DNA from: Acidimicrobiia bacterium
Lineage (GTDB): Bacteria > Actinomycetota > Acidimicrobiia > Acidimicrobiales > CAIXPF01
Reading direction: 5' to 3'
DNA length: 43,789 nt
NCBI GenBank assembly: GCA_031422955.1
Contig: JANPEN010000048.1
Span: 1 to 43,789 of the forward strand
Part shown: piece by piece, positions 1-43,789 of the stretch
Position numbering within the stretch: the stretch's first letter is position 1
Layout of the letters: each line of letters begins with the position of its first letter
Made by a program: the position numbers and the translations under genes
Notes under the pieces: generated by a model
The model's input: only the letters and a program-made list of their open reading frames with translations
Database searches by the model: none
Told to the model about the DNA's origin: nothing

Positions 1-370
1 GGGCCTTGACGTTGATGTCGAGGACCTTGTCGAAACCGGATGCGGGGAACTTGCCCAGGGGCGCCCCCCAGGCCGCGCCGGCGTTGTTGACGAGAATGTG
101 CAACGCCTCCTCCCGCTCTGAGAAGGCGGCCACGAAGCCGGCCAGGCCTTCCTCGGTGGAGAGATCGGCGGCGATAGCCATGCAGTAACCCAGCTCGGAC
201 AGCTTGGCCGCTGCCTCGTCGAGGTCGGCCGCCTTGCGGGAGGTGATGTAGGTGCGCACCCCATTGGTGACTAACCCCTCCGCGATCATGTAGCCGATCC
301 CCCGGCTGCCTCCGGTGACGACGGCCACCTTGTTCTCGATGCTGAACAACTCACTGATGCGCACGGCCAC
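1..370 (-). CDS. SDR family oxidoreductase, N-terminal part (3' end lies beyond the window edge)
   Basis: Absent from the ORF track because it runs off the window. Reverse-strand translation from GTG 368-370 (alternative GTG 362-364) reads VAVRISELFSIENKVAVVTGGSRGIGYMIAEGL...LHILVNNAGAAWGAPLGKFPASGFDKVLDINVKA. This shows the TGGxxGIG Rossmann motif and the NNAG motif of classical short-chain dehydrogenases, with high GC3. Confidence 0.8.
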   Translation of the reverse strand, partial: MAVRISELFSIENKVAVVTGGSRGIGYMIAEGLVTNGVRTYITSRKAADLDEAAAKLSELGYCMAIAADLSTEEGLAGFVAAFSEREEALHILVNNAGAAWGAPLGKFPASGFDKVLDINVKA

Positions 371-502
371 TCCCCGGTGCTCGGCTGGTGTGAGGAATCC
401 CGCACCGCCGGGCAACCTATCGCCTCGCCCGGCAGGGGTCACAGCCTCGCCGCTACTGTGCCCGAGGGTGCCGGAAGCAAGCAGAAAGCGGTGAGACAAC
501 CA

Positions 503-1720
503 ATGAGCTTCGACATGACCGCCCGTTTCCGGCCTGGTCTGCCCCCGGCGGAGGCGCCCTGGTCCCCCGGTGTTCCCTACAGCTTCGTAGGTGGGCACAA
601 CGACCCCGACAGCGTGCCCTTCAGCGGCCTGATCGAAGCGGCGGTGGCGGTGCTGCGCCGCCAGGGCCCGGCGCTGGCTAGCTACAACCTCGGCGGCAGC
701 CCGCAGGGCTACGCTCCGTTACGGGCCTTCATCGCGGAAACGCTGGAGGCGCGGGCGGCCATGAACGAGGATCCTGATGCGGTGCTGATCACCTCGGGCT
801 CCTTACAAGCGCTGGACCTCGTCAACGCAGTGTTGTTGGAGCCCGGGGACACCGTCATCGTCGAACAGGCCACCTACGGGGGCATGTTGAGCCGTTTGGC
901 CCGCCTCGGGGTGCAGGTGCTCGGAGCTGAGCTGGACCACGACGGTATTTGCACCGATGCGCTGGCCACCCAGTTGCAGCAGCTGGCCAAACGAAATATC
1001 CGCCCGAAATACCTTTACACCATCCCCACCGTGCAAAACCCCACCGGCTCGGTGCTGCCGCTGGAACGCCGGCGGGAGGTGTTGGCCTTGGCCCGCCAGT
1101 ACGGGGTGGCCATCTTCGAAGACGACTGCTACGCCGATCTGCTGTGGCAGGGCCCGCGGCCGCCGTCGTTTCGGGCATTGGACGGCCGCGGCGCGCAGGT
1201 CATCTACTGCGGTTCGTTCTCCAAGTCCATCGCCCCCGCCCTGCGGGTGGGCTACCTGGTGGCGGACTGGCCGGTGTTGGCCCAGATGCTGGCCTTGAAG
1301 ACCGATGCGGGCTCCGGTGCATTGGAGCAACTGGTGCTGGCCGAATACGCCGCCGCCCATTTTGGTGCCCATGTGGAGCAACTGCGGTCCGTCTTGCAGG
1401 CCAAGGCGGTGGTCATGGCCGAGGCGGTGACGGCCAGCTTTGGCCAGGCGGCCAGCTTCGAGACCCCCAAGGGAGGAATCTTCTTGTGGGTCACCCTGCC
1501 CGAGGGCACCGACACCACCGCGCTGGTTGGTCCCGCCGCGGCGGCTGGCGTCGAGTTCAACCCAGGGGCGGGCTGGTCGGCCGATCCGGCCTGGGGAGCC
1601 AGGCGGCTGCGGCTATGTTTCGGCCATCCCTCCGCCCCTGTCATCCGGGAGGGCGTCGCGGTGCTGGCCGACGTGTTCAACGAAGTATTCAGACGGCCGG
1701 GCCGCTTGCCTTCAGCGTAA
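503..1720 (+). CDS. PLP-dependent aminotransferase, class I/II
   Basis: ORF 377..1720. It has TVQNPTG and the SFSKSIAPALRVGY PLP-lysine motif. Start moved to ATG 503 (MSFDMTARF...) because the upstream residues do not look like part of the fold. The start is uncertain by about 12-40 codons. Confidence 0.85.
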   Translation: MSFDMTARFRPGLPPAEAPWSPGVPYSFVGGHNDPDSVPFSGLIEAAVAVLRRQGPALASYNLGGSPQGYAPLRAFIAETLEARAAMNEDPDAVLITSGSLQALDLVNAVLLEPGDTVIVEQATYGGMLSRLARLGVQVLGAELDHDGICTDALATQLQQLAKRNIRPKYLYTIPTVQNPTGSVLPLERRREVLALARQYGVAIFEDDCYADLLWQGPRPPSFRALDGRGAQVIYCGSFSKSIAPALRVGYLVADWPVLAQMLALKTDAGSGALEQLVLAEYAAAHFGAHVEQLRSVLQAKAVVMAEAVTASFGQAASFETPKGGIFLWVTLPEGTDTTALVGPAAAAGVEFNPGAGWSADPAWGARRLRLCFGHPSAPVIREGVAVLADVFNEVFRRPGRLPSA

Positions 1721-2917
1721 CGGTCGAAAGAAGGTCCGCAGCTCCTCCACCAGAGCGTCGGGCTGCTCGGCCGGGCCGAAATGGCCGCCGCGTTCGAACA
1801 CCGTCCAGCGCCGCAGGTCGGTGAGCTCTTCCGCCACTGCGCGGGGCACGAACATCAGCTCCTTGGGAAAGATGCCGAAACCGGTGGGTGCCTCGATGAC
1901 CTTGGCCCGTTGATGGGCCAGGAACGGGGGCTTGGAGAACTGCTCGGCGTAGAGACGGATCGAGCTGGCCATGGAGGTGTTGAACCAATACAGCGAGGCC
2001 AGGGTGCACAGATCGTCGCGACCGAACACCTCTAGGGCGTCCCCGTCGCACCACAGCTGACGGCGATGCCACAGCCACGCCCCCAGCCCAGCCGGTGAAT
2101 CGGCCATGGCGTAGGCGAAGGTCTGGGGGTCCCGGCGATGCACGGCCACATGGGCCTCGGTGAGGCGGCGGGCCTGGTTGGCCCGCTCCACCATCCATTG
2201 CTCGTCGGGGGCGAACTGATCGGGGGTGACCCCGCGTTTGCCCAACAACCCGGGGATGATGGGCAGGGTCAGGTAGGTGCCGATGAGATGTTGGGCGTGG
2301 GCGTGGCCCAACCAGCCGGTGACGAAGGCCCCCCAGTCCCCGCCCTGGGCGCCGAAACGTTCGAAACCGAGCACATCTCGCATCAGCGTGACCCACAGCT
2401 CGGCGATCTTGGCGATGTCCACCCCGAGGGTACTGAGCGGTACGGAGAGGCCGTAGCCGGGGAGGGAGGGCACGATCACCTCGAAGCTGTCAGCGGCATT
2501 GCCGCCGTAGGCGACTGGATCGCTGAGCGGGCCGATCATCTTGTGCAGATCCCAGAACGTCCACGGCCAGCCGTGGGTGAGCACCAGCGGCATGGGATCG
2601 GGTCCCCGGCCGGGCACGCGCAGATAGTGAATCGGGATACCGCCCAGCTCCACCTTATAGTGCTGGAAACGGTTCATTTCCGCTTCCACCGCCCGCCAGT
2701 CGTAGCTGTCAGCCCAATAACTGACCAGGTCTGCCATCCACTCACGGGGGGCGCCGTAGCGGCCGTCGGGGTTGCCGGGATCCGCCGGCCAACGGGTACG
2801 ACGCAGCCGGAAGCGCAACTCTTCGAGCTCCGCCTCCGCGATGTCGACCACGTAAGGCTGGGGTTTGGGCTGGGTGACCATGGGTGGGGCTCCGTCCTGT
2901 GCCGAGGCGGCCGTCAC
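1712..2917 (-). CDS. Epoxide hydrolase (alpha/beta hydrolase with N-terminal EH domain)
   Basis: HGWPWTF (HGWP oxyanion-hole motif), GGDWGA nucleophile elbow, and an N-terminal segment of the type LEELRFRLRRTRWP. Start is GTG 2917 or ATG 2881. The 3' end overlaps the convergent aminotransferase by 9 nt. Confidence 0.85.
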   Translation of the reverse strand: MTAASAQDGAPPMVTQPKPQPYVVDIAEAELEELRFRLRRTRWPADPGNPDGRYGAPREWMADLVSYWADSYDWRAVEAEMNRFQHYKVELGGIPIHYLRVPGRGPDPMPLVLTHGWPWTFWDLHKMIGPLSDPVAYGGNAADSFEVIVPSLPGYGLSVPLSTLGVDIAKIAELWVTLMRDVLGFERFGAQGGDWGAFVTGWLGHAHAQHLIGTYLTLPIIPGLLGKRGVTPDQFAPDEQWMVERANQARRLTEAHVAVHRRDPQTFAYAMADSPAGLGAWLWHRRQLWCDGDALEVFGRDDLCTLASLYWFNTSMASSIRLYAEQFSKPPFLAHQRAKVIEAPTGFGIFPKELMFVPRAVAEELTDLRRWTVFERGGHFGPAEQPDALVEELRTFFRPLR

Positions 2918-2938
2918 CGTAGCGGGTGATTCCCCTAT

Positions 2939-3880
2939 TCAGCGATCGAGGTGGGGGAGCACCGTTTCGGCGAACAGTTCGGCCGGCTCCCGGGTGTCGC
3001 GGCCGAAGAACTCGATCATGAACATGTCACAACCCAACTCGACGTGGCGCTGGATCTGCTCGATGACCCGTCCTGGTGAGCCGGCGATAGCCAGATCCCC
3101 TTTGGGATCACCCAAATGCCCGCCGAAGACTTTCTCGGCGTTGTCGATAGCGGCGGCCGCGGCGGCCTCGTCGGCGCCGATGATGACCAGACACTGCTGG
3201 GAAACCCGCACCTCGGCGGGATCGCGCCCGATGGCGGCCAGCGCGGCCCGCAACACGTCGATCTTGTGGGGCAGCTCGGACTGGGCCGCCGCAGAGTTGT
3301 TCCAGATATCGGCCTGACGGGCGGCCATGGGCAAGGTCACCTTCTCGCCGGTTCCTCCGATGAGAATGGGCGGCCGGCGGGGCGGCTTGGGTAGGCACAC
3401 CACATGGTCGGCGTGGACGTAGTCACCGTCGTAGCTGGCCTCGGGGACCTGGGGATCCCACATCAGGCGCAGCAGCTCGAGGGTTTCTTCCATTTGGGCC
3501 AACCGTTGGCCGGGGGCCAGGAAGGGCATCCCAAAATCGGTGTGCTCACGGTCCATCCAGCCGGCCCCGAAGCCGGGGATGACCCGCCCGCCGGCGATGT
3601 CGTCCACGGTGGCGATGGTCTTGCCCAGATGGGCTGGGTTGCGCATACCGGTCGGTGTGACCAGGGTGCCCAGCTCCACCCGATCGGTACAGGCGGCCAG
3701 CGCGGCCAGCAGCGACCAGGCCTCCAGGATGGGGATGGTGGGGGACTGGGGGCCGTAGAGATGGTCGCAGACCCACAGCGAGTCGTAGCCCATGGCTTCG
3801 AACTGGCGGGCCGCGTCGCGGCTTTGGGCCCACGAACGTTTGATTTGCGGGACGGTGACCCCGATGTGGACGCCGCTCAT
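2939..3880 (-). CDS. LLM-class (luciferase-like) flavin/F420-dependent oxidoreductase
   Basis: 313 aa. N-terminus is GVTVPQ...FEAMGYDSLWVCDHLYGP with TIM-barrel LLM-like spacing. It lies 21 nt upstream of the epoxide hydrolase on the same strand. Confidence 0.75.
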   Translation of the reverse strand: MSGVHIGVTVPQIKRSWAQSRDAARQFEAMGYDSLWVCDHLYGPQSPTIPILEAWSLLAALAACTDRVELGTLVTPTGMRNPAHLGKTIATVDDIAGGRVIPGFGAGWMDREHTDFGMPFLAPGQRLAQMEETLELLRLMWDPQVPEASYDGDYVHADHVVCLPKPPRRPPILIGGTGEKVTLPMAARQADIWNNSAAAQSELPHKIDVLRAALAAIGRDPAEVRVSQQCLVIIGADEAAAAAAIDNAEKVFGGHLGDPKGDLAIAGSPGRVIEQIQRHVELGCDMFMIEFFGRDTREPAELFAETVLPHLDR

Positions 3881-3987
3881 GGCTCCCCCTCTGGCTGGGC
3901 GGGCTCGGACCCCGCTGGTATGGCCTGGAAGCTAGCCAGCCGACGGCGGCGCTGCACCGGATAGCGCTGCTGGCGGCCGCGTCAGGC

Positions 3988-4755
3988 TCAATGGTTGCTC
4001 ATCCCGCCGTCGGCGGCCAGGGCGGCGCCATTGATCATGCGGGACTCCGAGGAGGCCAGAAACAAAGCGATGTTGGCAATGTCGTCGGGCTCGCCCACCC
4101 CGTAAGGCCAACGCCGGCGGCTCTCCTCGATACCGGAGGGCCGGCCCTCCGGGATGTCCCCGAAGCGGTTGAGGACCCTTTCGGTCAGCACATACCCGGG
4201 GCAGATGGCGTTGACTCGCACACCTTTGCGACCGTACTGGTAGGCCATGGAACGGGTGAGGGCGATCACGCCTCCTTTGGCCGCAGAGTACACATGCATG
4301 CGCATGGGTTGGAGCGCGGCGGTGGAGGCCATGTTCACCACCGTGCCGCCCCCTGCGTTGATGATGTGAGGGATGGCGTGGCGGGAGCACAGCAGGGTGC
4401 CCTTGAGGTCGAGGTTGATGGTGTGGTCCCACACCGACAGATCCACCTCGGTGACTGGAGCGTCCTCGGGGATAGACCCGCCGGCGCAGTTGTAGAGCAC
4501 GTCGAGCTTGCCGTAGCGGGCCACCGCGCCGGCCACCGCCGCTTGCACCTGGTCATCGTTGGTGATGTCGGTGCGGATGAAGCTGGCCTCGCCCCCTGCG
4601 TCGAGGATCAGCCTGGCCGTCTCCTCGCCCAGGGCGGGGTTGATCTCTGCGATCACCACCCTGGCTCCTTCGCGGGCGAACAGGCGGGCAGCGGCCCGGC
4701 CTATGCCGATGCCGGCTCCGGTGATGAACGCCACCCGGGTATCGAGTCTTCCCAT
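3988..4755 (-). CDS. SDR family oxidoreductase
   Basis: ITGAGIGIGRAAA (TGxxxGxG), NCAG and YSAAK (YxxxK) motifs. Start trimmed to ATG 4755 (MGRLDTRVAFITG) from the longer track ORF 3988..4893. Confidence 0.9.
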   Translation of the reverse strand: MGRLDTRVAFITGAGIGIGRAAARLFAREGARVVIAEINPALGEETARLILDAGGEASFIRTDITNDDQVQAAVAGAVARYGKLDVLYNCAGGSIPEDAPVTEVDLSVWDHTINLDLKGTLLCSRHAIPHIINAGGGTVVNMASTAALQPMRMHVYSAAKGGVIALTRSMAYQYGRKGVRVNAICPGYVLTERVLNRFGDIPEGRPSGIEESRRRWPYGVGEPDDIANIALFLASSESRMINGAALAADGGMSNH

Positions 4756-4791
4756 AGTCGAGTCACGGTAGCAGACCCCTCGCCGGCGCTC

Positions 4792-4833
4792 AATACCATT
4801 CGGTATGTTATGTTCGGCAGGTTCGGCAGGTTC
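4792..4833. promoter_or_regulatory. AT-richer palindrome plus tandem 9-mer in a divergent promoter region
   Basis: ATACC-ATTC-GGTAT inverted repeat at 4793-4806. ATGTT ATGTT at 4804-4813. GTTCGGCAG GTTCGGCAG GTTC at 4812-4833. The block lies between the divergent starts at 4755 (-) and 4892 (+). Confidence 0.3.
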
Positions 4834-4891
4834 TGGCCGACCGGGTAGGGCCATCCCGCTCGCTGTCATAGGGGGCTGAAAGAATAGGGCC

Positions 4892-5293
4892 ATGAGCTTT
4901 GGTCAGACCGCGTCGCCGGCATCCGCCAAGCAGGTGCAGTACCTGCTGGCCCTGGTCAAGAAGGCCGGCCACACCGACTTCCGAGACGCGCGCGGCCCCC
5001 TGGGCTTCACCCAACGCCAGGCCGGCGGCAAGTTCAGCCGCACCGAGGCCGCCGCCCTCATCGACCAACTTTTGGCCGCCCCCACTGCCGAGGACGATGC
5101 GGGTGAGGACTCCTCGCCTGCCGAAACTCACCCTCGGGCTGGCCTCGGTCGCCGCGTCTTCGCCGAGGATCGGCTCGCCACCGAACGCGCCACCATACTT
5201 CAGGGTATGCCAGCCGATTTGCTGGTGACCGAGTTGGAGCGGCGCGGCTGGCAGGTCAGCGCCCCGGCCCGAGCGTCGGCCGGCAAGGGGTAA
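4892..5293 (+). CDS. Hypothetical protein (133 aa)
   Basis: ATG start with high GC3. N-terminal helical segment is SAKQVQYLLALVKKAGH...FSRTEAAALIDQLL, followed by an acidic linker and a C-terminal ...LLVTELERRGWQV. I cannot name a family with confidence. Confidence 0.5.
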   Translation: MSFGQTASPASAKQVQYLLALVKKAGHTDFRDARGPLGFTQRQAGGKFSRTEAAALIDQLLAAPTAEDDAGEDSSPAETHPRAGLGRRVFAEDRLATERATILQGMPADLLVTELERRGWQVSAPARASAGKG

Positions 5294-5319
5294 AGGGTAA
5301 GGGGTAAAAGGTAAAGGGG
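5287..5319 (+). repeat. Degenerate G-tract / TAAA repeat spanning the stop codon
   Basis: GGGG TAAA GGG TAA GGGG TAAAA GG TAAA GGGG. It contains four runs of at least 3 G and is a strikingly A/G-only stretch in GC-rich DNA. The TAA stop of the 4892..5293 gene (5291-5293) is part of it. Confidence 0.7.
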
Positions 5320-5385
5320 TACCACCAGCCTGAATCGGCGCCAACGCGGCCGGCCCCGGGCTATCCGTGGTTTTCCAGGGCTCTT

Positions 5386-5504
5386 GTGCGGATCTGGGGC
5401 GGCCATCGTTCGGATCTGGGGTTTCCCGGCCGAGACCCTTGGCGTTTGTGCTGCTCACAGGGTTTTGGTCCGGCGTAGGGGAGCGAATTTCCCCACATCC
5501 GCAC
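5386..5504. repeat. Three copies of a 14-nt motif (two direct, one inverted) in a long convergent intergenic spacer
   Basis: GTGCGGATCTGGGG at 5386-5399. GTTCGGATCTGGGG at 5408-5421 (period 22 nt). CCCCACATCCGCAC at 5491-5504, which matches the reverse complement of copy 1 at 13 of 14 positions. Confidence 0.6.
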
Positions 5505-5577
5505 AACTGGCTGATCCAGCGCCCCAACCTCGCTCCGTGCGTGCCTTGGCGGCCACACTGAGGCGCAACCGGCCCGC

Positions 5578-5619
5578 GAAACAGGCCCGGCCACCGTGCG
5601 GCGCGGCCGGGCCCGTTTC
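5578..5619. terminator. Bidirectional stem-loop between convergent genes
   Basis: GAAACAGGCCCGGCC (5578-5592) pairs with GGCCGGGCCCGTTTC (5605-5619) with one mismatch and a 12-nt loop. It lies 10 nt after the stop of the minus-strand binding-protein gene. Only a short U/T run follows. Confidence 0.55.
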
Positions 5620-5628
5620 AGCTATCGC

Positions 5629-7239
5629 TCAGCTCTTGCAGTTGGCGATGGACTGATCCCACACGCAGTTAGAGGACTTGCCCGACAAGTCCACTGGGGG
5701 CGCTACCTGGCTGAAGGATTGCTTGGCCGAGTCGTACTTGCCGATCTCGGATCCTTCGACCATGTAGGCGTCCTTGGCCCCGTTCATGTTGAGCTTGATG
5801 CCAGGCATCATGAACGGCGAGGTGAAGTCCATGGCCCGAATGGCCAGCATCAGGTTGGGTCGGGTTAGTCCACCGTCAAGCTGCGAGGCCACCCGGAGGT
5901 ACTCCGCCAGCACGTAACCGAACACGTAGCCGTTGCCGAACTGGGCGGAGGCCTTGATCTCGTAGCCGTCCTTGGCCAGTTGCTGAACGGCGAAGACGAT
6001 TTGGGGCAGGGTGGCGCTGACGGAGTCGTTGAAATCGATGACCCCGCCGCCCACGACGAGCCAGTTGTTGCTGGCGCTGCCGTCGGCACCGACCTTGTCC
6101 TTGCCCACGAAGTTGCTGCCCTTGCACACCGAGGGCAGCCACAGCTGCTTAGCGGACTCCTTGAGGCCGTTCTGGGCGGATTCGGTGATGGCCTGCGTGC
6201 AGGACGTACCGGCAGTCATGGCAATGAACACGTCGGGGTTCTTGGCCGCCAGCGTGGTCATCTCGTTGGTGATGGTGGGGGCGGTGGGTTCGATCAGCTC
6301 GAACTGGAAACGCAGTTCGTGCTTGGACTGGGCCAGGAAGGCCTGGAAGCCGGCCTGGTAGGCCTTGCCGAAGTCGTTGTTCATGATCAGGGCGGTGACC
6401 AGGGAACCCTTGGGCAGGGTCTGTTCGATGTAGCTGCCCCACAGGATGGCTTCGGTGTTGTAGGCCAACTGGTAGCCGGTCGTCCACGGATGGTTGACCG
6501 GATCTCCCCAGGCGGGGTGGCCAGTGATGGCGATGGGCTGAGGTACGCAACGCAGGTTGATCTTGTCGTAGGTCTTCATAACTGACGGTGAACCGCCGGT
6601 GGTGAGGGCGAAGACCTTCTCGGAGTCCATCAGCTCGTCGACCAAGGGGATGGTTCGGGCGGGGTCGTAGCCGTCGTCCTTCTCCAAGAAGTTGATCCTG
6701 CGGGACTTGCCGGTGGAATCGGGTATGGCGCCGATGTAATTGAAGTAGTTCTTCATGCCCCGCCCGATGTTGCCGTACTCGGCCAACGTGCCCGAGTAGG
6801 GGAAGGTATGGCCCAACTTGATCTCGGTGTCGGTGAGGCCCTCCTGGGCGTTCCAGCCGGGGGGGCACTTGTTCAGATCGACGGTCCAGCCTTCGGGGCC
6901 GCGCAGGATCTTGTCCGGCCCTACGCCCCACTTGTTGTCCTTGATCTTCTTGACGATCGCCTCCCGCTGCTTGGTGCCCTGGGCCTCCCACTCCGCCCAG
7001 GTGGTGGGCAGTGTGGCGGCGGCGCTGGTCGTCGCTCCCTCCGAGGTGGTCGAGGCCAGCTGGGCTTGCACGGCGTCTTTCACCACTGTGTCGATGCTGC
7101 CCCCCGTTTCGGCCCCCTCCGTGGAGCCGTCATCGCCCCCACAGGCTGCGGCCAGCAGGCTGGCCGCCACCGAGACCGCCAGCCAGCGTCGTCTGCTGCC
7201 GGCGTATTTCCCGCGGTAGCTCCGGGTGGATCTCCTCAT
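5629..7239 (-). CDS. ABC transporter substrate-binding lipoprotein (branched-chain amino acid / PBP type 1-like)
   Basis: Start trimmed to ATG 7239, preceded by GGGGGAAG. Signal sequence is MRRSTRSYRGKYAGSRRRWLAVSVAASLLAAAC-GG (lipobox-like Cys), followed by a low-complexity T/S/A linker and then a periplasmic binding-protein body. No permease or ATPase gene is adjacent. Confidence 0.75.
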   Translation of the reverse strand: MRRSTRSYRGKYAGSRRRWLAVSVAASLLAAACGGDDGSTEGAETGGSIDTVVKDAVQAQLASTTSEGATTSAAATLPTTWAEWEAQGTKQREAIVKKIKDNKWGVGPDKILRGPEGWTVDLNKCPPGWNAQEGLTDTEIKLGHTFPYSGTLAEYGNIGRGMKNYFNYIGAIPDSTGKSRRINFLEKDDGYDPARTIPLVDELMDSEKVFALTTGGSPSVMKTYDKINLRCVPQPIAITGHPAWGDPVNHPWTTGYQLAYNTEAILWGSYIEQTLPKGSLVTALIMNNDFGKAYQAGFQAFLAQSKHELRFQFELIEPTAPTITNEMTTLAAKNPDVFIAMTAGTSCTQAITESAQNGLKESAKQLWLPSVCKGSNFVGKDKVGADGSASNNWLVVGGGVIDFNDSVSATLPQIVFAVQQLAKDGYEIKASAQFGNGYVFGYVLAEYLRVASQLDGGLTRPNLMLAIRAMDFTSPFMMPGIKLNMNGAKDAYMVEGSEIGKYDSAKQSFSQVAPPVDLSGKSSNCVWDQSIANCKS

Positions 7240-7453
7240 GGTGCTTCCCCCTTTTGTTGCGTGGCCTGGCCACGCCGCCCCGGGAAGAACCCGCGACCGC
7301 GGTGACAATAGTCATCTCGATTTGCGATGTCTGGTCGGGCTAGGGGTTGTGGCCATGCACCGCCAGCTGGCCGCGGCCGGGGCGGAGCCGTAGTCGTCGG
7401 CCGGGCCGAGCATTGTGTTAGAACCGCAGTGCGGGCGAGCAGCCAGGGAGGTG

Positions 7454-8455
7454 ATGACCATGACCAAGGTGAGCGAAATCCAAGATCAGGTGGCCACCTT
7501 CTTGGCCGGCCAGCTCGGCCCTCAGGCCCAGGTCCGGCTAAAGAACCTGCAGCGGGTGTCATCGGGCCGTTCTCGGGAGAACTGGCTCTTCGACGCCGTC
7601 TGGCAAACCCCCGACGGTGTGGTCTCCGAAGCGTTGATCGTGCGCAGGGACCCGCTCGGGGGCTTGTTGGAAACCGACAGGACAGCCGAGTTCGCGGTGC
7701 TGCGGGCCCTGGAATCCACCGTGGTGCCGGCGCCGGCGGTGCGTTGGCTGGACGCCACCGGCGCCGCCCTGGGCCGGCCGTCGCTGATCATGGTGCGCGA
7801 ACCAGGGGAGTGCGACTACTTCGTGCTGAACGGCGAACGTCCCCTGGCCGAGCGGGTGCGGGTGGCCCGGCGCCTCTGTGAGCTGCTGGCCACGGTCCAC
7901 GCGGTGGATTGGCGGGGCAGCGACCTGAGATCGGTGCTAGAGGATCCGGGCGCGGCGGCGGCGGAGGTCGCGCTCGATCACTGGGAAGCCATCCTTCGCC
8001 GAGACCAACTCGAGCCCTATCCCGAGCTGGAGTTAGCTACCCGTTGGTTGCGGACCAACGCCCCCGCCAGCGCCGCCACCGTCTTGGTCCACGGCGATTT
8101 CAAAGCTGGCAACGTTTTGCTCGAGGGCGAAGAACTGGGCGCCTTGTTGGACTGGGAGCTGGCCCACCTGGGGGACCGCCACGAGGATCTGGGATGGGTC
8201 ACCCAACCCTTGCGCACCCGTGAGCATCTCATCCCCGGCGCCTGGGAGCGGGCCGACCTGCTGGGCTACTACCAGGAGCTCACCGGGGTAGCGGTGGATG
8301 CCCGTGCGGTGGCCTGGTGGAACGGCCTGGCCGGTTACAAAACGGCGGTCATGCAGGTGAGCGGGTTGCGTTCCTTCATCGAAGGACGCTGCGATGAGCT
8401 GTATCAACCAACCGCGGCGGTGCTGGGTAGCCTGCTGGAGCTGGTCAGGACCTGA
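7454..8455 (+). CDS. Phosphotransferase (APH/ChoK-fold kinase) family protein, copy 1
   Basis: VHGDFKAGNVLLE (HGDxxxxN catalytic loop) and LLDWELAHLGDRHEDLGW (DWE metal-binding motif). ATG 7454 is preceded by GGGAGG. Confidence 0.85.
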   Translation: MTMTKVSEIQDQVATFLAGQLGPQAQVRLKNLQRVSSGRSRENWLFDAVWQTPDGVVSEALIVRRDPLGGLLETDRTAEFAVLRALESTVVPAPAVRWLDATGAALGRPSLIMVREPGECDYFVLNGERPLAERVRVARRLCELLATVHAVDWRGSDLRSVLEDPGAAAAEVALDHWEAILRRDQLEPYPELELATRWLRTNAPASAATVLVHGDFKAGNVLLEGEELGALLDWELAHLGDRHEDLGWVTQPLRTREHLIPGAWERADLLGYYQELTGVAVDARAVAWWNGLAGYKTAVMQVSGLRSFIEGRCDELYQPTAAVLGSLLELVRT

Positions 8456-8910
8456 TGCACCCCACGGTAGAGGAACAGCTCCGGGCTTTGCGTGGGGTGG
8501 TCGAACACGTCGCCGGCGAGGCAGGGCTGAGTACAGCCGGAGTGCAGATGCTGTCAAATGTAACACTCCAGTTGCGTCGACTAGAGCATTCCTACGGTGC
8601 TCGTCTGGAATTCTTGTTACAAGACAACCTGGCCAGCGCCGCCCTCCTGGAGCAGCTCGAAGGCACCTGGGCGGAGCTGTCCCAGACCGTCATGGGCGAG
8701 GGCGGCGCCTCGACGGCCCCGTCCGAAGATCAAGCCCACCAAACCAACAAGGCGTTGCGGGGCCTGTTGGCCCGGGCCGTGCGCGAGCTGGCCGACGATG
8801 ACGGGGGGGACGCCGCCCGAGCCCGTATCGCCGCCCACCTGCGGCGTCGAGTGGCCCTCGACCCCTCCCTCAACCGCCCCCGAACAGCCATGCCCAACCC
8901 AGAACCGTGA
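8455..8910 (+). CDS. Small helical partner protein of kinase copy 1 (LvaB / DUF6285-like, tentative)
   Basis: The start ATG overlaps the kinase stop (TGATG at 8452-8457). 151 aa, helix-rich and Leu/Arg/Ala-rich. A similar-sized protein occupies the same position after kinase copy 2. Confidence 0.6.
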   Translation: MHPTVEEQLRALRGVVEHVAGEAGLSTAGVQMLSNVTLQLRRLEHSYGARLEFLLQDNLASAALLEQLEGTWAELSQTVMGEGGASTAPSEDQAHQTNKALRGLLARAVRELADDDGGDAARARIAAHLRRRVALDPSLNRPRTAMPNPEP

Positions 8911-8923
8911 AGCCTGATTCGCA

Positions 8924-10120
8924 ATGAATGAGCCTATGAATGAGCCAATAATGCCCAACCACGCCAATGATGCCGCGAATGCCGTGCCCACCCCTCGGCT
9001 GACCATCAGCGATGAGCATTTCGCCGAGCAGTTCCCGCTTTCTCCCTTGGATGATTATCTGATCCACCAGACTCCCGATCCCATTCGCGTCATGTGGAGC
9101 GGCGACCCGCGCGCCTACGAAAGATACTGGATGGTATGTCACGATCCGCAGGGGGAGGTGCTGGTGGCCACCGGGGGGAGCTTCTACCCCAACCTCGATC
9201 GGGCCGAGGCCTACGCCATCGTCAACCATCAGGGTCGTCACAGCACCGTGCGGGGCTTCCGCCGCTTGGGGGCGGACCGGGCTGATCTGCGTATCGGGCC
9301 CATCTCCCCCACCATCATCGAGGGTATGCGCTGGTGGCGCTATGCGCTGGAACCCAATCAGTGGGGGGTCAGCTTTCAGCTCGACTTCCGCGACACAACC
9401 CGCCAGGTGTTCCGAGAGCCGCTCTCCAACTCGGCGGGGGGAAGCCCCGCCGGGCGACGAAACGATGTCACCACCGGCTTCGAGAGCTTCGGTGAGGTCC
9501 AGGGCTGGGTCCAGGTGGACGGTACCCGAATCGAAATCCCTGCCGGTTCCCCTGGCACCAGGGACCGCCACTGGGGGGTCGGTCGGGGGGTCGGGGGTCC
9601 TCCCCTTTCCCTGGGTGGGCGCCTGCACGTGGGGGTATCGGGCAACGCCTTTGTGGCCTTTCCCAGTTGGACCCTGTGGGGGGACAGGGTCTTCTATCGC
9701 TACGGCGATCCCACTCCCGGCATGGGTCGGGTCAACAAACCCACCCGGCGCCTGCGTTTCGAGCCCGACACCAAGATCTTCGTGGAAGGCATCGTGGACT
9801 ACCCCCTCGAGTCGGGCGAGATCAAACAGGTGCACTATGAACGCATCGGCTACCAAACCGCCTACCTACGCTGCGGTATGTATGGCGGTACGCCGGAAGG
9901 GAACATCCATTCAGGCGGTTACGACGGCCCGGACCTCATCGAAGGCGAGACCTACGACGTGACCAAGCCCGAGGTGCGCGCCGCCATCGCTGGCTTGGAT
10001 GAGCACCTGTGTCGGGCCACCTGCAACGGTGAGGTCGCCACCGGTCTCTACCAGCCCATCGACCCCGCCGCCTACGAAGCCTGCGCGGCCGGCCGGCCCG
10101 GCTGGGCCTTCCTCACCTGA
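8924..10120 (+). CDS. Uncharacterised conserved-looking protein (398 aa), beta-rich
   Basis: High GC3 throughout. Gaps of 13 nt and 14 nt separate it from the flanking genes. Motifs seen: PLDDYLIHQTPDP, YERYWMVCHDPQGE, GTRDRHWGVGRG. Three in-frame ATGs (8924, 8936, 8951) arise from a 12-nt tandem duplication encoding MNEP-MNEP. Confidence 0.7.
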   Translation: MNEPMNEPIMPNHANDAANAVPTPRLTISDEHFAEQFPLSPLDDYLIHQTPDPIRVMWSGDPRAYERYWMVCHDPQGEVLVATGGSFYPNLDRAEAYAIVNHQGRHSTVRGFRRLGADRADLRIGPISPTIIEGMRWWRYALEPNQWGVSFQLDFRDTTRQVFREPLSNSAGGSPAGRRNDVTTGFESFGEVQGWVQVDGTRIEIPAGSPGTRDRHWGVGRGVGGPPLSLGGRLHVGVSGNAFVAFPSWTLWGDRVFYRYGDPTPGMGRVNKPTRRLRFEPDTKIFVEGIVDYPLESGEIKQVHYERIGYQTAYLRCGMYGGTPEGNIHSGGYDGPDLIEGETYDVTKPEVRAAIAGLDEHLCRATCNGEVATGLYQPIDPAAYEACAAGRPGWAFLT

Positions 10121-10134
10121 ATGGTGGACCCCCG

Positions 10135-11139
10135 GTGAGCCCGCCCGCCGCCCCGGCCCCTGGCCCCGCCCCCCCACAGCAGCAGCGGCTGGAAGCCTTC
10201 CTCACCGACGCGGTGGGGGAGCGGGTCGCGGTCACCGAGCTGCAACGGATCTCCTCGGTGGGTAACGCCCGAGAGCCGTGGTCCTTCACCGCCACCTGGG
10301 CCGGCCAGCGGACCCGTTGCGTGATGTTGGTCAAGGCCGCCGCCGGCCAGCTGGAGACAACGCTGCGCCCGGAGTTCGACACCATCGCCGCCCTGCACGG
10401 CCGGGGGGTGCCGGTGGCCAGGGCGCTGTGGTGTGATGACACCGACGCCGGCATCGGCGCCGCCTTCTTCGTGACTGAGTGGGTGCCAGGGAGCGCCGAC
10501 ACCCGGCTGCTGCGCCGCGCCGAGGGGGTGGACCAGATTCGGGCGGTTGCCCGGCAACTGGCCCAGGCGGCGGCCCGCCTGCACCAGCTCGACGTTGGCC
10601 CCTTCGGGCACCTGAACCCGACCACCACCACCGAGGCGGCCGCCACTCAGCTGGGTTACTGGGCGGAGTTGTTCCAGCGCCAGCGCATGGAGGCCCATCC
10701 CGCCCTCGTGTACGCGGTGACCTGGTTGCAACGACATCTGCCGCGGGCCCAGCGGGTGTCGGTGGTGCACGGGGATCTTCGCTTCGGCAACGTGCTCTAC
10801 GACGGGGACCGTCTGACCGCCCTGCTGGATTGGGAGATGACCCATCTCGGGGATCCGGTCGAAGATCTGGGTTGGGTCTATCGCAGTTTGTGGAGCCCGG
10901 AACGGACGCTGCCCTTCAGTGAGTTCCTGGCTGCCTACCGCGACGCCGGGGGAGGCGAAGTGGATCCTCAGCACCTGCGGTGGTATCAGGTGTTCGCCGA
11001 GGTCAAGCACAGTGTGATCTCCCTCACCGGCACCCGGAGCTTCGCCGAGCGAACCACCACCAGCCTGCGCCACGCCGATCGGGCCGCCACCGTGGTCGCC
11101 TTCACCGACCGAGTGCTGGAGTTGCTGGCCCCATGCTGA
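10135..11139 (+). CDS. Phosphotransferase (APH/ChoK-fold kinase) family protein, copy 2
   Basis: VHGDLRFGNVLYD and LLDWEMTHLGDPVEDLGW. It is clearly paralogous to 7454..8455. GTG start at 10135. Confidence 0.85.
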   Translation: MSPPAAPAPGPAPPQQQRLEAFLTDAVGERVAVTELQRISSVGNAREPWSFTATWAGQRTRCVMLVKAAAGQLETTLRPEFDTIAALHGRGVPVARALWCDDTDAGIGAAFFVTEWVPGSADTRLLRRAEGVDQIRAVARQLAQAAARLHQLDVGPFGHLNPTTTTEAAATQLGYWAELFQRQRMEAHPALVYAVTWLQRHLPRAQRVSVVHGDLRFGNVLYDGDRLTALLDWEMTHLGDPVEDLGWVYRSLWSPERTLPFSEFLAAYRDAGGGEVDPQHLRWYQVFAEVKHSVISLTGTRSFAERTTTSLRHADRAATVVAFTDRVLELLAPC

Positions 11140-11597
11140 ACCCTTCGGTGATCGATCTGCTGGTCGGCGTGGCCGATGCCCTGCATGCGGATGTGACCCC
11201 GGAGCTGGCCCCCGGGCCCGCCCGCGACCAACTCCAAGCGGCGGTGGCCATCTTGCGCAGGGTGGCCAGGGCGCTGCCGCAGCTGCCCGCCTACCTCCTG
11301 GAGGACATCGCCGAGCTGACCGAGACCCTGCGCAATCTGGGCGCGCCGCTACCGCCGCTACCCGACGCGGTGATCGGCCACGGGGCGCTGCCGGCCACCA
11401 TGGTCACCCTGGACGTGCTCATCGCCCACGATCTGGCCCTGCGGGCCGGCCTGGCCGAGCTCATCGAAACCGAGCCATCGTCGGCTACCGCGCCCGACCC
11501 TGAGGAGGCCGCGACACGCCAGGAGAGGCTGCGGCTTGTGTTGGTAGGACTCAACCGGCGCGAGGCGGGGCTGCGGCTGTCGCCATGGGAGCGCTGA
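11133..11597 (+). CDS. Small helical partner protein of kinase copy 2 (LvaB / DUF6285-like, tentative)
   Basis: ATG 11133 overlaps the kinase stop (ATGCTGA at 11133-11139). 154 aa. The N-terminus PSVIDLLVGVADALHADVTPELAPGPARDQLQAAVAILRRVARAL fits the helical pattern I recall for DUF6285-type partners. It is in frame with track ORF 10980..11597. Confidence 0.6.
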   Translation: MLNPSVIDLLVGVADALHADVTPELAPGPARDQLQAAVAILRRVARALPQLPAYLLEDIAELTETLRNLGAPLPPLPDAVIGHGALPATMVTLDVLIAHDLALRAGLAELIETEPSSATAPDPEEAATRQERLRLVLVGLNRREAGLRLSPWER

Positions 11598-11695
11598 TCA
11601 GTCACGCTGCTCAGGGCACTGGCGAGCGTTGAAATCAGCGCGCCGAGCCCCCACGGGCTACCTTGCCAAGCGCAGGTTCGTCACAGGGGGAGCAT

Positions 11696-12574
11696 TTGAA
11701 ATACTTCGCGCCGTCGACAATTGAAGAAGCGGTAGGACTATTGGCATCGGAGCCCGGCACACGTGTGTTCGCGGGCGCCACCGACGTCATCCCGCAGATG
11801 CGGGCCGGCCGGCCTGAACCCGAAGGGCTGGTCGATCTCAAGCGGATCGAGCGTCTGGTCTCGGTGCAACGCAGCGACACGATGTGGACCATCGGGGCGG
11901 CCGCGCCCACCGCCATGCTCACCGCCAACGCCGAGCTGTCCGCCGAGCTACCCGGCTTGGTCGAAGCGGCCGGGCTCATCGGTTCTGACCAGGTGCAGAG
12001 CCGCTCCAGTCTGGGCGGTAACCTCTGCAACGCCTCGCCCGCGGCGGATTCCGTTCCGGCCATGATCGTCAATGGCGCTCGCGCCGTGATCGCCTCGGGG
12101 TCTGGGACCCGCACCGTGGCGGTGGCCGACATCCCCATTGGGCCTGGGCGCACCTCCCTCGCCCCTGGTGAGTTCATCATCGAGATCGAGGTGGACCGCC
12201 CCCCGGCTCGCACCGGAGACGCCTACTTACGCATGATCCCCCGCACCGAGATGGACATCGCGGTGGTCGGCGTCGGCGCCAGGGTCACCCTGGACGAGGC
12301 CGGGCGTTGCCTTTCGGCCGCCATCGTGCTGGGCGCGGTAGCGCCCACCGTGGTGAGGGTCGGCGCCGCCGAAGCCGCCTTGGTCGGCTCCACCATCAAC
12401 GATGAAACCCTGGCCGCGGTGGCCGCCGCCGCCAGCGCCGCCTGCAACCCCATCGACGACAAGCGCGGCACCATTGCCTACCGCCGTCATGTGGCCGGCG
12501 TGCTGGCCAAGCGGGCCGTGACCATTGCCGCCCAGCGCGCTCAGAACGCCTCGAACAGTGGAGAAACCCGATGA
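11696..12574 (+). CDS. Molybdenum hydroxylase FAD-binding medium subunit (CoxM/CutM/XdhB-like)
   Basis: KYFAPSTIEEAVGLL...FAGATDVIPQMRAG and GGNLCNASPAADS motifs. Start placed at TTG 11696, 7 nt after GGGGGAG. The track start is TTG 11663. Confidence 0.85.
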   Translation: MKYFAPSTIEEAVGLLASEPGTRVFAGATDVIPQMRAGRPEPEGLVDLKRIERLVSVQRSDTMWTIGAAAPTAMLTANAELSAELPGLVEAAGLIGSDQVQSRSSLGGNLCNASPAADSVPAMIVNGARAVIASGSGTRTVAVADIPIGPGRTSLAPGEFIIEIEVDRPPARTGDAYLRMIPRTEMDIAVVGVGARVTLDEAGRCLSAAIVLGAVAPTVVRVGAAEAALVGSTINDETLAAVAAAASAACNPIDDKRGTIAYRRHVAGVLAKRAVTIAAQRAQNASNSGETR

Positions 12575-13053
12575 GTCGTACCCATGTGACCTGCACCGTC
12601 AACGGTGACGCGGTCGAGTTTCTGTGCGAGCCGGGCGGTTCGCTGCTCAACGCCCTGCGTGACGACGTCGGGCTGACCGGCGTCAAAGAAGGCTGTGGCA
12701 CGGGTGACTGCGGGGCCTGTTCGATTCTGCTGGACGGGGCCTTGAACTGCGCCTGTCTGGTTTTCGCCCCCGAAGCCCAGGGCGCCTCCATCGTCACCGT
12801 GGAAGGCCTGGCCGACGGGGACCACCTCCACCCCTTGCAGGAATGCTTCTTGGAGGGCGCCGCCCTGCAGTGCGGCATCTGCACCCCTGGCTTCCTGGTG
12901 GCGGCCAAGGCCCTGCTCGACCACAACCCCAACCCCACCGAAACCGAGATTCGCTACGGCCTTGCCGGTAACCTGTGCCGTTGCACCGGCTACGACAAGA
13001 TCGTGCGAGCCGTACGCGAAGCAGCCGCACAGATGAGGGAGGCGACGTCATGA
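12571..13053 (+). CDS. Molybdenum hydroxylase (2Fe-2S)-binding small subunit (CoxS-like)
   Basis: CGTGDCGAC, CGICTPGF and NLCRCTGY cluster motifs. ATGA overlap with the upstream gene. Confidence 0.92.
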   Translation: MSRTHVTCTVNGDAVEFLCEPGGSLLNALRDDVGLTGVKEGCGTGDCGACSILLDGALNCACLVFAPEAQGASIVTVEGLADGDHLHPLQECFLEGAALQCGICTPGFLVAAKALLDHNPNPTETEIRYGLAGNLCRCTGYDKIVRAVREAAAQMREATS

Positions 13054-15305
13054 CCATCGCTGAGGATCCGGCCACCACCGCCCCGGGCTTCAAGTGGGTT
13101 GGGACCCGGCCCATCCGGCCCGACGGTTTCGACAAGGTGACCGGCCGGGCCAAGTTCGGCGCCGACCTGCGCCTGCCCGGCATGCTCCACGGTCACGTTG
13201 TGCGCTCCCCCCACGCCCACGCCACCATCGTGTCCATCGACACCACGGTGGCGGCCTCTATGGCTGGGGTGCACGCGGTGATCACCGGGGCCGATTTCCC
13301 CGACCCCAGCGGCCACCCGACCGACCAGGACCTGGCCCGCAACACCATCGCCAGGGAGAAGGTCCTCTATGAGGGCCATGTGGTGGCCGCCGTCGCTGCT
13401 ACGAGCCGCGAGTTGGCCAAGGCGGCCGCCGAGGCCATCGTGGTCACCTACGAGGCGCTACCCCACGTGCTCAACGTCGACCAGGCCATGGCCCCAGGGG
13501 CGTCGCTGCTGCATCCCACGATGATGACCAAGGGCGTGGATCCTGCGCCCACCGAGCCGTCCAACACGGCCAGCCGCACGGTGTTCCAGGGCGGCGACTT
13601 GGATCTCGGCTTCGCCGAGGCCGACATCATCATCGAACGTGAGTTCACCACCAAGCCCGTCCACCAGGGCTACATCGAACCCCACGCGGCGGTGGCGGAT
13701 ACCACCCCCAACGGGCGCTCGACGGTGTGGTGTTCCTCGCAGGGCCATTTCGCCATGCGCACCATGTCCGCCAAGGTGCTGGGCTGGGAGCCCTCCCAGC
13801 TCAAGGTCATCCCTGCTGAGATCGGCGGCGGTTTCGGCGGCAAGACCACCATCTACCTCGAGCCGTTGGCGGTAGCTCTTTCCCAGAAGGCGGGCCGCCC
13901 GGTCAAGCTGGTCATGAGCCGCGACGAGGTCTTCCGGGCCACCGGTCCTGCTCCAGGCGCCCGGGTAAGGGTCAAGCTGGGGGCCAAGAAAGACGGCACC
14001 ATCACCGCAGGCCAGGTGTGGATGGCCTTCGAGGCCGGTGCCTTCGCCGGCTCTCCGGTAGGGGCCGCCTGCATGACCGCCCTGGCCGCCTACAAGATCA
14101 CCAACTTCCTCATCGAGGGCTTCGACGTGGTGGTCAACAAGCCCAAGGTGGCCGCCTACCGGGCCCCCGGCGCCCCCATCGCCGCCTTCGGGGTGGAGAG
14201 CGTGCTCGATGAGATCGCCCGCAAGCTGGACATCGATCCCATCGAGATCCGTCTGCGCAACGCGGTTGAGGAGGGCTCCCAGGCCACCTACGGGCCCAAG
14301 TTCCCCGTCATCGGATTCATCGAAACCCTCAACGCCATCAAGAACCACCCCAACTACCAGATTCCGCTCGGCCCCAACCAGGGCCGGGGGGTGGCCAGTG
14401 GGTTCTGGTTCAACGCCGGCATGAACTCCTCTGCCACTGTGCACATCAACGAGGACGGGACCGCCATCGTGGTGGTCGGCTCGCCCGACATCGGTGGTAG
14501 CCGGGCCTCTATGGCCCTCATGGCCGCGGAGGAACTCGGAATCGACGTGGCCAAGATCCAACCGGTGGTGGCGGACACTGAAACGGTCGGCTTCAACGAC
14601 GTCACCGGCGGCAGCCGGACCACCCTGGCCACCGGAGCAGCGGTGGTCGACGCCTGTCGCAAGATCGTGGCCGATCTGCGGGCCAGGGCCGCCAAGCAGT
14701 GGGATGTTGCCCTCGACCAGGTCGAATGGGTCGACGGCCAGGCCCAGCAGGTGGACGGCTCCCAGCCGCCGCTTTCGCTGGCCGCCCTGGCCAAGGGCTG
14801 GGCTCGTACCGGCGGCCCCATCTCCGCCAGCGCTGCCCTCAACGCCCGCGGCGTGGGCTCCGCCTTCTCCACCCAGGTGTGCGACCTCGAGGTCGACCCC
14901 GAGACCGGGGTGGTCACCATTTTGCGCTACACCACCGCCCAGGACGCGGGCAGGGCCATTCACCCCAGCTACGTCGAGGGTCAGCTCCAGGGAGGCGTGG
15001 TCCAAGGCATCGGCTGGGCCCTCAACGAGGAGTACATCCACAACGCCAACGGCGTGATGGAGAACCCCAGCTTCTTGGACTACCGCATCCCGGTGGCTTC
15101 GGATCTGCCCATGATCGACACGGTGGTGGTCGAGGTCCCCAACCCCGGCCATCCCTACGGGGTGCGTGGGGTGGGCGAGGTCGGCATCGTGCCGCCGTTG
15201 GCCGCAGTGGCCAACGCGGTGGCCCAGGCCACCGATCGGCGCCTCACCGACCTACCCCTTTCTCCCATCCGCATCCTCGACGCCATCCTCAACAGCGACA
15301 GCTGA
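13050..15305 (+). CDS. Molybdopterin-binding large subunit, xanthine dehydrogenase / aldehyde oxidase family (CoxL-like but not a CO dehydrogenase)
   Basis: ATG 13050 overlaps the small-subunit stop (ATGA). Seen: GRAKFGADLRLPGMLHG, VHQGYIEPH, and an active-site loop KVAAYRAPGAP. About 750 aa. The track ORF 12975 start lies inside the small-subunit gene. Confidence 0.9.
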   Translation: MTIAEDPATTAPGFKWVGTRPIRPDGFDKVTGRAKFGADLRLPGMLHGHVVRSPHAHATIVSIDTTVAASMAGVHAVITGADFPDPSGHPTDQDLARNTIAREKVLYEGHVVAAVAATSRELAKAAAEAIVVTYEALPHVLNVDQAMAPGASLLHPTMMTKGVDPAPTEPSNTASRTVFQGGDLDLGFAEADIIIEREFTTKPVHQGYIEPHAAVADTTPNGRSTVWCSSQGHFAMRTMSAKVLGWEPSQLKVIPAEIGGGFGGKTTIYLEPLAVALSQKAGRPVKLVMSRDEVFRATGPAPGARVRVKLGAKKDGTITAGQVWMAFEAGAFAGSPVGAACMTALAAYKITNFLIEGFDVVVNKPKVAAYRAPGAPIAAFGVESVLDEIARKLDIDPIEIRLRNAVEEGSQATYGPKFPVIGFIETLNAIKNHPNYQIPLGPNQGRGVASGFWFNAGMNSSATVHINEDGTAIVVVGSPDIGGSRASMALMAAEELGIDVAKIQPVVADTETVGFNDVTGGSRTTLATGAAVVDACRKIVADLRARAAKQWDVALDQVEWVDGQAQQVDGSQPPLSLAALAKGWARTGGPISASAALNARGVGSAFSTQVCDLEVDPETGVVTILRYTTAQDAGRAIHPSYVEGQLQGGVVQGIGWALNEEYIHNANGVMENPSFLDYRIPVASDLPMIDTVVVEVPNPGHPYGVRGVGEVGIVPPLAAVANAVAQATDRRLTDLPLSPIRILDAILNSDS

Positions 15306-15324
15306 CGAAGCGACCGCGGAAATA

Positions 15325-15570
15325 ATGGCCAAGGTCCACTTCTCGGCGGGGCTGCGTAGCTTCACCGGTGGTGTGGCGGATCTCGACGTTGAGGCGTCCA
15401 CGGTTCGCCAGTTGATCACAGCATTGGACACTCGGTTCCCGGGCCTCGGCGGCAAGCTGAGCTCGGGGACCAGTGTCGCCATCGACGGCGAGATCATCGC
15501 TGATGCCATGTACGAGCCGCTGCCCGCCGGCGCCGAGGTCCATTTCCTGGAAACCCTCAGCGGCGGCTGA
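15325..15570 (+). CDS. MoaD/ThiS-family ubiquitin-like sulfur-carrier protein (C-terminal Gly-Gly)
   Basis: 81 aa: MAKVHFSAGLRSFTGG...AEVHFLETLSGG-stop. Length, beta-grasp-like pattern and the terminal GG are diagnostic. It starts 19 nt after the large-subunit stop. The track ORF 15166.. is extended upstream artificially. Confidence 0.8.
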   Translation: MAKVHFSAGLRSFTGGVADLDVEASTVRQLITALDTRFPGLGGKLSSGTSVAIDGEIIADAMYEPLPAGAEVHFLETLSGG

Positions 15571-15597
15571 GGGCCCGCCTGCTCGCTAGGCGGGCCC
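15571..15597. terminator. GC-rich hairpin immediately after the MoaD-like stop
   Basis: GGGCCCGCC (15571-15579) / GGCGGGCCC (15589-15597), a perfect 9-bp stem with a 9-nt loop, between convergent genes. Confidence 0.6.
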
Positions 15598-15602
15598 GGT
15601 TC

Positions 15603-15622
15603 CCGCCGGCCCACGCCGGCGG
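15603..15622. terminator. Second hairpin, adjacent to the stop of the minus-strand amidohydrolase
   Basis: CCGCCGGC (15603-15610) / GCCGGCGG (15615-15622), a perfect 8-bp stem with a CCAC loop. It lies 2 nt from the stop at 15625. Confidence 0.55.
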
Positions 15623-15624
15623 CG

Positions 15625-16782
15625 TTAGCGTCGGACCAGGTCCGCCATGTTGTCGTGATAAAAGCGTCGGCGGGCGGGCGGGGCGATGGCGGCGGCGTCG
15701 AGGGAGGCGTTGAACTCGGACAAGGGGTCCCGACCACCTTCGGGGTGGGGCCAGTCCGACGAGAACAGGAACAGTTCCGGGCCGCTCTGCTCGATAAGCC
15801 AGCCGATGTCCTCGAAATGCCACGGCGTGAAGCGGACCTGCCGACGGATGTAGTCGGAGGGGTCCAAGGCGAGCTTGGCCAGCTGCGGTTCGTGGCGCCC
15901 GAAGGCCTTGGCCGCCAGATCCAAGGAACGCAACAGGTTCGGCACCCAGCCCGCCCCGAGTTCGATGACCCCGCAGCGCAACCCGCTGAACTGCTCGAAG
16001 GTGCCGTCGAGAACCATGCAGGCCAGCAGGTTCTCCGCGTCGTGGAACAGGTTGAGGAAGTCTTTGGAGCGCAGGTTCTCGCCGCCGCCGATGAAGTCCT
16101 TGCCGGGGTCGCGACCATTGTTGTGATAGGTCGGGGCCATCTGGTTGCCGCCGTTGCCGCCCAGGTGCAAGACCATAGGCACCCCGGCTTCGGCCAGGCG
16201 AGCCCACACCCCGTCGTAGTCCGGGTGGGTTGGGCTCGTGGTGCGGGGTACCTCATGAGGTACCCACAGCGCGGCTACGCCCAGCTCGAGCGCTTCGTTC
16301 AGGCATGCGATGGCCCGCACGGGGTCCACCAAGGGGAGGTAGCCCACCGCCAGTAAACGCTCGTCGGCCGAGCAGAACTCGGCCATGCCCCGGTTGTGGG
16401 CGGCGGCACCGCCGTAGAGCAAGTCCCAGTCGGTGCTGGTGTTGAACTGGCTGGGGGCGAAGGTGGAGAACACCAGCTGGCCCTGGAAGCCGAGCTGGTT
16501 CAACGCCTGACCCCGTTCGGCGGCGTCCATGGAACCGAAGGCGAAGTAGCCCTTGGGTCCGCCCACCACGTCCGCGGCCAGACGGGCGGTCTCGGCCGGG
16601 TCGGACCGGCGATCCCAACATCGCTGCACCAGCTCGTGGTCGGCCTGGCCCCCGGCCGCGGACAGGTCCAGCTGGCGTAACCGCTGGGCGACCCCGGGCT
16701 CGGCGTAGCCGGCCAGCCAGTCCAACGGCTCCATCAGATGGCTGTCGGCGTCGAGGATGGTCAAGTCATTGGCGTAGGTCAC
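15625..16782 (-). CDS. Amidohydrolase_2 (ACMSD/LigW-type metal-dependent hydrolase/decarboxylase) family protein
   Basis: 385 aa. The N-terminal TILDADSHLMEP motif is typical of this family. GTG start at 16782 is preceded by GGGAGA. TIM-barrel-like His/Asp spacing (VPHEV, VLHLGG, SSDWPHPEG). Confidence 0.75.
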   Translation of the reverse strand: MTYANDLTILDADSHLMEPLDWLAGYAEPGVAQRLRQLDLSAAGGQADHELVQRCWDRRSDPAETARLAADVVGGPKGYFAFGSMDAAERGQALNQLGFQGQLVFSTFAPSQFNTSTDWDLLYGGAAAHNRGMAEFCSADERLLAVGYLPLVDPVRAIACLNEALELGVAALWVPHEVPRTTSPTHPDYDGVWARLAEAGVPMVLHLGGNGGNQMAPTYHNNGRDPGKDFIGGGENLRSKDFLNLFHDAENLLACMVLDGTFEQFSGLRCGVIELGAGWVPNLLRSLDLAAKAFGRHEPQLAKLALDPSDYIRRQVRFTPWHFEDIGWLIEQSGPELFLFSSDWPHPEGGRDPLSEFNASLDAAAIAPPARRRFYHDNMADLVRR

Positions 16783-16933
16783 CGGAATCTCCCAGGGCGT
16801 GAGCGTGGTACGGCCGTCTCGGCTCCAGTCTCGCGCGCCACGGGGGGAGGAGTCGGTTGGTTCAGCCGGTGGCGGAGGAAATCTCGAAGGTGACGTTCAC
16901 CGTGGTCGCGACCGCGACCGCTCGGTAAAGCGG

Positions 16934-17287
16934 TCAACGAGCCTTCCAGATGGCGGTGAGCCGCTCGGCGTCGGCTTGGCTGGGGCCGCGGTAGGTGAAA
17001 TGCACATCGACATGGTCGAAGTCGAAGGGGTTGGAGGCCAACCGGGCGCTGGAGATGTCCACCCCCAAGCGCTCCAGGGCCACACTCTCGGCCTTGGCGG
17101 CGGCCTGCACCAGGGTCACCCCGCAGGCGGCGATGCCGGCCAGGAATGCCTCGCCGGTGCTGAGCGCCTCCCCCGGCCCGTTGGGGGAGTCGATCACGAA
17201 GTGGTTGTGGCGGGCCGTGTTGAGGGTGCGGCCGGGGATTTCGGTGCTGAGGGAACTCACCGCGGTGGTTATCACATCGTTGCTCAT
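16934..17287 (-). CDS. OsmC/Ohr-family protein
   Basis: 117 aa from ATG 17287 (MSNDVITTAV...). Length and the pattern GEAFLAGIAACGVTLV ... VDVHFTY fit the OsmC fold. The track ORF is extended to 17500. Confidence 0.6.
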   Translation of the reverse strand: MSNDVITTAVSSLSTEIPGRTLNTARHNHFVIDSPNGPGEALSTGEAFLAGIAACGVTLVQAAAKAESVALERLGVDISSARLASNPFDFDHVDVHFTYRGPSQADAERLTAIWKAR

Positions 17288-17377
17288 CGGGAGACCTTTC
17301 GCTTCCGCGCAGTCTTGCATCCGGCCGGCTTGCCCGCCGACCGAACAGCACGCCCGGGTGGCGATACCGTGGCGCTC

Positions 17378-18217
17378 ATGTTGAGACGGGCCAGGGGCCA
17401 GGCGAAGGCGGCGAGTTCCGATGGACCTGTCACCATCGTCACCGGAGGCACCTTCGGGATCGGACGTCAGATCACCCTCGGGTTGGCCGAACGAGGTCAT
17501 CGGGTGGTGGCCTTCGGTCTGGAGGAACGCCAGCTATCCTCGACTGCGGGCCACTCCATCGAGGAACTACGCGGCGAGGCCAGAAGCCGGGCGCTGGCGG
17601 TGGAGGTGCTCGAGGCCGACGTCGCGCAGGCGGAGGATGTGCAACGGGTGCTGGGCCATGTCCTGCAGGTCTTTGGTCGGGTGGACGGTCTGGTCAACAA
17701 CGCGGCCATCGGCCCACTGGGCACCGTGTTGGACACCAGCGAGGCCGACTTCGATCGGATCGTGGCGGTGAACCTGCGGGGCCCGTACCTGACCAGCCGG
17801 GCGGTGCTGCCCCATTTCATCGCCCAAGGCGGAGGGGCCATTGTGAACATTGGGTCCGGTGCGGGGTGGGGCAAACACAATATGGCCGTGTACAGCGCCA
17901 CCAAGGGGGCGCTGTTCGGGCTCACTATGGCCATGGCCTATGACCATTTCGCCCAGCGGGTTCGGGTCAACCTGGTCATCCCGGGGGGAGGGGGCATCAT
18001 CACGGGGATGAGCGTGGGCCGCATGGGCGGCGACGTCGCCAAAGCCGCCGCAGGGGCCCCCGGCACCGCCGCTGGCCGGCCCGCCACCGGGGACGATGTG
18101 GCCAAGGCGGTGGCGTTCCTGTTGTCCAACGATGCCGAGGTCATCTCCGGCACCGTGGTGGATGTGGGTTGCTTCGCCGGACAGGGTGGCCCCTTGCGCC
18201 CACGCCAACCACGCTAA
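17378..18217 (+). CDS. SDR family oxidoreductase
   Basis: VTGGTFGIGRQI, NNAAIG and YSATKGAL motifs. ATG 17378 chosen. The track ORF 16799..18217 has a 190-aa non-homologous N-terminal extension that overlaps the OsmC gene in antisense. Confidence 0.9.
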   Translation: MLRRARGQAKAASSDGPVTIVTGGTFGIGRQITLGLAERGHRVVAFGLEERQLSSTAGHSIEELRGEARSRALAVEVLEADVAQAEDVQRVLGHVLQVFGRVDGLVNNAAIGPLGTVLDTSEADFDRIVAVNLRGPYLTSRAVLPHFIAQGGGAIVNIGSGAGWGKHNMAVYSATKGALFGLTMAMAYDHFAQRVRVNLVIPGGGGIITGMSVGRMGGDVAKAAAGAPGTAAGRPATGDDVAKAVAFLLSNDAEVISGTVVDVGCFAGQGGPLRPRQPR

Positions 18218-19149
18218 GCGTCGGGGTTGGCCGTGCCCAGGACAGCCACGTAGCTGCGTTGCATGAACGGGACCAGATAGTCGCGGTAGGTGATGGGTGG
18301 ATGGCGGGCCGGGTTGGCCTCGTCACAGCAACTGGGCAGGCATTCGATGACGCTGTCCACCCGCGGATCGAAGAAAAAGGGAATGGCGTAGCGATCCTGA
18401 CCTGACACGTTCAACACCCGATGGGTGGTGGACAGGAAGCGGTGGTTGGTCCAACGGCGCAACATATCCCCGCTGTTGACCACGAAGGATTCCCGCTCTT
18501 GGGCCGGCTCGAACCACTCTGCTCCCGGCGGGCGGATCCACAGCCCGGCCACCGGGTTGGCGGGCAGCAGGGTCATGAACCCCGCGTCGGAGTGCGGATC
18601 GATACCCCACTGATCCACCTCGGCGGCCACCGATGGATAGTGGGACAGGCGCAGAGTGGCCAAGGAGGGCTGGAAGTAGCGGCCGAAGTGATCGGCGGGC
18701 ATGCCCGCGGCCACCGAGTACACCTCCAAGAGCCGACCACACAGCCGGTCCATGATCTCGTAGTAGGCGCTGACGGTGGCCCGGAATCCGGCCAGGTCGG
18801 CCTCGCCGGGCCACTGGTTACGGCTTGAGGTCGGCCTGGCCAAAAAATACGCCGCGTTGAGCGATGGCTTGGCCCCGCGCACCTGGCCCTGCCAGGGGCT
18901 GTAGCCCATGGATTTGGCGCTCATTTGCTGAGGAAGCTTCTGGTCCAAGGGCAATGCGTGGTATGCGGCGGCGGCGGCGTAGATCCCTTCCACCTGGTCC
19001 CACTCCACACCGTGGTTCACGATCTGGAAGAAACCGACTTGCTCCAGTGCCTGGCCCAACTGCCTGGCGGTGGCGGCGAGCGCACCGGGGCGACCGGCCA
19101 GGAAGGCGGCCACGTCGATCACGGGAATGGTGCCAACAGCTGTGGGCAT
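18214..19149 (-). CDS. 2-oxoglutarate/Fe(II)-dependent oxygenase (isopenicillin N synthase-like)
   Basis: IPVIDVAAF...VGFFQIVNHGV N-terminal domain, an HSD facial-triad motif (DPHSDAGFMTLL), a distal His in TTHRV, and RYAIPFF. Its stop overlaps the convergent SDR stop (CTAA). Confidence 0.85.
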   Translation of the reverse strand: MPTAVGTIPVIDVAAFLAGRPGALAATARQLGQALEQVGFFQIVNHGVEWDQVEGIYAAAAAYHALPLDQKLPQQMSAKSMGYSPWQGQVRGAKPSLNAAYFLARPTSSRNQWPGEADLAGFRATVSAYYEIMDRLCGRLLEVYSVAAGMPADHFGRYFQPSLATLRLSHYPSVAAEVDQWGIDPHSDAGFMTLLPANPVAGLWIRPPGAEWFEPAQERESFVVNSGDMLRRWTNHRFLSTTHRVLNVSGQDRYAIPFFFDPRVDSVIECLPSCCDEANPARHPPITYRDYLVPFMQRSYVAVLGTANPDA

Positions 19150-19353
19150 GAGTTCGCTCTCCTCCCGGTAGGGCGCTGCTGGCCTGACGTTACCGCAGCC
19201 TCCACGGCCGGATCGTCAGCGCTGAGGGATGGTCCGGTCCCGGCTTGGGCGGCACAACCGCGAGATGGCCGCCGAACCTTGTCCGCTCGGCGTGGATTTG
19301 GGACCGCAAGCGGTCTCTGAAGCCTGTCTTGGACCCCGACACTGCGCACTACG

Positions 19354-21954
19354 GTGGCGCCTGTGACCACCGGACAACGGGAAGTTTTTCAGCCGCAGGG
19401 GTTGACGCCGTTCGACGGTGTCCGGGTGGTGGAAGTGGCCACCGGGGTGGCCGGACCGTATGTAGGCAAGCTGTTGGGCGATTATGGCGCCGACGTCATC
19501 AAGATCGAACCCCCCGGCGGCGACCCGGCTCGCCACAACGGCCCCTTTGTCCGCGATGTGGCGGACCCCGAGCAGTCCGGGCTGTTCCTGCACCTCAACA
19601 CCAACAAGCGTTCGATCGTGGCCGAGCCCAACAGCGAGCTGGTGGCGGGGCTGGCCGCCCGGGCCGACGTGATCATCGAATCCGGCGCGGCCGGCGCGGC
19701 CAGCCGGGCCTTGGTGGCCCGGTGGCGGGCGGCCAACCCGAAGCTGGTGGTGGCCTCCCTCACCCCCTTCGGCCAGGACGGCCCCTACGCCAGCTACCGG
19801 GCTGAGGACATTGCCTTGTACGCCCTCGGCGGGCCGATGCAGGCCACCGGCGTCATCGAGCGGGAACCGCTCAAGCTGGCCGGCAACCTGCTGCAGTACC
19901 AGTGCGGGGCAGTGGGGGCGGTGGCGGTGCTGGGGGCACTGCGCCGGGCCGAGGCCAGCGGGGTGGGTGCAGCTATCGACGTGTCCAACCTGGAAACCCA
20001 GGTCGGTTCCATCGACCGGCGGATCAACTACCTGCTGTGGCACCAGTGGACGGGTCGCAACGTGACCCGCCCGCCCGCCTACGGCCAGGCGGTGTTGCCC
20101 TTCGGCTACTACCCGGCCACCGATGGTTACGCGGCCATCATCGTGGTGGCCAACTGGATCCCCAAGCTGCTCGATGTGCTCGACGATGACGAGCTGCGGG
20201 CCCGTTTCGCCACCCCGGCTTGGATGACGGATCCCGAGACCGGGGGCCATCTCGATGCCGTCATCTACAACTGGCTTTCCACCCGGACCAAGACCGAAGC
20301 CATGGTCGAAGCCCAGGCCGCCCGCTGGCCGGTCACCGCCCTCAACCGGCCCACCGATCTGTTGGTGGATGCCCATTTCAACGCCAGGGGATTTTTCGCC
20401 GACGTCGATCATCCGGTCGCTGGCTGCTACCGCACGCCGGGTCCGGGCTGGCGCATGGACAACGGGTGGGCCTTGCGTCGCCGGCCGCCCCTACTCGATG
20501 AGCACCGGGCGGAGATCCTGGCCGAGCTGGCTGACCATCGCGGCTTCGCCGCACCCGGACCCCCGGGTTCGGTCCACGTGGCTCGGCTCGCCCCGTCGGC
20601 CCGGCCAAACCCGTCGGCCGCCACGGTCCCGGGCGCGACCGCCGACCCCGACGCGCTGCCCCTGACCGGGATACGGGTGTTGGATCTGACCGTGGTGTGG
20701 TCAGGGCCCTACGCCACCATGTTGTTGGCCGACCTGGGGGCGGAGGTCATCCGAGTCGACAACCCCTGGCTGTTTCCTACGGTCACCAGGGGCAACGTTC
20801 CCCGCCCTGCGCCAGAGGCCCTGGACGGGCTGGGTCCTTTGACCGGCGCTTATTGCGACCACGACCCGGGCGAACGGCCCTGGAACCGGGCCGGTCAGTT
20901 CCTGGCCCACGCCCGCTCCAAGCTGTCAGTCACCTTGGATCTGCGCAAGGCCACCGGTAGGGAAGCCTTCCTACGTTTGGTCGACCAGGTTGACGTGATC
21001 ATTGAGAACAACTCGGTGGACGTGCTCGACAAGCTGGATCTGGGTTGGGAGGTACTTTCGGCCCGCAACCCTGCGGCGGTGCTGGTGCGCATGCCGCCCA
21101 TGGGCAGCTGGGGTCCGTACCGCAACTATCTCGGTTTCGGGTTCCATTTCGAGTCCCTGGCCGGGTCGGCCGCCCTGTGGGGCTACCGAGACGGGGACTA
21201 CGGGCTCAACAACCCCGTCTTTCCGATGGATCCCTCGGCCGGGTTGGCCGCCGCGGTGGCCACCTTGGCTGCCTTGCGCCGCCGAGACAGCACCGGGGTG
21301 GGTGAGCTGGTCGAGATCCCCCAGGTCGAATACGTGCTGCAGCACGTGGGGGAGTACCTGGTCGACGCGGCCCGCAGCGGTGTGGACCGCCAGCCCATCG
21401 GGAACCGCCATCTGGTCCATGCCCCCCAGGGTTGCTATCCCTGCCTGGGCGAGGATGCCTGGGTGGTGGTCTGCGTGGACAGCGACCAGGCCTGGCGAAG
21501 CCTGGGCCGGGCCATGGGCGATCCCGCCTGGGCAGCAGAACCGGCCCTGGCCGAGGCGGCTGGCCGGCGCGTCGACCACGACCACATCGACGCCCAGCTG
21601 GCCGCCTGGACGGGGACCATGACCGCCGGTGAGGTCTTCCATCGCCTTCAGGCCGAGGGGGTGATCGCTGCCCCGGTACTCAGCGAGGAGCACTGCTTGG
21701 CCGATCCGCACCTGCGGGCCCGGTCCTTCTTCCGGCCCAACGGCTCTGCCGACGTTCCCCTGGTCGATTTCCCCGGTCACCTGTGGCGCTGGGATGGCCC
21801 GCCTCTGGTGTGGGGGCCCACCAGCCGCCTCGGGGTCGACAACGAAGACGTGTTCCGCCGGGTGGCCGGGTTCGACGATGCCGAGCTGGCCGCCCTGCAG
21901 GAGCAGGGCCACTGGTCGCTGGATTATCTCCAGGCTGACGGCACCCCCTACTGA
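19354..21954 (+). CDS. Tandem double-domain family III CoA-transferase (CaiB/BaiF-CaiB/BaiF fusion)
   Basis: 866 aa. Domain 1 begins FDGVRVVEVATGVAGPYVGKLLGDYGADVIKIEPPGG. A Pro/Ala-rich linker covers about 20530-20655. Domain 2 begins LTGIRVLDLTVVWSGPYATMLLADLGAEVIRVDNP (from about 20656). The exact start (GTG 19354) is uncertain. Confidence 0.85.
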   Translation: MAPVTTGQREVFQPQGLTPFDGVRVVEVATGVAGPYVGKLLGDYGADVIKIEPPGGDPARHNGPFVRDVADPEQSGLFLHLNTNKRSIVAEPNSELVAGLAARADVIIESGAAGAASRALVARWRAANPKLVVASLTPFGQDGPYASYRAEDIALYALGGPMQATGVIEREPLKLAGNLLQYQCGAVGAVAVLGALRRAEASGVGAAIDVSNLETQVGSIDRRINYLLWHQWTGRNVTRPPAYGQAVLPFGYYPATDGYAAIIVVANWIPKLLDVLDDDELRARFATPAWMTDPETGGHLDAVIYNWLSTRTKTEAMVEAQAARWPVTALNRPTDLLVDAHFNARGFFADVDHPVAGCYRTPGPGWRMDNGWALRRRPPLLDEHRAEILAELADHRGFAAPGPPGSVHVARLAPSARPNPSAATVPGATADPDALPLTGIRVLDLTVVWSGPYATMLLADLGAEVIRVDNPWLFPTVTRGNVPRPAPEALDGLGPLTGAYCDHDPGERPWNRAGQFLAHARSKLSVTLDLRKATGREAFLRLVDQVDVIIENNSVDVLDKLDLGWEVLSARNPAAVLVRMPPMGSWGPYRNYLGFGFHFESLAGSAALWGYRDGDYGLNNPVFPMDPSAGLAAAVATLAALRRRDSTGVGELVEIPQVEYVLQHVGEYLVDAARSGVDRQPIGNRHLVHAPQGCYPCLGEDAWVVVCVDSDQAWRSLGRAMGDPAWAAEPALAEAAGRRVDHDHIDAQLAAWTGTMTAGEVFHRLQAEGVIAAPVLSEEHCLADPHLRARSFFRPNGSADVPLVDFPGHLWRWDGPPLVWGPTSRLGVDNEDVFRRVAGFDDAELAALQEQGHWSLDYLQADGTPY

Positions 21955-21984
21955 GCGGCCCAGGGGCTGACTAGGGTGAGCCCA

Positions 21985-22740
21985 ATGAGCGACAAGGTTC
22001 GTGTCGAGATAGTCGGCGCCGTTCGTACGGTCACCCTCACCCGTCCCGAGAAAAGCAACGCGCTGGACGCGGAGATGTTGGTCGCCCTGGAGGAAGCCTT
22101 CGATCCCGACCCCGGTCCTGGCCCGGCCGAGCGGGTGGCGGTCATCCGGGCCGAGGGCAGGGTGTTCTGCTCGGGGCTGGACCTACGGGGTGGCCTGGGC
22201 AAGGACCAGAACGTGGAAACCCTGTTTCATCGAGTGCAGACCTGGCCATTGCCGGTGGTGGCAGTGGTACAAGGCCCTGCCATCGCCGGCGGCAACGAAC
22301 TGGCCCTGCACAGCGACTTTGTGGTCGCCTCCGAGGAGGCCCGCTTCGGCATGTCGCTGGCTCAGATCGGCCTGGCTCCCTCGTGGTTCTTAACCAAGAA
22401 GCTGATGGAGGTGGGCGGCCCGGTGCTCACCAGGGAGATCCTGCTGCTGGGCGACGCGCTGCCGGCCACCCGCCTGGCCGAGCTCGGCCTCATCGCCCGC
22501 TGCGTTCCACCAGAAGAGTTGCAGGCCGCAGCGGCCGCCATCATCGATCGGTTAGTGGCCAACGCCCCGCTGAGCCTGCAGGCCATGAAGGCCACCATCA
22601 ACCGGCAACTGGCCTTCCGTGACAGCGTCGAACACGCCGACACCGAGGCGATGGTTCGCACCGCCCTCAAGAGCGCCGACGCCAAAGAAGGGGTGCGGGC
22701 CCGTCTGGAGCATCGCAACCCCAACTTCACCGGCGCCTAG
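21985..22740 (+). CDS. Enoyl-CoA hydratase/isomerase (crotonase) family protein
   Basis: TLTRPEKSNALD and VVAVVQGPAIAGGNELALHSDFVVA motifs. ATG 21985 follows AGGGTGAG. The track start GTG 21976 is the alternative. Confidence 0.9.
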   Translation: MSDKVRVEIVGAVRTVTLTRPEKSNALDAEMLVALEEAFDPDPGPGPAERVAVIRAEGRVFCSGLDLRGGLGKDQNVETLFHRVQTWPLPVVAVVQGPAIAGGNELALHSDFVVASEEARFGMSLAQIGLAPSWFLTKKLMEVGGPVLTREILLLGDALPATRLAELGLIARCVPPEELQAAAAAIIDRLVANAPLSLQAMKATINRQLAFRDSVEHADTEAMVRTALKSADAKEGVRARLEHRNPNFTGA

Positions 22741-22750
22741 CGCGCTAGCT

Positions 22751-23947
22751 TTAGTTATCTCGGGGGAAGTTGAAGAGTTGCCGGGCGACCACGACCCGTT
22801 GCACTTGCTGAGTGCCCTCGCCGATGTCGAGGATCTTCACGTCTCGATAGAGCTTCTCCAACATCAGGTCGTTGCGCACCCCCGCCTCACCCAAAATGTC
22901 CAGCGCGGCCACGACAGCCTCCAGGATCACCGGGGGCGAATAGAGCTTGGCGTAGCTGGCTTCCAGGGCGTTGGATTCACCGTTTTTGGCCAGCCAGACC
23001 GCGTTGAGGTACATCAACCGGGCGGTATGCAGGCCTCGACGGATGCGGGCCAAACGCTCCAAGGCCCGCTGCCGACGCTGGCCTTGGGCCGGATAGTCGC
23101 TGCGCACGAAGTCCAGGGCGAAGTCGTGAGCGGCGCGGCCCATGCCCACTCCGTGGGCGGTGTGGAGGGGCCGGGTCATGTTGAAGGTGGCCATGGAGGC
23201 CTTGAAACCCTTGCGGGATTGGTAGAACGCCTCGCCGCCCAGCAGGTTGTCCGCCGGTAGGCGAACATCGTCTAAGGCAAAGCTGGCCGTTTCGTAGCCA
23301 CGCGAGCCCATCTTGTGCTCGACCTTCAAGATCTCGAAGCCGGGGGTGCCCCGTTCCACCACGAAGGCCCGATGCCCCTCACGGCCCAGCTCGGGATCCA
23401 AGGTGGCCCACACGATGACCCAATCGGCCCTGGCCGAGTTGGAGCAGAACATCTTCTGCCCATTCAAAATCCACTCGTCGCTGCCGCCCGGGCCCTTCAC
23501 CTTGCGGGCCCGCGTCGCGATGCGGGCCACGTCGCTGCCGGCGCCCGGCTCGGTCATGGCCATGGCCCCCCAACGGGCCTTGGAGTGATCGTTGAAGATC
23601 TCCAGGAAACGCTGGCGCTGTTCGGGGGTGGCCGTGCTACGAAGGGCTGGTCCACCCAGGCCAGGCCCGGGAAGGGACAAAGCCACCCCGCGGTCCCAGT
23701 AGGCGGTTTCTTCGCCGAGCAGGAAGTTCCGCACCGGCTTCCAGTCCAGTGCGGTGGGACCTTCCTCGGCGCCGATCATGCGGCTGACCAATCCGCCCTT
23801 GCGGGTGCAGATCAAGTAGAAGGGATGATCCACCGGCGGTGCCAGGGCGCGGCGATCGGCTTCGAGGCCCATCGGGCGGATGTGGACCCGGCCCAGCTCG
23901 CGCACCTCCTCGAGCATCTCGCAGGTGCGGGCGTCGAGCTCGATCAT
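22751..23947 (-). CDS. Acyl-CoA dehydrogenase (catalytic, alpha-type subunit)
   Basis: 398 aa. C-terminal YRDVKILDIGEGTQQVQRVVVARQL carries the canonical catalytic Glu position (GEGT). AMTEPGAGSD motif is present. Confidence 0.9.
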   Translation of the reverse strand: MIELDARTCEMLEEVRELGRVHIRPMGLEADRRALAPPVDHPFYLICTRKGGLVSRMIGAEEGPTALDWKPVRNFLLGEETAYWDRGVALSLPGPGLGGPALRSTATPEQRQRFLEIFNDHSKARWGAMAMTEPGAGSDVARIATRARKVKGPGGSDEWILNGQKMFCSNSARADWVIVWATLDPELGREGHRAFVVERGTPGFEILKVEHKMGSRGYETASFALDDVRLPADNLLGGEAFYQSRKGFKASMATFNMTRPLHTAHGVGMGRAAHDFALDFVRSDYPAQGQRRQRALERLARIRRGLHTARLMYLNAVWLAKNGESNALEASYAKLYSPPVILEAVVAALDILGEAGVRNDLMLEKLYRDVKILDIGEGTQQVQRVVVARQLFNFPRDN

Positions 23948-25029
23948 GAGCGCTCCAAGCTGGCCAGAAGGGAATCGGGTACGTCCAGCACGTGGGCAGC
24001 CACGTCGAAGTCGGCCGCGTCACGGGCGCCGACGGTCATGGCCAACATACGGGCCTCGCGAAAGCGCTTTTCGGCTAGATGGTCCACGATGAAGCCGTGC
24101 CCGCCCAACAGTTGGATGCCCACGTTGGTGGCGTTGAAGGCGGCTTCCATGGTTTCCAACCAGGCCTGGGTGGCCCAGAAGCCGGCGTCGGGTTCGCCCC
24201 GATCGAAAGCGGCGGCGGCGTCACGAACCACCAGGCGGGCGCCGTGGATGCGAGCGGCGGCGGCGGCCAGATCGAAGGCGTTGCCCTGATGGTGCGCCAC
24301 CGGCTTGCCGAACACGATCCGCTCGGTGGTGTACTCGATGGTCTCCATAAGGGCGGCTTGGGCGATGCCCACCGCCACGGCAGCTCCCCACAGCCTGGCC
24401 CTTCCCCGCACGGCCAGGGCCGCACGAGGGCTCAGCTCCCACGAACCACGAACCACGGTGGCGTCGAAGGCAACGGACACCGCGCCGGAGGCCTGAAAGG
24501 CCAACACGGTGAGCGGCTCGGGCGAGCCGGTGACCTCGAGCAGGCGAAGGATGTTGCCCTCGCTGACCCAGATCCAACGGAGGGCGGGCCATCCCGGCGC
24601 CCAGTCGATGCCCTTGGCGCCGTTGCGGGAACTGGAGCCGTTCTCGACATCAACCACGGTGAAAGCGCATTGGGCGGCGCCGTCCCGACAGCTGTCCATG
24701 ATCTGGCGGGCAAGTGCCCGGTCGGGACAGGCCGAGACGGCCCCAGCGCTGGGCCCGGGACGATCGGCGGCGGCCAGACCGCTGGCGTCGGCCATGGCCA
24801 AGGTCTCCAGCACCACCACTTTGGCCAGGCAGCCGGCACCGACCCCGCCGAGTTCCTCGTCAACGTCGAGCCCGCCCAGCGGGAAGCCATCGAGCACGGC
24901 CAGCACGGAGTCCGGCCAGCGGCCGGCGGCTTCGGCGTCGCGCACGTTCGGTTCGAGCTGTGATCGGGCCAGGCGCTCGGCCGCAGCTCGAAGCTCCTCG
25001 AGTTCGGGAGCGAGGGCGAAGTCACGCAT
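23944..25029 (-). CDS. Acyl-CoA dehydrogenase family protein (degenerate, beta-type subunit)
   Basis: 361 aa with ACAD-fold pattern. ATGA overlap with the downstream ACAD. The segment aligned to the catalytic IxEGT reads MTVGARD, so there is no Glu at that position. Confidence 0.8.
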   Translation of the reverse strand: MRDFALAPELEELRAAAERLARSQLEPNVRDAEAAGRWPDSVLAVLDGFPLGGLDVDEELGGVGAGCLAKVVVLETLAMADASGLAAADRPGPSAGAVSACPDRALARQIMDSCRDGAAQCAFTVVDVENGSSSRNGAKGIDWAPGWPALRWIWVSEGNILRLLEVTGSPEPLTVLAFQASGAVSVAFDATVVRGSWELSPRAALAVRGRARLWGAAVAVGIAQAALMETIEYTTERIVFGKPVAHHQGNAFDLAAAAARIHGARLVVRDAAAAFDRGEPDAGFWATQAWLETMEAAFNATNVGIQLLGGHGFIVDHLAEKRFREARMLAMTVGARDAADFDVAAHVLDVPDSLLASLERS

Positions 25030-25106
25030 GGACGCACCCTACCCCGAGCCCCGGGTGGCCGCGAACATACGTGTGCAGGTACGCAGGGTAGGTGCCGTGT
25101 CTGCCT

Positions 25107-25322
25107 TCAGTTCATAGGCGGGCGCACATGGTCGGTGATGGTGTGGTTGGGTGCCCCCAGGTCATGACGGTGGGCAGCGTCGCGGGTCTCATCGATGGGG
25201 CCGTTCATCTCACCCTCGCCTCGCTCCATAAGGGTGCCGGTTCCGGGCTGGCCCACCTTGGGCTGGGTGGAGAAAAGCGAGCGGATGCGATCGAGCAAGC
25301 GGATGCGATCGGGCGTGGTCAT
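25107..25322 (-). CDS. Small hypothetical protein (71 aa)
   Basis: ATG is preceded by a strong AAGGAG at 7-nt spacing. It sits 77 nt upstream of the ACAD pair on the same strand. No recognisable motif. Confidence 0.45.
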   Translation of the reverse strand: MTTPDRIRLLDRIRSLFSTQPKVGQPGTGTLMERGEGEMNGPIDETRDAAHRHDLGAPNHTITDHVRPPMN

Positions 25323-25432
25323 GGAAGCGCTCCTTGGTGTCTGGGACAGCGGCGGTCCGTGGGTTGGGGCGGGGCCGATGACGCTGCCTTGGAGCTACCC
25401 GGCCCCGAGGCCGGCGAAACGACGAGTCTGTT

Positions 25433-26455
25433 TCAGACCGGGGTCACTGCTCCGGGTGCCTCGCGGCTGGCCGAGGTTTCGACGGCGGGGTCGAAGGAAA
25501 CCTCCACCGACTGGAAGCTTTTGGCTCGTTGGGCCATGGCGGCGTCGCCGTAGGCTCTACGGTCGGCCAGGGTCAGCTCAACGTTGTCGGTGAAGGGGGT
25601 AAGCAGGGCCCTGGGGTAGAGCTGGCGGGCGCGCACCACGTTAATTTCCACCGACAGCACCACCACCAACGAGGCCAGAAAGATCCACCCCAACAGGCCG
25701 AGCACCACCACGAAAACGTCATAGGTGGTTCCTGCTCCCTTCGCCCGAGCAACGTAGGCGGCCGCGAAAAGTTGCAGCAACTGCCAAAGCACTGCGGCCA
25801 CGAAAGCCCCGGGCCAGACTTGACCCTGGGTCAGGCGTTGGGCGGTGGCGATACGGAAGACCAGGGCGAAGATGGCCGTGTTGAGGCCGATGGCGGCTAG
25901 CACCGCCAAGAGCGAGAGGCCCCGGTTCAAGTCGGCTCCGTAGGCGCCGAGAATGCGGCCCATCCAGCCCAAAACGGTGGTGCCCATCACGGTTATACCG
26001 CCCGTTCCCAACAACAACAGCCCCCGCAAGCGGGCCCTGATTGGGTTGGGCCGGCAGTGGCGGGGCACGGTCCACATCACGTTCATGGCGTTCTGGAGGG
26101 CTTGTCCCACTCCCAAGGCGCCGTAGACGGCCACTGCCAAGCCTACGAACACGCCCAACCCGCTACCGGGCAGCCCGGAGGGGGTGGCTAACTGGCCGCG
26201 CAGCACCGGGAGCTGGCTGACGGCGGAATCGAGGATCTGCTGTTTGAGGCCGCTGTCAGCTTCGAGCACGAAACCCAAGATGGACGCCAGCAAAAGCAAC
26301 AGCGGGAAGAGCGAAAGGAACCCGTAGTACGTGATCAGGGCAGCCAGAAAGGTGCCCTGATCATCAAAGAACTTGTACACCACCGCGAGAGGAAAGCTCG
26401 TCCCTCGATGTTGGCGCTGGAAGCGGTCGAGTCGGTCGACGATGCCTGACGCCAT
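25433..26455 (-). CDS. YihY/BrkB family inner-membrane protein
   Basis: FPLAVVYKFFDDQGTFLAALITYYGFLSLFPLLLLL and multiple hydrophobic spans. 340 aa. Confidence 0.8.
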   Translation of the reverse strand: MASGIVDRLDRFQRQHRGTSFPLAVVYKFFDDQGTFLAALITYYGFLSLFPLLLLLASILGFVLEADSGLKQQILDSAVSQLPVLRGQLATPSGLPGSGLGVFVGLAVAVYGALGVGQALQNAMNVMWTVPRHCRPNPIRARLRGLLLLGTGGITVMGTTVLGWMGRILGAYGADLNRGLSLLAVLAAIGLNTAIFALVFRIATAQRLTQGQVWPGAFVAAVLWQLLQLFAAAYVARAKGAGTTYDVFVVVLGLLGWIFLASLVVVLSVEINVVRARQLYPRALLTPFTDNVELTLADRRAYGDAAMAQRAKSFQSVEVSFDPAVETSASREAPGAVTPV

Positions 26456-26510
26456 ACGCGTGGGATGCTACCGGGCCGGCCCGTGGCGCCGGCGATGCTG
26501 CCTAGTGGGA

Positions 26511-26678
26511 TCAGGCCCGGCTGCGGCTGCGGGAATGGAACACGCTGTAGCCGCCGGGGCCGACCAAGCAAGCCACGACGAGCAAGATCACGCCGAACAG
26601 GATCTGACCCTGCAGCAGCTGCACGATGCCGACCACCGCGATGACGGCGGCAATAATCCACAAGACGGTGGAGTTCAT
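26511..26678 (-). CDS. GPGG-motif small membrane protein
   Basis: 55 aa from ATG 26678, preceded by AAGGAG. Two hydrophobic helices and the LVGPGGY motif. The track ORF is extended to 26708. Confidence 0.6.
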   Translation of the reverse strand: MNSTVLWIIAAVIAVVGIVQLLQGQILFGVILLVVACLVGPGGYSVFHSRSRSRA

Positions 26679-26806
26679 GGGAATAGGCTCCTTGTTCTCT
26701 GGGCGCAAGGTTTCCCTGCGCTCTCAGCTCGCAGCGCCGGGGGGCCGTGCGCTTGTTGCACCCCATACCCCAGGACCTTTCGTTCAAACGGGTTAGGGTC
26801 CGGCTT

Positions 26807-28003
26807 ATGGGACTTCGAGGAGACGCCGCCATCGTCGGCGTGGCTGAATACCGACCAGAGCGCCACTATCGGGGTGAACGCATCTTCATGCTCGAGCAAT
26901 GGGCGGACCTCGCGGCCGCCGCCTTGGCCGACGCCGGGTTGCGCTCGTCAGACGTGAACGGCTTGGTCTGTGCCAACGTGCGGGAATCGGACATGTTCGT
27001 GCCCTGCACGGTGGCGGAGTACTTGGGTTGGCGGGTCAACTTCGCTGAGCGGGTGGACCTGGGCGGCGCAACACCAATCGGTATGGTATGGCGGGCGGCG
27101 GCTGCCATCGAGCTGGGGCTGTGCGATGTGGTGGTGTGCGCCACCCCGGCCCGTCCCACCCCCAGCCTGCCGCCCGACCAGCCCAGGGCATGGTCCCCGT
27201 TCGGGGCATCGTCCAACATCATGGGCTCGCCCCAGGCCGAGTTCGACATTCCCTTCGGCAACCTGGCCCAGAATTGCGGTTACGCCATGATTGCCAACCG
27301 TTATGCGGCCGAGTACGGCTACGACCAGAGAGCCACCGCCAAGATCGTGGTGGATCAACGCACCAACGCCTGCGCCAACCCCGACGCGGTGTTCTTCGGT
27401 CAGCCCATCACCATTGAGGACGTGCTGGCCTCCAAGATGGTGGCGGATCCGTTGCATGTGCTGGAGATCGTCATGCCCTGCGCCGGCGGTGCTGCGGTGG
27501 TGGTGGCTTCCAAGGAGGTGGCCGCCCGCAGCCGCCATCGCCCCGCGTTCGTCACCGGGTTCGGCGAGCATCTGATGCATAAGACCCCGACCTACTCGCC
27601 GGATCTCTTACACACCCCCATCGGGCCGGCGGCCGAGCAGGCCTTTTCCATGGCGGGTATCGGCAGGGCCGGGGTTGATGTGGCCGAGCTTTACGACTGC
27701 TACAGCATCACCGTGCTGTTGAGCATCGAGGACTCCGGTTTCTGCGCTAAAGGGGAAGGGATGGCCTTCGTGGCGGACCACAATCTTACCTACGCCGGGG
27801 ATTTTCCGGTGAACACCCACGGCGGCCAGCTCGGCTTCGGCCAAACCGGCCTGGCCGGGGGGTTCACCCAGGTGACGGAGGCGGTGCGCCAGCTGCGAGG
27901 CGACGCCGGGGACCATCAGGTGGCGGGCTGCGATACCGCATACTGCTCGGGCACGGGAGGCATCATGTCCGAACAGACCGCCCTCATCCTTCAGGGAGGC
28001 TGA
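26807..28003 (+). CDS. Thiolase-like (SCP-x/Ltp-type) protein lacking the nucleophilic Cys
   Basis: AAIVGVAEY, GQPITIEDVLASKMVADPLHVLE and PVNTHGGQLGFGQ motifs of SCP-x-type thiolases. The segment where thiolases carry the acyl-accepting Cys reads LGGATPIGMV. ATG 26807. Confidence 0.85.
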   Translation: MGLRGDAAIVGVAEYRPERHYRGERIFMLEQWADLAAAALADAGLRSSDVNGLVCANVRESDMFVPCTVAEYLGWRVNFAERVDLGGATPIGMVWRAAAAIELGLCDVVVCATPARPTPSLPPDQPRAWSPFGASSNIMGSPQAEFDIPFGNLAQNCGYAMIANRYAAEYGYDQRATAKIVVDQRTNACANPDAVFFGQPITIEDVLASKMVADPLHVLEIVMPCAGGAAVVVASKEVAARSRHRPAFVTGFGEHLMHKTPTYSPDLLHTPIGPAAEQAFSMAGIGRAGVDVAELYDCYSITVLLSIEDSGFCAKGEGMAFVADHNLTYAGDFPVNTHGGQLGFGQTGLAGGFTQVTEAVRQLRGDAGDHQVAGCDTAYCSGTGGIMSEQTALILQGG

Positions 28004-28008
28004 GGACC

Positions 28009-28464
<456 letters not shown>

Positions 28465-28508
28465 GGCAACGGCTCGGCCGGCCCACCCGACGCGAGGCAG
28501 CGACGCGA

Positions 28509-28538
28509 AACAGCCCGGAGCTGAGGCCCCGGGCTGTT
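28509..28538. terminator. Bidirectional stem-loop between convergent genes
   Basis: AACAGCCCGG (28509-28518) / CCGGGCTGTT (28529-28538), a perfect 10-bp stem with a 10-nt loop, followed by TTCGTTGT on the plus strand. Confidence 0.7.
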
Positions 28539-28575
28539 CGTTGTGGGAGTTCGTGGGTTGGGCGGCGCTGCGACC

Positions 28576-29328
28576 TCAGCCGACGAGGTCCAAGTCGTTG
28601 CCGTCGGCGTGGTGCAGGTCGACGTCGACTTCGCTGAAGTCCAGCTCGGCCTTCCAGCTGTCGTTGTCCTCGTAGCGGCTGTTGTCCTCGTAGGTGTACT
28701 CCAGCGTGGTCAGCTGGGTGTCGTTGTCTTCAATGTCGGTGTTGAAGCTGTCCTGGAGGGTGGTGGACTGGGTGTCGTTGTCTTCGACCTTGGTGTTGAA
28801 GCTGTCTTCCACCTTGGTGTTGAAGCTATCCTCGACCGAGTTGTCGGTGTTGAAGCTGTCTTCGATGTTGGTGGAGTTGTCCTCCAGGGCGTTGGCGCTG
28901 TTGCGGTCCCCGAACACGAAGTTGGCCGGCCCGTCGGAGTTGGAGGCATCGACATCGATGTCGCCGAAGGTCTTGTTGCCGTTGCCGTTGACCACTTGAG
29001 CGTCGCCGCCGTCGGTGTCGACGTCGATCAGGTCACCCCTGCCCATGTTGACGTTCTCGCCCTCGATGTTGGTGGCGCTGCCCCGCTGGGCGAAGGCGCC
29101 CACGGTCGAGTCGTTGAACTGCACGTTGCCGTTGCCCACGGTGGAGTGGTCGAGGGAGACATCGTCCCCGGCCATGATGCCGGTGTTGAGGCCGGTGTTG
29201 ATGGCGGAGTCCTCGACGCTGCCGTTGACGGCCACGCCGCCGGCCAGAGCCGTAACCGAGTCACTGTCGAGGGTCTGATCGAAGTCGATGTCGTGGCCGG
29301 AAAGCTCGGTGATCGTCTGGTTTTTCAT
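28576..29328 (-). CDS. Highly acidic Asp/Asn/Ser/Thr/Gly-rich repeat protein, function unknown
   Basis: 250 aa from ATG 29328, preceded by AAAGGA. Minus-strand codons end almost exclusively in C/G, whereas the same-register plus-strand ORF 28543..29376 has low GC3. No Cys, no N-terminal hydrophobic signal. Contains (V/I)EDSFNT repeats. Confidence 0.75.
   Translation of the reverse strand: MKNQTITELSGHDIDFDQTLDSDSVTALAGGVAVNGSVEDSAINTGLNTGIMAGDDVSLDHSTVGNGNVQFNDSTVGAFAQRGSATNIEGENVNMGRGDLIDVDTDGGDAQVVNGNGNKTFGDIDVDASNSDGPANFVFGDRNSANALEDNSTNIEDSFNTDNSVEDSFNTKVEDSFNTKVEDNDTQSTTLQDSFNTDIEDNDTQLTTLEYTYEDNSRYEDNDSWKAELDFSEVDVDLHHADGNDLDLVG
28714..28857 (-). repeat. Intragenic tandem repeats (54-nt unit with a 24-nt sub-repeat)
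   Basis: CTGGGTGTCGTTGTCTTC at 28714 and 28768. GGTGTTGAAGCT at 28738, 28792, 28816 and 28846. These encode DSFNT(D/K)(I/V)EDNDTQ(L/S)TTL and KVEDSFNT units. Confidence 0.9.
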
Positions 29329-29421
29329 GGTCCTGGTCCTTTGGTGCTGGGCTCGTTCGCAGGCCGGATTGGCTGACAACTGCGACGGTACGCTCCCCCA
29401 GTCCGCACCGGATCGGGGCCA

Positions 29422-29452
29422 ACCCCTATCTCTACCGGCCCCCCATAGGGGT
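29422..29452. terminator. Weak hairpin after the amidase stop
   Basis: ACCCCTAT (29422-29429) / ATAGGGGT (29445-29452), an 8-bp stem with a 15-nt loop. It lies between the amidase 3' end (29479) and the start of the acidic-protein gene (29328). Confidence 0.3.
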
Positions 29453-29478
29453 GGTGTCGAGCCGGCCTGGCGGGCGGC

Positions 29479-30885
29479 TCACACGTGCAGGGGCGGCTGG
29501 CGCAGGTGCCAGTCGGTGCTTTGTTGATAGAGGTGGCCCACCCGCAAGGCGGTGGCGTCTTCGAAGGGGCGGGCGATGATCTGCAGGCTGAGCGGCAGCC
29601 CGTCGGGGTCGAAGCCCATGGGTAGGGCCAGTGCGGGAAAGCCGGTGCCGTTCCAAGCCGGGCAGTGCATGGCCCGGCTGGCGATGGCCTCCCGAGGGGC
29701 GCCCGTATAGGCGGTTGCCCCGTACCCCATGGTCGGGCTGACCAGGACGCTCAGCCGTTGCTCGTCCATCAGGGCCAGGATCTGTTCCCTGGCTGCCTGG
29801 CGGACCCGTTCGCATTGGACCAGGTCTCCACCGGAAATGAGTGCCCCCATGGCCAAGGTGAGCCGGGTTGGGCGCCCGTAGTCCTGCCAACGCTCCGCGA
29901 GCCAGTTGCGGTGATAGGCAAACGCCTCGGCCTGCAAGCCCAAGAAGGTGGCCGCATGCAGCTCGTCGTACAGGGGCGCCACCACCTCGGTGGTTTCGGC
30001 TCCGCCGCCGCGCAGCACTGCCAGCGCCTCCTGCATGGCCTGCCACGTCCACGCTGCGCTGTGGGCCTGGATGGAGTCGTTGGCCAGGATCCCGATGCGG
30101 GTGCCGGCCAGCGAGGGCCCCGCGGTTTCGAGGGCGGCGACGTAGTCCACCGGGGCAACTGCCACCGAGGTGCGATCGGAGGGATGGGCCCCCGCCATCA
30201 CGTTGAGCATGGCCGCGCAATCCCACGCTGAACGGGACATGGGTCCGAGATGGTCGTAGGTGTAGCCCAAAGGAAAGCAGCCGCTCTTGGGGACCAGCCC
30301 GTGGGTGGGTTTGTGCCCGGTGATGCCGCAGTAGGCCGCCGGCACCCGGATGCTGCCTCCGGTGTCGGTGCCCAACGCCCCCAGCATGAGCCCGGCCGCC
30401 ACCCCGTTGCCGGAGCCGGAGGACGAACCGCCCGTCCACCGTTCGGTGTTCCACGGGTTGCGGGGGAGGGGGAAGGGCTTGGTGCGGTCGGGCCGACCGA
30501 TGGCGAACTCCATGGTGGTCAACTTGCCCAACACGATGGCGCCGGCCTGACGCAACCGGGTCAGCACCGGGCCGTCGCCGGCGGCGCCCCAGGAAGGGTC
30601 CAGCACCAAAGACTGGCAGGTGGTGGGTCCCTCGTCGGTGGACAGAATGTCCTTGATGCCGAGGGGGATGCCGTGCAGGGGGCCGCGATCGTGACCGGCG
30701 GCCAGCTCGGCGTCCGCCGCCCTGGCTGCGGCCAGGGCGGTGTCGTCGAAGCGGGCCAGATAGACGCCGAGCTCGCCATCGAGACGGTCTGCTCCCTCCT
30801 GCAGGGAGCCCACCAGGGTTTCGCTGGTGATCTCGCCGCAGCGCAGGGCTGCCCCGGCGCTGGCGATGGTCCAGGGCTGGCTCAT
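29479..30885 (-). CDS. Amidase-signature (GatA-like) amidase
   Basis: GIPLGIKD (catalytic Lys region) and the TGGSSSGSG amidase signature. 468 aa. Confidence 0.92.
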   Translation of the reverse strand: MSQPWTIASAGAALRCGEITSETLVGSLQEGADRLDGELGVYLARFDDTALAAARAADAELAAGHDRGPLHGIPLGIKDILSTDEGPTTCQSLVLDPSWGAAGDGPVLTRLRQAGAIVLGKLTTMEFAIGRPDRTKPFPLPRNPWNTERWTGGSSSGSGNGVAAGLMLGALGTDTGGSIRVPAAYCGITGHKPTHGLVPKSGCFPLGYTYDHLGPMSRSAWDCAAMLNVMAGAHPSDRTSVAVAPVDYVAALETAGPSLAGTRIGILANDSIQAHSAAWTWQAMQEALAVLRGGGAETTEVVAPLYDELHAATFLGLQAEAFAYHRNWLAERWQDYGRPTRLTLAMGALISGGDLVQCERVRQAAREQILALMDEQRLSVLVSPTMGYGATAYTGAPREAIASRAMHCPAWNGTGFPALALPMGFDPDGLPLSLQIIARPFEDATALRVGHLYQQSTDWHLRQPPLHV

Positions 30886-31103
30886 GGCTGAGTATTCTGG
30901 CCGGCCCGAAACACCGTGGCCCGGTCCACATCGCCCACCGGGGCGGCGTGGATCATGGCCAGCTGGCGTCGGATGGGCCCGTAAAGCTGAGCCAGCCGGG
31001 CCACCTCCTCTGGCGGGGGCTGGAGGCCGGCTGCAGCCAGCAGCGACTCCACGATCAGCTTGTTTTCAGCGGTTGCTTCGGGCACCAGGCAACCGTATCC
31101 CAC
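30882..31103 (-). CDS. GatC/AtzG-like small subunit candidate (56-73 aa)
   Basis: Its stop overlaps the amidase ATG (ATGA at 30882-30885). High GC3 from about codon 16 onward. The helical pattern LIVESLLAAAGLQPPPEEVARLAQLYGPIRRQLAMIHAAPVGDVD resembles GatC. Possible starts are GTG 31103, 31085 or 31052. The last lies 11 nt after the MFS stop. Confidence 0.55.
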   Translation of the reverse strand: MGYGCLVPEATAENKLIVESLLAAAGLQPPPEEVARLAQLYGPIRRQLAMIHAAPVGDVDRATVFRAGQNTQP

Positions 31104-32427
31104 CGCCCTCGGGCCCGGGACCCGATCGAGGTGGCGTTTCTGGTTGCCGGCTGGCCGCTTGCCAGCCGCGGCCCATGCCCGCCACCGGGGTGCGGGTCAG
31201 CTCGTAGACCAAGGTGGTCACCGCCACCACTACCGCCATACCAATTAGTACGTCGCGCAGGCCGATGGCGTCGGCCAGCAGGCCCAGCGGCAACGCCGCC
31301 AGCCCGAAGCCGGAAAAGCCCAGCTGCAACAATGACTGCAGCCGGCCGTGGAACTCCCGCTCGGAGTGGGCCAGTACCAGCGAGGCGCTGAGGGACTGGA
31401 AGGCGGCACTGGTTCCCCCCAGGCCCACCATGGCCAGGGCGGCCAGGGGCAGGCTGGGGCTCCAGGCCAGGGCCAGCTCGGCCAGCGCGAAACCGGCCCC
31501 GGAAAGCCACAGCAGCCGCCAGGCCTGCACACCGCCGGCTCGCCGGGCGATGGCCAAGGTGGCAGCGATGCCGCCCACCGCGCTGGCCACCGACAGGAAC
31601 GAATAGCCAGAAGGGCCGGCGTTGAACAGGTCCTCGGCCACGCTGGGCAGGAAGGCCACATAGGGAAAGCCGAACATGATGACGATGGTGGACAGCAACA
31701 ACAGGGCCAACACCGGACGGTTGTGGCGGGCGTAGGAGGCGCCGTTGGCCAGCTCGCGCAGGGGGGCGGCCCGGTGGGCCCCGGAGACCGCGCCCTTGGG
31801 CAGACGAGCGAACAGGACCAGGGCTACCAGGTTGATCAGCGCCCCGAACACGTAAACCCCGCCGATACCGATGGCCTGGGTACCGATCATGACCCCGGCC
31901 AAGGAGGGGCCGAGCACCCGATTGGCGTTGAGGGAGAGCTGGCTCAACACGATGGCGTTGGACAACAACTCGGGGCCGACCAACTCGGCGGTGAAGGCGA
32001 TACGGGCCGGGCCGGTGCCGGCGAAGCCGATGGCCTGCAGGGCCGAGGCCACCATCAGCATCCAGAACTTGATGAAGTCGAACTCGACCGCCACCGCGAT
32101 CCAGATCGAGGAGGTGACCAGGATGAGCTGGGAGGTGACCAACACGGTCCGTTTGGCGAAGCGATCCGCGGCCACCCCGCCCAGGGGGGTAGCCACCAGG
32201 CTGGCCACCCCGAAACCCAGGGTCACCGCGCCCAGGCCACGGTTGTTGCCGGTCAGTTGATGGGCGAGCCAACCCCTGGCGATGACCTGCGCGAAGGTGG
32301 ACAGAAAGGCGAAGAAGCCGGCGATCCATAAGCGCCGGTAGACGGGGTGGTGGAGCGAGGCAAAGGTGCCGTGGGGGGGGCGTGGCCCCGCCAGGGCGGG
32401 ATCCGCCGCACGGCCGGGGCGGGTCAT
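31066..32427 (-). CDS. MFS transporter
   Basis: 453 aa from ATG 32427 (MTRPGRAADP...SLHHPVYRRLWIAGFFAFL). About 12 hydrophobic spans and a GGVAADRFAKRTVL loop motif. Track ORF 31066..33306 is artificially extended upstream. Confidence 0.88.
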   Translation of the reverse strand: MTRPGRAADPALAGPRPPHGTFASLHHPVYRRLWIAGFFAFLSTFAQVIARGWLAHQLTGNNRGLGAVTLGFGVASLVATPLGGVAADRFAKRTVLVTSQLILVTSSIWIAVAVEFDFIKFWMLMVASALQAIGFAGTGPARIAFTAELVGPELLSNAIVLSQLSLNANRVLGPSLAGVMIGTQAIGIGGVYVFGALINLVALVLFARLPKGAVSGAHRAAPLRELANGASYARHNRPVLALLLLSTIVIMFGFPYVAFLPSVAEDLFNAGPSGYSFLSVASAVGGIAATLAIARRAGGVQAWRLLWLSGAGFALAELALAWSPSLPLAALAMVGLGGTSAAFQSLSASLVLAHSEREFHGRLQSLLQLGFSGFGLAALPLGLLADAIGLRDVLIGMAVVVAVTTLVYELTRTPVAGMGRGWQAASRQPETPPRSGPGPEGGGIRLPGARSNR

Positions 32428-32583
32428 CAGCGAGGTGACCGGAGGGCGGACGGGGGAGAGAGCGGCGCGGTCGTGGCGGTTACGGTAGCGGCGCTCCGCC
32501 GATGGGACCAGCTCACCTGAACTTGCCGCGGAACCCGCTCGCCGGGCCCGACGCCGCGACATGGTCGAGCTCCATGGTGCACG

Positions 32584-33819
32584 ATGACAACAATGACGGA
32601 TCACCTCGACGCCCATCAGCACGCCGCCCCCATGGCCGACGCTCCCACCGGGCCCCTGGTGGGCATGCGGATCCTCGATCTCACCCACGCCCTGGCCGGG
32701 CCTTTCGGCAGTATGTTTCTGGCCGACCTGGGGGCCGACGTCATCAAGATCGAACCACCGGCGGGGGAGATGGTGCGCTTCGCGGGGCCCTACACCCGCG
32801 ACGACGAGGCCCGCCTCTACGGTTCCCGCTACGGCTCCCGCAACCGCAACAAGCGTTCCATTGCCCTGGATCTGGCCACCGAGGCCGATCGGGAGACCTT
32901 CTTCCAGCTGGTCGAGACGGCCGACGGTCTGTTGGAGAACCAGCGGGCCGGGGTGCTCGACCGCCTCGGTGTGGGCTATGAGGCCTGTCGGGCCCGCAAC
33001 CCGAAGCTGGTCTATGCGGCTGTGCGAGGTTTCGGGGACCCCCGCACCGGGGCCAGCCCCTACGCCAACTGGCCCGCCTTCGACCCCATCGCCCAGGCCA
33101 TGGGTGGGGTGGTCGCCTCGACCGGCACCGACGGCGAGCACCTGTTGCGCTGCGGACCGCCCATCGGGGACACGGTGCCCGGGCTGATGGCCGCCTTGGG
33201 CATGGTCGCCGCCATCCACCACGCCCAGCGCAGCGGGGTCGGCCAGTTCCTCGACGTGGCCATGGTGGACGCCATGATCTCCGTGTCCAGCGAGAGCCTG
33301 ACCCAATGGAGCTATACCGGCCGGTCCCAGCGGCCCTCAGGCAACTCGGTAGACGGGATAACTCCATTTGACATCTATCCCACCCTCGATGGACATTGCG
33401 CCATCGCCGCCCCTACGGCGCATCACTGGGCCCGGCTGTGCAATGTGGTGGGTCGGCCCGACCTCATCGAGGATGAGCGCACGGCCGGCATGCGTCGCCG
33501 GGTCAAGCACCGTGACCTGGTCGACGAGGCGGTCGGGGGCTGGGCGGCAGCCCACACCACCGCGGAAGTGGTGGCCGCCCTGGGTGATCAAGTGCCGGTG
33601 GGGCCCGTCTACGGGCCCGCCGACTGGGTTCAGGACCCCCACGTGGCCGCCCGCCAGATGCTGGTGGCGGTCGAGCATGGCCACCACCGTCCCACCATCC
33701 AGGCCAATTGCCCGATCCGCTTCACCGAGACGCCTGCGGGCATCTACCGCAGTCCCGCCACCCTGGACCAGCACGGCCCCGAGCTACGGGCGGAGCTCGA
33801 CCAACGCGGCCAAGGCTGA
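32584..33819 (+). CDS. Family III CoA-transferase (CaiB/BaiF)
   Basis: LVGMRILDLTHALAGPFGSMFLADLGADVIKIEPPAGE. The catalytic-Asp segment is NWPAFDPIAQAMGG. Confidence 0.92.
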   Translation: MTTMTDHLDAHQHAAPMADAPTGPLVGMRILDLTHALAGPFGSMFLADLGADVIKIEPPAGEMVRFAGPYTRDDEARLYGSRYGSRNRNKRSIALDLATEADRETFFQLVETADGLLENQRAGVLDRLGVGYEACRARNPKLVYAAVRGFGDPRTGASPYANWPAFDPIAQAMGGVVASTGTDGEHLLRCGPPIGDTVPGLMAALGMVAAIHHAQRSGVGQFLDVAMVDAMISVSSESLTQWSYTGRSQRPSGNSVDGITPFDIYPTLDGHCAIAAPTAHHWARLCNVVGRPDLIEDERTAGMRRRVKHRDLVDEAVGGWAAAHTTAEVVAALGDQVPVGPVYGPADWVQDPHVAARQMLVAVEHGHHRPTIQANCPIRFTETPAGIYRSPATLDQHGPELRAELDQRGQG

Positions 33820-33824
33820 CGCGG

Positions 33825-35417
33825 TCAACTGCGCTCGGCGGGGTAGGTGCCGGCCAACGTGCCCGGGGGCGGGCCTTTGGCTCCGATGCGCTCGGTGGCG
33901 TCTATGGGGGAGTGCGGTAGTTCGAGATCGTCGAAGGTGCCGTTGGTTTCGTTGGCGTTGGACCCGCCGTCGGTGCGGCTGGTGCCCATGGCGCGGTCCA
34001 CCGCGTCGAACAGGGGCTCCTTAAACGGGTAAGCCAGGTACCAACCGGCCCAGTTTCGCACCGGGTCCCCCGAGTAGAACTTGGCGTATTGCATCATGCG
34101 CGAACCGAAGCTGTCCCCGGTGGCGTCCCACGCCAGCTTGAACAGCCCGATACGTTCCTGGGCGGACACACCGGGACGGCCGCTGACGTACTTGTCGAGT
34201 TGGGGGCGCAACACCTCGCTGGCCAGATCGGCCTCGGTGGGGGCGTAGAAGAAGCCGCCGGCGGCCAGGGTTTGGATGATCTCGACCAGCCGGGGATAGA
34301 TCCGCGGCGCCCGGAGATTGGCCGCCGCCAGATAGTGCTGATACACCGACCACACGCCGTTGGGACCGGGCTTGGCCATGGCCTCGGAGCCGTAGAAGGC
34401 GGCCCGGAAGGTCTCCAGCTCGATGAGCGCCTCGCCCAGCTTCTCCTGCAGGTGCAAGAACCCCGAGATGCCCACTGCGTCGGCCAGGCGCATGGCCAGC
34501 CCACAGAAAAACTCCAGGTTGGACAACATCCGAGCCGCCGTCTGTACGGCCACGGTGCCGTCGCGGGGGCGCAGTTGGTTGCACACGTCTCTCGCCGCCG
34601 AGCTGGCCCCGTCGATGAAGACTCGATCCCACGGCACCAGCACGTCGTCGAAAATGGCGATGCAATCCATCTCCTCGAAACGAGACGAGAGCGGATGATC
34701 AAAGCGGCTGCGCCCGGGCGGGGCGAAGCTCTCCCGGCACACGAAACGCAGCCCGGGCGAGTTGGTGGGGATGCCGAAACCCACCGCGTAGGCCTCGTCG
34801 CCGGGGCCCACCCCACCAAAGGGCCAGGCCATGACCTCCTCGCAGAGGGGGGCCATGGTGCCCAACATCTTGGCCCCCCGCACGATGATCCCCTCCGAGC
34901 TGTGCCGGCAACGGCCCAAGTGGGTAAAGGGGTCCTGCTGCTGGGCCGAGGAGCGGGAGCGATCCACCTGAGGGTTGACCAACATGTGGGTCAAGAAGAG
35001 GTCGCTTTCTCGGACGTGTTCGTAGTAGGCGACCACGTTGTCGGCGTAGGCCGCCGAGCCGCCGGTGGCGAAAAGAGCCGAAATCAGGGAGAAGTCGGTG
35101 AGGATGGCGTTCATGAAGTCAGGCGCTCTGCCCATGAACCCGAAGGTATGGTCGGTGCGTAGCTTGTAGCTTCGGCGCCGGCGGATGAGATCCTCCTTGC
35201 TGCGTGGCACCAGGAACGAAGAGGAGTAGCCGTCGGTGAGGGCGATGTCACGATGGCGCGGGTCCAACTGCAAGTCGTATTGCTCCATGATGGTGCGCAA
35301 CGGCCCGGCGAAGGTGGGCTCGGTGGTCACATCCTCGACTCGGCGTCCGCCCAGCCAGACCTCTGGCTGGTTCCTCTTCAAGCTCTGCCGATACTCCTCA
35401 CCGCTGCGCGCTCCCAT
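33825..35417 (-). CDS. 4-hydroxyphenylacetate 3-hydroxylase (HpaB) family flavin-dependent monooxygenase, oxygenase component
   Basis: GEEYRQSLKRNQPEVWLGGRRVEDVTTEPTF, GFMGRAPDF, LVNPQVDRS and DHPLSSRFEEMDCIAIFDDVLVPWDRVF all parallel HpaB. 530 aa with a C-terminal extension. Confidence 0.88.
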   Translation of the reverse strand: MGARSGEEYRQSLKRNQPEVWLGGRRVEDVTTEPTFAGPLRTIMEQYDLQLDPRHRDIALTDGYSSSFLVPRSKEDLIRRRRSYKLRTDHTFGFMGRAPDFMNAILTDFSLISALFATGGSAAYADNVVAYYEHVRESDLFLTHMLVNPQVDRSRSSAQQQDPFTHLGRCRHSSEGIIVRGAKMLGTMAPLCEEVMAWPFGGVGPGDEAYAVGFGIPTNSPGLRFVCRESFAPPGRSRFDHPLSSRFEEMDCIAIFDDVLVPWDRVFIDGASSAARDVCNQLRPRDGTVAVQTAARMLSNLEFFCGLAMRLADAVGISGFLHLQEKLGEALIELETFRAAFYGSEAMAKPGPNGVWSVYQHYLAAANLRAPRIYPRLVEIIQTLAAGGFFYAPTEADLASEVLRPQLDKYVSGRPGVSAQERIGLFKLAWDATGDSFGSRMMQYAKFYSGDPVRNWAGWYLAYPFKEPLFDAVDRAMGTSRTDGGSNANETNGTFDDLELPHSPIDATERIGAKGPPPGTLAGTYPAERS

Positions 35418-35475
35418 GCCAGCAACGTAGTCTTCGCCTCGGCCGATCGCACCCTGACTAGAGGCGGAGCAACCT

Positions 35476-36456
35476 ATGGACGTCCAAGGCCTGGCTTATC
35501 TCGTGGCCGACGCCGCCGATCTCGACGCGTGGGCCAACTTCGCCGATCATCTTTTGGGTGTGCAACGGGTGCCGACGGAGGGCGGGATGGCCCTGCGGTT
35601 GGACGAGCGCGCCGTGCGGATCCTGGTGCTGCGGACCGAGGCCGACGCGGCCGGCGCCACCGTGGCCGGCTGGGAGGTCCCCGATCGGGCCAAGGCCGAG
35701 GCGCTGGTGCAACGCTCGGGGCGGCCGGCCCTGTTGGGCACCCCCACCGAGGCGGCGGCTCGAGGGGTTGGCGGGTTCCTACGGCTGACGGATCCGGCCG
35801 GCCAGCCGGTGGAGCTGTGCTGGGCGCCGGTGCTAGCCGACACCGCTTTCGTGGGAGCTCGGCCTCACGGCGGGTTCCGTACCGGGGACCTGGGCCTGGG
35901 TCACGTGGTGTGGTCCATGGCCGATTTGGATCCGGCGATGACCTTCTATCGAGATATTCTCGGCTTCCGTCCCAGTGACTACGCCACCGTACCTGGGCGT
36001 ATGTTCTTCTTCCACACCAACCCGCGCCACCACTGCTTGGCCCTGGGCGAGTTAGGCTTTTCCGGTTTGCATCATCTCATGATCGAGGTGGTCGACTTCG
36101 ATGATCTGGGTCGGGCTTACGACGCGGCGCTGGAAAGCGACTGGCCCATCATCACCAAGCTGGGGCGTCACTCCAACGATCATGTGACCTCGTTCTACGT
36201 GCGCACCCCCTCGGGCTGGGCCATCGAGGTGGGCTGGGGCGGGTTGCTGATCGTGGACGAGGACAGCTGGCAGGTACGCGAGCTGCTGGAAGGGCCCAGC
36301 CTGTGGGGCCACGAGCGCACCTGGGTGGGCCCGGAGATGCAGGTCAAACAGCGCACGTTGCGACACGAAGCGGCCAAGCAGAACCTACGGGCCCCCCTGC
36401 ACGTGGCTGCCGGCGCCGCGCTCGACATCGAAGGAATCCCGATTGCCGGGGGCTGA
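35476..36456 (+). CDS. Type I extradiol ring-cleavage dioxygenase (two-domain VOC; BphC/HsaC-like)
   Basis: Two VOC modules. GLGHVVW, FHTNPRHHCLAL, GLHHLMIEV and LGRHSNDHVTSFYVRTPSGWAIEVG give metal-ligand His/His/Glu spacing. Confidence 0.88.
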   Translation: MDVQGLAYLVADAADLDAWANFADHLLGVQRVPTEGGMALRLDERAVRILVLRTEADAAGATVAGWEVPDRAKAEALVQRSGRPALLGTPTEAAARGVGGFLRLTDPAGQPVELCWAPVLADTAFVGARPHGGFRTGDLGLGHVVWSMADLDPAMTFYRDILGFRPSDYATVPGRMFFFHTNPRHHCLALGELGFSGLHHLMIEVVDFDDLGRAYDAALESDWPIITKLGRHSNDHVTSFYVRTPSGWAIEVGWGGLLIVDEDSWQVRELLEGPSLWGHERTWVGPEMQVKQRTLRHEAAKQNLRAPLHVAAGAALDIEGIPIAGG

Positions 36457-36540
36457 CCCCGCCGCTTCGCCACCCTCGGCCACAACAACGACTGGAGCAT
36501 TGGTGCCATCAGGAACACCGTCACCGGGGGCTGACCCCGC
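36446..36540 (+). repeat. 17-nt exact direct repeat pair
   Basis: CCGGGGGCTGACCCCGC at 36446-36462 (spanning the dioxygenase stop) and at 36524-36540. Confidence 0.9.
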
Positions 36541-36598
36541 TGTACCCGCAACCCCCGCTCTACCCGCCAGCCCCGCTGTGTCCGGCAACCCGGAACGC

Positions 36599-37771
36599 AT
36601 GCTGGAAGGCATCCGGGTACTGGATTTCACCCAGTATCTGGCCGGGCCGTCCTGCACTCGACTGCTGGCTGAGTTGGGTGCCGACGTCATCAAGGTGGAG
36701 TTAGGTCCCGACGGTGACCCCACCCGCCATATCAACCCCAAGCGGGGCGGGGTGTCGGGGTTGTTCATGCAACAGAACCGGGGCAAGCGCAGCATCTGCT
36801 TGGATCTGCGCCAGCCCGAAGCGGTGGCGGCGGTCAAGCGCATGGTGCGAGACATCGACCTGGTGGTGGAGAACTCCACCCCTGGGGTGATGGCTCGGCG
36901 GGGCCTGGGCTACGACGTGCTGGCCGGCATTAATCCCCGCCTCATCATGGCTTCGGTCAGCGGCTTCGGACAGACCGGTCGGTATGCTGGTCGGTCCTGT
37001 TTCGATTTCATCGCCCAGGGCATGGCCGGTCTCATGCATCTGACCGGGGACCCCGACGGGCCGCCTTTCTTCGTGGGGGCGGGCCTGGGTGACACCAACG
37101 CCGGCGTCCACGCCTTTGCCGGGGTTGGCTTCGCCCTCTACCAGCGCGAACGCACCGGACGCGGCGCCCACATCGATGTCTCCATGGTCGAGGCGCTGTT
37201 CCACATGCAGGAGAACGCGGTTAGCGCGGCCTCCATCAGCGAGGGGGCCTACGTGGCCATCCGGCAGGGCCGCCACTATCAACCGACCTCCCCGGCCGGC
37301 ACCTTCAAAGGCCCCCAGGGTTGGATCGTGGTGTTGTGCATGCCCAACCAGATCGCGGGATTGTGGGCGGCCCTCGGCCGGACCGACCTGGCCACCGACG
37401 CCCGCTTTTCCGGTTACGACGAGCGCATCACCCACCGAGGCGAGCTGACCGAGATCATCGAGGCGTGGATGGCCACCTTCGCCACTGACGCCGAGGTGCT
37501 GGCCGTGCTGGAAGCCCATCGGGTTCCATCCGGCCCGGTGCTGAGCCCCGCCGATGCCATCACCCATCCCTGGTTCGTGGAACAGGGCGCGGTGCGCGAG
37601 ATCCATGATGTCGACGGGGGCACCTTCATGGCCCCCGGCTTCCCGTTGCGTTTCGACGGTATGCACCCCCAACGGGATCTGCGCCCCGCCCGTTTCGGTC
37701 AACACACCCGTGAAGTGCTTGCCTCCTTCGGCTTCGAAGAGGACGAGATCGACACGCTGACGGCCAACTGA
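36599..37771 (+). CDS. Family III CoA-transferase (CaiB/BaiF)
   Basis: MLEGIRVLDFTQYLAGPSCTRLLAELGADVIKVE. The catalytic-Asp segment is RSCFDFIAQGMAG. The track ORF starts at 36443 with a 52-aa Pro/Ala/Thr-rich extension overlapping the dioxygenase. ATG 36599 is preferred. Confidence 0.88.
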   Translation: MLEGIRVLDFTQYLAGPSCTRLLAELGADVIKVELGPDGDPTRHINPKRGGVSGLFMQQNRGKRSICLDLRQPEAVAAVKRMVRDIDLVVENSTPGVMARRGLGYDVLAGINPRLIMASVSGFGQTGRYAGRSCFDFIAQGMAGLMHLTGDPDGPPFFVGAGLGDTNAGVHAFAGVGFALYQRERTGRGAHIDVSMVEALFHMQENAVSAASISEGAYVAIRQGRHYQPTSPAGTFKGPQGWIVVLCMPNQIAGLWAALGRTDLATDARFSGYDERITHRGELTEIIEAWMATFATDAEVLAVLEAHRVPSGPVLSPADAITHPWFVEQGAVREIHDVDGGTFMAPGFPLRFDGMHPQRDLRPARFGQHTREVLASFGFEEDEIDTLTAN

Positions 37772-37871
37772 GCAGGCTGGTCCGGCGCGACCCCTGTCAT
37801 TGGCGCGATGCTGTCGGGGCGCTTGCTGTCGGGGCGTTTGCTGGTTGCATCGAGACCTTGAGGAGGCTGTC

Positions 37872-38339
37872 GTGGGGTTTGTGCACATCGATCACGTGGG
37901 GCTGGTGGTCGCCACCATCGAACAAGCCCGCCAGGTGCTGGGCGACGCCCTCGGGCTCGACCTGGACGAGGCCCGTTCCAACTGGCCCGACGGCAGCTAC
38001 TTCCCGCCAGAGCAGACCTTCAACTACTTCTTTCAGGTGGGCAACGGGGAGACCCAGGTGGAGGTGCTCATCCCCGAGGCCGGCGCCACCAGCGGGGCCG
38101 CCCGCTTTCTGGAGCGGCGCGGTCCTGGTCTTCACCACATCTGCTACGCCTGCACCGACGTGCACGCCGAGGCCGAGCGCTTACTGGGCCAGGGGTTGAG
38201 CGAGATTGCCATACCGCGAGGTACCGACAATCGGCGCACGGTGGCGTTCTTCCATCCCCGCACTACCGGCGGGGTGCTCACCGAGTTGGTACCGGTGCGC
38301 ACCTCGCTTTCGGACACCGTGCCCGTCGTGCACCGCTGA
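37872..38339 (+). CDS. VOC-family protein, methylmalonyl-CoA epimerase-like
   Basis: GTG 37872 follows GAGGAGG. FVHIDHVGLVV and GPGLHHICYAC...GGVLTELV are typical of epimerase-type VOC proteins. Confidence 0.7.
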   Translation: MGFVHIDHVGLVVATIEQARQVLGDALGLDLDEARSNWPDGSYFPPEQTFNYFFQVGNGETQVEVLIPEAGATSGAARFLERRGPGLHHICYACTDVHAEAERLLGQGLSEIAIPRGTDNRRTVAFFHPRTTGGVLTELVPVRTSLSDTVPVVHR

Positions 38340-38351
38340 GGAGCCAGGCTT

Positions 38352-38398
38352 ATCGGGTGTCTTCCCAGACCCGTGTCATCGGGTGTCTTCCCAGACCC
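38352..38398. repeat. 21-nt exact direct repeat duplicating the NUDIX gene 3' end
   Basis: ATCGGGTGTCTTCCCAGACCC at 38352-38372 and 38378-38398. On the minus strand each copy reads ..VWEDTR followed by a stop (TGA, then TAA). Confidence 0.9.
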
Positions 38399-39056
38399 AC
38401 TGGGGCTTGCCCATGACTAGGCGACGTCGGGGACCTGGTTGTTGGCAATCGCCGCTGTCGTAGCCGGCGTCTCCGGCGTAGAGACAGACCCGAGCGCCGG
38501 TAGCGTTGCGGGCGATGCGGGTGGCGAAGAACTCTGGTGACTCCCAAGCCAAGGCGGCGGCCACGTTCTCGCAGCCGGCTAGGCCTTCCAGGGTCACAAA
38601 GGTGGGGGTGACCAGCTCGATCTCGCCGCCGTGATGGCTGGCCAAGGCGTCGGCGGGGCGCATCCAACGATGGTCGTGGACCTCGTCTTGATCAATGGCA
38701 ACCAGCCCGGCCGGGGCCGCCGCGGCGAAGAACCAGGTGGAAAAGCGCACGGGGGCGTCGGCCGGGGGCAGCCAATGACTGATCCATACCAAGGAGTCTT
38801 CCTCCAGCTGCAAGCCGACCTCCTCCATCGTCTCGCGGGCAGCGGCTCGGCGGGCGGCCGGCAGCGGGTCCTCGCCGGTACCGTCGGGTACGTCCTCGGC
38901 TTCGATTCTCCCGCCGGGAAAGGCCCACAAGCCGCCGAAGGCGGTTTTGGAGCTGCGATGGATCATGAGCACTTCGACGCCACCGGGCCCGTCTCGCAGC
39001 AACAGCACCGTGGAGGCCGGGTGCGCCGGCAGGGGGCTGTTGGGATGGTCGATCAC
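38376..39056 (-). CDS. NUDIX hydrolase
   Basis: STVLLLRDGPGGVEVLMIHRS...GLWAFPGGRIE...RETMEEVGL (REUxEExGU part of the Nudix box, with an insertion upstream). Start tentatively GTG 39056. The track ORF extends to 39845, antisense to the neighbouring gene. Confidence 0.7.
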   Translation of the reverse strand: MIDHPNSPLPAHPASTVLLLRDGPGGVEVLMIHRSSKTAFGGLWAFPGGRIEAEDVPDGTGEDPLPAARRAAARETMEEVGLQLEEDSLVWISHWLPPADAPVRFSTWFFAAAAPAGLVAIDQDEVHDHRWMRPADALASHHGGEIELVTPTFVTLEGLAGCENVAAALAWESPEFFATRIARNATGARVCLYAGDAGYDSGDCQQPGPRRRLVMGKPQWVWEDTR

Positions 39057-39230
39057 GTGCAGGGCCACGAGCGAGGACCCTACTGCCCCGGCGCGGGGCC
39101 CCGGCGCGGCCGGCTCGCCTACAGTCAGCCACCGGGACCCGAGCGGCGTCGTGGTGGGCGCATCGAGGAAAGCAGGAACGTTGTGGGCGCAGGAGGAGAG
39201 CAGGAACCACGCAGCCAGCCCCATTCGTTG

Positions 39231-40352
39231 GTGGTTGCGGCCAAGGCGTTGCAACCACTGGTGCGCGAGCAGGCCGCGCTCGCCCAGGAACAGCGTCATG
39301 TTCCCGAAGCAATGGTGGCGGCCATGGCCAACGCGGGCCTCTACCGGGTGGCCGCTCCGGCCTGTTTCGGGGGCGCGGAGACCGATCCGATCACCGCCAT
39401 TGAGGTGATCGAGACCATCAGTGAGGCCGACGGTTCCATTGGGTGGGTGCTGATGATCGGCATCGAAACGGTCGGCATCGGCGGCTCGTTGATGGATCCG
39501 GCCATGGCCGCTGGGCTTTTCGCGGCCCATCCCGACCTGGTCATGTGTGGGGCGCTCAACCCGCAAGGGCGGGCCGAGCGGGTGGCGGGGGGCTGGAAGG
39601 TCAGCGGGCAGTGGCCCTTCGCCTCCGGCTGCCACCATGCCAGCTTCTTCTGGGGCCAGTGCAAGGTGGTGGGCAGCGACCCGCTGCGCCTCATCGAGGT
39701 GCTGGTGCCCCGCGAGCAGTACGAGATTCTCGACACCTGGCACGTGAACGGTTTGCGGGGAACGGGCAGCCACGATGTGTCCGTGCGAGAGCTGTTCGTG
39801 CCCGACGCCATGATCACCGAGGTGGCCGGCTCCAAGCCCCACCATGACGGTCCGCTCTATCGTTTACCCCCTTTCTCCCGGTTGGCCTACAACAAGGTGG
39901 GCGTCTCCACCGGTATCGCTCGGGCGGCGCTGGACGCCTTCGTGGTCCTAGCCGAACACAAACAGCCCCGGCTGTCGTCGCGGGCGTTACGGGAGCGGCC
40001 CAGGGTCCAGCTCAACTACGCTCTGGCCGAGGCCGCCCTCCGCAGCGCCAGGGCCTTCGTGATCGATGCGGTCATGGACGAATGGGACACGGTGTGCGCC
40101 GGCGGTGTGGCCAGCCGCCGGCAGCGGGCGCTGGTGCGACTGGCCTGTTCGCAGGCCTGCCAAGAGGCCATCCGAGCCGTCGAGTTGGTCCACCAGGCCG
40201 CCGGCACCAGCGCCAACCAAGAAGCCTCACCCATCGGCAAGGCCCGCCGTGACGTGGCCGTGGTGGCCCAACAGCTCATGGTCGCTCCTCAGTTCATTGA
40301 GGACGCCGGGCGGGTGCTGCTTGGCTTGGATCCCCTGGAACCGATCCTCTAA
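39231..40352 (+). CDS. Acyl-CoA-dehydrogenase-fold flavin-dependent monooxygenase (HsaA / group D-like)
   Basis: GGWKVSGQWPFASGCHHASF and VPREQYEILDTWHVNGLRGTGSHDVSVRELFVP closely parallel HsaA-type hydroxylases. Start is GTG 39231 or TTG 39228. The track ORF is extended to 38631. Confidence 0.8.
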   Translation: MVAAKALQPLVREQAALAQEQRHVPEAMVAAMANAGLYRVAAPACFGGAETDPITAIEVIETISEADGSIGWVLMIGIETVGIGGSLMDPAMAAGLFAAHPDLVMCGALNPQGRAERVAGGWKVSGQWPFASGCHHASFFWGQCKVVGSDPLRLIEVLVPREQYEILDTWHVNGLRGTGSHDVSVRELFVPDAMITEVAGSKPHHDGPLYRLPPFSRLAYNKVGVSTGIARAALDAFVVLAEHKQPRLSSRALRERPRVQLNYALAEAALRSARAFVIDAVMDEWDTVCAGGVASRRQRALVRLACSQACQEAIRAVELVHQAAGTSANQEASPIGKARRDVAVVAQQLMVAPQFIEDAGRVLLGLDPLEPIL

Positions 40353-40365
40353 CGACCGCACCACG

Positions 40366-40401
40366 CCGTACCGTACCGACGGTCCATACGGTACGGTACG
40401 G
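40366..40401. terminator. Perfect 13-bp inverted repeat built from CCGTA/TACGG pentamers
   Basis: CCGTACCGTACCG (40366-40378) / CGGTACGGTACGG (40389-40401) with a 10-nt loop. It starts 14 nt after the monooxygenase stop and lies about 110 nt upstream of the next gene. No U-tract follows. Confidence 0.5.
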
Positions 40402-40510
40402 TACATTCACCCCGCAAGCCCGCCGATCGTTTCGTGCACTGGAACGGCTGGTAGACGGGCCCGGCAGAACCGCAGGGACGAAGCCAGGTGGTTGTGGGAG
40501 GCTACCGGCC

Positions 40511-41290
40511 ATGTGGTTACGTCTGCGCCAGATCGCCATCGTCGCTCAGGACTTGCGCACCGCCGCGCTGGATCTGGGCACCGTGTTGGGCTTGGAAGCC
40601 TGTTTCACCGATCCCAGCGTCAAGCTGTTCGGGTTGAAGAACACCCTGTGGCCGGTGGGCTCGCAGTTCCTCGAGGTGGTCACCCCCACCAGGCAGGACA
40701 CCGCCGGGGGCCGTTACCGTCAACGCCGGGGTGGCGACAGCGGCTACATGGTGATTACCCAGTGCGACGATGTGGCCCGCCGCAAGGCCAGGGCCGCAGA
40801 GCTGGGTATCCGCATCGCTTTCGACTTGGACTTCCCCGACGAAGGTCACGCCGGCATCCAGCTGCATCCCGCCGACACCGGGGGTTCCTTCTTCGAGATG
40901 GACCAAATGCTCATGGCGCACGGTGAGGACTTGGATGGCCCGTGGACGCCGGCGGGCACCAACTGGAAACCCTACGTACGCACCGATGTGGTGTCCGCCA
41001 TCTGTGGCGCCGAGCTGCAAAGCCCCGAACCGGAGGCGTTGGCCCAACGCTGGGCGGCTATGGCCGAGATCGATCTGAGCCGTGACGACGCTGGCCACCC
41101 CACCATCGCCCTCGACAACGCCACCTTGCGGTTCGTGGAGGCCACCGACGGCCGGGGCGAAGGCCTGGGTGGTATCGACGTGGTCACCGTGGATCGTGAG
41201 GCGGTGCTGGCCGGCGCCAGGGCTCGAGGGTGTGCCGTCGAGCAGGACCATGTCGTGCTGGTCGGCCTCCGGGTGTACCTGCGCGGCTGA
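40511..41290 (+). CDS. VOC / glyoxalase-like domain protein
   Basis: 259 aa. ATG follows GGGAGG. LRQIAIVAQDL...FLEVVTP and FFEMDQM segments resemble glyoxalase-like domain proteins. Confidence 0.55.
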   Translation: MWLRLRQIAIVAQDLRTAALDLGTVLGLEACFTDPSVKLFGLKNTLWPVGSQFLEVVTPTRQDTAGGRYRQRRGGDSGYMVITQCDDVARRKARAAELGIRIAFDLDFPDEGHAGIQLHPADTGGSFFEMDQMLMAHGEDLDGPWTPAGTNWKPYVRTDVVSAICGAELQSPEPEALAQRWAAMAEIDLSRDDAGHPTIALDNATLRFVEATDGRGEGLGGIDVVTVDREAVLAGARARGCAVEQDHVVLVGLRVYLRG

Positions 41291-41404
41291 GCGGATGGGT
41301 CCGGCCGGGTTGCGGGCTGCCAGCTCGAATTGACGCTGGGTGACAGCCCTTGGTCACGCTGAGCGCCGCGAATCCCCTAGGCTCGGGACCCGAGGATATG
41401 GTCG

Positions 41405-42559
41405 ATGCGCCGTCAGAGGTATACCCAGGAACTCCAGGAGCAGGGCTGTTCGCCCGCACCGGGGGCAGAACCGACCGTGCGTCGTCGAGGACCTTCGATG
41501 ATCGATGGCGCGATGCAGGGCGATCCGGTGCCGGTTGGCTACGGGGACGTTGCCTGCAGGGCCGTCACCGAGGTTTCGGTAATCGTGCCGATCCACAACG
41601 CGGCCAACACCGTTGAGGAACAGGTTCGGGCCCTGCTGGATCAACGCACCGCCCGGTCCTACGAGATCATCATGGTGGACGACGCGTCCAACGACGCGAC
41701 GGGGGCGCTGCTGCGTCGTTGGGCTGGCCTTGATGAGCGGATCAGGATCGTGAATGCTCCCGGGGTTGGTGCCTATGCTGCCCGCAACATCGGTGCCGCG
41801 GTAGCCAGCGGCCGGCACCTGCTGTTCTGTGATGCGGACGATGTGGTGGGCCGGCGGTGGCTCGAAGCGCAGGCCACTGCCCTGCAGACCTGGCCGCTGG
41901 TGGGCGGCCGGTTGGATCTGACCCGTCTCAACGGCGTCACTCAGCAGCGCTGGCGCAAGGGCATGGACGAGTCCGACGCTCCGGTCCACGCCAACTTCTT
42001 GGCCTACGCCTGCACCGCCAACCTCGGGGTCCGCCGTGAGGTGTTCGACGAGGTGGGCGGGTTCGACGGATTGGCCCGTCACGGCGAAGACGTTGGCTTC
42101 TGTTGGCGGGTGCAGTGCCGCGGTCACACGCTGGGGTGGGCCAATGCGGCGGTCGTGCACTACCGGACTCGCTCCACCCTGCTCGCTCATCTCGTGCAGC
42201 ATTTCCGGTACGGGCGAAGCGTGGTGGAACAGCCCAGAGCCTTCGCCGACCAGGGGGCGCAGACCCCCACGCTGGCCAACAATGTGCTGGTCTGCGCGCT
42301 TATGCTGGGCCGGGCGGCGGCGGGGGCGCTCGCGGGGGACCGGGGCCGCTTCGGGCGCCACCTCGGTTACGCGGTGGCCAATCTCGGCGCCATTCACCAT
42401 CGCTTGCGTCCCGCCCCGGCGGCTATGGTGCGACGCGGTGTCGAGTGGCCTTCGCCGGCTCACGAGCTTTGGAGCTTGGTGCCCGACCTCGGCCAAGAAC
42501 TACGGCGTCGGCTGCACCGAGCCGTCCCAGCCGGTCTGGTCGCCCGCCGCCGTCGGTAA
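41405..42559 (+). CDS. Family 2 glycosyltransferase
   Basis: VSVIVPIHNAANTV, IIMVDDASND and the FCDADDVV (DxD) motif. The alternative start ATG 41498 is at least as likely as 41405. Confidence 0.85.
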   Translation: MRRQRYTQELQEQGCSPAPGAEPTVRRRGPSMIDGAMQGDPVPVGYGDVACRAVTEVSVIVPIHNAANTVEEQVRALLDQRTARSYEIIMVDDASNDATGALLRRWAGLDERIRIVNAPGVGAYAARNIGAAVASGRHLLFCDADDVVGRRWLEAQATALQTWPLVGGRLDLTRLNGVTQQRWRKGMDESDAPVHANFLAYACTANLGVRREVFDEVGGFDGLARHGEDVGFCWRVQCRGHTLGWANAAVVHYRTRSTLLAHLVQHFRYGRSVVEQPRAFADQGAQTPTLANNVLVCALMLGRAAAGALAGDRGRFGRHLGYAVANLGAIHHRLRPAPAAMVRRGVEWPSPAHELWSLVPDLGQELRRRLHRAVPAGLVARRRR

Positions 42560-42651
42560 CGGACACCTTCGCTCCCGGGTTGGGCTTGGTGGGCTTGTCT
42601 CCCGAACGCTAGCCAGTTGTTAGGTTGGCGCTACGTGAGCAGGGAGACGAC

Positions 42652-43789
42652 ATGCTGTCCGACTACCGGGTGCTAGATCTGACCGATGAGCGAGGCCATC
42701 TGGCCGGCTTCATCCTTGGTCAACTGGGGGCGGAGGTCATTGCCATCGAACCGCCAGGGGGATCTTCGGCCCGCCGGCTTGGTCCCTTCGCCGGTGACGT
42801 GGAAGATCCCGAACGTTCCTTGGCCCATTGGGCCTACAACCGGGGCAAGAAAAGTGTGGTGCTCGACCTCGACGCAGAAGCGGATCGGGAACGCTTACGG
42901 GGCTTGGTGCGGGGGGCCGACGTGCTCATCGAGTCTGCCGAACCGGGTGGTATGCAGGCGCGGGGGTTAGGGATAGCGGCCCTGGCCGAGCTGAACCCTG
43001 CTCTCATCCACGTGTCTATTACCGCCTTCGGCAGCGACGGTCCCAAGGCCAACTGGGCCGTCACCGATCTCGTCATCCAGGCCTCGGCGGGCAACATGGT
43101 CCTCAACGGTGACAAGGACCGGGCGCCGGTACGCGCCGGCGGCACCCTGCCGCAGGCCTACCACAACGCGGCCTCGGAGGCGGCGGGGGCCACCCTCATC
43201 GCGCTGTTCGAGCGCCAGAACCGCTCGGGTCTTGGCCAACACATCGACATGTCAGCCCAGCAATCGATGAGCCAGTCGGCCCAGTCGATGCTGTTGGCTA
43301 CCCCGCTCAACGCCAGGCCCACCACCCGCATCGCCGGCGGGGCCAACCTCGGCGGCATCGACATCCAGCTGATGTGGCCCTGCAAGGACGGGTTCGCCTC
43401 CGTGACGTTGCTCTTCGGCTCTGGTTTCGCCCGTTTCACCGAACGGCTGATGGCTTGGGTGTGTGAGGAGGGCTTCTGCGACGAGGCCACCCGGGACAAG
43501 GACTGGACCTTCTACGCCATGATGCTGCTCGACGGCAGGGAGCCGGTCGAGGAGTACACCAGGGTCAAGCAGTGCCTGACCGACTTCTTCGCCACCAAGA
43601 CCAAAGCCGAGTTGCTCGACGCTGCCCTCAGCCGGCGGGTGCTGATCACCCCGGTGTGGACCACGGCTGAGGTGCTGGCGAGCGAGCAACTGGCTTTTCG
43701 CCACTACTGGGACGAGGTTGACCACGGCGATGTGGGTACCGTGCGCTATCCGGGCCCTTTCGCCAAGTTCAGCGCCACCCCGCTGGCCA
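42652..43789 (+). CDS. Family III CoA-transferase (CaiB/BaiF), 3' end beyond the window
   Basis: Absent from the track because no stop lies in the window. ATG 42652 follows AGGGAGA. Translation is MLSDYRVLDLTDERGHLAGFILGQLGAEVIAIEPPGG...ITAFGSDGP...VTDLVIQASAGN. Confidence 0.88.
   Translation, partial: MLSDYRVLDLTDERGHLAGFILGQLGAEVIAIEPPGGSSARRLGPFAGDVEDPERSLAHWAYNRGKKSVVLDLDAEADRERLRGLVRGADVLIESAEPGGMQARGLGIAALAELNPALIHVSITAFGSDGPKANWAVTDLVIQASAGNMVLNGDKDRAPVRAGGTLPQAYHNAASEAAGATLIALFERQNRSGLGQHIDMSAQQSMSQSAQSMLLATPLNARPTTRIAGGANLGGIDIQLMWPCKDGFASVTLLFGSGFARFTERLMAWVCEEGFCDEATRDKDWTFYAMMLLDGREPVEEYTRVKQCLTDFFATKTKAELLDAALSRRVLITPVWTTAEVLASEQLAFRHYWDEVDHGDVGTVRYPGPFAKFSATPLA

Follow-up and report, generated by a model that had tools for sequence, protein, structure and literature searches.

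Analysis of a 43,789-nt window, the whole stretch of DNA studied here, revealed a five-gene module of an uncultured Acidimicrobiia bacterium (gene order K1-S1-C-K2-S2, plus strand, 7454-11597; Table 1) that we consider likely to be an ATP-driven dehydration system, in which a kinase would phosphorylate an unreactive hydroxyl of a fatty-acid-like substrate, a hydroxylated acid or its CoA ester, and a lyase would then eliminate the phosphate. The kinase-plus-lyase principle of dehydration is already known; the twin layout and the family of the helper proteins S1 and S2 are undescribed. The core of what an initial annotation of this DNA had proposed proved largely right: the kinase-plus-lyase logic of its hydroxyacyl-CoA phosphorylation pathway is consistent with our sequence and model comparisons, while the hydroxyacyl-CoA substrate it named stays conjectural.

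Table 1. Features of the five-gene module and the adjoining downstream genes (window positions).
Feature	Position	Strand	Description
K1	7454-8455	+	333 aa; APH-fold kinase; start uncertain (ATG 7454, ATG 7460 or GTG 7415)
S1	8455-8910	+	151 aa; small all-helical protein, putative accessory protein of K1
C	8924-10120	+	398 aa; Rv3169-family protein, 25-phosphosteroid lyase homologue
K2	10135-11139	+	334 aa, GTG start; second APH-fold kinase, K1 paralogue
S2	11133-11597	+	154 aa; small helical protein, putative accessory protein of K2
Mo hydroxylase, xanthine-oxidase family (FAD, 2Fe-2S and molybdopterin subunits)	11663-15305	+	Pfam FAD_binding_5/CO_deh_flav_C, Fer2_2, MoCoBD_1/2

Gene structure, family memberships, paralogy, synteny and fusions were established directly in this analysis. 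The five open reading frames have the coordinates and strand first given for them. TGATG at 8453-8457 is common to the K1 stop and the S1 start, an overlap recognized earlier but placed one base off (8452-8457), and ATGCTGA at 11133-11139, which comprises the S2 start and the K2 stop, was found as noted, as were the gaps of 13 and 14 nt around C. A scan of 7000-16000 for promoters and terminators gave nothing above chance level.

By sequence comparison, K1 and K2 are APH-fold kinases of the clade that includes LvaA, ACAD10/ACAD11, Rv3168 and 25-HSK. Both matched Pfam APH (PF01636, cut-off 23.2 bits), K1 with E 4e-27 (96 bits) and K2 with E 2e-35 (123 bits), and both contain the catalytic loop HxDxxxxN and the metal-binding D(W)E, present as HGDFKAGN at residue 213 and DWE at residue 233 of K1 and as HGDLRFGN at residue 212 and DWE at residue 232 of K2. 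With 33% mutual identity (E 1e-38), they are the paralogous pair that had been proposed. Their likeness to LvaA was also borne out: the reference, LvaA of Pseudomonas aeruginosa plasmid p12939-PER, comes from a genuine lva operon, where lvaA adjoins annotated lvaB, ACAD, SDR and CoA synthetase genes, and it aligned over its full length with K2 (32% identity, E 2e-34) and K1 (30% identity, E 1e-28). The best PDB matches of K1 were the APH-like protein 9FSG, aligned over the full length, 9O56, Rv3168 (3ATS; E 4e-14) and the kinase domain of ACAD11 (E 3e-10), and K2 matched 3DXP, 9O56 and ACAD11 (E 1e-16 to 1e-17; ACAD11 also given as 6e-16). In these comparisons, K2 is closer than K1 to LvaA, ACAD11 and 3DXP.

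The small proteins S1 and S2 are distant paralogues judging from a comparison of their families (hhalign 95.6%, E 1e-8), a relationship visible only because profiles were compared, since BLASTP found no significant similarity between the two; their mutual homology, suggested at the outset, therefore stands. The AF2 model of S1 is all-helical, with five helices and a pLDDT of 90, and a Foldseek search of the PDB with this confident model returned no match below E 0.8, while homologues of S2 begin at an invariant MLNPS. When S1 and S2 were searched against Pfam and NCBIfam, and 189 family members against Pfam, only scattered sub-threshold matches appeared. With 726 representatives after clustering at 50% identity, this is an unnamed all-helical family that lacks a Pfam model and was previously undescribed.

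The description of S1 and S2 as LvaB-like held for their position, directly after an LvaA-type kinase and with a start/stop overlap, but not for their family as judged by HMM. The DUF6285 (PF19802) HMM matched neither S1 nor S2 (E up to 0.1), none of 43 members of A1 plus A2 (E up to 1) and 0 of 146 representatives of the family (E up to 0.01), whereas it matched genuine LvaB, used as a control, at E 4.8e-24. Profile comparison indicated marginal similarity: the alignment of the S family with DUF6285 is co-linear from an N-terminal P-x3-LL motif to the C-terminus and outscores 99-100 of 100 column shuffles (z 3.7-6.4); the hhalign probability ranges from 2% to 75% with the alignments used (75% with a 3-sequence alignment and 9-34% with a 9-sequence alignment). 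The single LvaB sequence reached a probability of 0.4-1.5% against the S profiles, and bridging by plasmid intermediates between the two families was unconvincing, with a Sphingopyxis protein at 46% and 60% to the two sides.

The central protein, originally taken to be uncharacterised, belongs to the NCBIfam family Rv3169_fam (NF053593; 295 bits, cut-off 150, profile positions 1-348 of 351), which the N-terminal half of the Sterolibacterium 25-phosphosteroid lyase (25-PSL) also matches, with 271 bits. This lyase (PDB 9FZN/9G2I/9G4C, released 2026) is the only solved relative of C and its only match in the PDB at the sequence level; phmmer aligned C with 9FZN in two co-linear stretches (E 8e-23), and the two proteins have the motifs LDDYxxHQ, YPNL and G(T/S)RDRxWG in common despite an overall identity of 23-24%. 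The AF2 model of C is beta-rich, as predicted, and of medium confidence (pLDDT 73), and Foldseek matched it to 9FZN/9G4C with E 1e-22, a TM-score of 0.63-0.69 and ~377 aligned columns. In 9G4C, the lyase is bound to phosphate and desmost-1,4-diene-3-one, and the next Foldseek neighbours of C, kievitone hydratase and decalin cyclases, perform carbocation-type chemistry on prenyl or polyene substrates. Pfam found no flavin-binding domain in C. An exact-sequence look-up of C returned no record, so its annotated start probably differs, and a search of the open literature on the 25-PSL PDB codes, DUF6285 or a 25-PSL paper returned no open paper. Together, the family match and the fold suggest that C is most likely a phosphate-eliminating lyase, which fits the earlier proposal that the phospho-intermediate is handled by the central protein and not by an ACAD.

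Comparison with 80 related loci showed that the arrangement is conserved. A kinase adjoins C in 76 loci, the kinase-small-central core recurs in most of the sample, and the full five-gene order was found in 10 complete loci and one cut locus of other genomes, indicating that the order is not due to chance. K1-S1-C and C-K2-S2 each occur alone elsewhere, and the twin layout merges both. The small-protein genes are coupled to the kinase genes, not only by the start/stop overlaps but also by an S gene directly after the kinase in 73 of the 76 kinase-plus-C loci and by in-frame K1::S1 fusions in seven loci; an S1-type gene adjoins K1-type kinases in most loci, and S2 follows the K2-type kinase in all C-K2-S2 loci. 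In 49 of the 80 loci the module is contiguous with CoA-transferase or CoA-ligase genes, and such genes lie beside it in operons of Amycolatopsis and Rhodococcus and on plasmids as well. In many genomes the module lies in short operons with differing neighbours. In a wider genome scan, 157 stretches were confirmed to encode a relative of C; they come from Actinomycetota, Myxococcota and additional lineages, and proteobacterial plasmids carry further copies.

The surroundings of the module within the window were more mixed. Placing it inside a CoA-thioester catabolic cluster was an overstatement: the window holds ECH, ACAD, thiolase and five CoA-transferase genes, but the immediate neighbours are a solute-binding protein and the Mo hydroxylase, no CoA-transferase or CoA-ligase gene adjoins the module in this window, and the CoA-ester genes start 8 kb away. 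The nearest ACADs (22751-25029, minus strand) are 11 kb from the module, in agreement with the statement that none is adjacent to the kinases. The Mo hydroxylase genes begin 65 nt after S2 and are probably co-transcribed with the module, yet they lie outside the conserved core, with only L001-L004, the closest four loci, having them after S2. This enzyme received no specific NCBIfam assignment and is the only Mo enzyme among the 35 window ORFs scanned with Pfam.

These features relate the module to several known systems, and the claim that its architecture had never been described was too strong, given a published kinase-plus-lyase tandem in Sterolibacterium and a known APH plus Rv3169-family operon in Mycobacterium tuberculosis. 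In Sterolibacterium denitrificans, 25-HSK and its lyase together dehydrate a tertiary alcohol at the expense of ATP (PMC7411048, PMC8449060); as proposed here, an APH-like kinase is followed by a phosphate-eliminating lyase, of the same NCBIfam family and fold as C. In contrast, 25-HSK acts on its own and its gene is not linked to that of the lyase (PMC7411048, PMC8449060), whereas our module has two kinases, each with a predicted small subunit, in one operon. Mammalian ACAD10/ACAD11 resemble the module in kinase clade (ACAD11 E 6e-16 with K2) and in their logic of hydroxyl phosphorylation followed by phosphate elimination (PMC12440821), but they eliminate by an ACAD domain in cis and have no small subunit, whereas here a separate Rv3169-family protein would act. 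The M. tuberculosis Rv3168-Rv3169 operon, repressed by the TetR-family regulator Rv3167c (PMC5340868), likewise joins an APH-fold kinase to an Rv3169-family protein, but with a single kinase and no small subunit.

For the enzymatic activities, the role of the small proteins, the substrate and the reason for two kinases, we infer the following scheme. K1 and K2 would each pair with their own small helical subunit, S1 and S2 respectively, and would move the gamma-phosphate of ATP onto a poorly reactive hydroxyl of a hydrophobic substrate; C would then eliminate the phosphate from the phosphoester to leave a C=C double bond, as 25-PSL does with 25-phospho-steroids. Two observations point to a hydroxylated carboxylic acid, or the CoA thioester of one, as the probable substrate: most genomes carry CoA-transferase or CoA-ligase genes beside the module, and the kinases have their closest match in LvaA, a 4-hydroxyacyl-CoA kinase. 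A single lyase would most likely receive two different hydroxy substrates, or two isomers, one from each kinase pair. A precedent for the pairing of kinase and small protein is LvaB, encoded in the same position, which is bound to LvaA and needed for growth on levulinate (Rand et al. 2017, cited in PMC6692424). The role proposed for the S proteins is nevertheless tentative, given that 25-HSK acts by itself and that Rv3168-Rv3169 and two of the related loci (L057 and L065) are without S.

A more specific assignment, as a variant levulinate or 4-hydroxy-acid pathway, appears rather unlikely. K and S would be equivalents of LvaA and LvaB making a 4-phosphoacyl-CoA, and C would replace LvaC to give an enoyl-CoA for beta-oxidation; this assignment is a sub-case of the general dehydration scheme with a specific substrate. 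The kinases are indeed as similar to LvaA as to each other, the small-protein gene overlaps the kinase stop as lvaB does, and both the CoA-ester genes of the window and the CoA-ligase and CoA-transferase genes beside the module in relatives would suit such a pathway. However, LvaB (118 aa) matches DUF6285, and the larger S1 and S2 do not, their profile-profile similarity to it being marginal. The Pseudomonas lva operon (LvaABCDE) also differs in its adjacent ACAD, LvaC, in place of which a beta-rich lyase would handle the phospho-intermediate here; simple elimination from a 4-phosphoacyl-CoA would yield a 3- or 4-enoyl-CoA, which is not the LvaC product. The only relative of C that has been characterised works, without CoA, on a tertiary steroid phosphoester (PMC8449060), and a levulinate-type regulator, reductase or ligase set was not found adjoining the module.

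That same relative raises the question of whether the module phosphorylates and dehydrates a sterol side chain at its tertiary alcohol, C25, during sterol degradation, as in Sterolibacterium, which we judge improbable. The sole sequence-level match of C in the PDB is 25-PSL, the best PDB match of K1, 9FSG, lies in the code range of the 25-PSL entries and is probably from the same project, and the ACAD pair, lipid-transfer-type thiolase, HpaB-like oxygenase and extradiol dioxygenase encoded in the window recall steroid catabolism. Against this, identity to the Sterolibacterium proteins is low (~24% for C and ~30% for K1), the equation of 9FSG with 25-HSK is itself putative, and LvaA gives higher scores with the kinases than 9FSG does. 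The Sterolibacterium pathway uses DMSO-reductase-type steroid dehydrogenases, and no such C25/C26 dehydrogenase was found in the 35 ORFs scanned across the window; relatives of the module, moreover, are accompanied by CoA-transferase or CoA-ligase genes and occur in short operons with differing neighbours in many genomes. Strict orthology to the steroid pathway was rejected on the low identity and the missing Mo dehydrogenases in the window. It is far less plausible still that K1 and K2 are aminoglycoside or macrolide resistance phosphotransferases, with S and C as unrelated passengers. The Pfam name APH and weak matches to the NCBIfam APH(3') and Mph models point that way, and Rv3168 was once guessed to be a putative aminoglycoside resistance enzyme (PMC3691515), but all resistance-family scores are far under their cut-offs (for example, 42-60 bits versus 205), the nearest characterised kinase relatives act on CoA esters or steroids, and the strict coupling to a lyase-family gene and the S fusions would be left unexplained. 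This explanation was rejected on the scores and the synteny.

To date, phosphoester-based, ATP-dependent dehydration is established for a single steroid reaction and, where the partner is an ACAD, for 4-hydroxy acids. The probable dehydration module described here links these two systems, joining LvaA-like kinases and LvaB-like helpers to a 25-PSL-like lyase, and the 157 confirmed stretches encoding a relative of C suggest that this chemistry probably serves bacteria generally to remove unreactive hydroxyls. More tentatively, and with considerable doubt, the module may represent a widespread ACAD-free dehydration of non-activated hydroxyacyl-CoAs (e.g. tertiary or gamma/delta alcohols), in which small helical subunits of a class not recognised before would activate an LvaA-type kinase, the phosphoacyl-CoA would be handed to a 25-PSL-type carbocation lyase, and twin kinases would allow a single lyase to handle two substrates or stereoisomers. 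In any case, the locus provides a concrete functional hypothesis for the Rv3168-Rv3169 operon of M. tuberculosis, and if the module does act on hydroxyacyl-CoAs without an ACAD, this would be the first functional handle on that operon.

The module comprises two APH-fold kinases (K1 and K2), each followed by a small helical partner protein (S1 and S2), on either side of a central protein (C), and the sequence bore out the five-gene layout, overlaps, gaps and kinase motifs of the initial annotation. Within this GC-rich window (65–70%), TGATG is common to the K1 stop and S1 start, ATGCTGA holds the S2 start and K2 stop, and gaps of 13 and 14 nt flank C. An alternative K1 start (ATG 7460) has better spacing to an AGGGAGG motif. 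A divergent solute-binding protein gene lies upstream, and promoter and terminator scans around the module were uninformative.

Features of the module, its surroundings and related loci (L numbers, loci from the genome scan and plasmids)
Feature	Sequence	Coordinates	Strand	Remarks
133-aa ORF	window	4892-5293	+	
K1	window	7454-8455	+	ORF, 333 aa
S1	window	8455-8910	+	ORF, 151 aa
C	window	8924-10120	+	ORF, 398 aa
K2	window	10135-11139	+	ORF, 334 aa
S2	window	11133-11597	+	ORF, 154 aa
Xanthine-oxidase-family Mo hydroxylase	window	11663-15305	+	three subunits (FAD, 2Fe-2S, MoCo); 65 nt after S2
Four family III CoA-transferase genes	window	19354-21954, 32584-33819, 36443-37771, 42613-43788	+	
Two ACAD genes	window	22751-25029	-	398 and 361 aa, 4-nt overlap
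K1::S fusion	L005	8334-9920		
K1::S fusion	L006	8431-9921		
K1::S fusion	L007	8327-9919		
K1::S fusions	L011, L015, L016, L018			S recognisable in part only
Plasmid-borne module	L086	2411-5909		Variovorax sp. SRS16 plasmid 3
DUF6285 gene	L090	3454-4502		plasmid

The central protein, which had been taken as unknown, is a member of the Rv3169 family (NCBIfam NF053593; 295 bits against a cut-off of 150, whole profile covered) and a relative of the solved 25-phosphosteroid lyase (25-PSL) of Sterolibacterium denitrificans. Its sole matches among PDB sequences were the 25-PSL entries 9FZN, 9G2I and 9G4C (E 8e-23), released in January 2026 and including one structure in which phosphate and desmost-1,4-diene-3-one are bound; the motifs LDDYxxHQ, YPNL and G(T/S)RDRxWG are common to both proteins, and the N-terminal half of 25-PSL itself matched NF053593 with 271 bits. 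The AF2 model of C (pLDDT 73) has two beta-rich halves and aligned with 25-PSL over ~377 columns (Foldseek E 1e-22, TM 0.63-0.69). Among solved folds, those next closest to C belong to kievitone hydratase and to Fsa2, Phm7 and CghA, fungal cyclases that form decalins, which places the Rv3169 family in a superfamily whose hydrophobic substrates undergo carbocation or pericyclic reactions. C is strongly conserved, with 70-90% identity across classes.

Both kinases carry HGDxxxxN and DWE and match Pfam APH (K1, 96 bits; K2, 123 bits), and all NCBIfam antibiotic-resistance models scored far under their cut-offs. Compared with LvaA from the lva (levulinate) operon of the P. aeruginosa plasmid p12939-PER (PrpR-type regulator, kinase, annotated lvaB, ACAD, SDR and CoA synthetase), K2 and K1 showed full-length identities of 32% (E 2e-34) and 30% (E 1e-28), respectively, and are thus as near to LvaA as to each other (33%, E 1e-38). 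Their PDB relatives were 3DXP, 9O56, the ACAD11 kinase domain, Rv3168 (3ATS) and 9FSG ("APH-like protein"). The last, the top match of K1, is probably the 25-hydroxysteroid kinase of S. denitrificans (SDENChol_21286), since it shares a code range with the 25-PSL entries. Like Rv3168 (PMC3691515), K1 has Arg at the position of the ATP-binding Lys of most APHs.

S1 and S2 each had only ~20 close homologues in an index of 5.8 billion proteins, none of which carried a name or Pfam domain. The proposed homology between the two held at the profile level only: pairwise BLASTP was not significant, but their family profiles aligned end to end (hhalign probability 95.6%, E 1e-8), making them distant paralogues, and the merged profile gathered 726 cluster representatives (E ≤ 1e-3). 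The expected membership in DUF6285, the Pfam family of the LvaA partner LvaB, was not borne out by HMM search, as none of 146 S family members matched DUF6285 or any consistent Pfam family, whereas genuine LvaB matched at E 4.8e-24. When the S profiles were compared with alignments of DUF6285 genes from plasmids, probabilities were 2-75%, varying with the alignment used; the alignment was co-linear and outscored 99-100 of 100 column shuffles. The S proteins may be homologous to LvaB. The AF2 model of S1 (five helices, pLDDT 90) had no structural neighbour in the PDB. Genuine LvaB-type DUF6285 genes on proteobacterial plasmids (L090, L095, L097 and L098) often have a gene of the histidine phosphatase family after them in place of an ACAD, which suggests a third route of phosphate removal, in line with a remark on Pseudomonas citronellolis (PMC6692424).

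A genome scan with the C alignment, in which uncultured Acidimicrobiia were the nearest relatives of the window, yielded 80 loci whose ORFs were annotated by the window proteins and family HMMs. A kinase was contiguous with C in 76 (three of the remaining four end at a contig edge), followed by S in 73 of these 76. The five-gene order recurred complete in 10 loci and truncated in one more, all of them from Actinomycetota MAGs, mostly labelled Acidimicrobiia; ~50 loci, mostly Actinomycetes, had K1-S-C alone and 13, including five "delta proteobacterium" MAGs, had C-K2-S2 alone. K1 and S formed a single in-frame ORF of ~500-530 aa in seven loci from several independent Acidimicrobiia MAGs. Identity to the closest loci fell from C (72-91%) through K (60-71%) to S (37-61%), as would be expected if S were a non-catalytic helper. 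The module is also plasmid-borne, in the betaproteobacterium Variovorax (CoA ligase, K, S, C, K) and on Rhodococcus plasmids L092 and L083 (P450, C, AMP-ligase, ECH, SDR, K, S, PDR/VanB reductase), where three genes separate C from K-S.

In 49 of the 80 loci the module directly adjoined CoA-transferase or CoA-ligase genes. Actinomycete operons have the order AMP-ligase, cyclase, acetyl-CoA-transferase-like, kinase, S, C. Further along, the window has four CoA-transferase genes with five such domains in total in 44 kb, one of them encoding a double-domain protein (866 aa); in many Acidimicrobiia loci (L011-L026) a homologue of this gene directly follows C. Genes for an ECH, a lipid-transfer-type thiolase, an extradiol dioxygenase, an HpaB-like oxygenase and an ACAD pair lie there too. 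The ACAD pair, whose second member lacked a clear middle-domain match, is reminiscent of the alpha/beta ACAD heteromers that act in the breakdown of steroid side chains. Of the 80 loci, only the four closest (L001-L004) have the Mo hydroxylase after S2. It received no specific NCBIfam assignment, its best matches (4-hydroxybenzoyl-CoA reductase alpha and XdhA) both scoring far under their cut-offs. The 133-aa ORF has coding-like GC3, no Pfam match and a 2-nt overlap with the start of a divergent SDR gene.

Both the pairing of a kinase with a lyase and the protein family to which C belongs are already known. In Sterolibacterium, an APH-like kinase phosphorylates a tertiary C25 steroid alcohol and a lyase then forms the alkene by eliminating the phosphate, which leaves far more readily than water (PMC7411048, PMC8449060). 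The M. tuberculosis APH and Rv3169-family operon is a unit under a TetR-family repressor, without assigned function (PMC5340868). We found no open paper on 25-PSL, whose depositors may already be aware of actinobacterial homologues, and no literature description of the small-subunit family, its kinase fusion or a twin-kinase operon around one lyase.

In Pseudomonas, LvaA together with LvaB phosphorylates 4-hydroxyvaleryl-CoA, whose phosphate is then removed by an ACAD (PMC6692424), and ACAD10/11 combine both steps within one protein (PMC12440821). The module instead joins LvaA-like kinases and LvaB-like helpers, as in lva, to a 25-PSL-like lyase, as in Sterolibacterium. Judged from sequence, it would use ATP to remove an unreactive hydroxyl group by dehydration, probably from a hydroxy-acid CoA ester, with the two kinase pairs supplying two entry substrates to one lyase.

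Follow-up and report, generated by a model that had tools for sequence, protein, structure and literature searches.

The window, a 43,789-nucleotide stretch of DNA from an Acidimicrobiia bacterium, encodes a two-domain family III (type III) CoA-transferase that is very probably a BbsEF-like heteromeric family III enzyme whose two kinds of subunit are covalently fused, with a catalytic C-terminal module and an N-terminal module as its partner. As residue D626 of the C-terminal module occupies the Asp169/Asp178 nucleophile column and is invariant, and as the N-terminal module has a glutamine there, the C-terminal half is predicted from the alignments to be the active one, D626 being its nucleophile, and the N-terminal module to be devoid of one.

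The gene is a single open frame of 866 codons on the forward strand, from a GTG at 19354 to a TGA at 21952-21954, with a GC3 of 0.85. PF02515 matches it in two stretches, for a total of 511.5 bits versus a cut-off of 23.3 bits, and the best NCBIfam matches of the 866-aa protein are succinyl-CoA-dependent transferases. Its components are as follows:

19354..21954, + strand: two-domain family III (type III) CoA-transferase gene (P0001), 866 aa (ORF; PF02515 twice, E 1.7e-153)
19405..20541, + strand: N-terminal module, residues ~18-396, putatively non-catalytic, BbsEF chain A-like (phmmer; module tree)
20542..20658, + strand: Pro/Ala-rich interdomain linker, residues ~397-435 (sequence; pLDDT about 50-62)
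20659..21951, + strand: C-terminal module, residues ~436-866, putatively catalytic, BbsEF chain B-like (phmmer, Foldseek, module tree)

Two complete CaiB-like domains fused through a Pro/Ala-rich linker had been recognized in the initial annotation, and they are indeed two PF02515 modules in one frame. In the linker (ADHRGFAAPGPPGSVHVARLAPSARPNPSAATVPGATADPDALP), 18 of 40 residues are Ala or Pro; the inter-module gap of paralogues, taken from domain envelopes, ranges from about 3 to 32 residues. We identified 120 homologues, 51-80% identical, that are single proteins covering 97-99% of the 866-aa length. The fusion is therefore genuine. We ruled out that two genes had been joined by a frameshift or an assembly artefact, the frame being open and full-length single-chain homologues numerous. 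AlphaFold2 predicts the whole chain as one compact body (pLDDT 93.8, pTM 0.94), the linker alone being disordered. In this model, the pTM implies a confident packing of both modules, and the initial proposal of a pseudo-dimer made of two family III modules in one chain is supported. Alternatively, the N module of one chain could pair with the C module of a second chain instead of with its own. In phmmer comparisons with the PDB, the N module matches 4ed9_A (8.6e-41) and 9fn0_A (9.7e-31), and the best match of the C module is 9fn0_B (1.2e-43). Foldseek returned 9fn0_D/B and 9fol_D as best matches of the C module (TMt 0.90).

Residue columns were assigned by hmmalign with the native numbering of Escherichia coli YfdW and CaiB, and pairwise phmmer alignments served as an independent comparison. 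The key positions are the following:

19807..19809, + strand: D152 (GAC), in the G.GP....D...QA..G column, which is the YfdW Glu140 column (HMM alignment)
19894..19896, + strand: Q181 (CAG), N-module residue in the true nucleophile column, without a carboxylate (HMM alignment)
21004..21009, + strand: E551-N552, canonical 'EN' motif of the C module (YfdW columns 95-96)
21139..21141, + strand: G596 (GGG), C-module residue in the YfdW Glu140 column (HMM alignment)
21151..21153, + strand: E600, sub-family-invariant Glu at the conserved Gln position of D...QA (alignment)
21229..21231, + strand: D626 (GAT), predicted catalytic nucleophile, in the column of CaiB/YfdW Asp169 and BbsEF chain B Asp178 (hmmalign, phmmer)
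21400..21411, + strand: G683-N684-R685-H686, GNxH-type small-domain loop of the C module (alignment)

Asp169 of both E. coli CaiB and YfdW falls in one HMM column, which also holds C-module D626 and N-module Q181 and lies ~29 residues downstream of the D152/G596 column. The pairwise alignments of both modules agree with this, matching 'pmDpsaG' of the C module with 'lgDsntG' of YfdW. Index 178 of 9fn0_B is also an Asp in the D626 column; PDB entry 9fol is entitled 'BbsEF, D178-CoA adduct', and Asp169 mutants of FRC and CaiB are named in PDB titles. In the two columns, 9fn0_A has Asp and Tyr and 9fn0_B Gly and Asp, and the N and C modules show the same pattern, the roles of the BbsEF subunits being those given by the PDB entry titles. 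The asymmetric active/inactive fusion suggested by the initial annotation stands in that only one module appears competent; its halves are reversed, with D626 in the C module and Q181 in the N module. The supposed loss of the catalytic Asp from domain 2 is contradicted, because a rigorous, HMM-guided alignment places an acidic residue of that domain in the catalytic column, and this residue is D626, not E600. As a general rule, E600 acting as a relocated nucleophile was ruled out: this Glu is found in one paralogue group only, and D626 lies in the proven column.

This pattern was followed in three sets of sequences: 121 close homologues, 17 fused paralogues from the same genome, and 39 fused ORFs from Actinomycetota, Chloroflexota, Proteobacteria, Myxococcota, and others. 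The D626 column is Asp in 121/121, 17/17, and 38/39 of them, respectively. The N-module nucleophile column is never Asp in the 17 paralogues (W in six, F in five, S and Y in two each, T and Q in one each); among the 121 homologues it is mostly Q (84), then S (24), A (4), R (3), and others. It is acidic in three of the 39 distant ORFs, and one of the 39 shows the reverse pattern. The D152 column holds Asp or Glu in all 121 homologues and all 17 N modules of the genome. Conversely, the G596 column is Gly in 121/121 homologues and Gly or Ala in 17/17 C modules. E600 is Glu in every homologue (121/121) and, within the genome, only in the C48/C217/C484 paralogue group. The 'EN' motif, which acts in CoA binding in FRC structures and may do so here, is limited to the C module (121/121 homologues), the N module having E-S. 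A GNx[DH] loop is present in 17/17 C modules of the genome, and N684 in 121/121 homologues. Invariant positions number 13 in the N module versus about 46 in the C module; the sub-family retains the N-module G-P loop.

The survey of fused genes proposed initially shows that the fusion is widespread and not special to 19354-21954. The same genome also has unfused two-gene pairs (contigs C135, C145, and C217). In a tree of all its modules, N modules group with nucleophile-less single-domain partners, C modules group with Gly-type singles, and a third clade contains canonical singles, mostly with both acids. Judged from these residues, all fused family III transferases of the genome obey one rule, with a predicted non-catalytic N module and a predicted catalytic C module. 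Literature searches on fused transferases and on the putative two-domain protein Rv1866 found nothing useful.

BbsEF shares with the fused protein the family III fold and two types of protomers, one nucleophile-less (chain A) and one nucleophile-bearing (chain B, Asp178). However, its two subunits are encoded by two genes, whereas here both protomers are in one ORF, and the identity is only about 28%. Moreover, 9fn0_B has an Asn at i+4 after the Gly, where E600 is an invariant Glu, and BbsEF is without the GNRH loop found in our C module. In homodimeric family III enzymes, one protomer contributes its large domain to the active site and its partner the small domain, and the Asp of YfdE and the loop opposite it belong to different subunits (PMC3720670). 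The homodimers FRC/YfdW, CaiB, YfdE, SUGCT, and 4ed9 resemble the modules in fold (TMt 0.80-0.91) and in the nucleophile column, but they carry two identical sites per dimer, whereas here the halves have diverged and there is one nucleophile per pseudo-dimer.

We infer catalysis at D626 in a composite active site, intramolecular interlocking of the modules, and a role in the pathway encoded by the neighboring genes. D626 would form the acyl-aspartyl anhydride and aspartyl-CoA thioester intermediates of this enzyme class. The N module, its nucleophile lost (Q181), would be an obligatory interlocking partner, whose small domain most likely provides the loop closing over D626. Since D626 is in the C module and the nucleophile of the N module is lost, there would be one catalytic site per chain. 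The reaction would most likely convert a carboxylic acid into its CoA thioester, with CoA donated by, for example, succinyl-CoA. The genes around the transferase are a bbs-like beta-oxidation set:

17378..18217, + strand: short-chain dehydrogenase (SDR), probable start ATG 17378 (PF00106, E 4.5e-44)
21976..22740, + strand: enoyl-CoA hydratase, 22 nt downstream of the transferase (PF00378, E 2.6e-45)
22751..25029, - strand: two overlapping acyl-CoA dehydrogenase (ACAD) genes, 22751-23947 and 23944-25029, convergent with the transferase operon
26747..28464, + strand: SCPx-type thiolase (26747-28003) and DUF35 zf/OB ChsH2-type protein (28009-28464) (domain matches)

The hydratase is probably co-transcribed with the transferase. 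The CoA-thioester product would enter the adjoining hydratase, the acyl-CoA dehydrogenase pair, the SDR, and the thiolase with its DUF35 protein. A 77%-identical orthologue (L003/L004) keeps the hydratase neighbor, the acyl-CoA dehydrogenase pair, and the thiolase/DUF35 pair. The bbs operon has the same kinds of genes: dehydrogenase, hydratase, SDR, and thiolase with a DUF35 protein (PMC10818641). No PFL-like glycyl-radical enzyme was found in the 95.7%-complete genome, and the gene set is therefore not that of anaerobic toluene degradation, in which benzylsuccinate synthase provides the substrate benzylsuccinate.

The site formed by the N-module large domain and the C-module small domain is lacking a nucleophile, but it keeps an invariant acid (D152) and would face the conserved GNx[DH] loop. 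By the alignments, this N-side site is not degenerate: an acid at D152 in 121/121 homologues, together with a conserved C-module GNRH loop that would lie opposite, is unexpected for a purely structural site. It is conceivable, though rather doubtful, that this is no fossil but a ligand-binding or second catalytic site, and that E600 marks an unrecognised substrate class in a bbs-like aerobic pathway of Acidimicrobiia. If true, the second site would make the fused enzymes bifunctional, like DddD. That both sites are functional, with CoA transfer at D626 in the C-module site, we regard as unlikely. The acid at D152 is maintained in homologues and paralogues alike despite the nucleophile loss, the C modules keep their GNx[DH] loop and the N modules of the sub-family their G-P loop, and DddD has been described as bifunctional (PMC6006322). 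However, the N module is without the 'EN' motif (N to S) and is much less conserved, and the conserved residues may merely stabilise the interface. BbsEF chain A has the same acid, and we found no second activity assigned to it.

In the initial annotation, the catalytic Asp was placed in the D152 column, so that module 1 would be the active half, using D152 as its nucleophile, while module 2 would be an inactive partner in which G596 replaces the lost catalytic Asp. The residues themselves had been read correctly. The GAC codon at 19807-19809 is exactly D152, a Gly (G596) occupies the same HMM column in module 2 (MGSWGPYRNYLGFGFHFESLAG), and the other three transferases of the window read ..FDPIAQAMGG, ..FDFIAQGMAG, and ..TDLVIQASAG; the domain-2 segment, given there as about 21124-21165, actually spans 21100-21165. 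The invariance of both the acid at D152 and the Gly at G596 in the 121 homologues is compatible with this reading, as is the Asp of D...QA..G kept in 33/33 canonical single-domain paralogues. Nevertheless, we consider it highly improbable: the column corresponds to Glu140 in YfdW (E. coli formyl-CoA transferase) and to Asn in CaiB, the proven Asp169 aligning elsewhere, and module 1 has a Gln in the nucleophile column. Furthermore, the BbsEF CoA adduct sits on D178, in the chain whose residue in the D152 column is Gly, the D177A mutant of UctC (YfdE Asp173) is inactive (PMC3720670), and the key Asp of PtmU4 lies in the C-terminal domain (PMC6006322).

Among two-domain type III enzymes, only PtmU4 and DddD have been characterised, and they likewise show tandem type III domains per chain, a poorly conserved linker, and a catalytic Asp in the C-terminal domain (PMC6006322). 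Compared by description, PtmU4 transfers sulfur to acyl-CoA and has an adjoining acyl-CoA synthetase gene, and DddD has DMSP as its substrate and lyase activity as well, whereas our transferase belongs to a beta-oxidation-type cluster. Although these are the sole precedents, a PtmU4-type thioacid-forming sulfur transferase or a DddD-type DMSP transferase/lyase, instead of an acid:acyl-CoA transferase, is hardly credible, as PtmU4 operates together with sulfur-carrier proteins and an acyl-CoA synthetase partner (PMC6006322), the scanned ORFs of the window include no AMP-binding or ThiS-like gene, the conserved neighbors are beta-oxidation enzymes, and the best NCBIfam matches depend on succinyl-CoA.

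The architecture is thus not new, and this transferase is an ordinary member of an already described, widespread two-domain class. The main value of the result is a correction: the D...QA..G Asp of family III CoA-transferases is easily confused with the nucleophile. With 95 PF02515 modules in this genome, of which about 18 belong to fused genes, fused family III transferases represent a large, biochemically unexplored share of carboxylic-acid catabolism in Acidimicrobiia-like bacteria.

The 866-aa family III CoA-transferase is encoded by an uninterrupted frame running from GTG to TGA (19354-21954, + strand), whose GC3 of 0.85 is typical for genuine genes of this 67% GC window. The CoA_transf_3 domain (PF02515) is matched twice in the protein by Pfam. 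As the initial annotation had proposed, the two modules are joined by a Pro/Ala-rich linker; it reads ADHRGFAAPGPPGSVHVARLAPSARPNPSAATVPGATADPDALP, in which 18 of 40 residues are Ala or Pro. That annotation had itself envisaged a sequencing or assembly frameshift joining two genes. Each of 120 homologues (51-80% identity) is one protein of 770-900 residues covering 97-99% of the query, so the fusion is not such an artefact. Those with a named source are mostly from metagenome-assembled genomes of Acidimicrobiales and other Actinomycetota.

The initial annotation took the acidic residue of the motif G.GP....D...QA..G as catalytic. Its readings of the sequence are correct: D152 of the N module is encoded by GAC at 19807-19809, and the second module has Gly at this position (...GFGFHFESLAG, G596 at 21139-21141). 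We aligned two reference proteins with an established nucleophile and readable native numbering, CaiB and YfdW/Frc of Escherichia coli, to an HMM made from this family. PDB titles ("CaiB mutant D169A", "Formyl-CoA transferase mutant Asp169 to Ala/Ser/Glu", "aspartyl-CoA thioester intermediates") designate Asp169, and both proteins have Asp at native residue 169 (CaiB PYTAD169YFSG, YfdW AALGD169SNTG). The motif column corresponds to Glu140 of YfdW (KAYE140NVAQAAGG) and to Asn in CaiB; the Asp169 column is distinct and lies about 29 residues downstream. It is occupied by D626 in the C module (FPMD626PSAG) and by Q181 in the N module (NLLQ181YQCG). Pairwise phmmer alignments, made without the family HMM, gave an identical registration for YfdW against the C module ('lgDsntG' and 'pmDpsaG') and for 4ed9 against the N module ('afaDiftG' and 'nllQyqcG'). 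The motif acid is thus not the proven nucleophile. The asymmetry inferred earlier stands, with one active half, and it is the C module that carries the predicted catalytic Asp: the interpretation was right in spirit and reversed in detail.

Residues in the two columns among 121 sequences of the orthologous group (number of sequences after each residue)
N module: Glu140 column, E80 and D41; Asp169 column, Q84, S24, A4, R3 and others
C module: Glu140 column, G121; Asp169 column, D121

In the PDB, the C module scores best against chain B of benzylsuccinate CoA-transferase (9fn0_B, E 1.2e-43), and the N module matches 4ed9_A and 9fn0_A. Foldseek likewise ranks 9fn0_D/B and 9fol_D at the top (TMt 0.90). 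Entry 9fol is entitled "BbsEF, D178-CoA adduct"; at index 178 of the BbsEF chains printed by HMMER, chain A has Ala and chain B has Asp, the latter aligned to the Asp169 column. In the Glu140 and Asp169 columns, chain A has Asp/Tyr and chain B Gly/Asp, the same pattern as the N and C modules. As judged from these columns, the protein is a fusion of a chain-A-type and a chain-B-type subunit, in this order, and its C-terminal half is the predicted catalytic one.

Family III CoA-transferases are very strongly expanded in this Acidimicrobiia genome (4.78 Mb, 640 contigs), with 95 PF02515 matches and about 18 fused two-domain genes.

Seventeen fused ORFs of this genome are complete. Every one of the 17 C modules combines Asp in the nucleophile column with Gly or Ala in the Glu140 column. 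In the 17 N modules, the Glu140 column is always acidic (Asp or Glu), and the nucleophile column holds W, F, Y, S, T or Q. On contigs C135, C145, and C217, single-domain genes without one or the other acid adjoin genes that complement them, and at least these three pairs are unfused BbsEF-like pairs. In a FastTree phylogeny of all PF02515 modules of the genome, three clades are distinguishable: N modules with nucleophile-less singles, C modules with Gly-type singles, and canonical singles, the majority with both acids. The sub-trees of the N and C modules show largely the same branching, so the heteromer is ancient, and duplication of either the pair or the fusion gave rise to the paralogues. 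The third 'single' transferase of the window (VTDLVIQASAG; 42625-43788, + strand) has the motif reported for it. It is the nucleophile-less N-terminal module of another fused gene, cut by the contig end; its residue in the Asp169 column is Tyr, and its sister is the N module of the contig C104 fusion.

Sampling one genome per species, we found relatives encoded by at least 592 stretches from Actinomycetota, Chloroflexota (Dehalococcoidia), Bacillota, Alpha-, Gamma-, and Deltaproteobacteria, Myxococcota, Binatia, and Verrucomicrobiia. Among the 39 distant survey ORFs with two complete modules, the C module has Asp in the nucleophile column in 38, and this column is without an acid in the N module of 35. 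It is acidic in the N module of three, and one ORF shows the reverse pattern, with both acids in the N module and Gly in the nucleophile column of the C module. These exceptions may have arisen by independent fusion or be active at both sites.

AlphaFold2 (120 aligned sequences) modeled the whole chain with a mean pLDDT of 93.8 and a pTM of 0.94, only residues 1-12 and the linker being of low confidence. Such a pTM over 866 residues implies that the modules are confidently positioned against each other, and the model supports an intramolecular pseudo-dimer; ring-through-ring threading and active-site distances are deduced rather than measured. In YfdE, the loop opposite the covalent Asp is contributed by the other subunit and is GNxH in place of the Gly-rich loop of FRC (PMC3720670). 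By analogy, the small-domain loop of the N module should cover D626. This loop reads R239-PPAYGQ, with R239 invariant; its counterpart in most other paralogues is RxxGGG. The canonical E551-N552 motif is kept in the C module of all 121 sequences and is E-S in the N module. At the nucleophile-less site the acid at D152 is invariant and, by the YfdE geometry, should face the GNx[DH] loop found in all C modules (G683-N684-R685-H686, 21400-21411); together they may serve as a structural latch or as a residual site for a ligand. E600 (21151-21153), at the conserved Gln position of D...QA in the catalytic module, is invariant in the orthologous group and restricted to one paralogue group in this genome.

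The transferase gene has the following neighbours:
22 nt downstream of the transferase gene: enoyl-CoA hydratase
22751-25029, - strand: two acyl-CoA dehydrogenases overlapping by 4 nt (23944-23947), convergent with the transferase
near the transferase: SCPx-type thiolase and DUF35 (ChsH2 zf/OB) protein
near the transferase: short-chain dehydrogenase (SDR)
near the transferase: 2OG-Fe(II) oxygenase

The hydratase, dehydrogenase pair, thiolase, DUF35 protein, and SDR are all kept near a 77%-identical orthologue, and not around the more distant homologues examined. The same enzyme set is described for the bbs beta-oxidation pathway (PMC10818641). As no PFL-like glycyl-radical enzyme was found in this genome, the substrate would be another carboxylic acid than in that pathway, probably a substituted or dicarboxylic acid. 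The best NCBIfam matches, below threshold, are succinyl-CoA-dependent transferases. The overlapping dehydrogenase pair resembles the heteromeric alpha/beta enzymes of steroid side-chain degradation; the upstream gene has only weak N-domain Pfam matches and none to the middle domain. Elsewhere in the window, the MFS match of the 746-aa ORF 31066-33306 (- strand) is limited to residues 313-708, and its 5' part overlaps a canonical CoA-transferase gene (32584-33819, + strand), so that the MFS gene probably starts near 32370. Two well-coding ORFs have no Pfam match (8924-10120, + strand, GC3 0.79; 28576-29379, - strand, GC3 0.91).

Dong et al. (PMC6006322) noted a conserved Asp in the C-terminal domain of two-domain enzymes, among which only DddD had been characterized earlier, and reported a 125-400-fold loss of activity in Asp430 mutants of PtmU4. 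Both the architecture and the C-terminal catalytic Asp were therefore already described, and the 866-aa transferase is an uncharacterized member of a known, widespread class.

Follow-up and report, generated by a model that had tools for sequence, protein, structure and literature searches.

The 43.8-kb window, that is, the whole stretch of DNA that was analysed, contains on its minus strand an open reading frame for a strongly acidic 250-aa protein lying among genes of catabolic enzymes. The locus raises the question of whether this frame is a gene at all and, if it is, what kind of protein it encodes and to which cellular system the protein belongs. The frame and its translation signal are located as follows.

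28576-29328, minus strand: CDS of the 250-aa acidic protein, with ATG at 29328 and TGA at 28576-28578, based on the ORF list, GC3, homologues and synteny.
29337-29342, minus strand: ribosome-binding site (RBS) AAAGGA, 8 nt 5′ of the ATG, read from the sequence; paralogues have a purine-rich block at the same place.

Long ORFs are found on both strands of high-GC DNA, and the frame might accordingly be a chance product of G+C-rich sequence or the antisense of a 277-aa plus-strand ORF (28543-29376). Against this, the G+C content at codon positions 1, 2 and 3 of the gene's frame was 57, 36 and 92%, 117 protein homologues were found with identity down to 36% and with start and stop conserved, the RBS and promoter are conserved, and two other genomes (L012 and L016) have syntenic orthologues, in the order amidase, gene, OB-fold, thiolase and BrkB. 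The spurious-ORF reading is thus effectively refuted, and 28576-29328 is a real gene. The third-position value also bears out an earlier sequence-only reading, which had taken the C/G-rich third positions as a sign of native coding sequence. The start position, M(K/A/D)(N/E), is common to all short homologues, and the sequence 5′ of it is non-coding.

The product begins with MKNQTITELSGHDIDFDQ and is composed mainly of D (16%), N (11.6%), T (9.2%), G (9.2%), S (8.8%), V (8%) and E (6%). It has no Cys and only nine Lys plus Arg residues, with a pI of ~4.05 and a net charge of -46, in line with the earlier description of a minus-strand, acidic and Cys-free product with few basic residues. Inspection revealed no hydrophobic N-terminal segment, twin-Arg motif or lipobox, which agrees with the absence of a Sec, Tat or lipoprotein signal noted before, and no sortase or LPXTG motif was present in the protein. 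Pfam and NCBIfam gave no usable match to it (NCBIfam nothing at E ≤ 10), and no Pfam match to RTX nonapeptide/HemolysinCabind was obtained at E ≤ 10. An RTX/beta-roll adhesin was rejected as the identity of the protein for lack of a HemolysinCabind match (E ≤ 10) and of transporter genes nearby, and bactofilin was also considered as its identity and rejected.

The statement that the protein cannot be matched to any family therefore holds for Pfam and NCBIfam, but it fails for homologues. The homology search proposed with it returned the 117 homologues, the closest at 98% identity, and those relatives among the 117 that are named by source are all Acidimicrobiia MAGs. About 5-6 paralogues are present per genome, with a fixed length of about 247-252 aa in dozens of relatives, so that the comparison of tandem repeats among relatives did not reveal a hypervariable array. 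Positions of the N-terminal domain are invariant even across relatives differing by more than 40%. The paralogues occupy unrelated genomic contexts, and most of them are dispersed and without an adjoining dynamin gene. This agrees with the proposal that the window gene has no functional tie to its neighbours, which encode thiolase-like and ChsH2-type OB-fold proteins, an amidase and acyl-CoA dehydrogenases. The evidence supports native coding sequence forming a separate transcription unit that is functionally unconnected to these catabolic genes. In the biological sense, the label "stand-alone" did not survive, because the gene belongs to a set of about 5-6 paralogues in each genome and its promoter/operator is common to ini-like clusters.

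The link to these clusters comes from the longer members of the family. In M. tuberculosis, the isoniazid-inducible operon iniBAC begins with iniB. IniB, whose function is not known, is co-induced with IniA/IniC under the control of IniR, is associated with the cell wall and vesicles, and is found in both in mycobacteria despite having no signal peptide (PMC10240201, PMC7350357, PMC5760070). Paralogues of ~400 aa consist of the window protein plus an N-terminal extension, and this extension matches NF038175 IniB_NTERM (E from 1e-6 to 1e-9) and PF27122 IniB; the IniB_NTERM match was found in 20 of the 44 long relatives. Over the body, the long Acidimicrobiia paralogues share 55-60% identity with the window protein, whose start is the exact start of the body in the long forms. 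The ~50-residue helical IniB N-terminal domain itself is absent from the window protein (NCBIfam, E ≤ 10), and in all short forms the frame 5′ of the start codon is non-coding. When the core profile (A1) was aligned by hhalign with Pseudonocardia proteins annotated as "IniB N-terminal domain-containing protein", the probability was 98.7% (E = 3e-16, 149 columns), a profile-profile score that compositional bias could inflate. Judged by these profiles, the core of the window protein is homologous to the body of the Pseudonocardia proteins. A literature search for IniB-like, IniB N-terminal or IniB family proteins found none.

The genomic positions of the paralogues point in the same direction. 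The long paralogues and some short ones lie directly 5′ of genes for IniA/IniC dynamin-like GTPases, and family members directly precede Dynamin_N gene pairs in L005/L030, L007, L010, L018, L022, L034, L035 and L038. The first dynamin of the cluster matched M. smegmatis IniA (PDB 6J72) with E = 8e-110. Neighbours in the clusters include an IniR-like STAND/LuxR regulator and membrane-associated Hsp70-like ATPases, and the best NCBIfam match of the 803-aa GerE protein of the cluster was IniR (E = 1e-45). Outside Acidimicrobiia, weak relatives were retrieved by peptide pattern alone. Those of Pseudonocardia, Ornithinimicrobium and an Acidobacteria MAG directly precede two dynamin genes, with Hsp70 encoded next to them; in Nostocoides and Crystallibacter, a dynamin pair is at most about 7 kb away and does not adjoin the relative. 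No literature was found on the combination of dynamin, Hsp70 and FGE-sulfatase. No homologue of dynamin, Hsp70 or IniR is encoded within the 43.8-kb window, so that the link of the window gene to ini runs through paralogy and a shared promoter motif only. The elements of this motif, together with the hairpin at the other end of the gene, are listed below.

29423-29451, minus strand: palindrome CCCCTAT-N15-ATAGGGG, probable operator, 5′ of the -35-position block; arms conserved and spacer free in paralogues.
29408-29426, minus strand: conserved block GGGGTTGGCCCCGATCCGG at the -35 position; GGGG and C.CCGAT invariant across paralogues.
29385-29390, minus strand: probable -10 hexamer TACCGT (TAnnnT); T and A columns invariant in the 17-sequence alignment.
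29371-29379, minus strand: conserved block TTGTCAGCC, 3′ of the -10 hexamer, likely the transcription start region.
28508-28539, no strand assigned: G+C-rich 14-bp hairpin between the convergent acidic-protein and OB-fold genes, probable bidirectional terminator.

In the 17 aligned paralogues, the conserved layout consists of the palindrome, GGGG-N4-CCCCGAT, an 18-nt spacer and TAnnnT. Related loci totalling about 700 kb contained 50 sites of the composite motif, versus about 0.65 in shuffled sequence, and exactly one site was found in the window. Among the non-redundant sites in the related loci, 39 of 41 precede a gene with the family core and/or the IniB head, and the spacer between the upstream block and the -10 element was 18 nt in 38 of 42 sites. 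The motif is absent from one subclade of short paralogues (L021, L024, L029 and L033). A generic sigma-70 scan called no promoter at the gene. An exact-motif scan of metagenome contigs with ATAGGGGNNGGCCCCGATYCGG, a query that proved too strict, gave three matches, which we regard as chance matches because they lack the -10 element and a family gene. Since paralogues heading dynamin operons carry the same motif, its presence here suggests that the window gene may be co-regulated with them. The published study of IniR gives no binding motif for comparison.

The sequence-only reading had placed a hairpin at each end of the gene. As for the upstream one, the 150-nt region folds as RNA no better than shuffles (z = +1.08) and was dropped as an RNA element, the inverted repeat being a conserved DNA element instead; Rfam searched over 28300-29700 (E ≤ 1) gave chance-level matches only, arguing against a riboswitch or leader RNA. 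The downstream terminator, described as having a 10-bp stem, is a real hairpin with a stem of 14 bp (z = -4.3; 0 of 200 shuffles fold as well), but it has no proper U-tract. For this reason, it was not called by the consensus terminator scan, whose single terminator-like call falls within the amidase gene.

The protein itself was divided into three parts.

28879-29268, minus strand: N-terminal domain, residues about 21-150, with invariant Gly/Asn columns, pLDDT 80-89 and dN/dS 0.27-0.47.
28618-28878, minus strand: C-terminal repeat region, residues about 151-237, with (V/I)EDSFNT and EDNDTxxTT units, defined by TRF, periodicity and low pLDDT.
28579-28617, minus strand: acidic/hydrophobic C-terminal tail (...DVDLHHADGNDLDLVG), family consensus DVDxxxxDDNDxDLDx.

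The exact repeats reported for the C-terminal part were found as four exact copies of GGTGTTGAAGCT (at 28738, 28792, 28816 and 28846) versus 0 expected. The 54-nt unit, also claimed to be exact, turned out to be an imperfect array according to TRF (28695-28819, 2.3 copies, 76% matches); a second array has a period of 24 (28779-28873, 3.7 copies, 74% matches). At the protein level, the C-terminal part showed a strong 18-residue period (z = 6.4). The periodicity claimed for the N-terminal part exists in weak form (z about 2 at lag 18-19), but the only strong period is C-terminal, and periodicity analysis of the N-terminal domain gave no convincing solenoid period. The DSFNT and EDND motifs are kept even in Pseudonocardia and an Acidobacteria MAG, and the IniB_N-only small proteins of ini-type clusters have similarly D-rich, hydrophobic-punctuated ends. 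The dN/dS ratio was 0.27-0.47 in the N-terminal domain and 0.36-1.3 in the repeat region, near or above 1 in some pairs, values of limited use because a GC3 of 92% caps dS at about 0.4-0.5.

Structure prediction by AlphaFold2 gave an unusable model with 44 sequences (pLDDT 40) and, with a 136-sequence alignment, a pLDDT of 80-89 over residues 21-150 that drops below 50 over residues 153-237. The alternative of beta-helix or disorder is thereby answered in part: residues 21-150 are predicted to form an ordered domain, followed by a disordered EDSFNT-repeat tail. The idea of a beta-solenoid in the N-terminal two-thirds gains from the confident prediction and from a profile search of PDB, in which the sole matches were left-handed beta-helix coils (E from 0.04 to 0.9, LpxA being marginal at 0.04), but Foldseek of the 136-sequence model found no meaningful match in PDB and BFVD and none to any beta-helix. 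The Pfam Hexapep model matched one of the 37 family members (E = 0.25) and not the window protein. On these results, the ~130-residue ordered domain may well be solenoid-like.

We consider it fairly probable that the window gene is a headless IniB-like member of an ini regulon, that is, of an envelope-stress system involving dynamins. The protein would then be the acidic D/N/S/T/G-rich body alone, made up of the ordered domain, the polyanionic EDSFNT/EDND tail and the conserved acidic end. The copy in the window, placed among catabolic genes, has a predicted promoter of its own with the elements found at the cluster copies. Both the ini cluster and the scattered short copies would be turned on by one regulator, most plausibly an IniR-like protein, with membrane or envelope stress as the putative trigger. 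Through the shared domain, the short proteins might associate in bulk with the headed IniB-like proteins, and both kinds may act in dynamin-driven membrane remodelling or vesicle release.

Other readings start from the composition of the protein. The extreme acidity, the richness in Asp, Asn and Gly, the conserved G/N positions, the predicted ordered domain and the marginal beta-helix profile matches would suit an autonomous Ca2+-binding protein with a beta-solenoid or beta-roll fold (adhesin, matrix or S-layer-like) that is secreted or surface-located after non-classical export and is unrelated to dynamins; most paralogues are indeed dispersed with no dynamin adjoining, and mycobacterial IniB reaches the cell wall without a signal peptide. 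We regard this as unlikely, since the protein is Cys-free, has no signal peptide, sortase, LPXTG or lipobox motif and no RTX nonapeptide/HemolysinCabind match at E ≤ 10, and no secretion-system or transporter genes were seen near the gene, while the promoter common to ini-cluster genes and the homology to IniB-type bodies oppose independence. If selection acted on composition and not on sequence, the product could be a largely disordered cytoplasmic polyanion, such as a cation buffer, a protectant against osmotic stress or desiccation, or a mimic of nucleic acids. The tail predicted to be disordered, its dN/dS near 1 in some pairs, the low confidence throughout the first AlphaFold2 run and the multiple dispersed copies fit such a protein, but the N-terminal 130 residues, with invariant positions, pLDDT of 80-89 and dN/dS of 0.27-0.47, do not, nor does the fixed length, and the specific shared operator implies a dedicated regulon; this reading appears quite improbable.

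The protein was also considered as the precursor-like substrate of a pathway for modification or export, because the IniB head weakly resembles NHLP-type RiPP leaders: paralogues bearing IniB_NTERM match TIGR04509, an NHLP-related RiPP peptide model, with E = 1.7e-5. These matches are under the curated cut-off, however, a 250-aa body far exceeds the size of a RiPP core, no maturase or C39-peptidase transporter genes were seen in the clusters, and the window protein, wholly without a leader, would be a leaderless copy. Such a role is very improbable.

The headless IniB-like member of an ini regulon thus remains our preferred reading, and it can be extended to a more specific and doubtful proposal. 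Headed (IniB_N) and headless copies might co-assemble into a solenoid-based polymer or coat, which would work with IniA/IniC and the membrane-anchored Hsp70-like ATPases as a machine for membrane repair or vesiculation under envelope stress, with one regulator acting through the CCCCTAT-N15-ATAGGGG operator. If true, this would give a first structured, tractable handle on the function of IniB-type proteins and a candidate IniR-type binding site.

IniB relatives occur far outside mycobacteria, and the variable IniB-type "body" can be a conserved domain predicted to fold and is then more than low-complexity sequence. Headless duplicates of the body number about 5-6 per Acidimicrobiia genome, and a sharply defined promoter/operator has been kept in them except in the L021/L024/L029/L033 subclade. 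The 29-bp palindrome, to be tried against the IniR-like regulator, and the ~130-residue domain, for structural work, are testable objects, and the natural pair of headed and headless forms offers a probe of the role of the IniB head. For annotation, "hypothetical proteins" become a recognisable family tied to bacterial dynamins.

Among known systems, left-handed beta-helices of the LpxA/LpxD type gave the only PDB profile matches, which span about 70 positions of the coil, and the short alternating hydrophobics of the window protein, with Gly/Asn at presumed turns, resemble solenoid rungs. Unlike these enzymes, the protein has no Pfam Hexapep match, Foldseek match or acyltransferase features, and with E of 0.04-0.9 the resemblance is at most one of architecture. 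The arrangement of long and short paralogues resembles that of the chaplins of Streptomyces, which are secreted hydrophobic amyloid proteins and have signal peptides. Long chaplins combine the shared assembly domain with a further module for targeting or anchoring, while several short ones have that domain alone. In both cases the set is presumably expressed together, but there is no sequence relationship, the window family is acidic and without a signal peptide, and co-assembly by analogy with chaplins is purely hypothetical. The closest comparison is with IniB (Rv0341 of M. tuberculosis; NF038175, PF27122). The two proteins share a repetitive body of low complexity and the absence of a signal peptide. 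The IniB N-terminal domain is present in paralogues of the window protein, and these sit 5′ of IniA/IniC homologues beside an IniR-like regulator. In contrast to IniB, the window protein is without the defining N-terminal domain and its gene has no dynamin gene beside it. Its strongly acidic body is rich in Asp, Asn, Ser and Thr, whereas M. tuberculosis IniB is described in the literature as glycine-rich; similarity of the body to mycobacterial IniB itself, which is Gly/Ala-rich, would not be expected. The window protein is also a member of a family expanded to about 5-6 dispersed copies in each genome.

The window gene occupies 28576-29328 on the minus strand, from an ATG at 29328 to a TGA at 28576-28578, and its 250-aa product begins MKNQTITELSGHDIDFDQ. 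The product contains 16% Asp, 11.6% Asn, 9.2% each of Thr and Gly, 8.8% Ser, 8% Val, 6% Glu and no Cys (pI about 4.05, net charge -46), so that frame and residue counts bear out the length and the acidic, Cys-free composition described in the sequence-only reading. The G+C content at codon positions 1, 2 and 3 was 57, 36 and 92%, the pattern typical of a native gene in a window of 67% G+C, in agreement with the claimed third-position bias of native coding sequence. The tandem repeats were exact only at the level of the 12-mer GGTGTTGAAGCT, which occurs four times versus 0 expected, whereas the larger units were imperfect (period 54, 2.3 copies, 76% matches; period 24, 3.7 copies, 74% matches). 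A G+C-rich hairpin with a 14-bp stem is indeed present at 28508-28539, between the gene and the convergent OB-fold gene (z = -4.3), but the consensus terminator scan missed it because it has no U-tract. The 150 nucleotides (nts) upstream, said to carry another hairpin, showed no folding advantage over shuffles (z = +1.08) and matched no family in an Rfam scan. The sequence-only reading was thus confirmed except for two points, the exactness of the repeats and the upstream hairpin.

Pfam and NCBIfam searches with the protein gave no match, but a word-indexed protein search returned 117 relatives. All relatives with an organism name came from Acidimicrobiia or Acidimicrobiales MAGs; nearly all are 247-252 aa long, with 98% down to 36% identity. 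When 1.84 billion cluster representatives were searched exhaustively with an HMM, only 82 matched, indicating that the family is small. The alignment showed invariant Gly/Asn across residues ~27-143, beyond which DSFNT and EDND motifs are conserved, and the number of repeats, for which a comparison among relatives had been proposed, was essentially constant; therefore, this is not a variable repeat of the contingency type. A scan of species-representative genomes found ~5-6 family copies per genome in several MAGs, and two of these genomes contain positional orthologues of the window gene (loci L012 and L016) in the same gene order (amidase, gene, OB-fold, thiolase, BrkB, acyl-CoA dehydrogenase), with neighbour proteins 67-91% identical. 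Nei-Gojobori dN/dS ranged from 0.27 to 0.47 in the N-terminal part and from 0.36 to 1.3 in the repeat tail, values that are soft because the extreme GC3 caps dS. The window gene is a genuine, properly bounded gene.

The neighbouring ChsH2-type OB-fold gene (28009-28464) has at its 5′ end 7.5 perfect tandem copies of the hexanucleotide GACCGA (28011-28055, plus strand), which encode (Thr-Glu)n immediately behind the start codon. In contig L001, which is nearly identical, the array is shorter by three units, and the L012 and L016 orthologues have none; the repeat is therefore a strain-variable in-frame microsatellite.

Some family members are longer. These long forms (330-530 aa) account for about half a dozen of the 117 relatives and for most diverse representatives among the 82 HMM matches, and their match to the window protein begins at residue ~125-170. 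The extra N-terminus matched NCBIfam NF038175 (IniB_NTERM) with E values of 1e-6 to 1e-9, slightly under the curated cut-off, as well as precomputed Pfam PF27122 "IniB"; 20 of 44 long forms had an IniB_NTERM match at E<=1e-3. The body following this head opens with ...DNRTITEINARGDVDFDQ, at the same point where the window protein starts, and the in-frame sequence upstream of every short form (~250 aa, headless) is non-coding. The window protein is therefore an IniB-type body without the head.

The IniB heads (residues 9-47 of the long paralogue P0080, and other long paralogues) also gave sub-cut-off matches to NHLP-type RiPP leader models (TIGR04509, E = 1.7e-5; NF038399, E = 0.006), which hints that the head and NHLP/Nif11-type leader domains may be related. 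By eye, a similar acidic/hydrophobic C-terminal motif (DLDLVG, DVDLDFDDVI, DVGDFDLE, DDVGDELL, LFDDGLDQ) recurs in short, long and small IniB_N-only forms, in the window protein (28579-28617) and in cluster proteins of L007, L008 and L010; it could be a shared docking peptide.

The genomic neighbourhood of the paralogues supported the IniB-type reading. A long form directly precedes two Dynamin_N genes at locus L007, and short forms directly precede dynamin genes at L005/L030, L010, L018, L022, L035 and L038. The first cluster dynamin matched M. smegmatis IniA (PDB 6J72) over its full length (E = 8e-110), and the best NCBIfam match of a nearby 803-aa GerE-domain protein was IniR (E = 1e-45). 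The small acidic proteins (193-281 aa) whose genes separate the Hsp70-like genes from the long form are IniB_NTERM proteins as well. About 20 of the 32 Acidimicrobiia loci, the window included, are solitary copies in unrelated contexts.

Three Hsp70-like ATPase genes flank the clusters, up to three in a row and divergent from the IniB-like/IniA/IniC genes, and in Acidimicrobiia two of these three genes carry a fusion with FGE-sulfatase domains. Pseudonocardia and an Acidobacteria MAG have a single Hsp70-like gene at this place, and the one in Pseudonocardia has a predicted membrane-spanning segment. A literature search for the combination of dynamin, Hsp70 and FGE-sulfatase found nothing.

Hsp70-like ATPase genes beside the clusters, by locus
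L007, 190-8746
L008, 1-7715
L010, 366-7892
L047, 7427-9370
L051, 6263-8347

Alignment of the 160-nt stretches that precede the start codons in 29 paralogues revealed an upstream architecture common to solitary and dynamin-linked copies: CCCCTAT, a free spacer of ~14-15 nts, ATAGGGG, 3-5 nts, (G)CCCCGAT(T/C)(C/T)G, 18 nts, TA(C/T)nnT and often TTGTCAGCC, with GGGG, C.CCGAT and TA invariant in a 17-sequence alignment.

Elements upstream of the window gene
29423-29451, minus strand: palindrome CCCCTAT/ATAGGGG (sequence, paralogue alignment)
29408-29426, minus strand: conserved block at the -35 position (sequence, paralogue alignment)
29385-29390, minus strand: putative -10 hexamer (sequence, paralogue alignment)
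29337-29342, minus strand: RBS (sequence)

Written as a regular expression, the downstream half of this architecture matched 50 sites in ~700 kb of Acidimicrobiia loci versus ~0.65 in shuffles, and exactly one in the window (29426, minus strand). In 39 of 41 non-redundant sites, a gene encoding the core, that is the body, and/or the IniB head follows within ~50-100 nts; the other two, at L030 6563 and L022 4921 on the minus strand and inside clusters, precede an Hsp70-FGE-sulfatase gene in one case and a HlyIII-family membrane protein gene in the other, suggesting that the ini-like regulon reaches slightly past IniB-like genes. The spacer to the -10-like hexamer was 18 nts in 38 of 42 sites, and this fixed spacing and the TAnnnT argue for a promoter. 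The palindrome sits farther upstream than the -35-position block and is therefore most readily interpreted as a DNA operator, not as the RNA hairpin proposed before. In one clade the arms are 3-4 instead of 14-15 nts apart; the two spacings differ by roughly one turn of the helix, which fits protein binding. The obvious candidate regulator, we infer, is the IniR-like LuxR-family protein of the cluster; the IniR paper gives no binding site to compare with the palindrome. A subclade of short paralogues (L021, L024, L029 and L033, starting MAEVNINEI...) lacks the conserved motif; its L021 and L024 copies adjoin Hsp70/FGE-sulfatase genes and may therefore be regulated differently.

Relatives outside Acidimicrobiia were weak partial matches from a peptide-pattern scan blind to genomic context. 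Those in Pseudonocardia, Ornithinimicrobium and the Acidobacteria MAG immediately precede an IniA/IniC-like pair and are accompanied by an Hsp70 gene, and those in Nostocoides and Crystallibacter have a non-adjacent dynamin pair within ~7 kb. Their ORFs consist of an IniB-type head and then a D/N/S/T body with the motifs of Acidimicrobiia (DFDQxID...GAVAAGDDIEDS, DNSVEDSGNT / EDND), and those of Pseudonocardia are listed by NCBI as "IniB N-terminal domain-containing protein". When the profile of the Acidimicrobiia short forms was compared with a profile of 20 such Pseudonocardia proteins, the probability was 98.7% (E = 3e-16, 149 columns); composition may inflate this score, but the motifs aligned with the Pseudonocardia bodies are specific.

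AlphaFold2 with 44 sequences gave a pLDDT of 40, and with 136 sequences, including diverse long forms, 80-89 at residues 21-150 and <50 at residues 153-237. By this prediction the N-terminal two-thirds would form an ordered domain, and the repeat tail would be disordered. Foldseek of the model against PDB and BFVD found no match. Sequence profiles against PDB hit only the left-handed beta-helix coils of LpxA and LpxD (E = 0.25-0.9 with the short-form profile, 0.04 with a domain-only profile), and single-sequence Pfam matches of family members were scattered over beta-solenoid families (FapA, DUF2807, Hexapep) and unrelated ones, all at E >= 0.004. Clade-specific indels of rung-sized blocks (~12-19 residues) in the alignments fit a solenoid.

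An autonomous secreted Ca2+-binding solenoid is an unlikely identity for the window protein, which has no export or RTX signature, and this explanation leaves the proposed common regulon unaccounted for. A non-specific disordered polyanion, somewhat less probable still, conflicts with the conservation and the confident prediction of the N-domain. A RiPP-like precursor is very unlikely, and a spurious ORF even more so.

The best description of the window protein is that of a headless IniB-like protein in a putative ini-type regulon. It falls outside formal IniB family membership because it lacks the defining N-terminal domain and its gene does not have the operon position, and it should be filed as an "IniB-body-only paralogue". 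The gene is less mysterious than at first sight, yet not ordinary, and its family brings a sharply defined candidate operator. The gene for IniB opens the iniBAC operon, which isoniazid and ethambutol induce and the STAND/LuxR regulator IniR controls; its product is glycine-rich, has no known function and is located in the cell wall and extracellular vesicles, and vesicle release requires the dynamin-like IniA and IniC, which can carry out membrane fission (PMC5760070, PMC10240201, PMC7350357, PMC6715688). By analogy and from the common promoter, envelope or membrane stress would switch on the window gene together with the dynamin cluster, and its product would work with the headed paralogues, perhaps associating through the common domain. 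The finding links a multi-copy family of hypothetical proteins with the dynamins of bacteria and with the unsolved question of IniB.
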